A stretch of DNA of 64,000 nucleotides from Isurus oxyrinchus (taxonomy: Eukaryota). The notes under the pieces were generated by a model. The model was given only the letters and a program-made list of their open reading frames with translations. It was not told the origin of the DNA and ran no database searches. The DNA lies in assembly GCA_026770705.1 (NCBI GenBank), contig JANJGN010000007.1, forward strand, positions 108,686,001 to 108,750,000, read 5' to 3'. The position numbers were made by a program, and so were the translations under genes. This document shows, one piece after another, positions 1 through 64,000 of this stretch (the first letter of the stretch is position 1; each line of letters starts with the position of its first letter).

Positions 1-2238
1 TTCAAGCTTATGAAGCGTTATGGAAAAAGAATAGTGACAGGATAGTTCTACTGTCCAGGCGAACAACGTTAATATAATCACAAAAATGAAGGTGGCTGGG
101 GAACAAATTCTCAGAGGCTGGTTAGAAAAAAAGGTTTGGATGTTCTTTGCAACAAAATTTTGCTGAATCGCATCCAGGCTTCTTTTAGAAGTGAACTACT
201 TGTTTGGAAAAAAAAATTACGAGGACTAAGTGGTCCATGTTGAGGGTAGAGTACAGCCTACTAGACCTGCTTGGCCTGAACCTCTAAACGAACCTCTATG
301 ATCCTAATGCTTGTTAACGCAAACAGATATCAAATCAAAACATTTACAACAACACGGATTCACTTCTCCCTGTACTATCTTTAAATTCGGAATTAAAGGC
401 TTAGTCACTGGAATTATTCGTCTGCCTCTCTTCCAATAAATGACCGCACAAATCTCTAACCCTGTAATTTAAGTGATATACTTACTAAGTAACTTATCGT
501 TCGCTTGCAAATTAATATTTATCCTTAAGCTAATAAGGCAGCCACGCTTAAATAGGACTTAATCTCCAATAAAAAAAGGTTTTCAAATCTGCAGCGATTT
601 CCCCCAACAGCATCAGCACCATATCCCGATTCATTATTGTCGCTGGTTGCAGAGGTCCTTAGAATTGCTTTCGTCCTGAAGACAAACCCAAACGTGCACA
701 ATTAAGGCTGTTCCTTTGCCAATGACTTGCAATTGTCTGGACGTATCTTTACGAATGGAAATAGATGATCATACGAAACTTAGACACATTACCTTCTGCT
801 CTGTTATGCGCACGCCGTGATCAGGGCCTTTTACGGAGGAGCTCATAGATTGCAACGTCCAAATCAAAAGAATGTTCTCGAAGTTAGAATACTGTAACGC
901 AACAGGCAAATCAAAGGCCAGGCTTTGCAATTTTACTCCCAAAAATAAGAATGCTTGACTGATAAAAGCGGTATCAAATAATATGTACTTTTATTGACTT
1001 TATAAATGTTAATAACTGAACAGCTAGCTCATCCATCTATCAAATGCTACAGGTTCGTCAAGCTACACAAGGAGGGTTGCTTTATTTCAGGTAATCAAAT
1101 GGATTTTCCACAAGTATTTAAGCAATAACAAACAATTATACTCTAGATTCTACCATATAATACTGTCATGCGTTATTCTTCTTCAGCTATTACATTTGAT
1201 TTTCCTAATTTTTCTTTTGGAGTTTTACAATTCTAGAGTCGCCAGGATCCCTTGTTTGGTCTGAAAATTGATGTTTGGAAAGATTGTTAATTGGTGGTTT
1301 TACCAGTTTTTTTTTCGGCTCAAAGCATTCAACAGAAGAATAAAACGCAGAGAACCTGAGCTACAACGCGACAAGACAGCCAACTTCATATCACTCGTAA
1401 TCACAGGAATGTTAGTGCTTCTGTGGTTATCTTTGTCTGATTCGCTTTTCAGCACCGCCTGGGAGTGCATCAGTTTCTCCGGTCTAAATATAAATTTTTG
1501 AATTTACATAGTTCTGCTCAAACGTACTGCACCATATTAACGATTTCAACCTGTGCTATCCACATGGACCCGAAAAGAAATTATGTTATGTGCCTATTAT
1601 ATTGCCCTACATCATTTCACAGATATTGGACAAATATTAAATAGAGTGGCTAGACAAAAAGCCCAGAAACCATAATGAATTTTTTAAGTGCATGCGAATC
1701 TGAAGGCAGGTAATTACATTATAACTGATACTTAAATATGTCAATGTTCTCGCTCTGCTACAGTTGATCTTTTTTGAATTTCCAGCCGCTCTAGAACACG
1801 GATTCGCTAGGCTTTTTATTTCCAAATATAAGTGCAACTACATAAATGATTACTTAGCTAGTTTTAAATAAAACTGGCAGTTTTCTTTTCTGCTCTCTAT
1901 CTATTTAGACCAGTAACACATTGGATGAGAGGAGAAATTGGTCTTCGGCGATAGCGCGATCAGAACAAGAGTGAATCAGGAACCATTTTTTCACCACGCC
2001 CGATTTTGTTTTGCGGAAAACACCGAACTCCCGGTGTTAAGTATTTTTCGTGGGACAGATGCTTCTAATAATAGATAAATTGCGCATTACGGCAATCAGT
2101 TTTTCCGCATTTCAACCCTTTGCGGAGATGCATGAATGAACGTACCGGTTCTTCACGGTTTTGTAGCCCCCTTTACATTTTTATTACTTGTGAATCACTG
2201 AAGTTTAGTTACGAGGAGTGTTTAAAGCATTTGCTTAC

Positions 2239-2337
2239 CTTGAATGTCAACTCTTTCAAAGAGATTATTAGAGTAGGTACAAAATGGAACATGTTGTCCA
2301 TTTTAGATTTCGTCGACAGTGTTTGAAATCCCAGTTC
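2239..2337 (-). pseudogene. Probable cytoplasmic exon of gene 1 with in-frame stop
   Basis: tctctacag|GA ... CAAG|gtaagc, 99 nt, phase 1-1. Encodes GTGISNTVDEI*NGQHVPFCTYSNNLFERVDIQ. Confidence 0.5.
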
Positions 2338-2724
2338 CTGTAGAGACGACAATGATCTGCAAATAATTCAGGCCTGAACCTCACAAGGCTTCATGCAAGC
2401 TAACTGCGGTCCCGCAACAGGTTAGTTGGAAACTGTGTGTGGAGTGTGAACTGTGAAGGGCACACTTTATTCATTGCAATTCCACTGGAAAGTGGAAATT
2501 TGAATTGCAGATATACAGTTAATCAGATCCATCTGTGATATGATTTTACGATAGTTATTGTGTTTTGAAGTGAAGAATTTATTACTGTTTGGAGCAATCA
2601 GTGGCCCGTTGGAAACAGAAAATGCTGAATTCAAAGAACCCCCCTTCCCTGGTAGACTCCTGCGCCAGCTCCGTCCGCTAGCTGACGTCTTGCATTAAAA
2701 TCAAACGCGTACATTAGATCTTAC

Positions 2725-2838
2725 CGTTCTTAAACTGTACTAGGCAGTGCGCCCCATCGATGATCAGGAGCAGTACAAACGCCATTCTACCAACAATGTA
2801 TCTGAAACGCGAGTAGTAAATGGACATACCGACATTAT
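2725..2838 (-). CDS. Transmembrane exon of gene 1
   Basis: ttttgcag|AT ... AACG|gtaaga, 114 nt, phase 1-1. Encodes DNVGMSIYYSRFRYIVGRMAFVLLLIIDGAHCLVQFKN. Confidence 0.7.
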
Positions 2839-2989
2839 CTGCAAAATTAATATGAACATAGATATAGGTTATACATTGTGGTGGGCATTTTATAAAACGG
2901 GGCCGAAGAACAATCTATGGGTTAAGCTATTAGTGTTTACAGTAGCTCCACAATATAGTACGTAAATATGTATTTTTTGCATAAAGGAA

Positions 2990-3290
2990 ATCGGCTGATT
3001 GCTTTCCCTGGCTGGAAGTCTCGAACTGCGAATCAAAGTCCAAGGGTTCGGCCTTTTTAGGTTAAGATGCGGATGAATTTCTTCATTCAAGAGTTCTGAA
3101 CCTTAGGTATTCTCTGCCCCAGAGGCTATGAATGATGAGTCTCTGAGTATATTCAAAACTCCAATCGGTAGATATGGGGATGGAACTGGAAAATTAAATT
3201 GCTGTAGAAAGTCAGTAATGAACCTACTGAATGGTCAAACTTGTTCGGCTGGCCCTATGGCATACTCCTGCTCTTATTTCGTATGTTATT
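2990..3290 (+). mobile_element. Old CR1 3' fragment in a gene 1 intron
   Basis: gaatttcttcattcaagagtt..ctctgccccagaggct..ctcctgctcttatttcgtatgtt. Confidence 0.7.
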
Positions 3291-3531
3291 GTACATGTAT
3301 ATATGCAATAGTGGAATTTGCATATAACTAAGGCTTAATTGAATAGTTGTGTGGCGGATGGTATAACCCGGTTTTACAAAACATCCGGTTGAATTATATT
3401 GCTCATTTAAATCTAATGTTTTCGTTGATATTTTCCATGAGATTTCCGTGAACTACCTTCAAACTGTACATTATATCTCTTTATGAATTCAATAGTTGTT
3501 TACTTTCCTTTTTGGATTCCTGTCGTCGAAC

Positions 3532-3833
3532 CTTGCTTAGGTTTAGAAGTGTAGGTGACAACAGCAGGATCTTGAGAGAAACATGAGATGCCAAACATGT
3601 ATAATTGGCGTCGCTCGAGACAGGTTTCGACTCAACCAAAGAGCTGGAAACTTCATATCGCCCTTCACTGTTCTGCACTTTACTGGTGTGTAAAGCGATC
3701 TCGACGTCATTTTTATACCAAGTGAGGGTGAAATTTTCTGGATAAAAGGCAGCCGTTTCACAGACTAGAGTCAGAGACGCAGAAGAATTCCATTCAGATG
3801 TTCTGGAGAAAATCCTCAGTGCGGTTGGGGCCG
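3532..3833 (-). pseudogene. C1-set Ig domain exon of gene 1 (-1 frameshift near 3' end)
   Basis: Acceptor gttcctcag|CG. Encodes APTALRIF...LTLVCETAAFYPENFTLTWYKN...YEVSSSL...YTCLASHVSLKI, i.e. the C1 motifs CxxxxFYP, W and YxCxxxH. Restoring one C near 3568 gives KIPAVVTYTSKPKQ-G, matching gene 2 KIPTWVNYTVHFA-G. Confidence 0.88.
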
Positions 3834-4808
3834 CTGAGGAACAGGGAACGAACAACATCGAGTTACCGTGCGCTATTGGGAGGAATTAAATATCTTTCTG
3901 ATTTATGCTCGGTCCATTTTCTTATAATCGTCCCTTTCAAAAGCGCAGCCTCCCGTCCTTTTAATTTTACACATATTCTATGCACACCTCATCTATATCG
4001 CTCACAAGGATCGAGATCTGGTCAATTTTATCTGTGCTATTAATGCCAAGACATTGAAATAATCGGCAGAAAAATCGGAATAGTTTGGTTGTCCTAGTCC
4101 AAAAGAATTAAGCAAATCTACCCTGGGAGCATGTTGGCCAGTTTAGTCCTGACGTGCTTGATACGCACAGACAGTGACGAACAAGAGACACAATCTTGAT
4201 GATAAAATGTGGCACCTAATCACTACGGGGGTAACTAACAGCTGAAGCATGACAATTGGTAAAATGCATCACATTCAGTTGAACCTCAGGAGATTTCAGC
4301 AACAAAGATCGTTATTGTTGGATGTTAGTGAGGCGACTTGGGTACTTCGAACTCCAATTTATTGAATGAATCAATTTGTCAACAATTAGCTGCACACTGG
4401 CAATGAAATCCGCAACGCGGTCATTATGCGAGAGTTAATTTCAGGAATATTAAACCGCCAGGAGAGTGATAGGGGCAGAAAGTGGGTCAAAAATGAGCAA
4501 GAACAATATATGTATTGGGAGACGCGTATTAACATAAAGGCGTTTCATTCAATTATATTCTTGGAAATTGTTCCGTGCTTCTAATATCATTAATTTGATG
4601 TGTAGATTGCCTTTATAGTTGCACCCTAATTCATTAATATTGATTCTTCTGGCACTACTCTACGTGTGACATTGCACGTCTAAATACCAATTCTATATAA
4701 AGAACATTATCGCGTGTGGAAGTAGACTTGTTTATACTGGCCAAGACGGCGCGATAAGACAGTCCGAAAGGATCCCAGAGTGTTACGTTCCATATATTTG
4801 AAACTTAC

Positions 4809-5129
4809 TATGCACAATTAGATGTAATCCGGTTCCATTTCCTCGAACTGCCTCCCGACGGATCACGGAGCAATAATAGATTCCAGAGTCTTGTAATGTC
4901 GCGTCCAGTAACTGAAAGAAATCACTCACTTGACTTTTCATACCAAATCTTCTTCTCTTGTCTGCGTTTCTGCCCAGGTATCTATTCTCGCCATGTTTCC
5001 ACCACAATACCCGTGCCCAGGCTTGGGCCTGAAGGATGGGGATCATGCAGTAGAATGTAATGTTCCCACCTCTGGATACAGTCGCTTTTTGTGGTGCTTG
5101 AGACACTTTAAACGAAGTGCGGCCCTCAG
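4809..5129 (-). CDS. V-set Ig domain exon with germline-encoded J-like strand (VJ type)
   Basis: Acceptor tttctgatag|CT, donor A|gtaagt, 321 nt, open. Encodes EGRTSFKVSQAPQKATVSRGGNITFYC...VLWWK...LQDSGIYYCSVIRREAVRGNGTGLHLIVH, with canonical C, W, DxGxYYC and GxGTxLxV. Confidence 0.92.
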
Positions 5130-5298
5130 CTATCAGAAATATAGTCAAACACAGGTTAACAGCATTAGCTAAGGCATGAGGCTGGAAGGGGGAAAACATA
5201 ATCGGGAGAGAGGAAATACGGTTAGTTAGATTAAAATGAAAACTCCTTCGGAGGAAGTTTATAAATTAGAGTAACCGACCAAATGAATAAACCGGTAC

Positions 5299-5348
5299 CT
5301 GCGTAAAAATCAGAAGATCAGGCATAGAAAAGCCATAATCCCTGTCAT
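5299..5348 (-). pseudogene. Putative signal-peptide exon of gene 1 (disrupted)
   Basis: ATG ACA GGG ATT ATG GCT TTT CTA TGC CTG ATC TTC TGA TTT TTA CGC AG|GTACC. Removing the A of TGA gives MTGIMAFLCLIFCFYA with the phase-1 end required by the V exon. Confidence 0.55.
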
Positions 5349-5399
5349 TCTTAAAAATGGATCCAACAGTTGACTCTTCGCAGTAACGAGTTTGAGACT

Positions 5400-5470
5400 T
5401 GCTCAGAGCAGTTTGCGGTTTGTTTGACATGTGTCACGTCTCAATGAGGCTTGACGTCCTCTAACTCTGG
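5400..5470 (-). promoter_or_regulatory. Candidate proximal promoter of gene 1 (RUNX-type and CRE-like motifs)
   Basis: TGCGGTT at 5414-5420 and TGACGTC at 5452-5458, 65-110 nt upstream of the leader ATG. Short motifs, so chance occurrence is possible. Confidence 0.25.
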
Positions 5471-6099
5471 GTTCAGAAATTAGGCTCCGTTTGAACATCT
5501 GGACATTGTAACTTCTGCACTTATTCTGTTGCTGGAATTGCATGTGTCACGGATAGCAAAATAAAAGGAAAGTGTTTGATTTTCATGGGCAGAATTTGCT
5601 AATACTGTTTTTCCTGACAAGTAGCTGTAGCCTAAGCATGTCAGGTAGCAGGAGAAGCGTGGGAGAACGGTGATTTGGTTGACCTTAGTAAAGGTTACAG
5701 AGACGTTGAGAACGAGAAAAAGATTGCACACCATGGTCGTGGTCAAAGATACTTGAATTCATGGCAAAGGAACATAAAACATTTACGACATAGAAGCAGG
5801 CCATTCACCGTATTTGTGCCGGCCGAATCCTCTTTCTTAACTGCAATGTCCATATAAAGCCTCTCTTTGTAAAGACAGGCACAACGTATTAATTGAGAGT
5901 CATGCTCATGTCTTCCACCTCCACACAGGAGATTCGTTATTTTGCCTCTTATCAGTCTGTCTCCTTCTATCGCTATTCGCTTTTGTTCTTTATGTATTCA
6001 TAAAGTATTTTGCTGTTTTCCTTATCATCACTTGTCAGTGTTTTTCATGCCCTGTCATTGCTTTCCTAATTTCCTTTTAAATTTTACTCGAGCATTTTC

Positions 6100-9000
6100 C
6101 ACACTTCTTCAAGCCTTTCTGCAGTGTGAGATAACTTATTTTTCCTTATCCTACATGTATGCTCTTTGACACCCAGAAAGCAATGCGGTGCGGGGAGATG
6201 CACAACTTGAAGTCCCAGCCCTTTCCTTTGAGGAAATATAGTTGTTTGAATTCTCTGCAACGCCTTTGTGAATGGCTCCTACTGCACTGACACGTATTGA
6301 ACTTCAAGAAGCTGTTTCCAATCCACTTTTGCCAAATATTTTCTCAGTTTATTATTTGGGCCTTCCCCAGATGTCAGGCTTTCACTCTTAGTCTATCTTG
6401 GACCTTTCCCACAACTACGCTAAGTCTATTTGATTTATGGTTATCTTTGCCAAACTACTCCCCCACTGATACCACTTCCCCCTGCCCAGTTTCATTTCCT
6501 AAAATTAAGATCAGAACAGATATTTTGCATTTTAGGGTTTGCATCGTACTGCCTTTAAAAATACGTCATTAATGCATTTCAAGAATTCTGCACCCCCTAT
6601 ACCTTTAATATTGCTTTTATCTCAGTCAAGAAAGGGAATTGAAATTCCATACTATTACTGCCCTATTTTTTCTGCAGTTCTCAATAACATGCCTATATAT
6701 TTACCCAACTATCTCTCCTTGGCTGTTTGGGGATCTACATTGTACTCCCAGTAATGTTATTGCAACATTTGTTCCTCTATTTAACCTTTCCGGTTTCATG
6801 AAATGATCCTTATAGCATAACAGTCTTCTTCATTGCTTTCACCAAAATTGCCACACTGCCCTATTATACCACCCTCTCCATCTAGTCTGAAAGCTCCATG
6901 CTTGCATTTACTTTATCCATGTTTCAGTAACAGTTATGATGTCAAACCTATAAGTGTTCAATCTTGATCATCAGCAATGCAATGGAAAGTGTCGATGACG
7001 GTGCTATCAAGCAACATTTACACGCATTAATCTGCTCACAGAAATTCAGTTTTGCTTCTGCCAGGGCCACTAGCCTCTTGACCTCAACGCAGCCTTTGCC
7101 CAAGCATTGACAAAAATAAATCTGTATTCAAGGCATCAAGGCAAGCATTTGAACGAGTGTGGCACCTAGCAACATTGAAGTCAATAGGAATCGGGGGAGG
7201 GGGGGAGAATGTCCCATTGGTTGGAGCACAAATTAATATAGTTGTGGTTGTTGGACTCCATCATCTCAGCTCCCGCACATCGCTGCAGGATGTCCGTATG
7301 GTAGTATCCTAGGTCTTACCATCTTCAGCTACTTCATCAATGATCTTCCCTCCATCATATAGCCCGAAAACAAGCTATTTGTTGACGAGTTCACAGTGTT
7401 CAGTCCCATTCACGGTTCCCCAGATGCTGAAACAGTTCGTACCCGTATGCAGTGGCACCTGGACACCATTCAGGCTTGGGCTGATAAGTGGCAAGTAACA
7501 GTCCTGCCACACAAGTCTCAGGCAATTGCAATCCCCAACAAGATACTATCTAACCATCTTTGCTCGAGATTTAATGGCATTACCATCGCTGAAACCTCAC
7601 TGAGGGTTACCATTGATCAGAAACTCAACTGGACCAGCCATATACATACTACGATTACAGGACCAGGTCAGAGGTTAGGAATTCTACAACGGCTATCGCA
7701 TCCCCTGACACCACAAAGCCTGTCCACCATCTAAAGGGCACAAATCAGGAGTGTGATGGACTACCCTCCATTTGAGTGGATGAGTGTGGCAAAGGAATAT
7801 GGTTGTTGTTGTTTGACACCAACCAGGATGAAGCATCCCGCATTATCAACAATCCATCCACCACCTCAAAAATTTATTCCCTTCACAGCGAAGCACAATG
7901 GCAGCAGTGTGTACCAGCTACAAGTTGCTCTGCAGCAACTCGCAACAGCCTCTTCGACAGCCATTTCAAAATACCACTCAAAATACAAAGACAGCAAATG
8001 CATGGGAAGACCGTCACCTACAAGTACACAGAATCTTGACTTGGCACTACAGTGCCATTCCTTCACTGTCTTGGATCAAAATCCTGGAGTTCTTTTCCTT
8101 CCAACACTGTGGGTGTATCTGCGCCAGATGGACTGCAGCAGTTGAATATGACGGCTCACATTTCCAAGGGCAGTTAGAGATTGTCGACGATTGCTGGTCT
8201 TGCCGGTGATGCTGATATTCCATGGAAGAAAAAAAATCTGTGCCCTCAGCTCATTGCTTTATTTACTAGCCTTTTTCATTGAGGTATGTAACAGTAATAA
8301 TTGAACAACTCCTTTGTTACCTACTGTCAAGCATTTGTTTTCTCTGTTTTTATACTCGTTTACGAATTATCTGATTCCATTTCCAGCAGTTCTTCTCTCC
8401 CTTCTCAATCTGCACTCATATTTCCAGCGCCCTGTCACATTACTTCAAACCGTTCTCAGCAGCAGCAGTAAGTTTCGCCCCACAGATAGGTCCAGGAGCT
8501 ACTGAGATGCAGCCCATCTGACTTCTACATGTCCCACCTCCCCCAACACCGGTTGCAATGCCTCGGGTCCCTAAAGCCCTCCATCCTGCACATTCCTTCC
8601 AGTCACGGATTCATTTGCGCTATGCCTATTTCTCCAGGAATGATCTAGAGATTGCTGATTTGAGGTCCTGCTTGTTAATTCTTTTCCTAGCTCCTTAAAA
8701 CCTGTGTCCAGGACCCTATCCCATTTCCTATCTGTCTTTGGAATCAGATGAGCCAGGACCTTTTGCTGTTCCCATTCCAGAAGGTTCTGCAGCCACTCCA
8801 TTACATTCTTTCCTCTGGCTCGTGGGAGGCAACATGCGATCCTAGAGTCACATCTGTGGCCGCAGAAATGCCTGTCTATTCCTGCATCAATTGAAAACCG
8901 TGGTACAATTGATTTTCTGACATCCTCCTCCCACCTCCCCTGTACAGCTGAGTCACGCACAGTGTGGTGGACTTGGGCCTGGATGCAGTCTCCAGAGGCA

Positions 9001-9270
9001 CCATCGCCCTCACCGTATTCAGGATTGAACGTCGGTTAGACAGCAAAGTGTACTCAGGGGACTCCTGCACGAATTCCTGGTCCTGCTCCTCTGCCTGGCG
9101 ATCACACACTCCCCCTGTGCCTGCGCACCGTTAAGCTGCAGAGTGACTACATCCTGAAAGGCGACATACACTTATCTCTAAGCCTCGCAGATGTAGCTGT
9201 GACACCAGCTGCTGCTGAAGCTCTGAAAACCCGAACTCGAGCTCCTCCATCTTATGACTCTGCAAATGTG
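6100..9270 (-). mobile_element. Degenerate CR1 5' region (ORF1 with SGNH-esterase-like segment and start of ORF2), interrupted by another LINE
   Basis: Minus ORF DRHFCGHRCDSRIACCLPRARGKNVMEWLQNLL resembles fish CR1 ORF1; decayed endonuclease-region sequence at 6300-6950. Confidence 0.6.
7100..8236 (+). mobile_element. CR1-group LINE family B, 3' fragment
   Basis: RT C-terminus (IQAWADKWQV, LRVTIDQKLNWTSHI, QRLGIL); tail gctggtcttgcc..gatgct..ccatg followed by A-rich sequence. Confidence 0.85.
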
Positions 9271-9294
9271 GTTTCCAGGATAGTAGAACATTAT

Positions 9295-9655
9295 GGGCTG
9301 AAATTTACATCCTGACGTGGTCGGGCCTAAAATCGCACGAGACGACCTCGAGCGAGCATCCCGACGTCATCGTGCACTCGCACGACATTTCACTCAGCAC
9401 GCAAAAGTCGAAGGGCGCCCACTGACAATTAAGAGAGCAATTAAGTTCGTGAACGGCGCAATTGTCTCCGATGTTTCGTGACTCCCACCCCAGCAGCGCC
9501 CAGCATTTCAGTGCGCATTTCGCGTTGGCTGAGCTTGGCCAGCCACTGTCAAATCACTGTCAGAGGCCGGTGGCCGTCGGTAGTCTGTTTCCCTGCTACT
9601 CCTAGGTCAGTCAATTGGCCGCGCTGTAAAATTCAAGCAGTGCTTCGAGCCCATA
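9295..9655. mobile_element. Non-autonomous TIR element (Harbinger-type MITE)
   Basis: Starts GGGCTGAAATTTAC, with GTAAAATTCAAGC near the other end; CpG-rich body similar to the subterminal region of Harbinger 1. Confidence 0.5.
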
Positions 9656-10850
9656 TGACTCATTCAGAGCTGAAAAGAGGTAGAAATGTTATGGATTTTA
9701 TACTGTTGAAGAGAGAAGATGGATAATCATGAGAAAATTAGTTGATCAGGGATAGTGGGAGCTCAGGAGGGATGTCATGGACACAACACAAAGGGAGTGG
9801 TAATGACAATGCTAAAGACTAAGGCAGGTGCTAAAAATTGCATGAAGAGCAGACAGCAGAACATGTCAACAACAGAGCAAAAGTCATCGCTCTCTGAAAA
9901 CAAAACGTAAGAACGTGTTACAGACTGGCCGTGTGGAGGGAGCGGGTTGGGAGAAAAATGTCAACATGGAGGACAGAATTCATGCTCTGAATTTGTTGAA
10001 TCCCTTGATATGTGCGATAATGCTTAATCAGAAGATGATGTGCTGTTCCTCTAGTTTGGTTTGGGGAACTGGAGGAACAGCACCTATTTTTTTTCACCCA
10101 GGTGATTGGGATCTGGAACACACTACCTGAGGGGATGATAGAGGCAGGAACTCTCACAACATTTAAGAAGTATTTGAATGAGCACTTGAAACGCGGTAGC
10201 GTACAGGGTTACGGGCCAAGTGCTGGAAAACGGGATTAGAATAGATAGCCCTGCTTGATGGCCGGCACGGACACGATGGGCCGAAGGGCCTGTTTCTGTG
10301 CTGTATAACTCTATGACTCTATGCGTCATCACCCGCTTATGCAATTTACAACTTTCTGCGCTTAACTTTGAGTTCAACAAATTCAGACCATGAATTCTGT
10401 CCTCCATTTTGATATCCTTTTTCCAACGCCCTTTCCCGACACGGCCAGTCTGTAACGTGTTCTTATGTTTTGCTTTCAGGAAGCCAAGGCCCTTGTTCTG
10501 CTCTTAACACATTCTGTTGTCTGACCTTTAAGTCACCAGTAGCACTTCCCTTAGCCTTTAACAGTATCATTCGCACTCCCTTTGCCCTGTATCTATAAAT
10601 CTTTGGCAAATCTCTCCTAACCTTCCACCTATCCCTGACCATCTGTTTTGCTCCACCTGCCTTAGCCCCTCTCTTCAGCAGTATGCAATATATCACATTT
10701 CTACCTCTCTTGAGCTCTGACGAAGTCATACAGACTCGAAACCTTAACTCTGTTTATCTCTTCACGGATGCCGCTAGACCTATTGAAATTTTCCCAGCAT
10801 TTTTTGTTTTTATTTTAGATTTCCAGCATTGCTCAGTATTCTCCTTTTAC
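9655..10850. mobile_element. Inverted pair of Penelope-like element 3' regions (9655-10060 reverse, 10325-10850 forward)
   Basis: cagagctgaaaagaggtagaaatg (9666) is the near reverse complement of catttctacctctcttgagctctg (10696); the forward copy ends in the shark PLE-type gactcgaaaccttaactctg...tttattttagatttccagcat. Confidence 0.65.
10085..10323 (+). mobile_element. CR1 (HER1-like) 3' tail
   Basis: atgggccgaagggcctgtttctgtgctgtataactctatgactctatg terminus. Confidence 0.88.
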
Positions 10851-12284
10851 TTTAGCTAAAATGTAAATCGACTCATCTGACTAGACTGGAAGATCCAGAA
10901 TCTTCACTTTGTATAGTCGATGCACTCGATTGATCTTCTGATCTTCTGTCACTGTCAAGTATCGGGGGAGGTGGGTCGGTTGGGGTGGGGGGGTGGGTGG
11001 GAGGGGGGGTGAGCGGGGGGGTTGGTGGTGGTGGGGTGGGGGACGGGGGGTGCCTTTAACATGATGGCCATTACCATTATCCAAGTGCCCGCAGCTTCCA
11101 TGGTAGGACAACCCACCCTGACAGCCCGACAGCCGCCTTTGGCGCTAATTCGCTGGAATTAGCATATGATCGGACTGACTTCCGGCTGCGGAATTCGCAG
11201 TCGGCGGGCGATCGTATTATTCAGCCCGAGGATGTGGATTTTGTATTTACTACATTAGGCAACGTGGAGTCAGTAAGTCAGTGATTGAATGACAGTTAGT
11301 TTAGAATGGAGCATATGCAGGAGTCGGTGTTTATGAAAGACGAGACGTCAGTACAAAAAGCATTAAATATCGGATGTGGAGGTGGCAGAGGTATGTAAAA
11401 TGAATAACTGTTGTGGGAACGGGAGATATGAAATTTTGGTATCATGGATCAAAGTGGAATGTTGAACAATAAAATATGTAGTAGCCGTTGATGTCTACCT
11501 CCCTGATTGTAGTTGTTTGTTCCATGGAGTTGAGTGACAAGCAACTGTCAGAAAATACATTCTAAAGTTGATACATTATTTTATCCAAAACGTGGATATT
11601 TGGAGACAAGGAAGCAAAATTGGAAGAGATTAACTAAATCTCATTATGTTTCTGTTTCTCATGTGAGTATATCGAGGCAATTGGGTTAAATGGTAACGAG
11701 AGTAAATTTTCTCCGGGAGAAATACGAAACTCGTCTAAATTCTGAGCAACCAAGTAAGATTGTTAAATTGAGCTTGAATTTGGGAAAATAAAAGTGTTTG
11801 GAGACGTTGTGTTACGAATTGGAGTGACACTGGGCATATGGCTATAGTACAGGAAATCGGTTGCAACAGGCTGTCCTTTCAATGCTACTCATTTGAGGCT
11901 ACAGCAGAAAGGCAGGTTTCATAAGCAGAGGGAAGTCTCCGATGGAACACACTTGCGTAGTTATTGTGTCACCATGTTACCGTGTGCAATAGGATTCACA
12001 ATTATCCACTGTTGGAATTATTTTATCACGGAGAATATACTGCATGGTTGTTCTATTCTCTCGCTTTTTTATCCAAAAGACAGCAGACCAATGTGTTCAA
12101 GCAGCACTACGTTCCTTTAGAAATAAGGCAACATACAGAAACAGAAATACATCGTTTGACACCAGAAATGTATTATTTGAAATAAATGAGATATAAACTA
12201 GCTAAAAAGATAAACAGTACTATATGTGTCGTATTACTTTCACAGTGCTGTAATCTTGATTAGTAGGATACCTCTGTTTCCTGC

Positions 12285-14135
12285 TATACGGGGATGAAGT
12301 ATAAACGTAGGGAAGGCTTGCTATTACCGAACAAGGCGTTGGTGAGACAACATCTTGAGTGCTCCCTGCAGTTTTAGTCTGTTATTTACGGAGGGATATG
12401 CTTGCATTGGAGGAAGTTTAAAGAAGATACACTAGGTTGATTCCTGGGATAAAGCCGTTGTCTTATGAGGAAAGGTTGAACAGGTTGTGCCTCTACTCAT
12501 TGGAGTTCAGAAGTGATTTTGTTGAAACGAATAAGGTTCTCATGAGGCTTGAAAGGTTAGATTCTGGGACGATGTCTCTCTTCATGGAGGGATCCAGAAC
12601 TAAGTTTCCGAATCGGGGAAGTACCATTTAAGCGAGATGAAGAGTACTTTCTTTTCTCTGTAACCTTTGGAATTATTTACCGAGAGAACTGATCTGAGAG
12701 AGCCAGTATAGATTTGGAAAAGCCAAGTAAGCCTGGCGAACCTGATTGATTCTTTTGAAGAGGTGATTGAAGTAGTGGACAGGAAATGGCGATGGATGTT
12801 ATTGATATGGACTTCCAATAGGTTTGATAAATATTCTCATCAGAGATTTCATGTAAGATTTGAGCTGAGGGGGTTGAAGATAAATTATTGGCCTGGTTAG
12901 GAAATTGGCTGCCTGTAAAGAGACAGAGACATCATGAACAGGTACCTTGCTTGGCATGAACGGATGAGTGCTGTCCCGCAAGGATTTATGATGAGCCCTT
13001 CGCTATTCACCTATTTGCAATATTTTTAAGGACTTAGATGATGGTATAAACAACTGCATATCCAAGTTTGCTGATGACAAAAAGATAGATGGCTATGTAA
13101 GCAGTGTCGGTGGAAGCAAAAAAGTAGAAAGAGATATCAATAGATTAAGTGAACGGTCAAAGCTTGCCAAATGGATTTCAATGTAGAAAAATGTGGGTTC
13201 ATCCATTTTGCACCAAAAGTGGAACGGGTACAGTGATTTCTAAATGGCGAAAGGCTTGAAGCAGTGGAAGACCAAGAGGTCATAAAATGTCATGAACCGA
13301 TATAGAAAACATTCAAGAAATGGAATGTAATGCTAGCTTTTATATATAGAACAGTAGAATAAAAGGGGACAGGAGTTATACTTCAGATATGCAAAGACCT
13401 GGAGCGCACACCTGGTATACCGTGGGCATTTTGGCTTTACACCTTCGGCAGGGTTGCCCTTGGAGAGAAGGCAACACAGGTTTACCAGAATAATGTCTGG
13501 GTTTGTTGCGTTAAAATATCAAAAGAGATTACACAAATTAGGATTGTAATCCCTGGAATTTTTATAGTAATATGTGATTTGATCAGTATTTTCAAGATTT
13601 TAAGGGGAACAGAGAGAGAAGTTAGGGATAAATTATTTCTGGTGTGTTAGGAGACTAGCAGGAGGGGTCGCCATCTAACCATTAGAGCCAAAACTTTCAG
13701 ACGTGAAATTCTACCACAAAGAGCAGTAGAAATTTAGAACTCCGTTTCCCAAATGGCAGCTCACTTAGATCAATTCAGCTGGTCAGGCAGCATATATGAA
13801 CAGGGTCACAATAATCATTTATGGTCGAGATAGCCATATATTCTAATGTCATCTCGACCTGAAACATTAATTCTGTTTTTCTCCACGGGTGTTGCCCGAC
13901 CTGCAGAGTATTTTCTGCACATTATATTTTTATTTTAGCTTTGCAGCATCCACAATATTTTACTTTTGTACTCTAGGTTAATTGTTTATTTTAAATCTGA
14001 GACTGAGAGATTTTTGTTCACAAAAGCTGCGAAGGGATATGGAGTTAGCTGACAGATCATCCATGAGCTCATTGACTGGCAAGCTTGCTAGAGGAGATCA
14101 AAAACCTAAACTTGTTCCTATGTTGCTACATTCCT
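12285..14135 (+). mobile_element. Degenerate CR1 RT fragments (two pieces) with a ~200-bp Penelope-derived insert at ~13775-13970
   Basis: LSYEERLNRLCLYSLEFR; tccaagtttgctgatgac (SKFADD); tail gttcctatgtt. Confidence 0.8.
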
Positions 14136-14223
14136 AGGTTACACATCTCTCTGGGCGCAACTTAGAGCTGTAAGTGTTCCATTCTGTTTATGTGATGATG
14201 AATGGATTTGTTTCCGCTTTTAC

Positions 14224-14360
14224 CTACAGCACACCCTGTTCAGCATATTTGAAAAACCCTACTGCACGTACTGAATGCCGGTGCACCGCATACCAACCAA
14301 AGGCGCTCACCAGCGTAATGGCTATAAATACATATATCAAAATCCAGCGACTTGCATCTG
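14224..14360 (-). pseudogene. Orphan transmembrane-type exon (possible third IgSF receptor remnant)
   Basis: Acceptor ctcttcctacttatag|CAG (NAGNAG), phase 1. Encodes ADASRWILIYVFIAITLVSAFGWYAVHRHS. No partner Ig exon recognised nearby. Confidence 0.4.
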
Positions 14361-16321
14361 CTATAAGTAGGAAGAGTATGTTTGTCCGGCCCATGATTGT
14401 GCAAATCTGCTTCGGCTGTGATGTCAACATGTCGGATGCAATGACAGGCCTATCTCATCCCCATTTACCTTTTGGCCTTATTCCCTATGAACGTTTTTTG
14501 GGTGCCACGGAGACTTCCCTCCTCCACTGCCTGATCAGAACGCCCAGGTTACCTGAATTCACATGTACTGATCAGGTGGCTTCTGATAAATGATTGCAAT
14601 GTCAATCAGAGTTTAGCACTACCCCATTAGCAGTAACCGCCAATCAAATATCCTCATGTGTGTTTCAATTACACATGCACGTCCAGTGTGCGTAAAGCAG
14701 GCTTTTGGGGTCTGTGTACATGTATGTGTGACTTACATTGAACGTAATCAGAGGGCAAGGTTTAAATGATCAAAGAATTAGGTGCAAAAGCAGGTTTTTT
14801 GATGTGGAGATGGGCAAGCACGTAATTATAACATGAATAAGGATTTGCTTTCCGAGATAAATGAATAGTTGAATTTTTAGCTGTTGAATTTCAAAGAGAA
14901 AGAAAAGGATGTTTCTCAACTGGCAAAGGTCATAAATGAATAAGGCAAAGTTACTAAGTTTACTTTTTCCGAAATGGTGGCCATAAAGACAACAGGGAAT
15001 TCTTTTATATTTTGGGAAAGGAATCGTCCAAGGAAGGTTTAGAACGATGAGTTTATTGGTAAAAGAGAAAAAAACATATTTAAGGAAAGATTAAAAATGG
15101 TATGAGGTATGGCCATGTGATATTTTGAAGAGTGTGCTGGGTGAAGACAGACCTGTGAGGTAAGCAGCCTCTAGCCACCCCAGAGAAGTGTCTTCTTGTT
15201 TTGTTAAAAGCCTTGGATTTCCATTGTCGAGAGAGAGGGAGAAAGAACCCCAGTAGCAACAGTGAATGCCTTGTAGTAATATTACTGGATGTTTTATAGA
15301 TTAAGAATCGAAAGGGATTATTCCCTGGAAAAAGGTGTTTATTTGTGACCCCAGCTAAGTAGAAATCTTTTGGAAACGTTATAAGACTAAATTTAACTGT
15401 ACAACTGTAACCTTGTGATTTTAAGTTTTATTTTGTTTTTTTAAATCATTGCTCTCATTTAAAATCTCTAAATGTGCTAAGGGAAACTTTACTTCTTCAT
15501 TCAGTACACATACTATTTCGTAATAATAATGCAAATTGCAAATCGTTGTGATAGCTTGACCAAATTTCCCTTTGGATTTGGTCAGTCTGGCAATTACTAC
15601 CTGCCATATCATAGCACTTGTATCGTTTTGACAGGAGGCCCTGGAATACCTAATGCTCATAACATATTCCTGACCACAACTTCAGTTGTTTCTTAAAGAT
15701 ACATGCCAACTTTAAGGCTTCTTATAACTTATCCAAAAAATCACGAATTACTCCAATAATAGATACAAATTAAGAGTCTTCATCATTTATCTTATGCACA
15801 GTACAATTTGATGACTTACATGTTATTAATTACACAAATGTGACAACATGATGAAGCCCAATGCATATCTCGCCCCCCTGTGAATTAAATTGCTTGATAA
15901 AGGTAATATTGCTGATAGCAAAGCAGTGATTGCAGCACAATTTGACACGAATGCAAACGAGTAGGAGATAAATTTAAGGTTAATATCCGGAAGATTTATC
16001 TTCACAGAACAGTGGTCAACATATGGAAGGGACCACCAAGTAGATGAGCAGGGATGCAAAAACCCATGGAATAAATTCAGAAACATTTAGATATTCGATT
16101 TGGAGGGTAGGATCATCCAGGACGCAGGTCCCACTTTTATTTTCTCATCTGCATCTACCTTGCGCGCATGATTTCTGCTGCAAATTCTCTTGTTCATTTC
16201 ACAATATCCAAACCAAAATGTAAAAACAACCATTGGCCTGATGATAGTGAAAGTTTAGGCTAGTCTGCTTTAAATACAGAATTATCATTTGTACTTTTGC
16301 ATATATTATCAGCGCCATAAA

Positions 16322-16615
16322 CATAGAGTCATAGAGTTATATCGCGCAGAAACAGGCCCATCGACCCATCGTGCCCATGCGGGCCATCAAGCGCCTATCT
16401 ATTCTAATCCCATTTTCCACACACGTGGCCCGTAGTCCTCTATGTTGTGGCGTTTCAAAAGCTCATTTGAACACTCCTTAAATGTTCTGAGGGTTCCTGC
16501 CTCTAGCATGCCCTCAGACAGTGTGCTCCAGATTCCAACCACACTCTGGATGAAAAAAAGACCTCAAATCCCCTCTAAACCTCCTGTTCCTTAATTTAAA
16601 CATATGCCTCTTTGG
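16322..16615 (-). mobile_element. CR1 3' tail, same subfamily as 10085-10323
   Basis: catagagtcatagagttat..gaaacaggccc is the reverse complement of the CR1 terminus. Confidence 0.85.
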
Positions 16616-17506
16616 ATATAGTTATAGTTAAAACTATGGTCGTTGATGTTCAGTTAAAGCTTGTCATTTTTTTAATCACATATTTACTTTGGTTTACAGG
16701 CATGTAGCCAATTTGGAAAGCCGATTTAACGTAATTCTCAGGGCTAAAAATGAAATTAAGAGTTGAGATGCCTGTCAGTATTGATCTCCCGAAGCTCGTT
16801 CAATGAGTAAATATCGAATGCTATGTCAGATCTTTGGACAGTGCCGCATTTAAAAAAAAATATTGTCCCATGTTGTGGTACACATGTAAGCATCTGCTTT
16901 ATTTTTTCAACAATTAATAAATTTTAAGATCGCACTAAGATTTCCACGAAGTAATTCGAGTTCATCCTTTTCATTGCGGCTCCTTTATTTTAGCTAATGT
17001 AACAGCGATGCAGAAAGTATTGTGAGGGAAACAACACAAGAGACAAAAACAGTGATGGAAGTGAACTTGTAACATAACATAAATAAAATGGCATTTAAAT
17101 ACGTATCTATAGTGATTATGTCCTTGTTCCATGCATACCATCTTTATTTAATTGCTCCTTATTTAATGCGCCGTCGGCTACAAGTTAATGTTCTGGGGAT
17201 GTCCAGTTCATGTTCAGTGATGCCCGGCCTTCATGCTAGCACTGGTGACAGCACTTCATCGCTTCAACCCTACTGCCTGAAATTCCTCTCCGAAACAATT
17301 ATACATCTGCATTTCTCCAAGCTCAAGAAGGAGCCTCAGTGAAGCTAAATTTAATGTGGATCGGGGGAAATGTTTTCAGTGACTGTAGTCATACCTGGCA
17401 GGAAAATGATTATGTTTGTTTGATACCAACCCTCTCATTCCCTGGGTTGCAAGAGTTCCACGGGGTATTATTACCGGCCCAGCTCTCTTCATCTACATAA
17501 ACAATT

Positions 17507-17571
17507 GCGCTTGGCCTAAATAGCTTAAGTGGTTATGGTACTGGGCTTGAAACCCCCAGATCAAGAGTTCA
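17507..17571 (+). mobile_element. 5' half of a tRNA-headed SINE-like element (Tx1 target)
   Basis: A box TAGCTTAAGTGG (17521-17532), anticodon-like arm CTGGG..CCCAG, B box interrupted at GAGTTCA by Tx1. Preceded by TACATAAACAATT (17494-17506). Confidence 0.8.
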
Positions 17572-17639
17572 TCTTCTTAACGATCTTGTTGAGGCAATTG
17601 TGGATTCAGTTTGTTCCCTGATCCTGAGGAGAGAAGGTC

Positions 17640-17900
17640 TGTGGTGTTTTTGTTGCTGCTCCTCTTCAGTGTTTCAACTGTTTCTGCTGCTGCTTTTGGG
17701 GTTGTTGCTTCTGCTGCTGCCTTGCCCCTGTTTGGACCAAGAGGGAGAGAGGAACAACTGCTGCTGCTGCTTTGGGGTTGTTGCTTCTGCTGCTGTTGCT
17801 GCTTCTGCTGCTGCTCCTCCAGTGCTGCTGCTGCTGCTCCCTTGCCCTTGTGGTGCCAAAGGAGAGAGAGGGAGAGAAGAGAACAGTTGCTGCTATTGCT
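17640..17900 (+). repeat. (CTG/TTG)n-rich low-complexity tract with a duplicated subunit in the Tx1 5' UTR
   Basis: Runs of gctgctgct; ctgctgctgcttttggggttgttgcttctgctgctg and ccttgccc..gagaga..gaaca each occur twice. Confidence 0.85.
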
Positions 17901-18376
17901 ACAGGACAGGAAGGCCAGGAGGCCAGGACTGAGTTCAAAAACAACATCCTAGGTGGGTGTCTGAACTGTGTATTTTTGTTTAAGGTAGGGGCAATTAAGG
18001 ACTGTGTTTTGTAGGGGGAGGCAAGAAGACTGCCAGAGGGGTTGGGGAAGGAAGAGAGGGAGGGTGTGTGTGTGTGCTGAAACCATCTTTCTGCCACCCC
18101 TCCCCCAACCTAGCCCTTCCCGGTAAGGCCAGCAGTAGCTGGTGAAGACATCGCCTCCCCCTGCCTGAAGAACATCAGGCCCCCACACACCGTCCATCCA
18201 CCATCGAGGACACCCACCTGGACATTTACCTCTTTCCCTCCTGTGCCTCCCTGTCTTTTACTCCTCTCCCTCCTCTCCTCTCCTGCCTAAAAGAGGGGAG
18301 GTTGTTTCTACCTCTCTCCCCCACCCCCTTTCCTCCCCAGGGAGGAATACTAATATATATATATAAAAAAAACAAA

Positions 18377-20518
18377 ATGGCCAATCCTTCCCAGGGTGGG
18401 CGTGGCTCAGCACCTAAGGCCAATTCACCATCGCCTGTGGCCGGGCCCTCGAGGGCTAATGTGGAGGTGGTTTTGTCACCGGTGGCAGGGCCTCAAAAAA
18501 AGAAAACCTATGCGGGGGTGATTGCTTCTGCAGCACCAGCTGCTCCTGCTGCCCTGTCACCATTCCGCTTCCTTACCAGGGCCCTCGGGGTTAAGTGCTA
18601 CGCCCACCCGGAGATGACTATTGAGGCCTGCGTGAAGGCTATGGCTGGGGTTGTCGGCCCCTCAGCCGTTGTCGCGGCCTCAAAAATGTATGGGAGGGCC
18701 ATCTTTTTCTTGAGGTCCGAGCGGGCGGTGCAACTCGCCCTGCAGAAGGGGCTCACTGTGGGCGGGACTTTTCTGGCGGTGGACCCCCTTGAGGCCACCG
18801 CCCAGAAGATTGTTATTTCGAACGTCCCGCCCTTTATACCATGTGAGCTCCTCCTCCCCCACCTTAATAAGCTGGGGGAGGTCAGGTCAGGGGTTGCGCC
18901 AGTCCCGCTTGGCCTCAGAGACTCGACCCTCCGCCACGTGTACTCCTTCCGGCGCCAGGTTTTCATCCGTTTGGCCCGGGAGGAGTGCCTGGAGGGGGCT
19001 TTTGTTGTTAATTTTGAGGGGACCGCCTATCGGGTCTTCTGGACCACGGAGGGCGTGCGGTGCCATGCCTGTAAGGAGGCGGGGCACATAAGAAAGAACT
19101 GCCCCGCCTCCAAGGCCACGAGCCCCACCCAAGCGGCCACGGCTGGCACCGCCCCTCCTCCACCCGCCACCACTCCATCTCCCTCCCCGCAAGGGGAAGC
19201 GACCCCGGCAGCAGTTGCCATCTCGGTTGCCGGTGAGGCGGGGGGAGAGCCCCCGCGCCGTAAGAAGGCGCGGAGGAAGACCCGAAATTTGGAGGCGGTC
19301 CCTGAGACGCCCCAGACCCCTCAAACACATGGAAAAACCGGCTCAGGGGAGAAAACATCGTCCGGCCCCGGCATCGTGTCCGCGTGTGCTCCCGGGTCCG
19401 TGGGCACTAAGGCGCCAAGTGCTGGGCCCGGCGTCGTCCCTGCGCGTGCTCCCGGGGCCGGCGGGGAAAAGACGCGGGACCCCGAGCCGAAAGAAAAATT
19501 GAAAACCCAGAGGGTGGAGTGTCCGGGAGGGCTGGGAAAGGAGGAGGGGGCCTCGGAAATGGAGGTCTCCCTAGCCCCCAGCCTGACCCGGAAGAGGCGT
19601 CACACTTTGGAGGAGGAAGTGGGCGATGCCCAAACTGACGAAGTTGGGTGTGTCCCTTCCCCTGATGAAGAGGTGGTGGCGTCTCCACCCAGTAAAACCT
19701 CGCCCTGCCCTCTGTGGGAACCCAAAACTCCTGCACCTACTCCCACCACTGTTCCCCCCGTCAACCTGCTGCAGTCCCCTGAACAGGGCCCCTCGGGGGT
19801 CGCTGAGGGCACCTCCCTTGAGGTGGTGTCCGACTCCAGGGAACTTAATACCCCGGAGGTACTTTCTAGCTCGTCGGGGGATTGCAGGTTTGAAATAGTA
19901 AAGAATATAAATGGGTCATTGGGTGGCGGCGAAAAGGAGGGCCTTCCCGCTCCCTCCCTAACCTTGACACCGGGCATCCTATGTTTAGGTCAGGAGCTTG
20001 TCCTGAGCTCCCCGGACGACCCGGTGCCGGGAGGAGAGCGGGCATCAGAACTGCCGCTGCCCTCTGGCCTAAAAAGTTTCGAGGAGACCAGAGAGGACTC
20101 CTCTGGCCTTGATCCTGGGGGTGGGATCGAGGCTGAGATAGAGCCAGCTGGCAGCTCTGAATCAGCCCCCGTACTCAATGCGGGGGAGGGGTCGGAAGCT
20201 GGAGGCGACAACCCGGAAGAGGACGGGGTGTCGGTGGTGAGCGCTGGGGATTACGCGGAGTCACTCTCAGGCGAGGCGGTGGATCCCCTGGTGCCCTCCA
20301 CTGACTCCCCCCTCATCCCCCCAAGGGAACTCCGGGACTTTTTGTCGGGGAACCGCGGTCGCCGAGACAGGGTTCAGTTGGCCTTGGACCGGTGGCATTC
20401 ATTTCCGCTGGTGTTCTGGTCCACTCGCGAGGCTCTCAAGTCTCCTGAGTTGGATAGGAACGCGCAGCGGAGGGTCCAAATGTTTCTCGCTGGGCTCCTG
20501 AAGGAGAGGAAGGACTAA
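18377..20518 (+). CDS. Tx1 ORF1 protein (713 aa): N-terminal RNA-binding region, CCHC zinc knuckle, long Pro/Ser/Glu-rich tail
   Basis: Open from aaaATGG (MANPSQGG). Contains AASKMYGRAIFFL, ISNVPPFIP, RHVYSFRRQV and CHACKEAGHIRKNC, typical of Tx1 ORF1. Confidence 0.92.
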   Translation: MANPSQGGRGSAPKANSPSPVAGPSRANVEVVLSPVAGPQKKKTYAGVIASAAPAAPAALSPFRFLTRALGVKCYAHPEMTIEACVKAMAGVVGPSAVVAASKMYGRAIFFLRSERAVQLALQKGLTVGGTFLAVDPLEATAQKIVISNVPPFIPCELLLPHLNKLGEVRSGVAPVPLGLRDSTLRHVYSFRRQVFIRLAREECLEGAFVVNFEGTAYRVFWTTEGVRCHACKEAGHIRKNCPASKATSPTQAATAGTAPPPPATTPSPSPQGEATPAAVAISVAGEAGGEPPRRKKARRKTRNLEAVPETPQTPQTHGKTGSGEKTSSGPGIVSACAPGSVGTKAPSAGPGVVPARAPGAGGEKTRDPEPKEKLKTQRVECPGGLGKEEGASEMEVSLAPSLTRKRRHTLEEEVGDAQTDEVGCVPSPDEEVVASPPSKTSPCPLWEPKTPAPTPTTVPPVNLLQSPEQGPSGVAEGTSLEVVSDSRELNTPEVLSSSSGDCRFEIVKNINGSLGGGEKEGLPAPSLTLTPGILCLGQELVLSSPDDPVPGGERASELPLPSGLKSFEETREDSSGLDPGGGIEAEIEPAGSSESAPVLNAGEGSEAGGDNPEEDGVSVVSAGDYAESLSGEAVDPLVPSTDSPLIPPRELRDFLSGNRGRRDRVQLALDRWHSFPLVFWSTREALKSPELDRNAQRRVQMFLAGLLKERKD

Positions 20519-20574
20519 AAAGTCCTCTTCTTCTTTTTAATTACTTAAGGTGAAGGTTTGATGTACCTTTGACA

Positions 20575-23500
20575 ATGAAGACGACTATAGCCAGCCTCAA
20601 CATCCGCGGCAGCAGGGGCGCACAGCGCAGGTTCCAGAACTTCTCGGTCCTCAGGGACGGGAAGTATGCGTTGTGCCTCCTGCAAGAAACCCATACTGTT
20701 CCGGGAGACGAAGCCACGTGGCTCCTGGAGTGGCGAGGGGGGATCTACATGAGTCACCTAGCCTCCAATTCTGGCGGGGTGGCTATCTTGTTGGCCCCAC
20801 ATTTTCAGCCGGAGATCTTGGGGGTCAAGGAGCTGGTGCCAGGCCGGTTGCTGCACCTGACTGTGCGTCTGGGGGGGGGCGGTGCTTCACTTCGTGAATG
20901 TATACGCTCCCCTGGGCACGCAGCAGCAAGCGAGCTTCTTTGAAGAAGTGTCCACTCATCTCGGCTCCATCGACGTTGGCGAGTGCATCGTCCTCGGGGG
21001 AGATTTCAACTGCACCCTCGGGGTCCGGGACTGTCACGGTACCCCGCACTGCACGCGAGGTGTGAGTAAGTTGCGGGACCTGGTCAGGTCCTTCGACTTA
21101 GTGGACGTCTGGCAAAATCTCCATCCTGACTCCAGCGTGTTCACCTTTGTGTCACCTGGAGTCGGAGCGTCCAGACTCGACCGCCTTTAAGTTTCAAAGG
21201 CGTACGTGTCCTGCGTTCCGGCTGCCTCTATACGGCAGGTTCCGTGCACGGACCACCGTCTGGTGTGGGCGGAGCTCACTTCGTTCTGCGCTCGGACGGG
21301 GTCCGCGTACTGGCATTTTAATAACCTGTTGTTGGAAGACCAGCGGTTCCTGGACTCGTTCCGTCGTTTCTGGGCCGGCTGGAGAAGGAAGCAGGGAGGC
21401 TTCCCCTCCTTGAGGCTATGGTGGGACGTGGGCAAGACTCACGTCCGAGTTTTCTGTCAAGAGTACGCGAAGGGGTCGACAAAGAGACGCAAATCCAGGG
21501 TCGAGGAGTTGGAGAAGGAGGTGCTCGACCTGGAGGCACGTCTCCATCAGCCTGATGCGGACCCGGCCCTGCGGTCGGTGTACGATGAGAAGAAGGGCGC
21601 GCTGCGGGACCTGCAATTGGTCGGGTCTCGGGGCGCGTTCGTGAGGTCGCGGATCCGGTTCCTCAGGGAGATGGACCGTGGCTCCCCCTTCTTCTACTCG
21701 CTGGAAAAAAGGCACGGGGTCCGTCAGCAGCTCTTTATGCTGCTGGCCGACGACGGATCCCTTGTCTCAGATCTGGAGGGCATCAGGGCCATCGCCCGAG
21801 ATTACTACACTGCCCTGTTCTCTCCGGATCCGTCTAGCGAGGACGCTTGCAGAGTTTTGTGGGAGGACCTGCTGCAGGTCAGCCCGGAGTGCGCCGGAAG
21901 GCTTGACTCCCCTATAAGTCTGGGGGAGCTGACCGGCGCACTCGACGGTCTTTCTAGGGGCAAATCCCCGGGACTAGACGGGCTGACCGTGGAGTTCTTC
22001 AGGGCGTTCTGGGACGTCTTGGGGAGCGACTTCGCGGGGGTCCTGGGGGAGAGTATCGCTACCGGGGAGATGCCCCTTTCGTGGCGCAGGGCCGTGATTG
22101 CCCTGCTGCCGAAGAAGGGGGATCTCCGCCTTCTTAAAAACTGGTGCCCGGTCTCCCTCCTCAGCACGGACTACAAAATCTTCGCCCGAGCCATGTCTTC
22201 CCGGCTCGGCACCGTGCTGGACCACATGATCCACCCTGACCAGTCCTACACCGTCCCGGACCGAACCATTTATGATAATATCCATCTGGTCCGGGACATC
22301 ATCCACTATTCCCAGAGGGCTGGTCTGTCGAGCGCCTTCCTGTCTCTCGATCAGGAGAAGGCGTTCGACAGGGTGGATCACGGATACTTACTCGGAACTC
22401 TGCGAGCGTTCGGGTTCGGGACGCATTTTGTCGCCCAGATCCGACTTTTGTATACCGCCGCGGAGTGTCTAGTGAAGGTTAACGGGTCCCTGACGGCGCC
22501 CCTTCGCTTTGGGAGAGGGGTACGTCAGGGCTGCCCCCTGTCTGGCCAGTTGTATTCTATTTGCGTGGAGCCTTTCCTGCGCCTCTTGCGGAGGAGGTTG
22601 CCGGGATTGGTCCTGCGCGGGCCGGGCATCGGGGTGGTCCTTTCGGCTTACGCCGATGACGTGCTCCTTATATTTAGTGACCCGGCTGACCTGCAGAGGA
22701 TGCGCGAGTGCCAGGAGGTCTACTCTGCCGCTTCTTCTGCCAGGATCAACTGCGGTAAATGTTCTGGACTCCTGGTCGGTCAGTGGCAGATGGATCCCCT
22801 ACCCGAGGAGCTCAGGTCTTTCACCTGGAGCAGGACCAGCCTCCTCTACCTGGGGGTCCATCTCTGCCCCGCTGAGGAATCCTGGCCGGCAAACTGGCAG
22901 GAACTGGAGACGAAAGTCACCGCTCACCTGCGGCGCTGGACAGGACTGCTCCGAGTGCTATCTTATCGAGGTCGAGTTCTGGTCATAAACCAGCTGATCA
23001 CCGCCATGTTGTGGTATCGGCTGGTCACTTTGACCCCTCCCCTGGACTTTGTCACAAGAATCCAGAGATTGTTAGTCGACTTCTTCTGGGACAAAAGATT
23101 GCACTGGGTCGCTGCCGAGGTTCTGAGTCTCCTGCTTAGGGAGGGCAGTCAGGCGCTAGTGTGCCTACGCACACAGGTGGCGACTTTCCGCCTTCAGACC
23201 CTGCAGCGATACCTCTACATTGAGCCTCCTCCTAGATGGTGTGCCCTGATGACGTATTTCTTCCATCAGGTGCACGGCCTGAATTATGACGTGCAGCTCC
23301 TGTTTATAGAACAGCTGGGCCTCGGTGGCTCCTTGCAGGCGTTGCCCATCTTTTACCAGGACCTGATCAAAGTCTGGAAAGTGGTCGCCTCACGACGCAG
23401 CTCTCCCCCGTCAGGAGTAGCGGCTATCGTCAGAGAGCCACTGCTCAGGAATCCGCCCCTCCGTCCCTTTCAGTGGTTGGCGGAGAGGAGGGCTGTGGCC

Positions 23501-24466
23501 GCAGGGGTGACCAGGATCGGGGACGTGCTGGGTGGTGGAGGACTGGGCTGGATGCTCCTGCAGGAGTTGGCGCGACGCGCGTCTGTGAGTGTCCAGGTCG
23601 CAGCCGATGCCATCCAAGACCTGAGAACGGTCGTGTTCGGACCCGACGTTATTTTGGGTCTTGAGGTGGTCCAGGTGCGCGGTGGTCTTCCGTCTGAACG
23701 TTCCCCTGTTCGGACAGAATTCCACATTGGCCCCAAGCCCCGAACCCTCCCTAGGGTGCTGGGGCCCCGCAATATGAGCCGCCTCGGGGACATGCCCTCC
23801 GTGCCTTTTAGCACAGCAAAGAGAGGCTTTTTGTACAGACTGCTGCTGCACACCTTCCATTTTCTAGCCCTTGTCCGCCGCCCGGACATGCCCTGGCGTG
23901 CCTTGTTGCCGTCCGGCGGTGGAGGCCCCCGATGGGAGGCCCTCTATGGAGGTGTCCTCCCCCTTTCTATCGGGGACCTGGGTTGGAGGGTGTTGCATGC
24001 AGCAGTCCCCTATAATAAGAGGATGCATAGGTTCACGGACTCTCAGGACACGTGCCCTTTTTGCGGTCTTGTGGAGTCCGTGGACCATGTATACATAGGG
24101 TGTTGTAGGCTGCACTCCCTTTTTAGTTATTTGAAAAACCTTTTATTGATGTTTTGTTTGCACTTCAGCCCCACGCTCCTGATCTATGGGCACCCGGTGC
24201 GGAAGGGGGTCGGGAAGGAGGAGGACCTCCTCGTGAACCTGCTCCTGGGCCTGGCCAAGTTGGCCATTAAAAGGTCCAGGCGGCGGGCGATCGACGGGGG
24301 AGTCCCGCCCGATTGTTTGTCCCTCTTCCGCGGCTACGTTCGCTGCCGGATGTCCCTGGAGAGGGAGCACGCGGTGTCTGCTGGCAGTCTCGAGGCCTTC
24401 CGTGCTCGGTGGGCACCGCGGGGACTGGGGTGTTTTGTTGACCCCTTTAATCACATTTTGATTTAA
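20575..24466 (+). pseudogene. Tx1 ORF2 (APE endonuclease, reverse transcriptase, C-terminal zinc finger), ~1296 aa when repaired
   Basis: APE motifs LQETH, GGDFN, RLDR, TDH. RT motifs LDQEKAFD, RQGCPLSG, AYADDV. Zinc finger CPFC..ESVDHVYIGC. +1 frameshift in the G9 run at 20871-20879 and TAA at 21188-21190; the remaining 1086 codons are open. Confidence 0.93.
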
Positions 24467-24575
24467 AGTTTGTAAGTTTCCTTTAAACTTTGTTCTTGGT
24501 TTTACAGCTGACCTGAATTAGGGGCTGTGCCTGATTTATCCCGATTTTGTTGATTTGGTTTTCATTTAAAAGATT

Positions 24576-24748
24576 ATCAAGAGTTCAAATCTCACAATGG
24601 CAAACTATGAAACACTAACTTCATCTGAAACAGATGGGAACGGGTTTGTACTCGAAAGAAATCAAGAGTTCAAATCTCACAATGGCAAGCTATGAAACAA
24701 TGTAACTTCATCTGAAACAGATGGAAACAGGTTTGTACTCGAAAGAGT
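24576..24748 (+). mobile_element. Two tandem copies of the SINE 3' half (24576-24660 and 24661-24748)
   Basis: Both begin ATCAAGAGTTCAAATCTCACAATGGCA (B box) and end GTTTGTACTCGAAAGA. They differ by ~4 substitutions and a 2-nt indel. Followed by TACATAAACAATT (24749-24761). Confidence 0.88.
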
Positions 24749-26429
24749 TACATAAACAATTATGTTCTCCGCATTATCAGGTCAGCAGTGGGACTGCTTG
24801 CCAATGATTGCACAGTGATCAGTTTTACTTGCAATTTCTCAAGTGTAGTTCATGTCTGCACATGCAAGATCTTGGACAATATCTAAGATTTGGCCGATAA
24901 TTTACAAGATTCATGCCATACAAGATCCAGGTAATCACCATCTCCAATATAATGGAGCCTAGCCAGTTCTCTTTGACTGGTAACCGAATTACAGTTGCAA
25001 AATTCACCACCGTCTTTGATCTGGAGGTAACCAGTGATTGCAACATGAACTGGAACAGCCATAATTGCTGTGGCCACGAAAGCATGTCAGAGACTGAGTA
25101 TTGTGCAGTGCCTAGCTCACCTCACGACTCCCCAAAGCTTCTATACCACTAAAAGGTGCAAGTCAGGAGCGTGATGGAAAATCCCCCACTTTTCTGGAAA
25201 GGTGCATCTGCAACAACATTGCAAAAATATACTTGGAGCTGTTCAAGAGACAGTTTGATTGAGCTCTGTATAACCTACTGGACTAAATATCTAACTTGAA
25301 ATAATTATCTCCAGGCGATAGTTATGAAGAAGTTTGAAAGCTTCAGATGTGTAGTACAAAGCACTTATATTAAAATGGAAACTGCAGCTGTTTTCCTTTT
25401 TGATGGATTGCAGTTAATTAAAACAATACAGCGAAGTATATTCTGACGTTTAACGCTTTCGCCGCAGGAAGAGCAGTTAAAATGAAAGTTTATTCTGGTA
25501 TCCTCTAATGGGAACTTCTGCTTTATCATAAAATCTCTTGAGAAGGAGCTGCTGTGCAATTTTTTTATTATTCGTTCTTCGCTAGTAAAGCCAACATGAT
25601 TTACACATGGCTAGTTTCCTGACAATGTGATGGTGCGTCTTTTTGAACCACTGGAATAGTAAATAGAAAATGGGACAATACCAAAATCAGCAGTTGTTGG
25701 CAGGCAGGTGAATTGCACCCATGTGACAAGGAGCCACTAGAAATGTAATGGGGCAATCTTCAATTTCCACTTGAGAAAGGGAAATATCTTTAGGCTCAGG
25801 CCTCATGCCAGTGGTGAGCTGCAGGTACCAAACAGTAAAATTGCTGCAGCTCGCCAGTTGCAAAACGGTAGGAAATCGGCCAGTTCCTATGCTAAGCACG
25901 AAGAGGTGAAGAAAATCTCAGGGGCCAGAGGTTGGTACTCACATAGCCAGACAAGGAACAGAATACTTTGGGTACAGGAAGTGCAAGCCTACTCTTCATG
26001 GGCTCACAAAAATAAAGATTAGAGATTTGTTGCATCGCATTTTCAGTGGCCTCCAATGGATAGTTAAAGGTTGGTCAACACATATAATGTGCATGTAGAG
26101 TGTCAGTGATGCCACACAATCAATTGCCTCACAAAATTACAACTGGGATTTTCAGTTTGGTGCAGGACCTTACTTCGCAAAGTCAGGAAACCTCTGAAAA
26201 CAGACAAGGCACCTGCTCAGCCATTTACAAGCCTACCTGAAAATTGAATCAGTTGCTGGTGTGCCTCTCGCAATTTCCATGTGAGAAACAGGCAGCTGAA
26301 AACCATTCCCAATATTTACACATGGGCAAAGCATAAGCACTTTTACACTAACACCAGCAGCTCTAATGTTGGAACTCGAAGCCTTTGCAAGTAACAAATG
26401 AATAGCTGCTAGGTAGGCAGTTGGGTTAT

Positions 26430-27478
26430 ACCTATCACCAAGAAAGATGCTTGTCCTTGTTGGAGATCAATCATCTCAGTTCCAGGACATCACTGCAGGA
26501 CTTCCTTAGGGTAGTGTCCTGGGACCAACCATCTTCAGCTGCTTCAGCAATTACCTTCCTTCCATCATAAGGTCAAAAATGGGGATTTTTGTTGATTGTT
26601 GTACAACGTTCAGCAGCACTCGCTACTCGTGAGATACTGAAACAGTGCATGCCCAAATGCAACAAGTCTTGGACAATATCCAGGCTTGGGCTGACAAGTG
26701 GCAAGTAACATTCGTGCCACACAAGTACCAGGCAATGACCATCTTCAACAATACAGAATCTATTTCCCCTTGACATTCAATGGCATTACCATTGCTGAAT
26801 CCCCCAATATTAACATCCTTTGGGTTTCTATTGATCATAAACTGAACTGGACTAGCCATATAAGTACTGTGACTACATCAGCATGTTGGAGGCTAGGAAT
26901 CCTGCGGTGAGTAACTCACCTTCTGACTCCTTAAAGTGAGCCCACATTCTACAAGGCACAGGTCATGAGTGTGATGGAATACTCCCCACTTGCCTGGATG
27001 TTTGCAACTCAAACAACACTCAAGATGCTTGACAGCATCCAGGACAATGCATCCCGCTTGAATGGCACTCCATACGCAAACATTCACTCCCTCCACAAAT
27101 GGAACAAGATGGCAGCAGTGTGAGCCATTCACAAGATACAATGCAGGAATTCACTGAGCCTCCATTGACAGTACTTTCCAAGTCCATCATCGCTGTTAAT
27201 TAGGACAAGTGCATGGGAACATGGAAACACCACACTTTTAGTCTCCCCTCCAAGCCAGTCACCACCCTGACTTTGAAATAAATCACCATTCCTTCACTAT
27301 TGCTAGGTCAAAATCCTGGAAATCCCTACCTAACAGCACTGTGGGTGTGCCTACATATCATGAACTGCAGCAGTTCAAGAAGGCAGGTCACCACCCCCTT
27401 CTCAAGAGCAATTCGGGATGGGCAATATATGCTGGCCTAGCTAGTAACACCCACATCCTTTGAATTAATTTTAAAAAT
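26430..27478 (+). mobile_element. LINE family B 3' fragment
   Basis: Colinear with 7240-8236; tail ctcaagagcaattcgggatgggcaatatatgctggcctagc. Confidence 0.88.
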
Positions 27479-28728
27479 GACAATCTACAGGCAGAAATTT
27501 AAGCCCCTCTACTGGCGGCTTAGCAGGCGAGGTTTGGCATGTAAAATTCCCTGGATGGCCTGTCTATCACCCTGACCTGTCCACCATTTTACAAGGTTGG
27601 TTAAGGCCTAAGCTATACCAGCCACCTTTGCTGCAATTGATTCCTAAGTGTGCAATTAATGACCTCTTATGGGCCATTTCCCACTAAGCCTCAATTTTGA
27701 GGCTAGCAGGAGGAACTCAGGGACAGGAGGGATGCCAGGCACGCCACCCTGCTCAGACATCTGGTGGGAAGGGGGAAGTGCCTCCTTCAACAGCCTCCTT
27801 TCCACATCAGGCCCTCCCCCTTGCCCTATGCCAAGGTTTGCCCACTGCTCTCTCACCGTTCTGGCATCTCCATTAAGACACCTACGTATCTCTCCCCAAT
27901 GCTCCAGGCCTCACCTCTCCAACCTGCTGTAACCAACTGTCCAGTATTTTAAGGGGCTGTCCCTTATTTTGTCTGTTTATCCCATGTCCCTTAAGGAACA
28001 CATTTTGTCCTTTAAATCTAGGATAGCCTGTGAGTTACTCAACCTGGGGATCTCCTCTTTGCCTGTCAGTTTTCTTCTCTGAGCATACGCCCATCACTGC
28101 CCACACCCTGCCTGCGTTCTTATGGTGACCAGAAGCCCCCACCCCAAGTCCTCAGATTCAAAGAGTACCTTAATTTATTTCATAAGATTTATCACATTGA
28201 CATGTAACCAAATACATTTACCTGGCCCTAGATTCCAGGGCCAGAATTTTCCCATTGGCATGCAGGGGGCAGGCCCCATATGACCACGTGTAAAATGATG
28301 AGTGGTCAAGTCGGGAGAGAATTCAGACGTCACCATGCGCCATCTCGATATCTCATTGGGCGGGCGCCTTCCGATGTGTGTCCGCCATTAATTATAGGGT
28401 CAATTTAGGCCCTTGAACTGTGAATGGACGGTGATTTTTCCGTGCCCGTGGAATCTTTGGGTCGGCGCATGGGCGCAATGCATTGGCCGGTAGGACCCAT
28501 TTGTAGAAACCTTATCCACGTGCGGGATAAGAGGGTTCAGTTGGGTCGCAAGTGTGCTCTGTCAAATATTGGTTTTTCAAAGTTACTGATATTTTCTAGT
28601 GTGATCTGCAATACCTCAATACACATACCAGCTGCTTTGTCTGGACTCATAACCTTCATGTCAGCACTCTGTCATGTGGAATCATTTTTGGGCCTGCAGG
28701 TTTCAGGGAGCCTTCTGTTAGCTTGTGA

Positions 28729-29800
28729 ATGGGAGCTGAACTCTGCACTGGAGTCACCTTCTTTGAGGAGGAAAGGAGGGCTAGAAGGGGGAAGAGGCCC
28801 AGAGTGTACATTCAGACTCCAGCAGAGCCTCCTTTGGGAGGATAGGTGCAGGCACAAGGGGTGCAGGACCAAGAAGTAGTCCAAGGCGGAAGGGGCCGCA
28901 GAAAATGCCACCATCCTGCTGCCAGGTTATACAGGCAGTGAAGCAGCTACGTCAATATGTCTGAGGTGCAGTGCTGAAGGAGGCTCTGTCCCTCAAGGCA
29001 GACAGTCAACTATATCTGTTAGATTATTGGGCCTGAGATCCCCATGAATTGTGTGGGTGAACACCTCATGCCAGTGGCTCTAAAGGTCACAACTGCCCTG
29101 AACTTCTATGCCTGTGTCTCCTTCCAGGAGTTGGCAGGTGATCTTTGCGGTGTCTCCTAATCAGCTGTCCACACTTCTGTTTAGGGGGTTGCTCACGCTC
29201 TGTTCAGGCGAGCATTGACCTTCATCCAATATCTCCAGGACCAGGTCAGCCAGAGGCTTGTCGGCGATTGCTTGGTTCTCCCGCATTCAGGGTGCAACAG
29301 ACTGAGCACATGTGTCCATCAAGGCACCAGCTGGTGAGCCCAGTGACTTCGTGAAAAGAAAGGGCTCCCCCTCCATGAACATGCAGCTCATGTGTGATCA
29401 CAGGATGCTGATTCTAGAAGTCTGTCCAAGACACCCAGGCATCTCCCATAATGTCTACATCCTTAGACACTCCCAGGTGTTAGGTTTCTTCAGTGCTCCA
29501 GCCCGGCTTGATGGATGCCTCCGGTGCCTGGGCTGTTGAGGGGGCCCACTCCAGTACCCCCCAGATCGACTGTCGCTGATAGTGGTTGCATGCTGCAATC
29601 TCCAAAATCTTGCGCTGGAAATGGGGGACACTGTGGACGATGAAGACATAGAGGGTGTGGCTGCACGATGTGTCCAGTAGTGAGTCCGAGGATGATCAGG
29701 CACAGGGATGTGCTGATGGGGGACACATTGACTCAGGCATACAGCATGGAGGCAGGGACCACAGGGAGGCTTTAATCCTACGACCCATCAACCAGCAAAC
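28729..29800 (+). pseudogene. Harbinger (HARBI1-like) DDE transposase, disrupted and internally deleted
   Basis: MPVALKVTTALNFYA..FQ..GDLCGVS; HVSIKAP..FVKRKGSPSMNMQLMCDHRMLILEVCPRHPGISHNVYILRHSQV; multiple stops and frameshifts. Confidence 0.85.
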
Positions 29801-30149
29801 CACGTATTGACCTCCAGGACAAGTCTGGGCTGCAGGCTCCATACTCGATACCTAAGTGCAAAATCTGCTTGATTAGGGACATTAACTAAGGGCCTTGTTA
29901 ATAGAGCTGAATGTCCCACAAAACACTCATAGCATTTTTAGACACCATCCACCTGTGGAAAAAAAGGTACCCTCAGCCGTGGTTACGTGTCTGAATTTAA
30001 CAGTACAACCAAAGGAATGTAACAAAACAAAATGACAGAGATGTTAAAATTCACACCAACTCCTAAGGACCTCATTGTTGGCCCACGCATAAACACCAGT
30101 GATAAAATCTTGGTGTACCGAAGGTGACATTTGTTTATGTTTTCGGGTG

Positions 30150-32428
30150 CTATGTCTTGGTGCTGACCCCCTCGCTGGGAGTGGCATCTGAGACAGCCTG
30201 CTGACGCTACTATCCTGTTGGCCTCGATGACCTTGGTGGTCAGCCTCTGGCCCATGGAGCCTGTGCTGGCCCCGCATAGTAGGGTGCAGCCAGTCGCACA
30301 GCTGGCATCTCCCCAATCCTCGTAGCATTATTGGATGCAACAGTCACTGGCAGAGGGGCAGAGGAGCTGCTGCCCTCATCCGGAGTGCCATGAGAGAAAC
30401 CTACAGAGATGACAGGCAGCTGTTGCACTGACATGAGGTTGCTTTGGACTTCCCTGCTCACCATGGATGGGCGGGCACCGAGCTGGGAAACTTGGTGCCC
30501 AAAGCATTTCCCATATTGTCAATGGCCAGCTGAGATAAATGCCAATGTGAAGGCTTGCTGGTCCAAGTGCTTTCCCAGGAACCCTAATTGACCTCCTCGA
30601 GGTCTGTCTCCATGACACTCGCCACTCCCTCTGTGGAAGATGCATGGCGCTTGGCCATGAGACTCATTGCTTCAGCGATAGTCTGCGTAGACTCCTCCAC
30701 CATGGACATGAAGCCAAGCATAGCCTCATGTATCTCCACCAGATGCTCTCACACACCTGACCACATTTTCTGCATTTGCTGCATCACAGACGACTCCAGA
30801 GGCACATCCTCAGGCACCAAATGTGCATACATGCCTCCTCGTGGCATCCAAGCCTCGCAAACACCGGTGGAACTGGGCGCATGGCGCCTTTCCAAATCTA
30901 GGACTTCCTTATGCTCTGACTGCTAGTGCCATGGCACTCTTTGTCTCTGCCAGCTCCTCCAGTGGCTGTGAAGTGTCCACACCACTGTGCCGTGGAACAC
31001 AAGCTGATGTTCTAATTCTCACTGAGGTGCTAATATCTGCGCTAGTGACTGCCTGACAGAGATCGTGTGTTGCTGGTGATTCCGTTACTTCAGGGCCCTC
31101 AGGTGTGAGATGGGGCCCGGACTGCTTCTCCTCCCGGCCCTGCTCCACTTTTGCTGAAAGGAGGAACAAAGATATTGGATCAGTTAACGTGGAGACCATG
31201 TTAATGTGCATCCCTGTCCCTCGGATAATTATGCACTCATCCTCCCATAAGCAAGGGTCAAACCATGTTGCAAATTTCAATCATGAAACATTCAGCACTG
31301 CCATGGCTGTTAAGAGGACAATGAAGATCTCACTGCTGGGCAAACATACCTGCTCGTGGCACCCCAGCCTCACTGACACCATGGACCTGGGTGCATGGTG
31401 CATTTCCAAATCTAAGGCCTCCTGCTTGAAGGAGCTGAGAATCACCAACTGTGCTGGGCTGCCACCAGCCCTCACCCACTCGGTGACATTATGTGCATTC
31501 TTCTCCTGAAAAGGGGAGAAGAGCATTAAATATTGCTGCTTGTACATGGACTCCCTCGCGGACAGCCAACCCCAACCAGAGAGGGACATTGCAGGGCCCC
31601 AGTATCTTTTCACCCTGCTGCTGCTGAACACTCACAGAAAGCTCCTTGGTCTGTACCCCCTCCGCTGGCCTCCTTGGCCAAATGCTGCCCATGTCACATG
31701 AGGCACCACACAGTCTAACCTTCCATAGCAAAGAGTTGCAAGCACGTGGCGCACGAGGACAGCAGATCAACCGGTGCCACACCACCTTGAAGCTTCTTGC
31801 CCAGCATGTCATCATCCTGACTTTGACCTGTCCTGGAGTTTCAGCACTGCGCCTAGGCGGAGCTCCTCCAGCTTGTCCCCAAAACAGTAATGTGGTTTTC
31901 AGTGTACCACGTGCTGAGGGGGCAGAACCCATCTCTCCACCACCCTGTCAGGGTAAGCCCGGCATGGGCAATATCTGCTGGCCCACCCAGAAAAGGACAA
32001 TGCCATCAATGATTAAATGCAGTCACTGCACTCAGACTTGCTGGGATTGAGGGGAGGGGGGGAAGTGGGGGGGCACGCGGAGTGGGATGGGGGTGGTGGA
32101 GGGGCTCCAGGGTGGAAAGCCTACCTGCAGGGTTACGTGAACAATGCCATTAAGGTACTCACCATTCCTGAGTGCAACAGATCGATGAAATGCTTGTGAC
32201 TGTGGATCCAGGTGCGCCATTCCAGGTTGTGGGAGCTCACTATCTCCTCCCAGGCACGCTTCGTCATGTGGGGTGGGGCTTCCTTCTCCCATCTTTGGGT
32301 CCAAGGACCTCCTCGAGGAGGGCACCGAGGCAATCATCAGGAAAACAGGGGGCACAGTGCCCCCCTGCCCTACAACCCTGCCTGGCCTGCTCACCAGCAG
32401 CGCCCTGTGGAGCCTTTCCAGTAGCCAT
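30150..32428 (-). pseudogene. Harbinger accessory Myb/SANT-like DNA-binding protein gene (spliced, degenerate)
   Basis: APCFPDDCLGALLEEV...TKRAWEEIVSSHNLEWRTWIHSHKHFIDLL, then a gtgagt donor near 32160; next exon begins EKNAHN near 31506. Confidence 0.75.
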
Positions 32429-33929
32429 GATTCACAACCTTTGAAAGGCTGCAGCAACTTTTTAAAACAGGCCGCTGGGTCACCATTGGACCCGGCGGTC
32501 ATTTCAGTCCCCCTGCCGCCCGCCTACTCCTGCTGCCCTCAGGAGCCGCGATTTGCCCGCCCCTGTACAATGACTGCACTGATCTGATTTCGGGCGGCAA
32601 TCAGGTCCGTGCCTACCCGCTCCCGCTCTGCCCCCCCGACAGGCAGAAAATCTTGCCCCATGACTTTGAAATCTGGGGCAGCTTTTAATTCTAGTCTTGG
32701 CCACTACTGCTGCTGGCACCAGTGGGACTACAGACCTGCCAGCTAGAGGACCATTTCCCTAGTGATGTTTTGGAAACCCATTTCCAGTTAATTAATGCTC
32801 CTTTGAGCATTAAATGGCTGCGGGCCAGCCTGGATTGGCAGGGTGTAATTTTCAGATGGCAGAGCAGGAAATCTCACCATTTGAAAAAACCTGGCCAATG
32901 GTCTTCCTTTGTAACAATGAGTAGAATTTTCCAAGCCCCCTGGCAGCAGGCATGATAGGTGGTGTGCGTGGAAAATACGGCGGGACCCACTTCACGATGG
33001 CTTGAAGTTCGCAACATCGGATGGCGGGGAGCTAATTGTAATGCATTAACATATAATTAACAGGCCATCCCGCCAGGCTCTTGGAACCCTGCCACACCTA
33101 TCTACGTCGGTGGGAAAGCACACTGAAGTGTTTCAGAACATCACGCAGGGAATATCCACTTTGCGGCCCTCACTTTGGGGGACCTGAGGTGCGTGAGCTG
33201 TAGCATTCTCCACAGCTCAGCGGTTGTTTACAGGCCTCAGGGGCGCGGGGCCGGGAGGTGGGGGAAACTGTTGCCTGGCCCCGCAGGCTGCTGCTGAGGG
33301 GTGGTGGTGTCTAGAGGCAGGTGCTGATCAGCCTTGGAGGTGACTGCTTAGGGGAGGGGGTCAAGTGCTGCACTGGCACAGCATTCTGCACAGTGGTTGG
33401 TGGCAGGGTAAGCGAGGGAAGTGGCCACACATTAGGGAGACCTGTATAAAATGACCATGCTACTGCAACTTAGACAGATCAGGCGCAGCCTGATTGGAGC
33501 CAAGTTCCTAGCCTGCCCAAACATGCAAGCAACATGGAGGCATGAACGGGCCACCTAGCACTCCATACCTTACCGTCCACCCCCTGCCTGCTAACCCCCC
33601 ACCACAGGCTTTGAGCCAGTAAAGCCACCACTAAATTGGACCGCAGAGCAGTTGGACTGCAAACGCTGTACAATCTTCTTGGCAATGCTTGCCATGCAGC
33701 AATCACTTGTGGAGGCACTCACGGCCCATTGTAATCTCTGCACCCTGGTTTGGACCAGTGCCACCTATCGCAGGTTGATGGGGCTCACACATCCCTGGCC
33801 ATCTGAGGGGTAAACAGCACCCTCTGGAAACCATTAGGGGGTGGCCTCATATGGCCAGGAAAGGTGCTAAGTACAGCCATGATAACCACATCTCTCTCTC
33901 TTTTGTGTTGCATGTGGGCCACGTCAGGA

Positions 33930-35165
33930 TCATGCATCTGTTGCCCTAGCTGCATACCTGATGGCCTACAAAGGTTGTAGAAGACAGTGATGAGAGCGAA
34001 TGGGGCACCTGGCTGTGTAAAGGCAGGAGCAGCAGCCTCATGAAGAAGGGGCAGCAAACTGCCCAAGATTGACAGTGAGTCTTGGTTGGTCGGTGTCTAG
34101 AGACACATAGGGTCTGTAGCCATCTGCCATTCCTGCAGATGACTGAGAGCCTGTGTCGTCGACGGCTGAGCATGTCTAGGGACCTGGTGGCTCACACTTG
34201 TCACTTACTGCAGGACTTGGCTCCAAGGGGACTTGGAAGGCATCCACTGCCAGTGGCTGTGAAAGTGGATGTGGCGTTCAATTTCTCTGCCAGTGGCCCC
34301 TTTCAGCATTCTATAAGTGACCTCTGTGGGATTTCACAATCTGCCACCACAAAAATTCATCCATGAGTTCACGGAGTGCATCTTGTCCATGGCACACAAC
34401 TTTGTACATTTTGCCCGGGACTGGGACAGCCAGAATGCAAAGGCCATTGGATTTGCCATGATCTTTGAATTCCCATGGTTGCAGGGTGCGAATGACTGCA
34501 CTCATGTGGTGTGCAGGTCTCTATCACTACACTCAGTGGGTTTAATCAACCACAAGGGCTTCCACTCACTGAATGTGCAGCTGGTACGTGACCACCAGAA
34601 ACACATCCTGCAGATCTGCGCACGGTTTCTAGGGAGTGTGCATGATGCCTACATCCTAAGTTGCTCGCAGATCTCTGCAGTCTTCTAAGGTCCACAGCAG
34701 CTGCAGAATTGGCTCCTTGGTGAAAAGGGCTACATACAGATGCCATGGCTTATGACATCCATGCAGCGGCCTCAGACTGTAATAGAGCGAGGCTATAATG
34801 AGGCTCATGCAGCAGCTTTATTTGGTTGGAGCAGACCATCGGGATGCTGAAGATGTGATTCTGGTGACTGGACCGGTCTGCTGGAACCCTGCAATACAGT
34901 CCGCAGAGGGTATCACGCCTTGTTGTTGCCTGCTTTGCCCTTTACAAATTGGCCCTGCAATGGGGTAAGGAGCTGGCTGTGGAGGAGATGGAGGAACTGT
35001 AGGTTTTCTTCAATGAGGAGGACACTGACGGGGATGAGAGTGAGTGGGCCCTCGGTCATGATGACGATGGGGATGAAGCTCTCACCCTGGCTAGATGAGG
35101 CAGGTGCTCTAGGGAAGCCCTCACAGCTGCCAGCTTTGTGGAGGACGATGGCAAAATGCAGTGAG
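33930..35165 (+). pseudogene. Harbinger DDE transposase pseudogene
   Basis: [43 protein letters not shown]; LQGANDCTHV..NHKGFHSLNVQLVRD..ARFLGSVHDAYIL; WLLGEKGY..PWLMT; EQTIGMLK; acidic tail. Confidence 0.9.
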
Positions 35166-35727
35166 GTGTCCTCGTAGGTCCTCACATCGCAGTCGTGAAT
35201 GTTTGACTCCAGTCTATCTTTTTGCAGCGCCAATACCCTCAATGAGAATGCTCTTGTCATGGAAATGAGTGAAGGCCCTAATTGTCGCTCGATCGCAGGG
35301 GGATAATGACAACATGCATTGAGGACATTCCTTAGATCTTCACATGGCCTCTGAGAATGTCTGACTCCTGTCTAGCCAAGAGCAGCTCACTTGCACTCCA
35401 TGATCAGGAACAAATAAGACTTGGCTTGCACAGAGTGAGAGGAGAAAATGTGGCTGTCATTGGTGAAATAGATGAAGAAACAGATTCTGCAAGAGATTTG
35501 GGAAATATCAGAGCTGAACCTTGAAATTCTGTGGTACACTGAACCACGAAAGGACTTTATGAATGCATGGGTGTTATTGAGGAGAGTGGGAAACTTTTAC
35601 GGCAGTGCATGTAGGAAATTTGATGTCCGAAGGATGAAATAATATTTCTGATTTGAATATTTTTATGCCTTTGTAGTTTTGAATATGTGCATAAATATTT
35701 TTTAAAACTTGAGCAAAATGTTTAATT

Positions 35728-37447
35728 CTCTGGAAGAGATTGGCAGGATTGGACTTCAGGGTGGTCCTCTCGGCTAATGCCGGTGACATGCTTTTCATAT
35801 TCACTGACCTGGCTGAGCTGTGGAGGATGCACGAGTACCAGGAGGTTCACTCTGCCACGTCCTCTGCCAGTAGCAACTGGGGCAAATATTCTGGATTCCT
35901 GGTTGGTCAGCGGTAGATGGATCCCTGCCCGAAGAGATCAGGCCTTGCACCTGGAGCAGGACCAGCCTCATCAACCTACATGTCCATCCCTGCCTTGCTC
36001 AGGAATCCTGGTCTGCGCAATGGCAGTAGCTGGACACCAAAGTCACCATTCACCTGCAGTGCTGGACAGGCTTGCTCCAAATGCTTTCTTACCGGAGCTG
36101 AGTTCTGGTCATAAACCAGCTGGTTGCCACTGTGCTGTGGTACTGGCTGGACATATTGGCCCCGCCCCCAGACATTGTCACGAAAACCCAGGGAATGCTC
36201 GTCGACTTCTTCTGGAGCAAAGGCTGCTGAGGTTCTGTGCCTCCCACTTAGGGAGGGCGGTCAGGCGTTGGTCAGTGTGAGCACCAGGTGGCGACTTTCC
36301 ACATTCAAGCCCTGCAGTGATACCTTTATGTCGAGCCCACACTAAGATGATGTGCCCTGGTGACGTATTTCTTCCATCAGGTGAAGGCCTGAATTATGAC
36401 ATGCAGCTCCTGTTTGTGGACTAGAGGGCCTTTGTGGCTCCTTGCAGGCGTTGCCCATCTTTTAACAGTACTTGATCAAAGTCTGGAACATGGTCACCTC
36501 GTAACACAGCTGTGCCATTAGGTGTAGAGCCTATCGTCAGAGAGCCGCTTCTCAAGAATCCACCCTCTGACCTTTTCAGTGGCTGGCAGAGAGAAGGGGT
36601 GTGGCTGTCAGGGTGACCAGAATCAGGGACATTCTGGGTGGCGGAGGTCTGGGCCGAACGCTTCCATAGGAGCATCGTGCTTCCGGCTCGTGGCCAATGC
36701 CATTCATGACCTAAGGGCAGCCGTGTTTGGCCCCAATGTCATCCTGGCTCTCCAAGTGGCCCAGGTGTGTGGTGCTCTTCTGTCTATGCATACCCCTTTT
36801 TGGATGGAATTCCACATTGGCCTCAAGCCCCGAACGCTCCTTCGGGAGCTGGTGCCCTGCAACCTGTGTTGCCTCATGGAAATACCCTTCATGACCTTTA
36901 GCACGGTGCAGAGTGGTTTCCTGTATGGACTGCTGCTGCACACTTTTCACTGATTTGCCCTCACCTGTTGCTCGGAAACGTCCTTTCATGCCTTGTTGCC
37001 GTCAGGAAGTGGAGTCTCACAGTTGAGGTTCTCTACAGGGGTGTCTTCCTGCTTTCCATCAGGGAACTAGGGTGGAGGGTGTTGAATGCAGCAGTCTCAT
37101 ACAGCAGCAGGTTGTGTCAGTTCACGGGCTCCCAAGACACCTGCATCTTTTATGGCCTTGTGGGTCCATGAACTATGTATATATAAGGCTCTGTAGGCGG
37201 CACCATTTTCAGTTTCCTGAAAAAACTTTTACTGTTGTTTTGTTTGCACTTCAGTCCCAAGCTCCTGATTTACGGGCACACATTGCAGGAGGAAGGAGGA
37301 CATCCTTGTAAACCTGCTCCTGGGCCTGGCCAAGTTGGCCATTATACCTTTGTCTTTAATTTTTTACATTTTCCCTAATTTGGGGAGATGTATTTATTTT
37401 GTCCTCAATTTTGTTAATTTATTTTATTTGGTTGACTCAAAAGTGTT
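35728..37447 (+). mobile_element. Old 5'-truncated Tx1 copy A (3' part of ORF2 plus 3' UTR)
   Basis: Colinear with 22590-24270 of the young element; T-rich tail ending TTGGTTGACTCAAAAGTGTT. Confidence 0.88.
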
Positions 37448-37450
37448 AAT

Positions 37451-39372
37451 CCTCTGGAGGAGGTTGCACGGGATTGGTTCTGCAGGGGCCACGGTGGTCC
37501 TCTTGGCTAACACCGATGACATGCTGCTCATGTTTACCAACGTGGCTGACCTGCAGAGAATGCTCGAGTGCCACAATGTCTACTCTGCTGCATCCTCTGC
37601 CAAGATCAACTGCAGCGAATGTTCTGGACCCTTGGTCAGTCAGTGGCAGATGGATCCCCTACCCGAGGAGCTTAGACTTTCACCTGGAGCAGGACCTGCC
37701 TCTTGTGGCTGGGGGTCCACCTCTGCCTTGCTGAGGAATCCTGGCCGGCAAACTGGCAGGAGCTGGGGACTAAAGGTGCCACTTACCTGCAGCGCTAGAC
37801 AGGACTGCTCCAAGTGCGGTCTTACTGTGGCCGAATTCTGGTCATAAACCAGTTGATTGCTACCATGCTGAGGTACCAGTGGGTCACTTTGACCCCTACT
37901 CTGGACTTTGTCACAAACATCCAGAGAATGCTCATCAACATCATCTGGGACAAAAGGCTGTTCTGGGTCGCTGCTGAGATTCTGAGTCTCCCGCTTAGAG
38001 ATGACACTCAGGCGCCGTTGTGCCTGCGACTTTCCACCTTCAGGCCATGCAGCGGTACCTTTACATTGAGCTCCCACCGAGATAGTGTGCCAAGGCGACG
38101 TATTTGGTACTCCAGCTTCATGGCCTGGAATATGATGTGCAGCTCCTGTTTGTAGACCTGAGGGGCCTTCGTGGCTCCTTCCAGGTGTTGCCTGTCAATT
38201 ATCAGGGCCTCATTAAAGTCTGGAACGTAGTCGTCTCACCACGCAGCACTCCACCATCAGAAATAGCGGCTATCATCAGAGAGCCGCTGTTGAGGGATCC
38301 ATTCCCGCTTCCATTTCAGTGGCTGGGAGAGAGGAGGGCATTGGCTGCCATGGTCACCAGGTTTGGGGATGTGCTGGTGGAATGGGCTGGATGCTACAGG
38401 AGGAGTTGGCGCATCTTGCACCTGTCGATGTCCGGCTCATGGCCAATACTATTCATGACCTTAAGTCGTTCTTGCTCTACCCCGACATCGTCCTTGGTCT
38501 CAAGGTGATGCTGCTACATGTTGGTCTTCTGTCTGAGCTTACCTTTGTTTCCAAGCAATCCCACATAGCCCCAAGCCCAGAACCCTCCCTCAGGAGCCAG
38601 CGCACCGCAACCTCAGTCGACTCGCAGAAATGCCCTCCATGTCCTTTAGCACAGCGTGCAGGGTTTACTGTATGGGCTGCTGCTGCACACTCTTCACTTC
38701 CTTGCCCTCACTCGCTGCCCAGACATGCCTTGGCATCCCTTGTTGCTGTTGCATAGCGGAGGTCCACAGTGGGGTGTCCTCTACAGGGGTGTCCTCCCAC
38801 TTTCTATCAGGGAACTGGGGTGGAGATTGTGGCACGCAGCAGTCCCATACATCTGTAGGTTCTGTCGATACCTGCATCTTTTGCAGCCTTGTGGAGTCCA
38901 TGGACTATGTTTATATAAGATGTTGTAGGCTGCACTTCCGTTTCAGTTTCCTGAAAAACATTTTGTTGATGTTTTGTTTGCACTTTAGTCCCAGGCTCCT
39001 GATTTATGGGCACCCGGTTCAGAGGGGGACCTGGACGGAGGAGGACCTCCTCATGAACCTGCTTTGGGCCTGGCCATTAACAGATCCAGACAATGGGCGG
39101 TCAAGGGGGTCATCCAACCTGAATGTCCTTCTTCCATGGCTATGCCCGCAGCTGGTGTCCCTGGAGAGGGAGTATGCAATGTCTGCCGGCACCATTCTTG
39201 TAGGGCAACGCAGGGACTGGGGTATTTTATTGACGCCCCTAAGTCACATTTTGGTTTAATGTTTGTAAGTTTCCTTTAAATTTTGCCTTTTTTAACAGTC
39301 TTCCTAATTTAGGGGCTGGGTTTATTTTGTCCCTCATTTTGTTAATTTAGTTTAATTGGTTGACTCCAAACA
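37451..39372 (+). mobile_element. Old 5'-truncated Tx1 copy B
   Basis: Colinear with 22590-24570 (degenerate YADD read as ANTDD); tail TTGGTTGACTCCAAAC. Confidence 0.9.
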
Positions 39373-42300
39373 AGTTATTTCTCCCTGATTGGTCTCAGAA
39401 GCATCTCGTTGCTACTGCAGGTTTCGTTTGTTGCTTCCTGTGGTTCTGGCTGCTGTTTTGTTGCTGCTCTGAGATTTCCTTCTGGTTGTTCCCACTGCTT
39501 TTTTTCTGTGTCTGTCCCTGGATGCTATGGGCTTTCCTTATGGCTGTTCCTACTGTGTTATTCCTGTAGCTCTATTTCTGTAGCTTTATTTCTGCTGCTG
39601 TTCTTGCAAGGCCAGAGACATGAAGAATTGGAGGAGAGAGGGGGAGAGAGAGGAAGTGCTGCAAGGCAGAGAGACAGACAAGGTGCTGCAAGGCAGGGAT
39701 GCCAGGAAGCAAGGAGTTTTTCATTACACCTGGGGTAGGTGTGTAGACTTCTGTTTGGTCAGGTCTGTGAAAATCGTGGTACTCTGCAGGTGGAGGAAGA
39801 AGAATGTGAAGTGACCCGCGGAGAAGGGGTGTTTGCATGTGTGTGCATTTAAGATCTTGCACCACTCTCTTACCCTTCTTGCCCTGCCCGTTACCAAGTC
39901 CAGGTAGCAGGTGCTGCCTGCTGAACATGGACGGACCTGACTTCCATTTGCCAGGCAGTACCCGCTGTATAGTGAAGACATTGCCCTCCCCCTATGGGAA
40001 GGACAGCTAAGCCACCACCACCCCGCTCCACTCCACTCAGCGACACCTGCCCACCCTGCACCCATTACCCCTCCCCTTCTTTGCCACTCTAACTTTTCCC
40101 CTCTCTCTCTCCTCCCCTTCCACTTTTCTAAACCATCAGGATGGAGATTGTAATGTTTTGCCATCTTCCCCTCTATTAACGCTGTTGCCACCAACAACAG
40201 GGCTCAGGGCGGGTGTGACTCATCCCTTAATGGCTGCCGTGAGGTCACTGGTTGCCGGGCTCTCTGGGGCAGCTGTGCAGGTGGCTATATCACCAGTGGT
40301 GGGGCCCGCCAAGAAGATCTATGCGGGAGTGACTGTTTCGGTGGCCTCCATTACTCCCGCGGCCCCATCACCATTCCGCCTCCTGACCAGGGCCATGGAG
40401 GTAATGGGTTGCATTCACCCTGAGATGACTGTGGAAACATGTGTGAAGGCTTTGGCCGGGGTTGTCAGCCCTTCGGCCATTGTTGTGCCTGCACCCATGT
40501 ATGGGAATGTGCTGTTCTTCCTGAGGCCATAGTGGGCGGTACACCTGGCCCTGGCCAAGGGGTTCACTGTTGGCAGGACCTATCTGGCGTTGGATCCCCT
40601 TGAGGCCAATCTGGAGAGGCTGGCCTTACTCAGCGCCCCATCATTCATTCCCGGTGAGCTCCTCCTTTCCCACCTTCACAACTTAGGGAGGACAGGTCTG
40701 GGGTGGTGCCGATCCCTCAACCTCAGGGAACACAGTCTCCAGCACATGTGCTCCTTTAGAATCAGGGCTTTCTTCACCTGGCCCAGGAGAAGTGTGCAGA
40801 GGGGCGTTTGGATGTCACCTTTGAGGGGGCCGCATCCCATGACTTCCAGTTGGCAGATGGCGTGTGGTACCATGCTTGCAAGTCTGACAGGGCTGCCCCA
40901 TCCCAAAGGCCATCAGCACCACCCAGGCAGCCACAGCTATCACCACCTCTCCTCCACGCGCCACCATGCCATTTTGCTCCCCGCAAGGTTGACCTTGAAG
41001 AAGCAGACCCCCTGATTCCCCAGAATCCCAAAAACCTCTCTGAACCAAGAACACTGATGATACCAGCTTGGGGGGAAATAAATCATTTGGCCCTGGCGTC
41101 ATGTCCGCACATGCTCCCGGGCCTGTGTGCACCTGAACACCATCTTCTGCACCCAGCATCATCCCTGCACGGATTCCCAGGTCTGGCGGCAATGGGACTG
41201 GTGGCCTCAAGGTGGTGGTCTTGTCAAAAAGGGTGGACGTGCCAAAACCCTGGAATTTGGAGCATCCAGGAGGGCTTGGTGACGCGATAGGGTCCTAAGC
41301 TCGCAGCCTACCCCAGAAGAGATGTCACCCCTCAGAGAGGGAGGATCTTCTGACTCATGAGATTGAACATTTCCCCACCCCAGTGAAGAGGTTGTGGCAT
41401 TTCCAGCCCAAAAGTCCTTGCCCTGTCCTCTGGGGGAGTCAAAACCTCCATTCCTTCACTGCGCTCCCCTGAGGGCCCCTTCGGGGTTGGTGAGGGTACC
41501 GCCTTCACCGTGATGCCCTACCCCAACCCACCTTGTACCCATGAGAAGCCATATGGCCTGCCAGGCGAAGAGGAGGGCCTCCCTGCTCCATCTCAGCCCC
41601 TGGAGCCGGATGCTACAGTTCTGCGCCCGGAACTTGTTCCAGATTTGCTTGTTGACCCGGTGCCTGAGGCGGAGCGAGTCTCTGAACTGCTGCCACCCTC
41701 TGACCTGGAAACCTGAGAGGAAACCAGAGATGATCCCTCTGCCTTTGATTTTGGAGGTGGGATCGAAGCAGAGGTAGAGCCAGCTGGCAGCTCCAAATCA
41801 GCCGCTGCACCCCATGGTGTGGTCAGAAACTGGAGGCAACGACCCAGAAGATGATGGGTGCTGATACCGAGAACCGCCAACGACCTTGTTAGTTGGAGCC
41901 AGGTGAGGTGATGCGGGCTTTGGTGTCTGCTGTTGACTCCCCCTCTTCCCCATTGGGGAAATTTGGGGTTCTTTGGTGATTAATCTCATCCGCTGAGGCA
42001 GGATCTAGTTGGCCTTGGGCCAGTGGCATTCGTGTATGTTGGTGTTCTGGCTAATCTGCCAGGCCCTAAAAGCCCCTGAGTTGGACTGGAATACCGGCAA
42101 AGGGTCCTTGCATTTCTCACGGGGCTCCTGAAGGAGAGGGAAACTTAAAAAAGTCCTCCCCTTCTTGCACTTATTGAGGGGTGATGGTAGCACATATTAG
42201 TGATAATGAAGGCTACCATAGCTAGCCTGAACCCCAATGGCAGCAGGGACACACAGCACAGGTTCCAGAATGTCTCAGTTCTCAGGGACAGGATATATGC

Positions 42301-44495
42301 GGCATTCTTCCTGAAGGAAACCCATACTGTTTCGAGAGAAAAAGCTACCTGGCTCCTGTCGTGGTGAGGGGGTGTGTACATGCGTCACCTAGCATTCAAT
42401 TCTGGTGGGGTGGCTATCTTGTTGGCCCCATATTTTCAGCTGGAGATCATGGTTGTCAAGGAGCCAGTGCTAGGCCAGTTGCTGCACATTACTGTGCACT
42501 TCGAGGGCACGGCACTTCACATTGTGAATGTGTATGCTCCCCTGAGCGCACAGCAGCAAGCGAGCTTTTGTGAGGAAGTGTCCACTCATCAGTGCTCCAT
42601 CAATGTGGGTGTGTGCATAGCCCTCAGGGGGTGGTGGGGGGGGGGGTGGTTTCAACTGTACCCTCAAGGCCCAGGACAGTCACAGTGCCCAGCACTGTAT
42701 GGTAGTGTGAGTAAATTGTGGGACATAATTGGGCCCTTCGACTTGCTAGGCGTCTGGCGACATATCCATTCTGACTCCAGCCTTTTCACATTCATTCCAC
42801 CTGGAGTCAGAGTGTCCAAACCCGACCACCTTTCCATTCCCAAGGCGTTCGTGCCCTGAAATCCTATGGCCTCTATGCAGCAGGTGCCATGCATGGACCA
42901 CTGTCTGATGTGCGTGGAGCTTGTTCAAATCTGTGCTTGGATGGGGTCCAATGGTACTTCAACAACCTGCTGCTGGAGGACCAGAGGTTCCTGGACTCAT
43001 TCCGTCGTTGTTGGGTCGGCTGGAGAAGGAAGCTGGGAGGCTTCCCCTCCTTAAGTCTATGGTAGGACATGAGCAAGGCTCACATCCACATCTTCTGTCA
43101 GGAGTACGCGAGGGTGTTGACAAAGAGGTCGAAATCCAGGTTCGAGGAGTTGGAGAAAGAGGTGCTTGACCTGGAGGCACATATTTGTTATCTCCATGCA
43201 GACCCGGCCCTGTGGCTGGCGTACGAAGAGAAGAAGGGCGCGCTGTGGGAACTGCAACTCATCAGATCACAGTGCCTATGTGAGGTCGCGGATTTGGTTC
43301 CTCTGGGACCTGGACCACGTTTCCCTCTTCTACATGTTGGAAACAAGGTGCGGCGTCCATCAGCAGCTCCTTGGACTTCTGCCCGATGACAGACCCCTTG
43401 CCTCAGATCCGGATGGCATCAGGGCCATCGCCTGAGACTATTACACTGCCCTTTACTCTCCGGGTCTGTCCAGCTAGGATGTTCACAGACTTTTGTGGGA
43501 GGACGTGCCACAGGGTGCTGGACAGGACTGCACTGAGTGCTGTCTTACTGGGGTCGAGTCCTGCTCATAAACTAGCTGATTGCCACCATGTTGTGGTACC
43601 GACTGGTTACTTTGATCCTACTGCCAGACTTTGTCATAAAAATCTAAAGAATGCTCGCCAGCCTCTTCTGGGACAAAAGGCTGCACTGGGTCACTGCTGA
43701 GGCTCTGAATCTCCCAATTAGGGAGGTGGTCAGTCGCTTGTGTGCCTATGCACCCAGGTTGTGACCTTCCACCTTCAGGACCTGCAGCAATGCCTTTATG
43801 TCAAACCCTCTCCAAGATGGTGTGCCCTGGCAACATAATTCTTCTGCTAGGTGCATGGCCTGAATTATGACATGCAACTCCTGTTGTAGGCCTAAGCAGC
43901 TTTCGTGGCTCCTTGCAGGTCCTGCCCATCTTTTACCTGGACCTGATCAAAGTCTGGAACATGGCCACCTCTCAAGGCAGCTCTCTGCTGCCAGAGCGAG
44001 AGCCACTGCTCACTAATCTGCCACTCTGCATTTTTTCGTGGCTGGTAGAGAGGAGGGCTGTGGCTGTCAGGATGACTAGGGTCGGGGGCATGAAGGTTGG
44101 CAGAGAAGGGTGCTGGATGCTGCCACAAGAGTTGGCGCATTGCGTGTCCATTGATGTCCGGCTCATGGCTAATGCCATTCATGAACTTAGGACAGTCGTG
44201 CTCAGCACCGATATCATTCTGGGTCACGAGGTGGTGCAGGTGCATGGTGGTCTTCTGTCTGAGATACCCCTGTTCGGATGGAATTCCACATTAGCCCCAA
44301 GACCCAAACCCTCCCTCGGAAGCCAGTGCACCAAAACCTGTGTTGCCTCATGGAATTGTTGTGTGTCCTTTAGCATGGCATAGAGGGGCTTCCTGCATGG
44401 GCTGCTGCATACCTTTCACTTTCCTGCCCTCTCCCAGTGCCTGGACACACCCTGGCATGCCTTGCTGTCATCCAGCATCAGAGGCCCCGAGTGGG
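39373..44495 (+). mobile_element. Old Tx1 copy C: 5' UTR, ORF1 and APE present; RT core deleted; 3' end lost
   Basis: ORF1 remnant (SPFRLLTRAMEVMGCIHPEMTVETCVKALAGVV) at ~40230-42150; ORF2 from ~42207. At ~43513 sequence equivalent to ~21877 is joined to ~22934. Confidence 0.9.
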
Positions 44496-44499
44496 AGTG

Positions 44500-45800
44500 A
44501 CTTCCTGGACCAAAGTTTTCATGGCGGCCACAATCCTGCCAATGTTGTTATCAGGCCATTGCTATGCTTGCGCTATGATGTCAGCTTGAAGACGGACTGA
44601 CTCCTCTATCATCCTTGCAATCTGAGAAGTGCAGTGGACATCACATCCTGTTGTTCCCTAGCTTGCCTTTGCAGCTACAGCGACTGGGACATGACTAATT
44701 CCAGATGCTCATCATCTGGGCCATTTTGGCCTCCAGCAGTCCGCCGAGTGTCTGGGACCTGGGAAGTCCCTGCCTCTGTCTGCTCCGGATCAAACAGTAC
44801 GATGTGCTCACCAGATTGTGATCCTGAGGCTGCATAAAGCTATGTCCCACTGAGATGTGTCTGTGTGCTGTTGAAGGGCTTGGGTGAGCATTGTGGCGGG
44901 CCTTCAGGGAGGGTGCCTTCAGATTCCTTTTCAGGGGTTTCTTCGGGGCTTTCTTGGAGACCCTGGGTCATGGACTCCGTTGGCTGCTTCCTAGATGTGC
45001 CTGCAAAAGCAAGGGGACTTAATTATTGCATGACAGTGGCTTGTAAAAGAGGACACATCACTCATGGCATGGTTGTCTGATGGATGTTGCACTACTGGAT
45101 CCTCACTTGGTAGAGCAGCACCTACCTCACTGTCAGCACAGTGCCAGTCCCGGTCATTGCCAGTCTGCTGGATAGCTCTGCTTTCAAATTCTATGAGAAC
45201 CTGAATTCCAACATCCTTCTGCCTGTCTGCGACCTTTCCCTCCTGTTGTGAGTTAGTTTGTCCTGCATAGATAAGAGATGGGGAGAGTGTCAGGACACCT
45301 ACCATGGCAAGACTATAATATGCCTGGCCTGAGTGGATGATGACTGGTTCCATGGATGGGATGAGAACAATGACAGTGTGTGTGAAAGAATGAGTGGTCA
45401 TTCCCCTTGCACTGGCAGTGAGTGAGAGTTCTGTGGGTGTGTGATGGGTGTGTGAGTGAAAGAGTTATGATTGATGAAAAGAGTGACGTGCCCTGGCGGA
45501 ACGGAAGAGGTCATTCATCCTTTTGTGGCACAGGGTGACTGTCCTCCTCTGCAGGGCGTTTCCACTGACCACTGTTGCGAACATCTCCCAAACCAGATTG
45601 GTAACAATGCCACGCATCCTGCGGCCAGAGCGGGGGCAGAGCACATCAAGGGGGGCCTCCACGGCATCGAACATCGCTTTTGGGACCCATCATTGAATTG
45701 AGGGGCTGCATCTTTTTTCCGTTTCTGGCCGTGTCTACCAGGCAGTGGTAGTGAGCTGGTGGCAATGAGCACTTTGCTGGCGGCTGCCTTTTAAAGCTGG
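44500..45800 (-). pseudogene. Harbinger Myb/SANT-like gene remnant
   Basis: KKDAAPQFND...LDVLCPRSGRR..TNLVWEMFATVVSGNALQRRTVTLCHKRMNDLFRSAR. Confidence 0.75.
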
Positions 45801-46707
45801 CGGCTGGGGTGATGGCGAGCGGGCGCATGAGAGCCTGCCTGTCATCGAAATAGCGTGTCTCGTGGGATTAAATATATAATGAGGTTCGCTCAGGAAGAAA
45901 AAGCGCGAATTCCCGTCATTTTCATCAGCGGGTAGGACTCCATTTTACGCGCCCGCTACTGTATTAGTTCAATTCTGGAAAAATTCAACCCAATGTATAT
46001 AACAGAGTTGTAAATTAAATAGTGTGATGGGGACTCAGGTAGGAATGGAAATTCCAGTCTCGATCACGTGCTTGTACTCTATTAGTTATCATCAACTACA
46101 ACTTACCTCAGCATTTCCGGCTCCAGAGTGGTTACACAAACAGATCGGGTCCATCTGTCAATTTCTATAGACTGACCCCATTTTAGAAAGTGCATGGCTA
46201 TGCATACCAGCTGTGATGACACTCAGGGAGTAAATAGTCTTAGTGATGAAAATTCCACCACTGGGGTGATTTAACAGACATGCTGTGGCATGAGATAGTA
46301 TGGAAAATAGTGAACAGGAAAATAATTCTGAAAGTAGGTTTTCATCAAGTATGTTTCAGAATTGAAAGCGGCTTTTCTTTTTGCATATATTATAGGTTGA
46401 TCAGATATTCATTAACTTTTAGTATCAGGTCAGTATTCCAAAATAAGAAGTAGCAAAAACTTCTGAGGGACTATTTAATGCAACCAATAAACTGGTGTGA
46501 CTTGCTGTGCTGTACTTCATCATTTATACATTTTCTAAACAAAGGAGTTAATTATATTTTTATCATATTTTACCTCAATTACCATAACAGTATCAGACAG
46601 AAGTACATATTTGGAACACAGTAATATAATAACAAATAATATTTGGTGCAGGATAACAGTATAAATAACTTACAACTGACAGTCACTGGAATATGAAATT
46701 AATAAAA

Positions 46708-47050
46708 TAGAATCATAGAAATTGTATAACATGGAAGGAGGGCATTTGGCCCAATTTCTCTGTGTCAGTCGATGAAAAGCTGTCCAGTGTAACCACATCT
46801 TCCTGCACTTGCTCTGTAGCCCTACAGGTCATGGCTCTTGAAGTAAACACGCAAATACTTTTTAAACATGCTGAAGGTTTCTGCATCTACCACTCTATCA
46901 GGCAGAGTGTTCCAGGGCCCTTCAAACCTCTAGGTGGAAAAATGTTTCCTCACCTCCCTCCTAATCCTCCCAGTAATTACTTTAAATCCATGCTCCCTGG
47001 TTTTTGATCCCTTTGCTAAGGTGAATAGATTGTCCCTGTTTACTCCAACT
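46708..47050 (-). mobile_element. CR1 3' fragment
   Basis: tagaatcatagaaattgtataacatggaaggagggcatttggccc, the reverse-complemented terminus. Confidence 0.75.
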
Positions 47051-48088
47051 AGGTTTACAATGATTTTAAATATTACTTGGTTATCTCTCAACTGCTACCA
47101 CTTTTAGGTTATAGCCTGATATACATAACAATAAAAGCATTTGCATAGTGTAAATTTAGAAAAGGATCAAAAGTGCAATTTGCTGAAGTATTGATAGAAA
47201 TTCATAACTGAAATTGGATATACAATGGAGTATTGCAATCTAGAAATAAATGATACATAATTCTGGACAACAGAATCGAATGAGTATTAGAATTCTGCGT
47301 ACAAGATATGAATGGGAATTGTTACTCAATCCACCGATTGTGAAAGGGAATTAAAATTCTACGTCATGTATTCAGTTAGGGCACTGAAATGTTATGAGAT
47401 GTACAGTACCTGAAAAAGCAGTTAAATAAGGAGCCAATAAACTGTAATATAATAGAAGGACGTGGACACTAAAATTCTAAAATGCTAAAAATTGGACATG
47501 TAAAATGGGGTGTTGATTCCCGATCAACCATTTAATATGAACACACTAATTCCATATTACCCAATTCAGGTGCAAATACGCCCCTGAATTCCGTGGAAAG
47601 GGTATGAATGGAGACTGAACTTTTATATTCTGGCTGTCAATGGGTGGGCTCAAATTCTGTGTGCTGGATATGAATGAGGCAATTTATTCTATAAACTTGA
47701 AGTGATTAGACACATAAATTCCAGTGTATGTGTGGCTGGAGCACTGTAATGGAGTTAAATGTATTTATCACACTTTCCAATATGTGGGACTCCTTCAGAA
47801 ATTAATTCGCTCACAACGATCCCCACTGAAGTATGAACACCCCACCGAAGACCCTGTCAAAACAAAGAAAAGTGATCAGCGATAAAAAAAATTATCAATT
47901 CAGAAATATTAATTCACAGAACAGAAATAATGTTTTAGTGAGTTATCAAGTAGAGATAAATGCTGTCATTTTATGACCTTGAGTCTTGCTGGAATTCCCT
48001 TGTGACTCCATTATGAAGAAAACAATGAAGGTGTTCTTTAAAGAGAACCACGGATTCTTATGAGATATTTTTCAGGTTTGTTTTCCCA

Positions 48089-48294
48089 CTAACAGGCACA
48101 CGTGGGGTCCCTGTATCTCTTATGGTGTTTCTTGCGCTTTGGTGCAGTTTCCTTAACTTTTTCTACTCTGCTTGGATTCCTTGATGGCATCTGAGTATTG
48201 TCTTCTTTTACTCCTTGTTCATTGCATTTGGGATTTTGTGTCATTCGCACAGAGCAACGAATGCATTGCCTCTTTTGAATGTTGTTTTCACCAG
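48089..48294 (-). CDS. Candidate terminal cytoplasmic exon of gene 2
   Basis: Strong acceptor ctgtttttcttccag|CT, phase 1. Encodes AGENNIQKRQCIRCSVRM...KETAPKRKKHHKRYRDPTCAC*. Non-repetitive hydrophilic ORF; minus-strand AATAAA at 47683-47688. Confidence 0.5.
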
Positions 48295-48859
48295 CTGGAA
48301 GAAAAACAGCATGACATATAAGGGACAGAAGATGCTGGAACACCTCAGATGTGTCAGCAACTTTATTGCCTGGAGTGGCATTTTGAAACATGATGACCAT
48401 GGAGATTTGTGATTCTCAAAGTATTGAATGAACCAATTTCATAAGAAGTCACACATTTATGTAGTACTTTTAAAATGTAGTCGCCATTGTACCATAAGAA
48501 ACAATGAATTTTCCAACAGCATTGCCCATGGACAGAAATTGAGATAATGATGAGTTTACCTGTTTTAGTGATGTTTGTTGAGGCCCACAACTCTTTGCAT
48601 TTAACTATGGTACCACATGCGATAACCAATTTGTCATAAAGCCCCAAACAAGTGAACCAATCCTTAAAATGATGGATAATCCACACAGAATATGAAATTG
48701 AAATACTGTTGCAGGAGAGATGATGTAAAACCACAATAGTCTGAAAGCATATTGTAAGCTACATAATCTAGCCAATGTGTACCTTAATCTACAAACCAGA
48801 TGACAACATTTTAGGTTCTAAAGGGGAGGAACATTTTTATTTTCCATTCAGATGTAGGA

Positions 48860-49625
48860 TGATCAGTGGCAAGTAACATTGATGCCAGACAAATGCCAGG
48901 CAATGACCACCTCCAAGAAGAGAAAATATAACCAAATCCCTTTGACATTCAACAGCATTAACAGTACTGAATTCTCTAACATCAACACCCTGAGGGTAAC
49001 TATTGACCAGAAACTGAACTGGACCAGCCATATAAATACTATAGCTATAAGAGCAGGAGAGAAGCTGGGAAGTCTCTGACAAGTAACTCACCTCTTGATT
49101 CCCCATAGCCTGTTCATCATCTACAAGGCATAAATCATCTGTAAGATGGAATATTCTCCACTTGCCTGGATGAATGCAGCTCCATCTTTGCTTAGGAACT
49201 CATCCAGGACCAAGAAACCCACTTGCTGGCTCCCGTCCACGACCATAAACATTTACTCCCTCCAGCACCGACACACACTGGCAGCTGTGTGTACCACTTT
49301 CAAGATGTACTGCAGAAACTCGACAACACCTTCCAAACCCACAACTTCAAGAAAGTGTAAGGACAAGGGCAGCAGAGGCATAAGAAACCACCACCTGGAA
49401 TTTCAACTCCAAGCTACACACCGTTCTGAAATAAATTGCTGTTTCTTCGTTGTCCTTGGGCCAGGAAACTGAAACTCCTTTCCTATCGGCCTAGTGGGTG
49501 TGCCTACATCAGATGCACTGCATTGGATCAAGAAGGCAGTTCACCAACTCATCTCAAGGGCAACTGCAGACAGGCAACAAAAGCTGGTCTTGCCAGTGAT
49601 GCTCACATCCCATGAAAGGATAAAA
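48860..49625 (+). mobile_element. LINE family B 3' fragment
   Basis: TLRVTIDQKLNWTSHINT; same tail as the other copies. Confidence 0.85.
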
Positions 49626-51713
49626 TATGACATTTTGTATATTTAAAATAACCTATTAGTTAAAAGTTTGTACTATTTGTTTCTAATGTATTTTAAAGGA
49701 TTTTAGTTCCTATAAATATGAATCGAGGTTAATGGGATGACTTTTCCTGAGGTTCTCCACTACCACAACTACTTTTGTTTGATGGGAAAAGTTTGTCATG
49801 TGATGGCTAGCTTGGTTATCTATTTGATAGCCTCCTGAAATGCCAGATGGCGAAACAGACCTCATGGGGCTGATGTGATGTGTTCCATCATCTGTGATGC
49901 ACGGCCACAATTGCACTTTGGCTCACCCTCCCTAGTCCACTTTCAGAGCAAGTAGCTGCATCATCCATGCCGAGTACTGATTCACTTGGGCCCTGAGGGA
50001 GATCAATACCAGGGACATCTTGATGACAATCTACATGTGGCCTCCCTGTGTGGGCTAGTTCATTGGGAATGTGCCAGCTAATGTCATCAAGAAGACAAAT
50101 GAGAGTGGCTTCCTAATTTGTAAAGCATGAAAGCATCAAATATGTTCTTTCACTCATCCACTGTAACGTGAGGAAGAGCAGCTGGAACCTTGGAAAAGCT
50201 TTGTAACTTACTAGCATTTCCGTGGTATTGCAGTGGAAGGTTCAGCTACACATGGGAGAAAATGTGTAGAAATTCCCCCTGCCCCAAGCTTATTATGGTA
50301 GTACTCAGTTTAAGACTTCAATTACTGCAGAAATGTAGTATAATATTAAACCCCTGGCTGAGAAATACAGGTAAGAACATAGCATACTTGATTCATCCAG
50401 CAACGTTCATAGCTTTAAAAAAAAGCCTTGGAAGTTGCAATAGAGTCAGAAGAAAAAATCAATGCAAAACGAGTTCTCAAATACTGAATCTGCACTTTGT
50501 AATTAAATTGAGACTTTTGAGTTATGGGCCAAAGGCTCATGGAGCATCTATTGCTTCTGATTTGAACAGATGCTGTCTGAAAATGAATTTGCAGCTGCAA
50601 TGATTGACAAACTTGAGATTTGGTTTCCATTTTTGCTCTCTTCAGAGAAATGCTCACATAAAGCAATTCTTGTTTCATAATTTGAATGAATTTAAATAAT
50701 ACTGTATCACTATATTCTGAGTAGACAAGCTTCATTACAAATTGGGGAAACAAAGTTACAGACCAAGACTCACTGTAGGATACAACTAAAGCTGAAGAGA
50801 GTAAAGGGGAAAAAATCTGACTCAGAAAGCCGTAATTATTTAATGTCAAGCTTGGTTTTCAAATCCCTGTAGAATTTTAGAGGTCGGGAGTTTCACAATT
50901 AGTGGTTGAAATAGTTCCATGAATCTTAATTTCAACAAAATGAGGTTACAAGAAGAAGGTACAGTGTGTATGATGAACTATTTTGAACTTAGATGAAACA
51001 AGGGAGCAAATTCAATAGAGAAATGACCATTGTAGTATCTGAAAAATAAAGATAGATGAGAAAAGGTAGAGAGAATTTGAAAACAAGAAGGGAGAGAAGG
51101 ATGCGCTAAGAGATAAGATTGTTCATAACATCCTCTTTCAATATAGCAGGATTTAAATCTATGAAAAGATTGAAAACAAGTCTTGAGCATTAAAGTCAGT
51201 ATCAATTTTCTTGGAGACAACTTTTAGTGTTGAAATATGATGTTTCAGTGGATAATGTAGATAAATAATTCACTGGACAAAGGTTTAAATATTGAACGAA
51301 TGATAAAAGGTTAGATTTGTCAGATAATCTGCCAGCAACATAATAAAACTTCTGTAAACAGTCGAAAACAACCAATCTCTTCATTGCACTGAATGCACTG
51401 TTGTAAACTAAATTGCATAATTTTCCACTATAAAATATGTAGAGTCAAGCCGATCGAGAAAGGGCAGTAATGGTGGGAGAGGAAAATTGTAAGTAATTCA
51501 GAGTTAAGGAGATGGGAGCAATTAAAGACAGTGTCACAATAGGCAACACAAATTCAGTAAGTCTTGAGATAGTTCAAAATCCACTTCAGACACATAGCAA
51601 TCTTTGCCAAGGCTGTGGGGAAAGGGGATTTAAAAACAGGCTGCAAAACAAAAGGGAAATTGAACCTAAGGCCTACGTATGAGTCTGCAGAATAATGGTG
51701 GGATTACAAAACT

Positions 51714-52440
51714 CATAAGAATTTAAGAAATAGGAGGAGTAGGACATTTGTCTCCTCGAGTCTACCCGGTCATTCAATTATATCATGGTTGATCTGACCA
51801 TGGCTTTAATGCCACTTTCCTGCCTGCTGCCAATAACCTTTATCTGCCTTGTGGATCAAAAATCTGTCCGACTGAGAATTAAATATTTTCAATGACCCAG
51901 CTTCCACTGCCTTCTGTAAGACTAACCAAAGATAAACCACCCTCTGACAAAAGAAATTTCACGTCATCTGCATCTTAAATGGGAGACCCATTGCTTTTAA
52001 ATTGTGCCCCCTAGTTCTAGATTTCCCCACAAGTGGAAACATTCTCTCAGCATCTATGACCACCTTTCATCCTTCTAAACTCCAATGACTAAAGGCCCAA
52101 AGTGCTAAAACTTTTCTAATAAGACAACACCTTCATCCCCTTCATTCCAGGAATAAACTAGTGAACGTTCTCTCAACTGTCTCCACTGCATGTATATCCC
52201 TCCTTATGTAGGGAAACCAAAAATGTACACAGGATTGTAGGTGTAGTCTCACCAATGCCCTGTTCGGTCGCAGCATCTCCATCTCCCTTGCAATGAAGGT
52301 TAACATTCCATTTGCCTTTCTAATTACTTGCTCTACCAGCTTACTAACTTTTTTTTTGTTTCTTGGGCACAAGGACATTGAGCTCCCTCTGCACAGCAAA
52401 ACTCTGCAGCTTCTCTCCATTTAAATAGTATTCTACTGTC
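51714..52440 (-). mobile_element. CR1 3' fragment
   Basis: cataagaatttaagaaataggaggagtagg terminus; minus ORF IRKANGMLTFIAR..ALVRLHLQSCVHFWFPYIRRDI. Confidence 0.85.
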
Positions 52441-52603
52441 TGGTGGTAGTCTAACTTGTGGTGATGCATCATGAGATGTTGAAGAAGTGGTTGCCTCTGA
52501 ACCACTCTTTGGTAGCATCTTTCCATGAACTAGCAATCTGGGAGGTTCGCCAATGCTAAGTCTTGATCAGCCTGCTAGTGACTACCAACATCCTGGAAGA
52601 TAT

Positions 52604-52980
52604 CACTGACCAGAAACTGAACTGGACGAGTCATATAAATACTGTGATTACAGCAGCAGGTCAGCGGCTGGGAATTCTGTGGTGAGTAACTTACCTCCTG
52701 TGTCCCCATAGATTGTCCATCATCTACCAGGCACAACTCAGGAGTATGATGGAATAGCCTCCACTTGCCTGGAAAAGTATAGCTCCAATAACACTCAAGA
52801 AACTCAACATCATCCCGGAAAAAGCAGCCTGCTTGATTGGCACCTCAACCACCACATTGAACATCATTACCCCCACCACTGACACACAGTGGTAGCAGTG
52901 TGTATCATCTACAAGATGCACTGCAGGAACTCACCATGGATCATCCCAAAGCACCTTCCAAACCTGTGGCCTCTCCCAGT
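52604..52980 (+). mobile_element. LINE family B internal fragment
   Basis: cactgaccagaaactgaactggacgagtcatataaatactg, colinear with 49005-49340. Confidence 0.8.
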
Positions 52981-52999
52981 TCACAGTTAATCCATTAGT

Positions 53000-54170
53000 T
53001 TGCATGTATTATAAGGAAATGTTAGCTATGCACTTAACAAAGTATAGCGTAGTTAGAACAATTCATCATGGTTTTACGAAAGAGAATCCTATTTCACAAA
53101 TTTATCAGGGTTTTTCATGGTGTAACTATGAGGGTAAAGGAAGGGGAACCAGTAGATGTCGTATACTTGGGTTTCCAAAAGGCATTTAATAAGGTGCTAC
53201 ACAAAACATTAATAGGCAAATGCTCATGAGTTTTGGAGCAATATATGGCAATGAATAAAGAATTGGTTAATGTACAGGAAGCAAAGAATGGGCGTAAATG
53301 GGTTATTTTCAAGTTGGCAGACTGGATCATGGATTACCATGAGGATCACTGCTGAGGACTCAGCTATTTACAATTTACTCTGTCTTCATCTAAATCATTA
53401 TTACTGTGCCTAAGTACACTGATGATACAAAGCCAAGTGAGAAGGTAATCTAATGGAGAGGACACAGAGAGGCTGCAAAGAGTGAAAGGCAGGTAAGTGA
53501 CTAGGCATCAAGGTGGCTGATGGAGTATGGCTGATGGAGTATAATATGGAGAAGTTTGGTCGCAATAATAGGGAAGCAGGATATTTTTTGAAAGATATGA
53601 AACTTATAAATGTTGATGTTCAGCGAGGCCTGGGTGTGTTTGTACAATGAATGCATACAATTAGCATGCAGGTACAACAAGCATTTAGGAAGGCAAATGG
53701 AATGTAGGCCTTTATTGAAAGGTGATTGGTGTATTGGAATAAAGAAGTCTTGCTACAATTGTACAGGACTTTGGCAAGACCATATCTGGAATATTGTGTG
53801 CAGTTTTGATCTCCATATTTAAGGAAGGATAGACTTGCATTGGAGGCACTACAGAGAAAGTTCACTAGATTGGGATGAAAGCTTGTCCTATGTTAAAGGA
53901 CAGAGCACATTGGGATTATGTTCCCTGGAGTTTAAAGGAATGAGAGGCAGATGATTGATTTGTACAATAAACTGAAGAGGGCTTGATAGGGTAGATGCTG
54001 AGAGTTTTTTTTCCACTGGTCTGGAAATCTAAAACACGAGTGGGACAGTCTCAGGGTAAGAGGCTGATAATTTAGGACTGAGATGAGGAGAAATTATTTC
54101 ATTGACATGTTGTGAATCTTTGGAATTCTCTCCCCAGAGGGCTGTGGATGATCCATCATTGATTACATTT
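53000..54170 (+). mobile_element. Older CR1 RT fragment
   Basis: Decayed DFQKAFNKV and KYTDDTK motifs, RPYLEYCVQF; tail ttgtgaatctttggaattctctccccagagggctgtgg. Confidence 0.8.
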
Positions 54171-56645
54171 TAGGTGGCAAAGTCAATGTTTCGGATTGGG
54201 GGAGAGCAGATTTTAGCAAAATAAGGCAGGGCCTTTCCAAGGTAGACTGGAAACAGCTACTTGTGGGAAAATCTACAGAAGAGCAGTGGGTGGCATTCAA
54301 AAAGGAAAAGGGGAGGATACAGGCTCAACATGTTCCCTCCAGGATCATAGGAAGGAGTAACAAACCCAGAGAACCATGGATGAACAGAAATATTCAGGAT
54401 ACAATGAGAAGGAAAAGAGACGCTTTTAGCAGTTACAAGGTGAGCAAATCAGCGGAGGCATTAGTGGTGTACAGAAAGTGCAGGGTGGAGCTTAAGAAAG
54501 CAATTCAGAGAGCAAAGACTGGATATGAGAAAGCTCTGGCTGGTAAAAGTAGGGAACATCCCAAGATATTCTATAAGTATATCAATGGGAAGAGGATAAC
54601 CGGAGAAAGAGGAGGGCCCATTAGGGACTAAGGGGGCAATCTATGGGTGGAGCCAGAGGACGTTGGTAAAGAGTTGAACAAATACTTCACATCCGTCTTC
54701 ACCCAAAAGAATAAGGATGAAGGTATGGAACTCAAGGAGGGAGACTGCGAGGTTCTTACACAAATTTATATAGGGAGTGACAAGGTATTGGAAGTGTTAG
54801 CAGACTTAAAAGTGGACAAGTCTCCAGGTCCAAATGACTTGTGTCCCAGGTGGCTAAGGAGGGCAAGGGAGGAAATCTCAGGGGCTCTGACTGAAATTTT
54901 AATTTCCTATCTGGCTACAAGAGAGGTGCCAGATGGCTGGGGAATATCTAACGTGGTTCCACTATTAAAGAAGGGTTATAGAGATAAACCAGGGGAGTAC
55001 AGGGCAGTGAGTCTCATGTCAGTGGTAGGGAAAATTTTGGGGAAAATTCTGAAGGAGCGAATCTATCCCCACTTGGAGAAGCAAGGCTTGATTAGGGATA
55101 GTTAGCATGGCTTTGTCAGAGGGAAGTCATGCCTAACGAATTTGATTGAAGTTTTTGAGGAGCTCTCCAGGTTTGTAGATGAGGGTAGTGCAGTTGATGT
55201 AGTTTATATGGATTTCAGCAAAGCCTTTGACACGGTCCCACATGGGAGACTTATAAAGAATGCAAATGCACATGTTATACAGAGTAATTTTATAAGATGG
55301 ATTCAAAATTGGCTTACTTGTAGGAGACAGAGGGGGATTACAGAAGGCTGCTTTAGTGAGTGGAAGCCAGAGTCCAGTGGCATGCCACTGGACCTATGCA
55401 GGGTGCTCAATTATTCACAATTTACTTAAACAAAATAGCTGACTATGTGGGGCAGGGAGGTGGTGGGGGGGTGCGCAGTTGGGAGGGAGGTGGGTCTGGT
55501 GGGTAGGGCTGGTAAGTTTGTGGATGACACAAAGATTGGCTGGATGGTTAACAGTGAGGTTGAGTGCCTTGGGCTACAGGAAGATGTAGACGGGGTGGTC
55601 AAATGGTAAGTGGCAGATAAACTTTAACCCTGACAAGTGTGAGGTGATACACTTTGGAAGGATTAATTTGACAAGGAAGTATTCAATGGATGGCATGACA
55701 CTAGGAAGTTCTGAGGAACAAAGTAACCTTGGTGTGTGTGTCCATCGATCTCTGAAGGCGGAGGGTCATGTTAGTGGGGTGGTGTAAAAGGCATATGAGA
55801 CACTTCCCTTCATCAAACGAGGCATATATTACAAAAGTAGGAAGTTCTGGAATGCGCTGCCTGGGAAGGTGGTGGAGGCGGGTTGCCTCACATCCTTTAA
55901 AAAGTACCTGGATGGGCACTTAGCATGTCACAACATTCAAGGCTATGGGCCAAGTGCTGGAAAATGGGATTAGGTAGGTAGGTCAGGTATTTCTCACGTG
56001 TTGGTGCTGACTCAATGGGCCAACAGGCCTCTTCTGCACTCTGTGATTCTGTCATGTTGGAGTTGTATAGAACCTTGGTGAGACCACAGCTGGAGTACTG
56101 CATGCAGTTCTGGTTGCCACATAATAGGAAGAATGTGATTGCACTGGAAGGGGTGCAGAGAAGATTCACCAGGATGTTGCCTGGGACGAAACATTTGAAC
56201 TATGAAGTGAAGTTGGATAGACTTGAGTTGTTTTCGTTGGAGCAGAGAAGACTGAGGGGGGACCTGATCAATGTGTAAAGGATTATGATGGGCATGGACA
56301 GGTTGGATAGGGGGCAACTGTTCCCCCTGTTGAAGGGTCCGTCACGAGGGGACACAAGTTCAAGGTGAGTGGCAGGAGGTTTAGGGGAAAGGTGAGGAAA
56401 AACATTTTTACCCAGATGGTGGTGATGGTCTGGAATGAGCTGCCAGGAAGGGTAGTGGAGGCGGGTTGCCTCACATCCTTTAAAAAGTACCTGGATGAGC
56501 ACTTCGCACGTTGTAACATTCAAAGCTATGTGCCAAGTGCTGGTAAATGGGATTAGGTAGATCGGTCAGGTGTTTCTCATGTGTTGGTGCAGACTCGATA
56601 TGCTGAAGGGCCTCTTCTGCACTGTGTGATTCTGTGATTCTGTGA
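54170..56645 (+). mobile_element. Younger 5'-truncated CR1 ORF2 with an extra copy of its 3' tail inserted at ~55846-56050
   Basis: KVDKSPGPN, NVVPLLKKG, VYMDFSKAFDTVPHGRL, KFVDDTK, LVRPQLEYCMQFW; terminus ctgtgattctgtgattctgtga. Confidence 0.92.
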
Positions 56646-57282
56646 CAGGTCTTTGGTCCCTTAGGGAATCCAGGGATAGGGGGAGCTGGCAGGAAAGTCA
56701 AATTGAAGCCCAATGTCAGTCATGATTGTATCGAATGGCAGTGTAGGCTCAACGGGCTGTATGGTAAACTCCAGCTCTATTTTTTGCTTAATTGGAAGCT
56801 TCTGGGCTGCAGGCTTCTCACTCCCTCACCCTCGTTTTGAAAATTGAGAAACAACGCTGAGGCATTGGAAGATTCACATGGCAGCAGGGGAATAATTTTC
56901 GAAGTACACACACGCCCAATATTGCCCCCGTGGGTGTTTCAAGATCCAACACTCTTAATTGTGCCACATTTTTGTGGGGGGTCGGAGGAGCTTTATCTCT
57001 CTTCAAATATGCCATTCCCAATCTGGAAGTTCTTAGTACCTAGAATGGAAATGGCCCAATCTTCAAAATTAACATTGTTCACCTTGATCAGCGGAAAAGT
57101 AAATTGCATAAAATATTATCGAAGAATTGAAGTAGTATTTTTCACCCTAAAGTTTACTTATTGCAGATTAATAAATTAGTTCATATATCCATTCGATCTG
57201 TTATCATTTCTGTATTTGTATAATTGATGAATATTAACTCTAGAAGTCCAACCATTAATGTGGTGAGGTGGCTCCTCCTTAC

Positions 57283-57405
57283 CTTTATATATTTTGTAAC
57301 ATCAGAATTTATAACAAAGCACCAGTGCAGTAATCAGAAGCAGTAAAGCGATTGCTCTACAGAGGCTGATCCACCAAGGAAAAGTGGGATTGGAGTCATT
57401 TTCTG
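57283..57405 (-). CDS. Transmembrane exon of gene 2
   Basis: tttgcctag|CAG (NAGNAG) ... AAAG|gtaagg, 123 nt. Encodes AENDSNPTFPWWISLCRAIALLLLITALVLCYKF*CYKIYK. Confidence 0.75.
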
Positions 57406-58409
57406 CTAGGCAAATGCAAAGCAAAAAAAAAGTCATTCTTTTGTGGAAGGAATACAATTGTACAGCATGTTAGCAGGTTCATAATTCACCTCTCAGACCC
57501 CAGATCTTTCTCCCGGCTCTATATGGATGATGTTATGAATTTATGCTTCCTGAACAAATACAGAACACCAGCTTTCACATCCAATATTCCAACTACTGCT
57601 CTTGGGCCATAAAAGGTTTGAATCATGACTGTCAAACCCATAAACTTCCACTTCTTGAGGTACAACAAGCATGAGAATGTCAAACTTGTTCCTGCTTTGT
57701 GTGGGCTAACGCTGTCCATGATTCAGTCCAGATTAGCAATAATAGGTTTTACCAATTAAACAATCCATAGGGCTTGCTAATGGGAGTGAAAAGATTGCAT
57801 AGGTACAGTTGATGGTGCTCTCATAAAGATGGAGTTAAAAGCATCTACTCTGCATCTTGCTCATTAGAGATGAAGCACAGGATCAGCCATGATCATATTG
57901 AATTGCAGTACAGGCTGAAAGGGCTGCACAGTCTAATCCTGCTCCTATTTTGTGCATTTTTGTGTTCTTAATTGAACTCAGAAGTGTTTGAAGCTCTAAC
58001 AAAGAAAATATTCTTCTCCGCAGCACTTGCCTTGGTCTAGATCAAAATAAAGCACCCCAGGCATAATTTAAAAAAAAGATGTGTCCAAGATAAGGCAGCA
58101 AGAAAATATGTTGAACTGGGGGAAACGCATTTGCAAAAATGCAGCAACAACTTCATAAATGTTTGTGAACACTTTTGCTCCTATTTCCAAAGAAACTATA
58201 AATATGCTGGTAAAGAACACAGGCTAATTAGAAATGCTGAACAGAGCAGATCTTTAAACATGTATTTATTGCTTGAACTCTTGCCACAATATCTCGGCCT
58301 GCACATATTGCAATAGTCAAATGTTGAATCTTTAACTCTTTATATAGAAGTCATATGAATAATTAGGATTATTGGCATCCATTTGTTTCTGTCTATCCTG
58401 TTTAATGAA

Positions 58410-58700
58410 ATAACTTGCATTTATATAAGCATCTGTCACACACTCGGTCAATCCTGAAGTGCTTTACAGCCTGTTAATTATATTTTAAAGTGTAGTCACT
58501 GTAATAATGTTGGAAACATGCAGCCAATTTGTGTACAGCGAAGTCCCACAAACACCAGTGAAATAAGTGACTGCTTCATCTGTTTCAGTAACGTTAGTTG
58601 AATTAAGTGATAGTCATAACACTGGGAGATCTGCCCTGCTCTTTTTTCAAAAGTGTCAAGGAATCTTTCATGACCACGTATGAGAGGACAAATTAAGTTT
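58410..58700 (-). mobile_element. DeuSINE-like (SacSINE1-type) remnant
   Basis: aacttgcatttatata..gtgtagtcactgtaataatg..cagccaatttgtgtacagc..cccacaaaca, recognised from memory of the family. Confidence 0.65.
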
Positions 58701-59254
58701 CCTGCTCCTGTAGGTTATACAATTGGTGACAGATACTGCCTAAACTTACATGTCGATGAGGCACTGGTGGTGTGGTAGATGTAGGTCTCTCAGAAGACGA
58801 GGGAGGAGACAGATAGAAAAAAAAACACGAGGTTACTGCCAATGGGAACTCATTCAATCTTTTACTTATTAGGTTACCTGCTCTAAGGTCCCTTTGTCCT
58901 GCAACAATTAGTGTGCATCAAACAGTGAAGCCAATGGTCAGCACGTATGCCTACTTGCTCATGTCACTGTGAAATGTGAAAGGCAGAGTTCTGCACACAC
59001 ACTAAAACTTATGAAGGGCCATCATCCACTGACCTCCACTAACAAATAACTTTCTGGTGACTTGGAAACAATTGGTGGGATAGTGAGACAACCGTGATTC
59101 TCTGTTGCTTTAACTTTAATCTTTCATAATTACCATCCGCAAATTGCCTTGTTATTGCTGTCTTCTGGCCGTCAGTACTCATCAGCTGAGATCTGTACTT
59201 CAGTCATACAAAACGGCAGGCTGCGGCAATGATCAATAATAAGCAACCCATGAG

Positions 59255-59597
59255 CTTGGACTAGTGATCCAGATACAAGAGTTTAAATACCACCACAGAA
59301 AATTTAAATTCATTAAACTAATTAAATCTAGAATCAATAACGTTGACCATGTAACTTCTGGGTTGTCAAAATAGCCCATCTGGTTCACTAGTGTCCTTCA
59401 CGAAAGGAAATTTGGCATCCTTACCAAGATTAGCCTTTATGTAACTCCAGACCCACTCTTCACTGTCTTCTGGCATAGCCTGGAAAGCCTGTTGCATTCA
59501 AGTTTGCGGATTACCACCACCTACCCAAAGATAATTGGAGATGGGCAATAAATATTTTCAGTGGTGCTCATATCCTAAAAATGAATTAGAAAAATGT
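59255..59597 (+). mobile_element. tRNA-derived SINE sharing its 3' tail with LINE family B
   Basis: ggactagtgatccaga..gagtttaaataccacc head; cccatctggttcacta body; gatgggcaataaata tail, as at 27417-27430. Confidence 0.7.
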
Positions 59598-60231
59598 ATG
59601 GCTCTGGTACATCGTGTTCACCTACCCACAAATGGCCGTAAATCACAATGCATTGTCAGGTCTATGTTATTTTGTGTTTTTTTTGCTCTTTTCTTGCCTT
59701 CTCCCTTTTCACTCATGTTCAGTCAAAAAGTCCCAAATTTAAATCCTGATCTTAGTTAGGTTAGCCAATGTGAGCAGCTGCTGATGTGCTACAATTGGCC
59801 TCAATACTAGTCTTCTAAGGAGTATAAAATAATAGATCAGCCAAAACACCTAATTGATTTCCTGTGGTAACTATATGTGCACGCACGTAGGGCATTTGCA
59901 AGTGGCATCATCATACATGAAGAACATGCAATTAAGTGAGGTGCCACGAGGTTACGTTAGCACGGCTCAGTGCACCCAGGAAATGAAAAGATAGAACGCA
60001 GGAAAACATTGAATAAAAGTAAGCTTTAAAAGTTGTGGAAAATCATGTCAGTGATCTCAGCAAATACAGCTGATGTACTATGCCAGACTCAACCAGCTTC
60101 ACTGAGTTCACAATTACTGAAAAAAATCACCAGCACTGCACTTTCTGGCATTACCGGGAAAACATTTCCTGCAAAATGCAGTGAATCCACAATATACAGT
60201 GTTTTCACAATTAAATAGAATTTGATCCTAC

Positions 60232-60526
60232 CTGCAAAGTGGACAGTGTAATTGACCCAAGTTGGAATCTTAAGGGTCGAATGAGATACCTCACAGGTAT
60301 AATCAATCCCTCTGAGCAGGCTGTAGCTTTTCCAAATAACTGGAAGCTTCATATAGCCCCTTAGCATTCTTCTTTCTGGATGTCTTTACTCCAACATTAA
60401 CCTTTTGACCATCATTACGCCAAACAATGGTGAAATCAGCAGGATAGAATTCAGATGTTTTACACAAATACGTTAGAAATCCATTTGCAGTGAACATTGA
60501 CAACATCGTCAGGGGGAATGGAGAAG
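60232..60526 (-). pseudogene. C1-set Ig exon of gene 2 (frameshifted)
   Basis: gttcctatag|CT ... GCAG|gtagga, 295 nt. Frame A gives SPFPLTML...YLCKTSEFYPADFTIVWRNDG...GLYEASSYLEKLQPAQ; frame B gives GIDYTCEVSHSTLKIPTWVNYTVHFA. Shift at ~60310. Confidence 0.88.
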
Positions 60527-61699
60527 CTATAGGAACATTAAAAAAATAAGTTTCTTTTATTTCCAAGTTGGATACGATATACTGATATATTCCTCCTAGC
60601 CATCATTTCACAATATTGAAGTTGTGCTTTACCTATGAATATTAACTGCTTCATAGTTCATAGAAACGGCATTCTGGTTGTGAATTATCTTGCATCCATT
60701 TTCAGAGCTGGCAACTGAGAACAGGCAAAATGTTTACAACACATTATGATGCACTAGCACTGCATACAAAAATGTAGATTGTGTAAGAATTTATTCCTGA
60801 ATATATTGTCAATTTGTGCAATCTCTGGTCTGCTCTAGATTAACCAGAATCCTTTTGCATAGTTGAAATTTGGCTGAGCGTCCCAGAGCTAGATACGGAA
60901 AATTAAATCAGCTCAGGTTTCAAATTGCTACCCAATTGTGCCTGTGGAAATGTCCACTGAGATCACGATCCAGGCTACAATTGGCTTTAATTGTAATATT
61001 TCATGAAACTCATTGTCCAGCCTAACACATCGGATATTTAAGCACGATTTATGTTCAACAGCTAAAAGAGGGAGAGCTGAATGATAATGATCCCTGATGT
61101 AAACTACTTGTGTACAATGTGACAGGTCATTTGTTTAAATTTGTAAAAGAAAAATGCAGAGCTTTGGGGAAAGGGCAGGGGATTAAGAGCTGCTCTTGCA
61201 GAGAGTTGGCACAAACATGCAGGGCTGAATGGCGTCCTTTTGTGCGACAACCATTTTATGATTCTATTCTGTTGTCCTAAATTTGAATTAGTTGGGATCA
61301 AGAAAAAATTTAAACTAATTATGACTTTTTTCCAGAATAAATGTTTCAGCAAAAAATAATAATTGCCAATTTTAATAGAAGGCTTAGCACCACAATCTAC
61401 AGCACAGAAACATGTCATTCGGCCAAGCTAGTCTACGCTGGTGTTTATACTCCAAAAGATCCACTTCCTATACTATCTAATATCTCTCTATTCCCTTCTT
61501 CATTTGTTCATCAAGCCTTCCTTAAAAGGTGACAATGCAATCTTCTTTAAACACTAATAGATTTAGCTCTTGCATGGTTGTGGGGAAGGAAAATTGCTGG
61601 TTACCCTGCATAGCAACAGTTTAAGTGCATTCATGTGGGTCAGTTTCATATAAATACATTAAATCATTTACACACTATCGCACAGTACAGCTTCAATGC

Positions 61700-62020
61700 T
61701 TAATATTACAGTTAGGAGCAGGAGACGACCAGATGATCTCCCAGGCTTGCTCTGTCATTAAATAAAACAATTGTTGTTCTGATTTCAATTCCACTTTCCA
61801 GCTTGCTTCTTATTACCTTGACGTCCCTATGGTTCATGAACTTGTCCGTCTCAGCCCTGAATATATTCAATGACTTAGCTCCCACAGCTGTCTGAGGTAC
61901 AGAATTCCAAAGATTCACGAATTTGAGAAGAAATTCCTCCTCAGCTTCGTCCTAAATGGACAACCTCTTATTGTGAAACTCAATCTCTAATTATAGATTC
62001 CCCTTTAAGGGGAAAGAGTT
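61700..62020 (-). mobile_element. CR1 3' fragment
   Basis: Minus ORF MNLWNSVPQTAVGAKSLNIFRAETDKF. Confidence 0.8.
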
Positions 62021-62744
62021 CTCTAGGTTAAAGTTTATAGTAAAATTCTAAATGTATTCTTTCCAATTTCACTAAAATCTCCATTCACAGAAAATCGTTA
62101 TGCCTATGTTTATATGGTGCAACATAAAGGCCATAGTAATTTTGGTTCCTCCCGAAGTGTTCTAGCAGACATTTTAACATAAAAATGGAACTAAGACTGT
62201 TTTAATTCCTGAATTTTTACATTTTAATATTAAGTTTATCTTTCTGCTTCATATCACTGTGTCCAGGGACATGCAAGCATAATTAAAATGCAAATATTTA
62301 AATTCATTTTGATTTAAACATTCACAAATCTGGTGATAAATGGCCTCAAAGCAGGAAAAAATGTGGAATTTTAACTTCCGCTGCCTAAGTGAAACTGCAT
62401 TTGGCTATGCTACACCTGACCTGGGAGGTGCATCCTCCCAAACGGAGGGATGGAGGGCTAACACTGGGTGTCCAAATGGGACGATTTGCATTCTGCAGCA
62501 TTAACCTCAAAGAGCATTTTTTCTTTTAAAATCACAATAAGATGCTGTGATGTTATGTATTGTCAGGAGCTAAACCATAAAAATAGTTCCTTCTAATTTT
62601 TTTCCCTTTGTCAGATAAAATGCACATCACGATTAAAGTTGAACTTCCATTTACATAGCTTCTTTTACAATGATCCAAAGCACTTTGCAGCCAACAAAAT
62701 ACACAACAACCTATTTGGCCACAGAAAATTCCTATAAAGAGGTG

Positions 62745-63158
62745 AGGAGAAAAGGAGAAGGGTAAGAGGAGATTTGATAGAGGTGTTCAAAATCATGAGG
62801 TGGGTGGACAGAGTAGATAGGGAGAAACTGTTCCCACTCGTAAAACAATCAAGAATGCTGGGGCACAGATTTAAAGTGATTTGCAAAAAAAAAAAACAAA
62901 CGCAATGTGAGAAAAAACGTTTTCACACAGCGAGTGGTTCAGGTCGAGAATGCACTGCCTGGAAGTGTGGTGGAGGTAGGTTCAATCAAGGCATTCAAGA
63001 GGGCATTAGATGATTATTTAAATAGAAACAATGTGCAGGGTTATGGAGAAAAGTGAGAATAATGGTGCTGAGTCTTAATGCTCATTCGGAGAGCCAGTGC
63101 ATGTATGATGGGCCAAATGTCCTCGTTCTGCACCATAACAATTCTGTGATTCTGTGAT
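62745..63158 (+). mobile_element. CR1 3' end inserted into a DeuSINE-like remnant (62640-62735 and 63160-63360)
   Basis: RGDLIEVFKIMRWVDRVDREKLFPLV; terminus ttctgtgattctgtga; flanks are colinear with 58410-58700. Confidence 0.8.
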
Positions 63159-63419
63159 AGACAATGAGATCATCTGTTTGATGAAATTGCATGAGGGATA
63201 GGACACTGGGACAACACAACTTTTTAAAATAGTGCCATGAGATTTTAATACTTGTACCTGAGTGGGTAGTCATGTACTTGGCTTACCGTTCCGTCTGGAT
63301 TGCACTGAATTTCAGCCCACGTGCCCAAGCCTCTGAAGTGCTGCTTGAATTCAAACCCAAGGCTGTTAAGCAAAGTTATTCTAATCTACAATTAAAATGA
63401 ATCTATGAAATTATAATAA

Positions 63420-64000
63420 ATCAGTCTAGAACTGGAGGATAAAGATTTTTGATTGAATGTGAAAGGTTTAAGAAAAAGGACAAGAAAAACAGACAGAAAT
63501 TCATAGATTTGACCTAATAGTTATTACAGGGATGTGATTGCAAAGTGACCATGGTTGGCAACTAAATATTCATGATACTTAAATTTTAGAAGACATAGGC
63601 AAAATAGAAAAGGAGGAGGATTGCCCTGAAAATAATGAATGGTGAAGTCAGTGGAGAAAAAATGGATCTTAACTCAGAAAATCAAGAAGTGGAATCAGTT
63701 AGGGTAGAGCTAAGGACATGGAAGGTGAGTTCATGATGTGGCCTAAGATGTTGATCATCAACCTGTAAATCCTTCCAATATGCCTGATGACAGGCAGAAA
63801 GAGAAAGAGTTTCCTGATCAGTCATTCTGCAGAAGGCAACAGCAAACTACTGCAGTACTTTTGCCAAACATAACAATCAAGCAATGCAATGAAAGCCTAT
63901 GGTCGCCATGGGCACGATACCTGAAGGCGGAAGGGGAGCTGAGTAAAAGCAAGGTGCAGAAACATTTTTGGGAGTTATTTGTACGCCACCTAGCTATAGT
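63420..64000 (+). mobile_element. Decayed CR1 endonuclease region with an RTE-tail-like insert (~63720-63940)
   Basis: Degenerate DLIVIT..W, GGG and VESVRVEL, resuming ttgggagttatttgtacgccacct; insert contains ggcaacagcaaactactgcagtacttttgcc. Confidence 0.45.

What the first reader, a model, noticed from the sequence alone, without database searches (positions are those of the whole stretch)
17494..24761. Young Tx1 retrotransposon inserted into the B box of a small tRNA-headed SINE: a candidate SINE-targeting element
Seen: nested structure of old LINE > [TACATAAACAATT] SINE 5' half [ATCAAGAGTTCA] Tx1 [ATCAAGAGTTCA] SINE 3' half [ATCAAGAGTTCA] SINE 3' half [TACATAAACAATT], with all repeats perfect. 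Known: Tx1-clade elements are often sequence-specific (Keno in U2 snRNA, Mutsu in 5S rDNA, Dewa in tRNA arrays, Xenopus Tx1L in the Tx1D transposon). Inference: this family uses a dispersed ~140-nt tRNA-derived element as its landing pad. If the extra 3' half came from a donor locus, the donor was inserted at the identical nucleotide, giving two independent observations of the same target from one locus.
Basis: partly seen in the sequence, partly recalled or inferred. Interest (0 to 1): 0.85.

Follow-up and report, generated by a model that had tools for sequence, protein, structure and literature searches.

The report
Tx1 retrotransposon lodged in a SINE
A nearly intact 7-kb Tx1-type jumping gene sits at one exact nucleotide inside a small tRNA-derived repeat, and indirect genome-wide evidence suggests this very abundant Tx1 family uses that repeat as its regular landing site, a new target for a kind of site-specific element that is already known.

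Summary
All five repeats are exact and none is expected by chance. The 7004 bases between them are a Tx1-clade LINE with an intact ORF1 and an ORF2 50% identical to Xenopus Tx1L. ORF2 carries one frameshift and one in-frame stop.

The SINE-homing reading is partly supported. Contigs of two related organisms show four things:
- The Tx1 3' kilobase and the SINE are each present in roughly 10^4-10^5 copies.
- Uninterrupted SINEs exist.
- SINE 3' ends run into diverse flanks.
- No comparable set of diverse flanks was listed behind the Tx1 3' end.

Many other contigs join a SINE tail directly to ATCAAGAGTTCA. The same nick site therefore seems to have been reused many times.

Tandem 3' halves are common genome-wide, so it may predate the Tx1.

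Verdict: probably (~0.65) a new SINE-targeting member of the known target-specific Tx1 group. Interest is moderate. Other first-reader notes in this genome mention related Tx1/SINE pairs, all unchecked.

The parts
17494..17506 (+). Left copy of the outer direct repeat TACATAAACAATT, the target-site duplication of the SINE insertion
   Evidence: Exact; 2 copies in the window against 0.01 expected
17507..17571 (+). SINE 5' half: tRNA-like head with A-box-like TAGCTTAAGTGG, an anticodon-arm remnant and the first part of the B box. It ends with copy 1 of ATCAAGAGTTCA (17560-17571)
   Evidence: 17530-17559 matches 27/30 the consensus that precedes ATCAAGAGTTCA in uninterrupted SINE contigs (table 7)
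17572..18376 (+). Tx1 5' UTR, with CTG-rich internal repeats at 17640-17850
   Evidence: lies upstream of the first ATG of ORF1
18377..20518 (+). Tx1 ORF1, 713 codons, open; weak CCHC zinc knuckle
   Evidence: zf-CCHC 17.5 bits, below the 20.8 cut-off
20575..24466 (+). Tx1 ORF2 (APE endonuclease, reverse transcriptase, C-terminal zinc-binding region). Broken by one frameshift in or next to the G run at 20871-20880 and one in-frame TAA at 21188-21190
   Evidence: RVT_1 8.7e-35; Exo_endo_phos and zf-RVT weak. tblastn of Xenopus Tx1L ORF2 covers residues 1-1291 in two frames. 50% identity over 99% of the 1086-aa piece
24467..24575 (+). Tx1 3' UTR, ending ..TTTAAAAGATT with no poly(A)
   Evidence: No variant letters were listed for 24499-24575 in either run (table 3; 11 rows hidden)
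24576..24660 (+). First SINE 3' half. It begins with copy 2 of ATCAAGAGTTCA and ends ..CTCGAAAGAA. It is either a 3' transduction from a donor locus or the first unit of a SINE that was already dimeric
   Evidence: 93% identical to 24661-24748. Contigs bridging 24660|24661 are high-copy (table 4)
24661..24748 (+). Resident SINE 3' half. It begins with copy 3 of ATCAAGAGTTCA, has a hairpin at ~24709-24726 and the tail ..ACTCGAAAGAGT (other copies align on to ~24752)
   Evidence: table 7. The tail resembles the 3' end of the older Tx1 copy at 37390-37449 (16/18, 8 of 2000 shuffles)
24749..24761 (+). Right copy of the outer direct repeat TACATAAACAATT
   Evidence: Single-copy flank begins after 24765 (summed depth falls from ~1.5 million to ~40, table 2)

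Best explanation
A tRNA-Thr-like SINE of about 141 nt inserted long ago into a decayed LINE and made the outer duplication. Later a Tx1-clade LINE inserted into it by target-primed reverse transcription. The inferred steps are these. The element's APE endonuclease nicked the bottom strand opposite CCCAG|ATCAAG, at the boundary between the anticodon stem and the variable loop of the tRNA-like head. It nicked the top strand 12 bp further on, at GTTCA|AATCTC in the T-loop (B box). That produced the 12-bp duplication. I read this Tx1 family as sequence-specific for that SINE site. This would let it reach roughly 10^4 copies while landing in a dispensable repeat of roughly 10^5 copies. The extra 3' half has two possible origins. 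Either the Tx1 transcript read through into the SINE tail of its donor, whose terminal motif (AAAGAK) resembles that of the Tx1, or the target SINE was already dimeric. Shown here: the anatomy, clade membership, high copy numbers, existence of empty SINEs, and recurrence of the 'tail|ATCAAGAGTTCA' junction. Inferred: endonuclease specificity, the order of nicks, and read-through.
For: The repeats are exact and non-random. tRNA-derived sequence runs continuously across the reconstituted junction, with the B-box-like GAGTTCA|AATCTC, so the uninterrupted SINE is the ancestral state. ORF2 is 50% identical to Xenopus Tx1L over its whole length, and many Tx1-clade retrotransposons show target sequence preference (PMC4494074; PMC6719617). 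In one search the summed contig depth of the Tx1 3' kilobase is ~0.8-1.0 million against ~40 in the unique flank, and the SINE reaches 1.5-5.8 million. Loose ends before 24576 and 24661 read as the SINE 5' half (30+17 contigs in X1, 31+31 in X6), so empty SINEs exist. Loose ends behind the SINE end are many and diverse (93+32 and 47+15 contigs, agreement 0.34-0.40). No loose end behind 24575 is among the six best-supported rows of either run, whose weakest rows have 11 and 3 contigs. If Tx1 flanks were unrelated, scaling by depth would predict about 70 and 35. SINE tails joined directly to ATCAAGAGTTCA recur with different upstream letters: 21 contigs ACTCAAAAAAGT|ATCAAGAGTTCAA in X6, 11 contigs in X1, joints 24734>24568, 24753>24568 and 24716>24576, and bridging depth at 24660 of 1.16 million in X1 and 95 thousand in X6. 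One joint puts a 5'-truncated Tx1 after Tx1-end+ATCA (24579>24420). This copy differs from near-universal family letters at only 2 of 626 positions (24282, 24387). Its SINE 5' half differs at 3 of 30 from the empty-SINE consensus. Organism B has the SINE end plus flank at the same site (record 16). The Tx1 therefore looks younger than the SINE insertion.
Against: No second copy of this Tx1 subfamily could be read with its flanks. 719 loose-end rows and 90 joint rows were hidden and the ranking rule is not stated, so the absence of diverse flanks behind 24575 is indirect. Summed contig depths are not copy numbers. The recurring tail|ATCAAGAGTTCA junction could be largely inherited from a multimeric SINE master rather than made by repeated insertion. 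Two X6 joints (24753>24344, 24755>24473) place 5'-truncated Tx1 directly after a SINE 3' end, not at the T-loop site. The tail of this SINE copy is not significantly similar to the young Tx1 tail beyond the terminal motif. It resembles the older Tx1 family instead.
Confidence: 0.65

Rival explanations
1. Chance hit. This Tx1 family has no preference for the SINE, or has a different target, and one of its many copies happened to land in a SINE.
For: Only one filled site was read directly. The family is very abundant, so some copies must fall in SINEs by chance.
Against: The SINE occupies roughly 0.4% of the genome. This is a rough estimate from about 10^5 copies of 140 bp (depths) in a genome of about 3.5 Gb (taken from the run's contig total). 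The insertion point also coincides to the nucleotide with the boundary at which SINE tails are joined to ATCAAGAGTTCA elsewhere in the genome (tables 5, 5c, 7). No well-supported diverse flanks were listed behind the Tx1 3' end although they were for the SINE end (table 7). Many Tx1-clade retrotransposons show target sequence preference (PMC4494074).
Confidence: 0.17
2. Composite unit. After one founding insertion, SINE 5' half + Tx1 + SINE 3' half(s) became the transposing unit, or the Tx1 adopted the SINE 3' half as its own tail. Tx1 copies would then always be SINE-flanked without the SINE being a target, and the outer 13-mer would be the composite's duplication.
For: It would also explain the lack of diverse flanks directly behind 24575 and the high depth of the 24660|24661 junction in X1. 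The SINE tail carries a Tx1-lineage terminal motif. Other notes in this genome describe LINEs with tRNA-like heads (unchecked).
Against: A 7-kb transcript from the SINE's Pol III promoter is implausible, because T runs begin about 75 nt into the Tx1 (17645-17649). The outer unit starts exactly at the tRNA-like +1 position. The SINE 5' half here is about 10% from the empty-SINE consensus while the Tx1 is about 0.3% from its family letters. The SINE end plus flank is shared with organism B, about 3% diverged (record 16, tables 3, 7). The perfect 12-bp duplication on both sides of the Tx1 body still requires an insertion into a SINE.
Confidence: 0.08
3. A sub-question about the extra 3' half. It was already there: the target was a SINE with a tandem (dimeric) 3' half, and the Tx1 entered at the first unit. 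The locus would then give one observation of the target, not two.
For: Tandem 3' halves joined at the same nucleotide are common genome-wide (tables 4, 5, 5c, 7). Other first-reader notes describe tRNA-Thr SINE multimers (unchecked). The 7% difference between the halves fits two old units.
Against: The first half ends at a SINE-type terminus (..CGAAAGAA), as expected for a read-through transcript. Its 2-nt deletion at 24615 is shared by contigs summing to about 31 thousand depth in X1 (table 4). That would fit a transduced tail inherited by progeny of one master, though a SINE subfamily explains it equally well.
Confidence: 0.5

Closest known systems
Xenopus laevis Tx1L (type element of the Tx1 clade), which inserts at one site in the Tx1D DNA transposon
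   Same: Two ORFs, APE+RT ORF2 (50% amino-acid identity over the full length), about 7 kb, no poly(A). It sits precisely inside another dispersed repeat with a target duplication. It is a case of a TE homing into a TE (PMC4494074, PMC6719617).
   Different: The proposed target here is a tRNA-derived SINE, a retroposon, not a DNA transposon. The apparent copy number is far higher. Endonuclease specificity was shown biochemically for Tx1L (Christensen et al. 2000, cited in PMC4494074) but not here.
Crocodilian Tx1-Mar families and their SINEU passengers, which target Mariner-N4_AMi (Kojima 2015, PMC4494074)
   Same: Tx1 families prefer a high-copy non-autonomous repeat. SINEs share the target preference and are inferred to be mobilised by the same Tx1. 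Stacked insertions occur.
   Different: There the SINE is only a passenger and the target is a Mariner MITE. Here the SINE itself would be the target and perhaps also a passenger. SINEU heads are snRNA-derived, whereas this head is tRNA-like.
Keno (U2), Mutsu (5S rDNA), Dewa (tRNA-Leu spacer), Kibi and Koshi (microsatellites): target-specific Tx1-group LINEs of fish (Kojima and Fujiwara 2004, as cited in PMC4494074 and PMC3706591)
   Same: Same clade-level strategy of homing to multicopy, conserved, dispensable sequence. A Pol III-type sequence serves as the target.
   Different: Only about 36-38% amino-acid identity to fish 'pol-like' Tx1 proteins. Their targets are genes, spacers or microsatellites, not a retroposed SINE. 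Which named family each hit belongs to could not be established.
The older Tx1 family in the same window (35.7-44.5 kb), stacked head to tail beside a Harbinger transposase remnant
   Same: About 75% nucleotide identity to the young element. It shows precise stacking that suggests site-specific reinsertion. Its terminal region resembles the SINE tail.
   Different: It has a different flank, following ..AAAATGTTTAA downstream of a DDE_Tnp_4 ORF, and no SINE sequence nearby. It is much more decayed.

Membership tests
Tx1 clade of L1-superfamily non-LTR retrotransposons | ORF2 with an N-terminal APE endonuclease followed by a reverse transcriptase and a C-terminal zinc-binding region | tested here: met
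   RVT_1 120.7 bits. Exo_endo_phos (17.3 bits) and zf-RVT (21.3 bits) fall below their cut-offs on the fragments. The whole of Tx1L ORF2, residues 1-1291, aligns.
Tx1 clade of L1-superfamily non-LTR retrotransposons | RT/ORF2 groups with Tx1L rather than with other L1 lineages | tested here: inconclusive
   The best named full-length hit is YTX2_XENLA (50% identity, 99% coverage). All top hits are Tx1-type. No tree with L1 outgroups was built.
Tx1 clade of L1-superfamily non-LTR retrotransposons | ORF1 with a CCHC zinc knuckle | tested here: inconclusive
   zf-CCHC 17.5 bits against a 20.8 cut-off at residues 253-268 of the 738-aa ORF.
Sequence-specific (target-homing) LINE | Most independent copies are flanked by the same target sequence at the same nucleotide | tested here: inconclusive
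   Indirect only. No well-supported diverse loose ends lie behind 24575, whereas the SINE end has 62-125 such contigs. The boundary |ATCAAGAGTTCA recurs. Flanks of individual copies could not be fetched.
Sequence-specific (target-homing) LINE | A precise junction with a defined target-site duplication | tested here: met
   A perfect 12-bp duplication on both sides of the 7004-bp element, at this one locus.
Sequence-specific (target-homing) LINE | The element's endonuclease nicks the target sequence specifically | not testable with these tools
   This needs a biochemical assay.
tRNA-derived SINE (SINE2) | tRNA-like head with internal Pol III A and B boxes | tested here: inconclusive
   A-box-like and B-box-like motifs are readable. 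ARAGORN draws a cloverleaf only at a relaxed threshold and finds nothing at default settings on the interrupted copy. Rfam gives no significant tRNA match on the halves. The Thr(UGU) assignment rests on reading TTTGTAA in the consensus loop and on my recollection of tRNA-Thr.
tRNA-derived SINE (SINE2) | It exists as independent dispersed copies with their own target duplications | tested here: met
   The outer 13-mer duplication. Contigs join the 5' half directly to the 3' half, and the 3' flanks are diverse (agreement 0.34-0.40) in two organisms (table 7).
tRNA-derived SINE (SINE2) | The 3' tail is shared with a partner LINE | tested here: inconclusive
   The tail matches the 3' end of older Tx1 copy A at 16/18 (8 of 2000 shuffles). 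It matches copy B more weakly and the young Tx1 not at all beyond the terminal AAAGAK motif.
LINE 3' transduction | Extra non-element sequence lies between the canonical 3' end and the downstream target duplication and derives from the donor's flank | tested here: inconclusive
   The 85-bp first 3' half lies in exactly that position. A SINE that was already dimeric explains it equally well.

The most novel reading that the evidence does not exclude
A reciprocal LINE-SINE loop. The tRNA-Thr-like SINE would be both the landing pad and a passenger of the Tx1 lineage. The Tx1 endonuclease would nick one site in the SINE's tRNA-like head. Tx1 transcripts that read through into the SINE tail, and SINE RNAs themselves (same AAAGAK terminus), would both be reverse-transcribed at that nick. 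This would produce filled SINEs, stacked Tx1s and the abundant tandem 3'-half multimers. It would allow a strictly site-specific LINE to reach about 10^4 copies because its passenger keeps making new targets.
Probability: 0.3. Interest if true: 0.72.

Novelty: new member of a known kind. Interest (0 to 1): 0.5.

Why it matters
Site-specific LINEs are usually held to low copy numbers by the scarcity of their targets (rDNA, snRNA genes, one DNA-transposon family). A Tx1 family that homes to a SINE with about 10^5 copies would show how a specific endonuclease can combine 'safe-haven' insertion with very high copy number. It would also add retroposed SINEs to the list of Tx1 targets. I found no such case in the held literature. 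If the SINE is also mobilised by the same lineage, the pair would be a self-reinforcing target-and-passenger system. That would explain the tandem SINE multimers that puzzled other readers of this genome. A 12-bp-staggered, sequence-specific APE endonuclease is also of practical interest for targeted insertion tools.

Tried and rejected
- Fetching other copies through proteins: the search for homologous proteins with the 1086-aa ORF2 piece gave nothing above about 64% identity, so no copies from this genome are in that collection.
- A metagenome scan for the last 19 nt of the Tx1 gave 42 loci, none with any further similarity to 17400-24900. These were chance matches.
- No ORF spans either Tx1/SINE junction, so junction peptides could not be searched.
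- The raw-read runs X21 and X22 laid no reads at all, which is no test.
- The search of earlier findings by sequence and by several word sets returned nothing.
- In-situ tandem duplication of the 3' half after Tx1 insertion is rejected. The halves differ by 7%, while this Tx1 copy differs from near-universal family letters at 2 of 626 positions and all five flanking repeats are perfect.
- 'SINE = deletion derivative of a tRNA-headed LINE' is rejected. The tRNA-like T-arm is continuous only in the uninterrupted SINE, and the Tx1 body is bracketed by a 12-bp duplication.
- An RT stop at a modified T-loop base (m1A58) as the origin of the multimers is rejected. The unit boundary lies about 13 nt upstream, at the junction of anticodon stem and variable loop.
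- Tail-to-target microhomology priming is rejected. The observed junctions keep both the full tail and the full ATCAAGAGTTCA.
- tblastn of all Tx1-type hits against the flanks 12000-17493 and 24762-35700 found nothing. The host 'old LINE' is therefore not Tx1-like, and its identity rests on a motif read by eye.
The reconstituted SINE was built only inside scripts from the window file.


Full report
**1. Observation**

- ATCAAGAGTTCA occurs exactly three times in the window, at 17560, 24576 and 24661. No shuffle produced any.
- TACATAAACAATT occurs exactly twice, at 17494 and 24749.
- The order is: 13-mer, 65 nt of tRNA-like sequence ending in the 12-mer, a 7004-bp GC-rich block (60% GC against about 40% around it), the 12-mer plus 73 nt, the 12-mer plus 76 nt, then the 13-mer.
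- The two 3' halves are 93% identical with a 2-nt indel.

**2. What the 7-kb block is**

It has an open ORF1 (18377-20518) with a weak CCHC knuckle. ORF2 has a strong reverse-transcriptase match (RVT_1, 8.7e-35) and weaker endonuclease and zf-RVT matches.

The best named full-length relative is the Xenopus laevis Tx1 149-kDa protein, at 50% identity over 99% of the 1086-aa piece. A sea-turtle cluster is equally similar, and fish 'pol-like' Tx1 proteins are at 36-38%.

tblastn of the Xenopus protein covers its residues 1-106 in one frame (20575-20892) and 100-1291 in the next (20873-24445). ORF2 therefore has a single frameshift in or next to the G run at 20871-20880. It also has one in-frame TAA at 21188-21190, because the ORFs 20882-21190 and 21206-24466 share a frame.

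The element is a Tx1-clade LINE that is nearly intact. I did not attempt any repair of the frame.

**3. What the small element is**

Joining 17507-17571 to 24673-24748 was done only inside a script. It gives a 141-nt unit with an A-box-like TAGCTTAAGTGG, a B-box-like GAGTTCAAATCTC, a hairpin and a short stem in its tail.
- ARAGORN finds nothing at default settings on the interrupted copy and draws a cloverleaf only at a relaxed threshold.
- Rfam gives nothing significant on the halves.
- The consensus of uninterrupted copies recovered from other contigs reads ..ACTGGGTTTGTAACCCCAAG before the 12-mer. Its loop TTTGTAA suggests a Thr(UGU) origin. That assignment is my reading, not a test.

The Tx1 body splits the T-loop between GAGTTCA and AATCTC. 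The left edge of the 12-mer lies at the boundary between the anticodon stem and the variable loop. The tRNA-like sequence is continuous only when the Tx1 is removed, so the SINE is ancestral and the Tx1 is the insert.

With one copy of the 13-mer removed, the flanks outside it read as one decayed RT motif (GPALFIYINN / YVLRIIRSAVGLLANDCTVIS). The 'old LINE' host is plausible, but it was not confirmed by Pfam and it is not Tx1-like.

**4. Evidence from other copies**

I laid 23950-24950 on contigs of organism A (X1) and organism B (X6). Two raw-read runs of other organisms gave no reads. The results were as follows.

(a) *Copy number.* About 21,750 and 14,400 contig pieces matched at 90% or better. 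Summed depth is 0.8-1.0 million over the Tx1 3' kilobase and 1.5-5.8 million over the SINE. It falls to about 40 after 24765. These sums are not copy numbers, but they indicate roughly 10^4 Tx1 3' ends and roughly 10^5 SINE 3' halves.

(b) *Empty SINEs exist.* Loose ends lying before 24576 and before 24661 have the consensus TGGTTATGGTACTGGGTTTGTAACCCCAAG, with agreement of 0.78-0.97. This matches 17530-17559 at 27 of 30 positions.

(c) *Flanks of the SINE and of the Tx1.* Behind the SINE end (24751-24753), 125 contigs in X1 and 62 in X6 run into unrelated sequence (agreement 0.34-0.40), so the SINE is dispersed. No loose end behind 24575, the Tx1 terminus, appears among the six best-supported rows of either run. 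The weakest rows shown have 11 contigs (X1) and 3 (X6). If Tx1 flanks were unrelated, scaling by depth would predict about 70 and 35. This is indirect, because 719 rows were hidden and the ranking rule is not stated.

(d) *A recurring junction.* SINE tails are joined directly to ATCAAGAGTTCA in many contigs, with different upstream letters:
- 21 contigs in X6 read ACTCAAAAAAGT|ATCAAGAGTTCAA.
- 11 contigs in X1 read ..GGGTTTGTGCTCG and continue at 24569.
- Joints run 24734>24568 (summed depth 862), 24753>24568 and 24716>24576.

Contigs bridging 24660|24661 sum to 1.16 million in X1 and 95 thousand in X6. The boundary 'an inserted 3' end, then ATCAAGAGTTCA' is therefore high-copy and variable upstream. 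That is what repeated priming at one bottom-strand nick would leave. One joint (24579>24420) shows a 5'-truncated Tx1 behind Tx1-end+ATCA, which suggests stacking at the same site.

(e) *Relative ages.* This Tx1 copy departs from near-universal family letters only at 24282 and 24387, out of 626 positions. Organism B carries the SINE end and flank at the same site, with 7 mismatches and a 10-nt gap in 207 nt (record 16). The SINE insertion therefore seems older than the Tx1 insertion, although the small numbers leave this open.

**5. Consequence for the extra 3' half**

An in-situ duplication after Tx1 arrival is excluded. The halves differ by 7%, while this Tx1 copy differs from near-universal family letters at 2 of 626 positions and all flanking repeats are perfect.

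However, tandem 3' halves are common genome-wide (point 4d). Other first-reader notes in this genome also describe tRNA-Thr SINE multimers (unchecked). The target may simply have been a dimeric SINE. I put the two readings at about even odds.

Either way, the multimers point to repeated use of the same nick site. The alternative is that they descend from one multimeric master.

**6. SINE tail and Tx1 tails**

The resident tail TTGTACTCGAAAGAGTTA matches the 3' end of an older Tx1 copy in the window (37390-37449) at 16 of 18 positions (8 of 2000 shuffles). It matches copy B more weakly. It does not match the young Tx1 beyond the terminal AAAGAK motif, where the young Tx1 ends AAAAGATT.

The SINE is therefore probably a passenger of the Tx1 lineage. 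Partnership with the young family specifically is not shown.

**7. Context in the window**

Three older Tx1-like pieces, about 75% identical to the young one, lie head to tail at 35.7-44.5 kb. The stack starts right after ..AAAATGTTTAA, about 1 kb downstream of an ORF with a Harbinger-type DDE_Tnp_4 match (34317-34685, 7.7e-07).

This agrees with unchecked notes elsewhere in the genome about a Harbinger-targeting Tx1. It shows that a sister family behaves site-specifically here.

**8. Mechanism proposed**

This is the established target-primed reverse transcription model for APE LINEs, applied to the anatomy.
- The bottom strand is nicked opposite CCCAG|ATCAAG.
- cDNA synthesis starts from the Tx1 RNA terminus, or from a read-through terminus at the SINE tail.
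- The top strand is nicked 12 bp downstream at GTTCA|AATCTC.
- The result is a 12-bp duplication.

Specificity is assigned to the endonuclease by analogy with Tx1L (Christensen et al. 2000, cited in PMC4494074). This step is inferred.

**9. Comparison with the literature**

Tx1-clade targets listed in the literature are:
- the Tx1D DNA transposon;
- Mariner-N4_AMi, with SINEU passengers;
- LTR elements;
- microsatellites;
- U2, U5 and 5S genes;
- satellites;
- the tRNA-Leu spacer.

The sources are PMC4494074, PMC3706591 and PMC6719617. My searches of the held library found no Tx1 or other LINE reported to home into a SINE. Repbase and Dfam could not be consulted.

**10. Verdict**

SINE-homing is likely but not demonstrated (0.65). 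The 'two observations from one locus' argument is weakened. I class this as a new member, with a new target class, of the known target-specific Tx1 group. Interest is moderate.

**Limits**
- Read laying and the look-up of sequencing runs were single-use, so the 5' junction and the orthologous empty site were not examined.
- The organism was not identified.

Noticed in passing
window 35728-44497: Three older Tx1-like pieces (about 75% identical to the young element) lie head to tail in the same orientation. The first two begin at the same internal position (equivalent to about 5020-5060 of the young element), which looks like a defined short derivative rather than random 5' truncation. The stack starts right after ..AAAATGTTTAA.
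   Followed up: partly
window 34317-34685 (+): An ORF with a Harbinger/PIF-type DDE_Tnp_4 match (7.7e-07) lies about 1 kb upstream of the older Tx1 stack. This is consistent with other notes in this genome about a Harbinger-targeting Tx1 family.
   Followed up: partly
window 24709-24752 versus 37390-37449 and 39320-39379: The SINE's terminal ~18 nt (TTGTACTCGAAAGAGTTA) resemble the 3' termini of the older Tx1 copies (TTGACTCAAAAGTGTTA and TTGACTCCAAACAAGTTA). The SINE is probably a passenger of that Tx1 lineage.
   Followed up: partly
window 24576-24748, and contigs of runs X1 and X6: Tandem multimers of the SINE 3' half, joined tail-to-ATCAAGAGTTCA with variable filler letters, are abundant genome-wide in two related organisms. 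Truncated units also occur (24604>24660 with ACTATG between, in both runs).
   Followed up: partly
window 24698-24731: The hairpin part of the SINE tail (TTCATCTGAAACAGATGGAA) has the highest summed depth of the stretch (5.8 million in X1, 2.6 million in X6). It may be shared with further repeat families.
   Followed up: no
window 20871-20880: The only frameshift of ORF2 lies in or next to a run of nine or ten G. Whether it is a real mutation or a homopolymer assembly error was not tested.
   Followed up: no
window 17640-17850: The Tx1 5' UTR contains imperfect CTG/CTGCTGCTG-rich repeats of about 24-36 nt. Their function is unknown.
   Followed up: no

Follow-up and report, generated by a model that had tools for sequence, protein, structure and literature searches.

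How did a second, diverged copy of the 3' half of a short element come to lie directly behind the Tx1 retrotransposon that interrupts this same element? The locus occupies part of the 64-kb stretch of DNA analyzed here (the window). A first-pass annotation proposed that the extra piece is the footprint of read-through, in which Tx1 RNA carried along part of the short element (the host) that surrounded a donor Tx1. We regard this read-through interpretation as partly supported, and at this one locus it is inseparable from two rivals. The anatomy fits, the host has a Tx1-like tail, and there is no polyA signal to end the Tx1 RNA, but the argument from divergence between the two tails is weak and the rivals lead to the same structure. 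The features of the locus are collected in Table 1.

Table 1. Features of the Tx1 insertion, its host element and the duplicated host 3' part, with positions in the window.
Feature	Position	Strand	Remarks
Host left TSD	17495-17506	+	13 bp if 17494 is counted; exact repeat at 24750-24761
Host 5' part, tRNA-like	17507-17559	+	box A-like motif at 17521-17532 (pattern match)
12-mer target copy 1 (Tx1 left TSD)	17560-17571	+	box B broken at junction
Copy A, non-LTR retrotransposon assigned to the Tx1L lineage	17572-24575	+	7.0 kb
ORF1 of copy A	18377-20518	+	713 aa, open, CCHC zinc knuckle
ORF2 of copy A	20575-24466	+	APE endonuclease, reverse transcriptase, zinc finger; broken
Copy A 3' terminal 20 nt	24556-24575	+	resembles host 3' end
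Inner duplicate	24576-24660	+	12-mer copy 2 at 24576-24587; box B at 24583-24591; hairpin; tail ends 3 nt early; extra A at 24660
Outer, original host 3' part	24661-24749	+	12-mer copy 3 at 24661-24672; box B at 24668-24676; hairpin at 24707-24725; Tx1-like tail at 24730-24749
Host right TSD	24750-24761	+	13 bp if 24749 is counted
Substitution, inner/outer	24604/24689		A/G
Substitution, inner/outer	24638/24725		G/A
Substitution, inner/outer	24642/24729		G/A; CpG retained by inner copy, lost by outer copy
Fourth substitution, inner/outer	~24615/24700-24702		adjoins the 2-nt gap

If the host is written as L-T-R, where T is the 12-mer ATCAAGAGTTCA, then the locus reads L-T-Tx1-T-R'-T-R. The 12-mer occurs exactly three times on both strands of the 64-kb window (at 17560, 24576 and 24661), and no further copy with one mismatch is present in the window, where 0.61 copies with at most one mismatch are expected by chance. 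The annotated duplicate of about 85 bp is real, and it does begin exactly at the target site, with the 12-mer at 24576 and again at 24661. Alignment of the inner copy (24576-24659) with the outer copy (24661-24746) yields 80 identical columns of 86 and recovers the reported divergence of about four substitutions and a 2-nt indel. An assembly artefact is rejected, because the copies differ at five places and their ends are unlike.

The inner copy was also said to stop at the terminus of the short element, which requires correction. It ends 3 (or 2) nt before the host terminus, and a single extra A comes after it at 24660. The junction is one edit away from a host that is cut 3 nt early, two edits from a slippage hybrid, and three edits from the full host end. 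Thus, the inner end does not correspond to an ordinary full-tailed SINE end. As annotated, no second host 5' half is found in the window by nhmmer. This absence decides nothing, because a SINE insertion truncated at its 5' end and joined through the 12-mer yields an identical sequence. The predicted fold of the inner copy (-11.5 kcal/mol) is weaker than that of the outer copy (-16.3 kcal/mol), and both host 3' parts are more stably folded than shuffled sequences (z -3.15 and -2.33).

Once Tx1 and the duplicate are subtracted, a non-coding element of 142 nt that was inserted with a TSD remains as the host. The 12-bp repeat of this host TSD has only two exact copies in the window, and it sets the host end at 24749 (or 24748). 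Deletion of positions 17507-24761 in silico yields an empty site that matches old repeats across the junction, at 26424-27027 (E 6e-54) and 7142-7813 (E 9e-42). Because the empty site is continuous across the junction and with the flanking repeat, the block represents a TSD-flanked insertion. The old repeat that the host interrupts (17400-17506 and 24762-25218) has additional copies at 48857-49190 and 52592-52801. A motif resembling a reverse transcriptase, read by eye at the empty site, is the sole basis for viewing this repeat as a LINE; the Tx1 ORF2 profile gives no match to it, and Pfam finds nothing in two short frames.

The host element likely derives from a tRNA. An exact box B lies 46 nt from a box A-like motif, and ARAGORN makes a weak tRNA call on the empty site at thresholds of 70 or less, with nothing at 80-100. 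Rfam matches the host 5' half to tRNA-Sec at E 5.4 only, with no match at the gathering score, and ARAGORN predicts no genes in the whole window. The 12-mer overlaps the start of box B, and the left junction with Tx1 breaks this box. No further host copies were found in the 64-kb window by blastn or nhmmer, and the diverged inner copy hints that others exist only if it is derived from RNA.

Several smaller observations concern the host sequence. AACT followed by TCA occurs within the host body at 24703-24710 and 24616-24623; this is not the site used and may be chance. AGTT, which is the reverse strand of this AACT, is reported downstream of the Tx1L nick (PMC1950540). A 21-nt stretch matched once in a scan of genome contigs, in an archaeal MAG, which we attribute to chance because there is no similarity outside the pattern. 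A literature search with three short motifs of the element returned no paper.

Protein comparisons place the insert in the Tx1L lineage of the Tx1 clade. The best named full-length match for its ORF2 is the 149-kDa Tx1 protein of Xenopus (50% identity over 99% of the query), whereas among all proteins found an unnamed fragment of 372 aa comes closest (82% identity). In a quick tree of 21 proteins, whose composition is uneven, copy A groups with Tx1L, turtle and sturgeon sequences (SH-aLRT 98). Such relatives point to a vertebrate source, and repeat motifs near 10270 may suggest a cartilaginous fish. The zinc knuckle of ORF1 has the form C-x2-C-x4-H-x4-C at residues 229-242, and its zf-CCHC match (E 0.004) falls under the curated cut-off. 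The reverse transcriptase domain of ORF2 matches RVT_1 at E 8.7e-35, the endonuclease matches are weak and lie on two broken pieces (E 0.004 and 0.024), and a tblastn alignment of Tx1L ORF2 covers residues 1-1291. The 5' UTR of copy A includes CTG-rich repeats at 17660-17900.

A relationship between the host and Tx1 is suggested by their 3' ends. Three Tx1 copies in the window retain a 3' end, namely copy A and two relatives designated B and C, and all three resemble the last 20 nt of the host. When this 20-nt tail is anchored at its end and compared with all window positions, the ends of B, C and A rank 2, 14 and 42 of 127,522, and with 25 nt they rank 53, 53 and 923 of 127,512. The ends of B and C were set by eye after the likeness was noticed, whereas for A the 12-mer gives an independent end point. 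Without anchoring, the likeness is modest, in that windows scoring equally well make up 10.8% for A, 1.0% for B and 3.4% for C. On the 12-bp reading, the two insertions have TSDs of equal length, and the host and all three Tx1 ends finish with TT before A.

From the Tx1-like tail we infer that the host is probably a SINE mobilized by Tx1 enzymes. The same likeness would explain how reverse transcription might start at the host end, and it also makes possible rival routes that lead to the same structure. A stem-loop common to the Tx1 and host 3' ends was considered and rejected, because the Tx1 ends fold no better than shuffled sequences (z -0.12, -0.81 and +0.63). Two other tail-like positions, 45466 (the top-ranked one) and 61460, are judged to be chance matches, with no TSD within 8 kb upstream. 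Aside from the parallel start of B and C, no target 12-mer with a matching partner follows the ends of these two copies.

The first-pass annotation set the divergence of the two tails against a Tx1 that it described as almost intact. Copy A is more damaged than this description implies. Its ORF2 has a frameshift at a run of nine G nucleotides (20871-20879), a stop codon at 21188-21190, and about seven missense changes of the CpG type. At columns that are invariant among 71 full-length relatives of the 120 listed, copy A differs at 5 of 90, and six controls examined in the same manner differ at 1/91, 1/91, 8/98, 1/91, 4/94 and 0/90. Copy A also departs from conserved codons at 22 of 254 positions. 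We read seven of these as CpG-type decay (48 such routes are intact) and one or two as other decay, with the rest representing lineage features or changes left unassigned. At codons conserved with the 82% relative, copy A differs at 8 of 177 (three of the CpG type) and the relative itself at 15 of 184. A single stop in 2006 codons corresponds to ~0.55% non-CpG decay (upper bound ~3%), and none of the 18 CpG-to-stop routes has decayed in copy A. Collectively, these values put decay at roughly 0.2-1.5% for non-CpG sites and 5-13% for CpG bases. Copies B, C and a third relative, D, carry 10-19% private changes over all codon positions. By these estimates copy A is young beside copies B-D, yet it is not pristine.

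Two 84-nt copies as old as this insertion are expected to differ by 0.3-2.4 non-CpG substitutions, versus the 2-3 substitutions and one indel observed. A joint test of equal age under six readings gives P values of 0.010, 0.020, 0.033, 0.052, 0.125 and 0.164, and the substitutions alone give P values from 0.014 to 0.37. With the decay of copy A measured in this manner, the divergence of the tails exceeds the age of the insertion only weakly. The annotated argument retains some force in four of the six readings (P 0.01-0.05) and loses it in the other two (P 0.13-0.16). Overall, the divergence leans toward separate origins for the two tails, short of proof.

One route needs no RNA. Local DNA duplication after Tx1 insertion, through slippage or repair between the similar Tx1 and host tails located ~87 nt apart, would duplicate exactly the segment from the 12-mer to the host end. 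Target specificity would be unnecessary as well, and the likeness of the tails would provide microhomology and account for both boundaries. The observed non-CpG substitutions also overlap the range expected for copies of the same age. However, a clean product of slippage is two edits away from the junction as seen, and four of the six joint P values fall between 0.01 and 0.05. We consider local duplication to be unlikely, although it deserves to be weighed.

The account that we place first, although with less than even confidence, is that the inner 85 nt were acquired by 3' transduction through read-through. A donor Tx1 would have interrupted a different copy of the short element, likewise at the 12-mer, and its transcription would have continued beyond its own end into the 3' half of its host. 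Reverse transcription would then have started at the Tx1-like tail of the donor host instead of at the Tx1 end, and Tx1 together with the donor host 3' half would have been inserted here in one event, with a TSD at 17560-17571 and 24661-24672. The donor perhaps was already double-tailed, in which case the 85 nt would represent the captured 3' end of a Tx1 subfamily. The first-pass annotation took this TSD to be the true one. On that reading the extra segment indeed lies inside the TSD, but the pair 17560 and 24576 fits the sequence equally well.

Read-through agrees with an inner copy that runs exactly from the 12-mer to within 3 nt of the host terminus. In addition, neither AATAAA nor ATTAAA occurs in 24276-24900, which spans the last 300 nt of Tx1 and the duplicate, so nothing of that kind stops the Tx1 RNA at its own end. 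The weaker fold and odd end of the inner copy might suit a decayed genomic donor better than an active master. Against this route, the RNA-type 3' end of an L1-type transduction is lacking, since there is one extra A and no polyA signal. This L1-type mark may be inapplicable, as the Tx1 and host ends at this locus are also without polyA. Likewise, the host has no run of four T nucleotides and no polyA signal to end an RNA there. Neither a donor locus nor a second Tx1 at the 12-mer target is present in the window.

A further objection to read-through concerns priming. The 12-mer behind the Tx1 end could pair with the primer and thereby fix the start of reverse transcription at Tx1's own end. 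For R2Ol, downstream rDNA promotes priming at the element end, which rises from 12% to 96% with 100 nt of rDNA (PMC6530143), and downstream rDNA likewise promotes priming at the element end for R1Bm (PMC7265360). This objection does not apply if Tx1 enzymes acted in trans on an independent SINE RNA and inserted it at the 12-mer, either before or after the arrival of Tx1 or, through a template switch to Tx1 RNA, during one and the same event. The SINE cDNA would carry the complement of the 12-mer and could anneal to the cut target, producing a truncation at exactly this position and no second 5' half. Judging from how target-primed reverse transcription operates, this route predicts a sequence identical to that expected from read-through. 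With its Tx1-like tail and a TSD of 12 bp, the host is a likely Tx1 client, and a CpG lost by the outer copy survives in the inner copy. There is also a precedent in tandem SINEU-3 insertions at Tx1-Mar targets, where the TSD is sandwiched between the copies and the events are read as sequential (PMC4494074).

Other features fit insertion in trans less well. Three terminal nucleotides of the host copy are missing from the inner copy, and both the weaker fold and the 2-nt gap belong to the inner copy. The host copy itself resides in an unrelated old repeat, so its mobilizer is not bound to the 12-mer, and two events at one site are required. We view insertion in trans as a tentative alternative that ranks behind read-through and ahead of local duplication. 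An RNA-templated origin of either kind, by read-through or in trans, is rather probable.

A different possibility is that the block 17507-24749 jumped as a ready composite, or that the doubled tail arrived with the host for an unrelated reason. One perfect TSD of 12-13 bp surrounds the whole block, at a site unlike the 12-mer, and some crocodilian Tx1 families carry heads derived from snRNA (PMC4494074). However, a short perfect TSD says little about age, and the left junction disrupts box B, so the 5' part is unable to act as a normal pol III promoter. Moreover, no promoter is evident that would begin a 7-kb RNA at the exact 5' end of the host. We hold a composite origin to be very improbable. 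The weights that we assign to these four routes are judgements and not the result of computation.

If read-through is correct, a broader scheme can be imagined in which Tx1 mobilizes a tRNA-derived SINE through a shared tail, cuts this SINE at box B, and carries its target along by read-through. Tx1 would then spread its own landing sites while silencing the promoter of each SINE that it enters. We consider this closed loop to be doubtful. Only one Tx1 insertion at the 12-mer is seen, and copies B-D all lie outside this host element. In addition, the added 12-mer differs from the native site in its upstream context. At a single locus, target specificity of Tx1 and the annotated idea that each jump adds a fresh, usable target are both conjectural.

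The arrangement most closely resembles Tx1L inserted in Tx1D of Xenopus laevis, where an element with two ORFs, an APE endonuclease and a reverse transcriptase likewise lies inside a small non-autonomous element (PMC4494074, PMC1950540). Tx1D is a DNA transposon, whereas the host described here is tRNA-like and has a TSD and a Tx1-like tail. Target specificity has been shown for Tx1L, whereas we observe one insertion only. Known targets of Tx1 elements include microsatellites and snRNA genes as well as other mobile elements (PMC4494074). The crocodilian SINEU and Tx1-Mar elements are also similar in that the SINEs are inferred to be moved by Tx1, and tandem insertions with a TSD between them occur at a common target (PMC4494074). 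SINEU elements have heads derived from U1 or U2 and end in polyA, whereas our host has a tRNA-like head, no polyA and a tail like that of Tx1. For SINEU-1, the same report (PMC4494074) describes no LINE with the same 3' end, whereas the host tail resembles Tx1. The target shared by SINEU and Tx1-Mar is Mariner and not the SINE itself (PMC4494074), whereas here the SINE appears to be the target.

Transductions by L1, R1Bm and R7Ag also leave the downstream flank inside the TSD (PMC7265360). An L1 transduction starts at a downstream polyA tail, whereas this locus has a single A, and reverse transcription is proposed to have started at a tail that mimics Tx1's own. The piece carried here would be the target itself. 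Pairs of tRNA-derived SINEs and LINEs, including HE1 with HER1, SacSINE1, and SINE2-1_CM with CR1, similarly have a tRNA-like head, a short body and a 3' end shared with the LINE (PMC3747384). None of the pairs in Table 1 of that paper has a Tx1 partner, and the shared stretch here is only ~20 nt. The main text of PMC5786205 does not mention Tx1.

Separately, 3' transduction, Tx1 insertion into mobile elements, and SINEs driven by Tx1 are each already on record. The literature searched, with Repbase, Dfam and most subscription journals outside its scope, includes no tRNA-derived SINE that has a Tx1-type tail and is also a Tx1 insertion site, and the family may already be catalogued. If our interpretation is borne out, Tx1 would join the LINE clades that have SINE partners with shared tails, and the locus would offer a natural read-out of where the Tx1 reverse transcriptase starts when one RNA has two similar tails. 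It would also exemplify a target-specific element that generates targets for itself. Were the duplicate instead a product of local slippage, the pairing of SINE and Tx1 tails alone would remain. This pairing, together with insertion at box B, is the more durable lead.

Additional repeats are present in the window. Three older Tx1 relatives are arranged head to tail (B, 35714-37447; C, 37448-39376; D, 39377-44497). They are 69-76% identical to copy A and ~71% identical to each other, and D lacks ORF2 residues ~435-790 in addition to its 3' end. B and C start at the same internal position of ORF2 (Tx1L residues 671-675), and the sequence preceding this start is common to both (35714-35760 and 37438-37480) even though the copies are 71% alike. 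The parallel start could reflect either an old tandem duplication or a non-autonomous derivative of 1.8 kb. Just upstream of this cluster is a DDE_Tnp_4 transposase remnant (34317-34685, E 7.7e-07), which we take to be of the Harbinger type. One crocodilian Tx1 family prefers Harbinger elements (PMC4494074). A long inverted repeat at 9644-10740 (~73% identity over 370 nt) encloses a short repeat between its arms, and this enclosed repeat recurs at 16322-16559 (minus strand) and 55846-56644. Finally, a decayed reverse transcriptase fragment at 54584-55351 is 22-23% identical to Tx1 ORF2.

Follow-up and report, generated by a model that had tools for sequence, protein, structure and literature searches.

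Can a LINE that inserts into a SINE also copy that SINE? The question is raised by a window of 64,000 nucleotides of Isurus oxyrinchus DNA, in which a Tx1 element interrupts a SINE whose 3' terminus resembles its own. Target-specific retrotransposons normally rely on targets they play no part in producing: rDNA, snRNA genes, microsatellites and DNA transposons. If true, a LINE that inserts into and copies one SINE would create its own niche, with feedback between transposons, and would offer one route for the joint origin of target specificity and SINE tails. The first-pass annotation had proposed that Tx1 may mobilise the SINE in such a reciprocal partnership. Our results lend support to the copying of SINE RNA, mainly from a diverged extra tail that abuts the Tx1 cut to the base, but not to the reciprocity.

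The Tx1 element (17572-24575, + strand) is full-length and bounded by a 12-bp target-site duplication (TSD). Its ORF1 (18377-20518, +) is intact and encodes a 713-aa product with a zf-CCHC match under the cut-off (E=0.004), while ORF2 (20575-24466, +) is interrupted by a frameshift (~20875) and a stop codon (21188-21190), the only 2 disablements in ~5.7 kb. ORF2 contains an RVT_1 domain (E=8.7e-35) and is 50% identical to Tx1L over 99%; at its N-terminus the Exo_endo_phos match was under the cut-off (E=0.0046), and this endonuclease region is 47% identical to Tx1L aa 1-106. In a reverse transcriptase (RT) tree of 17 rows, all from homology-search matches and none of them a named outgroup of the Keno, Kibi or L1 type, the element clusters with Tx1L in a 100/100 clade that includes P0006, P0007, P0025 and P0013. 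Judged by sequence, the combination of an APE endonuclease and RT, a zinc-knuckle ORF1 and the RT placement with Tx1L assigns the element to the Tx1 clade. Both the SINE and the Tx1 look young at this locus, with perfect TSDs and a Tx1 CpG observed/expected ratio of 0.63, compared to 0.25 in the background.

The host SINE is flanked by its own TSD of 13 bp (17494-17506, +, identical to 24749-24761, +), or of 12 bp if counted from 17495, so that, as had been claimed, the TSD lengths of both elements are similar. It starts with a tRNA-like head (17507-17559, +) carrying an A-box-like stretch (17521-17532) found with a relaxed pattern, and its B-box-like stretch (24668-24676) satisfies the exact B-box pattern. 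With a single tail the SINE would be ~142 nt long and, with its 12-13 bp TSD, fits the description of SINEs as short (<700 bp), non-coding, TSD-flanked elements with A and B boxes (PMC3531059). For tRNA-derived SINEs, the same source describes SINEBase criteria of at least 60% identity to a tRNA over at least 60 nt, and a minimum of 100 copies in the genome. On the Tx1-free (empty) allele ARAGORN called a tRNA only at the 70% threshold, where background calls also arise. An Rfam scan of the SINE, including its split halves, found nothing at the gathering level, neither a tRNA nor a U1/U2 snRNA head, and gave only chance matches (E 3.8-8.6). The SINE ends in neither poly(A) nor a CR1-type tandem tail, in agreement with the first reading of the locus. 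None of the candidate further copies in the window beat the shuffled maximum (best 36; shuffled maxima 27-38); a weak minus-strand match at 58400-58800 was picked post hoc and is not counted as a copy. A bacterial and archaeal genome collection gave 0 exact matches to a 23-nt SINE stretch and 104 pattern matches, 0 of them confirmed as Tx1 relatives.

The key observation is what lies downstream of the Tx1. Its TSD stands three times: as the 5' copy ATCAAGAGTTCA, which overlaps the SINE B box (17560-17571, +), at 24576-24587 and at 24661-24672. The last two open two consecutive SINE tails, a feature missing from the first-pass annotation. Unit 1 (24576-24660, +) is an extra copy that runs from the TSD to within at most 3 nt of the SINE end, and unit 2 (24661-24749, +) is the host copy, which begins exactly at the Tx1 cut and carries the terminal motif at 24730-24749. 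Both units open with base 1 of the Tx1 TSD, three junctions fall on one bond, and the bases preceding the three TSD copies (G, T and A) reveal no flanking homology. Of the 7,503 internal duplications that are possible, only 4 (18 if slack is allowed) would place both breakpoints as in this doubled tail.

The two units are 93% identical, with 4 substitutions and one 2-nt indel, that is, 5 differences. In simulations that rest on an assumed mutation model, the probability that local decay produces 5 unit differences was 0.003 at 0.5% and 0.04 at 1%, and a Tx1 with as few disablements was obtained in 0/400 runs at 3% and in 11% of runs at 1%. Unit 1 is thus not a local copy made at insertion, since the Tx1 is too intact for 5 differences to have accumulated; in this one event, at one locus and in one SINE copy, the extra unit was likely transduced or copied in trans. 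The junction between the units has extra A's. Plain slippage at the AAGAGTT common to the B box and the SINE end was rejected as the source of the doubling, as the junction does not fit the expected product.

We give an even chance to the following explanation: an RT of the Tx1L lineage began on an RNA whose end is the SINE terminus and wrote the SINE tail into the Tx1 cut site, probably by 3' transduction from a donor Tx1 residing in another SINE copy. No AATAAA-type poly(A) signal is present in the Tx1 3' UTR or in either tail unit, and a Tx1 RNA lacking this signal would run through its own TSD into the tail of the host SINE. The Tx1-like SINE terminus would then act as the point where reverse transcription starts, and the endonuclease would cut a fresh SINE at the same site, giving the order head, TSD, Tx1, donor tail, TSD and host tail. 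Under this transduction model only, the divergence of 7% between the tail units implies that other SINE copies exist. Free SINE RNA with the same terminal motif would also be a usable substrate in trans, which would make Tx1 the leading candidate for the partner LINE. Note that on-target events would nest tails within existing SINEs, matching this locus; since a stringent Tx1 should do nothing else, new SINE loci are predicted to need relaxed, off-target cutting. Such 3' transduction is known for L1 and R7Ag (PMC7265360). As occurs with L1, R7Ag and R2Ol (PMC7265360, PMC6795142), a downstream flank would be carried or used by the element RNA, but here, unlike in those systems, the targeted SINE's tail makes up this flank, and each event would add a TSD-bearing half target.

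The terminal similarity has the following properties. The SINE end (24730-24749), the end of the old Tx1 copy A (37428-37447) and that of the young Tx1 (24555-24575, +), which is set by the TSD, are present as first quoted, and the motif of copy B lies one base later than annotated (39356-39376 instead of ~39355-39375). When the last 20 nt of the SINE were compared with these ends by an end-anchored global score, 7 (A), 30 (B) and 152 (young) of 31,890 control 20-mers from the remainder of the window were as good, which bears out the claimed resemblance; such p-values are post hoc and, the three copies being homologous, amount to about one test in all. Ungapped, the young end matches the SINE end at 12/17 positions (50 of 31,890 controls as good), and with ±4 nt of freedom in the Tx1 end 10 (A), 14 (B) and 70 (young) of 10,630 were as good (p about 1e-3 to 7e-3). 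After trimming the last 3 nt the p-values were about 0.02 (A and B) and 0.003 (young), while the left 11 nt of the motif did not reach significance by themselves (p about 0.09). When 60 nt were compared locally without an anchor, just copy A was significant (A 0.004, B 0.07, young 0.19). The match is short, as had been cautioned: upstream of it 20-22 of 69 nt are identical at the best offset, so the similarity is confined to the last 17-20 nt, and none was found beyond the last 20. Judged by eye, a CG in the SINE corresponds to CA in copy A and TA in the young Tx1, as expected from CpG decay. A conserved terminal stem-loop, which the proposed partnership had called for checking, was not supported: the SINE hairpin is not significant (z = -1.5) and is not formed in the Tx1 ends. 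The check for a better CR1-, L2- or RTE-type tail favoured the Tx1 match, since the last 20 nt of the SINE have no match among 14 other retroposon ends of the window (p ≥ 0.36), the 'CR1-like' ones being ends of aligned stretches and perhaps not true termini; one of the 14 reached an uncorrected p = 0.04 against the 89-nt SINE tail. Another SINE/LINE pair in the window, used as a control, has ~100 nt in common at ~65% identity.

The strongest competing explanation, which we consider unlikely but keep firmly in view, is one-way parasitism: another LINE with long TSDs (RTE or L1) moves the SINE, Tx1 merely targets its B box, the terminal match is a post-hoc coincidence, and unit 1 arose by ordinary read-through transduction whose stop at the donor SINE end was a matter of chance. 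It draws on the lack of resemblance (p = 0.54) between the young Tx1 target and the SINE's own TSD-flanked site, a caveat already raised in the first-pass annotation. Summed over four junction motifs this site gave p = 0.054, and it resembles the junction of old copies B and C only (p = 0.003, one of four tests); the Tx1 insertion signature is present at the junction of the two units, and the SINE's own site agrees with it in TSD length alone. The terminal match is short and weak after trimming, and SINEs driven by RTE also give long TSDs, about 17 bp in those described from hagfish (PMC7245038). In addition, the B-box stretch of a second SINE with an L2-like tail (~59270) is similar to the Tx1 target (21/25 nt), so Tx1 may do without this host SINE. 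Against one-way parasitism, a transduction that stops at the SINE terminus still implies that the Tx1 RT used that end, and the anchored match has p about 1e-3. Furthermore, the SINE has neither a microsatellite tail nor the upstream T run of RTE, nor the poly(A) of L1; the RTE signature, as described, requires an upstream thymine run plus a TSD starting with T (PMC6007223), and no such run precedes the SINE TSD, though this TSD can begin with T.

Copying of the SINE tail by Tx1 is one claim, and a closed loop is a larger one, in which a short-loop Tx1 aims for a tRNA SINE at its B box and mobilises that SINE through the common 20-nt terminus, making and multiplying its own harmless landing sites. 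We regard this loop as unlikely. Several observations weigh against a full partnership: the SINE site is not Tx1-like, the best-matching copies A and B lie in a Harbinger-like element, half of the motif is perhaps target sequence, and a similar target is present in another SINE family. Signs of targeting come from two loci, namely the three junctions at one SINE bond and an old tandem array with a recurring junction motif. The endonuclease β-hairpin loop of the young Tx1 (21143-21172, +) has 8 residues between its T and S anchors, as does that of old copy C, whereas among the 72 homologues in which the pattern was found the loop has 11 residues in 71 and 12 in one. The young Tx1 therefore does not match the 11-residue loop of the Tx1L type, which is a typical trait and not a clade criterion. 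In Tx1L this loop is described as having a role in specificity (PMC1950540), and the 8-residue loop is a natural variant that bears on how the loop sets specificity; that its shortening permits off-target cutting is speculative.

The old array allows another reading of the motif. It comprises three copies: A (35722-37447, +) and B (37448-39376, +), both 5'-truncated at the same breakpoint, and C (39377-44497, +), with 5' UTR, ORF1 and an ORF2 with an internal deletion, whose 3' end is lost. Directly before copy A lies a 5'-truncated LSM8 processed pseudogene (35405-35715, +; PDB LSm8 E=6.5e-14) made of the CDS end and a presumed 3' UTR. A Tx1 3' UTR at this place was considered and rejected, as the 120 nt upstream of the LSM8/A junction (J1, 35708-35727, +) are unlike it (p 0.07-0.55). 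The 3' ends of A and B are not pinned by any TSD, another point missing from the first-pass annotation. Since the right half of the motif, which J1 has in common with the A/B junction (J2), also stands before copy A, after the LSM8 retrocopy, it may be TSD or target sequence and not Tx1 sequence. This reading seems to us distinctly unlikely. It places the ends of the old copies about 10 nt further upstream, takes the motif repeated between LSM8, A, B and C as their TSD, and treats the SINE end as a second target-like or primer-annealing sequence. In its favour, three of three MAFFT settings register the last ~10 nt of A and B with the young TSD (26 against 20 and 21 against 19 in pairwise scoring), 18 of 31,890 controls were as good as the similarity of J1 to J2, and each junction resembles the young target (p about 0.009). 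The common 5' breakpoint of A and B is expected from TSD-mediated duplication, and annealing of downstream target RNA is reported to help R2Ol (PMC6795142). However, the SINE end is matched by the young Tx1, whose end is defined by its TSD, but not by J1 taken whole (p = 0.65), and informative sites (16 vs 24 vs 16) do not group A and B as sisters. A late tandem duplication of A and B was rejected, their divergences being star-like (72-77%); an early duplication may have occurred. The reading of the motif as a TSD is partly compatible with Tx1 copying the SINE tail, and the motif is likely to go back to a Tx1 3' junction, made up of the element's end and target sequence, that the SINE captured.

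Least of all do we favour a DNA- or subfamily-level duplication (a quasi-dimeric SINE) that preceded the Tx1 insertion and had no connection with it. Such a duplication accounts for the 7% divergence of the units, belongs to a described class with internal duplications (PMC3531059) and could exploit the repeated AAGAGTT, but its left breakpoint would have to coincide with the exact Tx1 cut, at a junction that is no microhomology product. Two points count against copying of the SINE by Tx1: the block common to both spans only 17-20 nt, and quasi-dimeric SINEs are known, so the doubling could predate Tx1.

The closest known system is that of the crocodilian Tx1-Mar, the inferred mobiliser of SINEU (Kojima 2015, PMC4494074). 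As described there, tandem insertions sandwich the TSD, as at our locus, and most SINEU copies are off target (on target: SINEU-1 358/1,548, SINEU-2 39/297). SINEUs have snRNA heads and poly(A) tails, while our SINE is tRNA-like and lacks poly(A); the source reports no LINE with the 3' end of SINEU-1, in contrast to the terminal motif common to SINE and Tx1 here; and the target is a third element, Mariner-N4_AMi, whereas here it is the SINE itself. Xenopus Tx1L (target Tx1D), crocodilian Tx1-9_AMi (target Harbingers) and the young Tx1 all insert in other transposons (PMC4494074, PMC1950540), the last differing from both in its target, a SINE B box, and from Tx1L in its loop of 8 instead of 11 residues. 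Resemblance of a SINE 3' end to a LINE 3' end is also seen in the pairs HE1/HER1 (sharks) and SINE2-1_CM/CR1-2_CM, and the tobacco TS pair has ~100 nt in common, compared to 17-20 nt here (PMC3747384). In the SINE/LINE pair table of that source the shark and fish rows consulted name partners of the CR1/L2 type, and Tx1 is not a word that the table contains. Our literature search found Tx1-mobilised SINEs (SINEU) but no SINE that is both target and cargo of one LINE.

The weaker reading, too, leaves a locus at which an RT of the Tx1L lineage seems to have copied the cellular LSM8 mRNA as well as a SINE tail. Copies A and B sit in a Harbinger-like DNA transposon remnant, not in a SINE. The remnant spans 32919-45991, approximate bounds taken from inverted-repeat-like ends; its presumed Myb remnant has no Pfam match, and it retains a DDE_Tnp_4 match (34317-34685, E=7.7e-7). 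Tx1-9_AMi also targets Harbingers, a likeness by description only (PMC4494074).

Judging by its types of repeat, the window resembles DNA of a cartilaginous fish. The SINE is an element of ~142 nt with A-box-like and B-box-like motifs, bounded by perfect 12-13 bp direct repeats (17494-17506 and 24749-24761) and interrupted by a 7-kb non-LTR retrotransposon, the young Tx1 (17572-24575, + strand). The latter is flanked by a 12-bp duplication, ATCAAGAGTTCA, which overlaps the SINE B box. Its ORF1 (713 aa) is intact; its ORF2 is interrupted by one frameshift and one stop. Across 99% of the 1,091 aa queried, ORF2 shows 50% identity to Xenopus Tx1L, with which it falls in one group (support 100/100, 17-row tree). 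The young Tx1 has a CpG observed/expected ratio of 0.63, compared to a background of 0.25, and its 3′ UTR contains no poly(A) signal. Note that a stretch at 17444-17463 (+), ~40 nt 5′ of the point where the SINE inserted, has CAAGAGTTC in common with the Tx1 target (p = 0.04, post hoc).

The observation most deserving further work is that the SINE tail is found twice 3′ of the young Tx1 (unit 1, 24576-24660; unit 2, 24661-24749). Each unit begins at the first TSD base, the base preceding each of the three junctions differs, and unit 1 ends at most 3 nt from the SINE end; of the 7,503 duplications that are possible, only 4 place both breakpoints there, or 18 when slack is allowed. The units show five difference events in 86 nt, and the young Tx1 has two disablements in 5.7 kb. 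So few occurred in none of 400 simulations at 3% decay and in 11% at 1%, under an assumed mutation model, and with its CpG ratio also considered, the element has probably undergone no more than about 1% decay. Thus, a local copy made by the Tx1 insertion is ruled out, and unit 1 either derived from another SINE copy or is older than the Tx1. Three routes could have produced this arrangement. A Tx1 lying within a donor SINE may have carried the tail along by 3′ transduction, poly(A) signals being absent from the Tx1 3′ UTR; SINE RNA may have been inserted at the Tx1 site beforehand; or the reverse transcriptase may have switched templates, passing from SINE RNA to that of Tx1. Transduction is favoured, since a single event accounts for both breakpoints. 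On each of the three routes, the Tx1 site must be cut and reverse transcription must begin at the SINE terminus. Another possibility is that the doubled tail represents a quasi-dimeric SINE subfamily, a class named in PMC3531059. Slippage at the shared AAGAGTT was rejected, as the junction differs from the expected product.

The first-pass annotation had proposed that the SINE end resembles the Tx1 ends, and that Tx1 may mobilise the SINE while the SINE supplies targets. The four ends it quoted are all present in the window (that of old copy B at 39356-39376), and the resemblance held: only 7, 30 and 152 of 31,890 control 20-mers scored as well against the ends of old copy A, old copy B and the young copy, respectively, as did the SINE's last 20 nt (24730-24749), or 10, 14 and 70 of 10,630 with ±4 nt of end freedom, in a post hoc test of three ends homologous to one another. 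Without the last 3 nt, the p value of the match is ~0.02 for A and for B, and 0.003 for the young copy; restricted to the left 11 nt, it is ~0.09. Fourteen other retroposon ends from the window were compared with the SINE's last 20 nt in an unanchored test, and none matched (p ≥ 0.36); B (p = 0.07) and the young copy (p = 0.19) likewise fail in this test. Beyond the terminal block no SINE/Tx1 similarity was found, the upstream 69 nt agreeing at 20-22 positions. As a positive control, a second SINE-like element (~59240-59596, +) has a ~100-nt tail in common, at ~65% identity, with two LINE remnants whose ends lie near 27464 and 49625, which we take to be L2-like (0/2,000 shuffles equally good). 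Judged by the controls and this pair, the SINE/Tx1 stretch is genuine, yet much shorter than the tails that SINEs classically derive from LINEs. A hairpin common to SINE and Tx1 ends was unsupported. Both old Tx1 3′ ends can form a stem of 7 bp closing a 10-nt loop (37413-37436 and 39341-39364), its 3′ arm being the GGTTGAC part of the motif and its stability no greater than that of shuffles.

No TSD defines the A and B ends. MAFFT put their last ~10 nt in register with the young Tx1 TSD in 3/3 settings, the right half of the motif recurs just 5′ of copy A (18/31,890 controls as good), and both old junctions carrying it resemble the young pre-insertion target (p ~0.009), which suggests that this half may be the TSD of the old family. 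The sequence 5′ of A was considered as Tx1 and rejected, being LSM8. The young copy end, which is TSD-defined, matches the SINE end at 12/17 nt ungapped (50/31,890 controls), and at the SINE's CG the Tx1 ends differ in a way compatible with CpG decay. The SINE terminus resembles the Tx1 3′ junction under both readings, tail or TSD; they part on whether it is a tail recognised by the reverse transcriptase or absorbed target sequence.

The Tx1 reverse transcriptase is probably able to start on RNA ending at the SINE terminus, and Tx1 is, tentatively, the leading candidate mobiliser of the SINE. Reciprocity and a closed loop between them are each unlikely. The proposed partnership is partly supported: the doubled tail speaks for reverse transcription from the SINE terminus, not for reciprocity. 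The SINE's own insertion site is unlike the Tx1 target, as the annotation had cautioned (p = 0.54, young target). Among four junctions compared with this TSD-flanked site, only that of old copies B and C resembles it (p = 0.003); the four summed give p = 0.054. The Tx1L endonuclease, according to PMC1950540, nicks almost exclusively at its target, and so stringent an enzyme would nest SINE tails, not found new loci. However, most copies of both SINEU-1 and SINEU-2 are found away from the Tx1-Mar target (PMC4494074). The endonuclease hairpin loop, implicated in selectivity (PMC1950540), is 8 residues long in the young copy (21143-21172) and old copy C (within 42600-42960), compared to 11 in Tx1L and 71/72 homologues having the pattern. 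The shorter loop might, as a guess, mean altered or relaxed specificity; with the off-target SINEU copies, it softens the objection. Copies A and B, the best-matching Tx1 copies, are located in a Harbinger-like element, which counts against exclusivity. Also counting against it, the SINE with the L2-like tail matches the Tx1 target at 21/25 nt around its B box, so SINEs not moved by Tx1 may also supply targets.

Tx1 families aimed at other transposons (Tx1L, Tx1-Mar, Tx1-9_AMi) and Tx1-dependent SINEs (SINEU) have been described (PMC4494074). SINEU differs from the SINE studied here in its head and its poly(A) tail, and is not itself a primary Tx1 target; for SINEU-1 no LINE with the same 3′ end was found (PMC4494074). 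Among the shark SINE partners listed in PMC3747384 are HER1 and CR1-type LINEs. RTE-driven SINEs generate long TSDs (PMC7245038) and bear a T-run signature (PMC6007223), which is absent at this SINE's site. In the literature searched, with subscription papers and Repbase reports outside the search, we found no description of a Tx1 both targeting and mobilising a tRNA SINE.

The old Tx1 copies A, B and C lie in tandem (~35722-44497), at ~75% identity to the young Tx1, within the Harbinger-like transposon. A and B are 5′-truncated at one identical point (~35722 and ~37452, young coordinate ~22590, in ORF2); C is 5′-complete and has lost its 3′ end. Despite their common start, A and B are 72% identical, no closer than either is to C or the young copy. 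Directly 5′ of A, in the same transposon, lies a 5′-truncated LSM8 processed pseudogene (35405-35727, +), which arose either as a chimera, by template switching, or through insertion of an mRNA at the Tx1 target. At 28236-32659 lies another Harbinger-like element, its ends resembling inverted repeats; it showed no blastn similarity to the host of the array. Finally, a long inverted repeat (9644-10740; arms of ~360 nt, 73% complementary) encloses a SINE-like copy (10088-10323), and might be a MITE into which a SINE has inserted.
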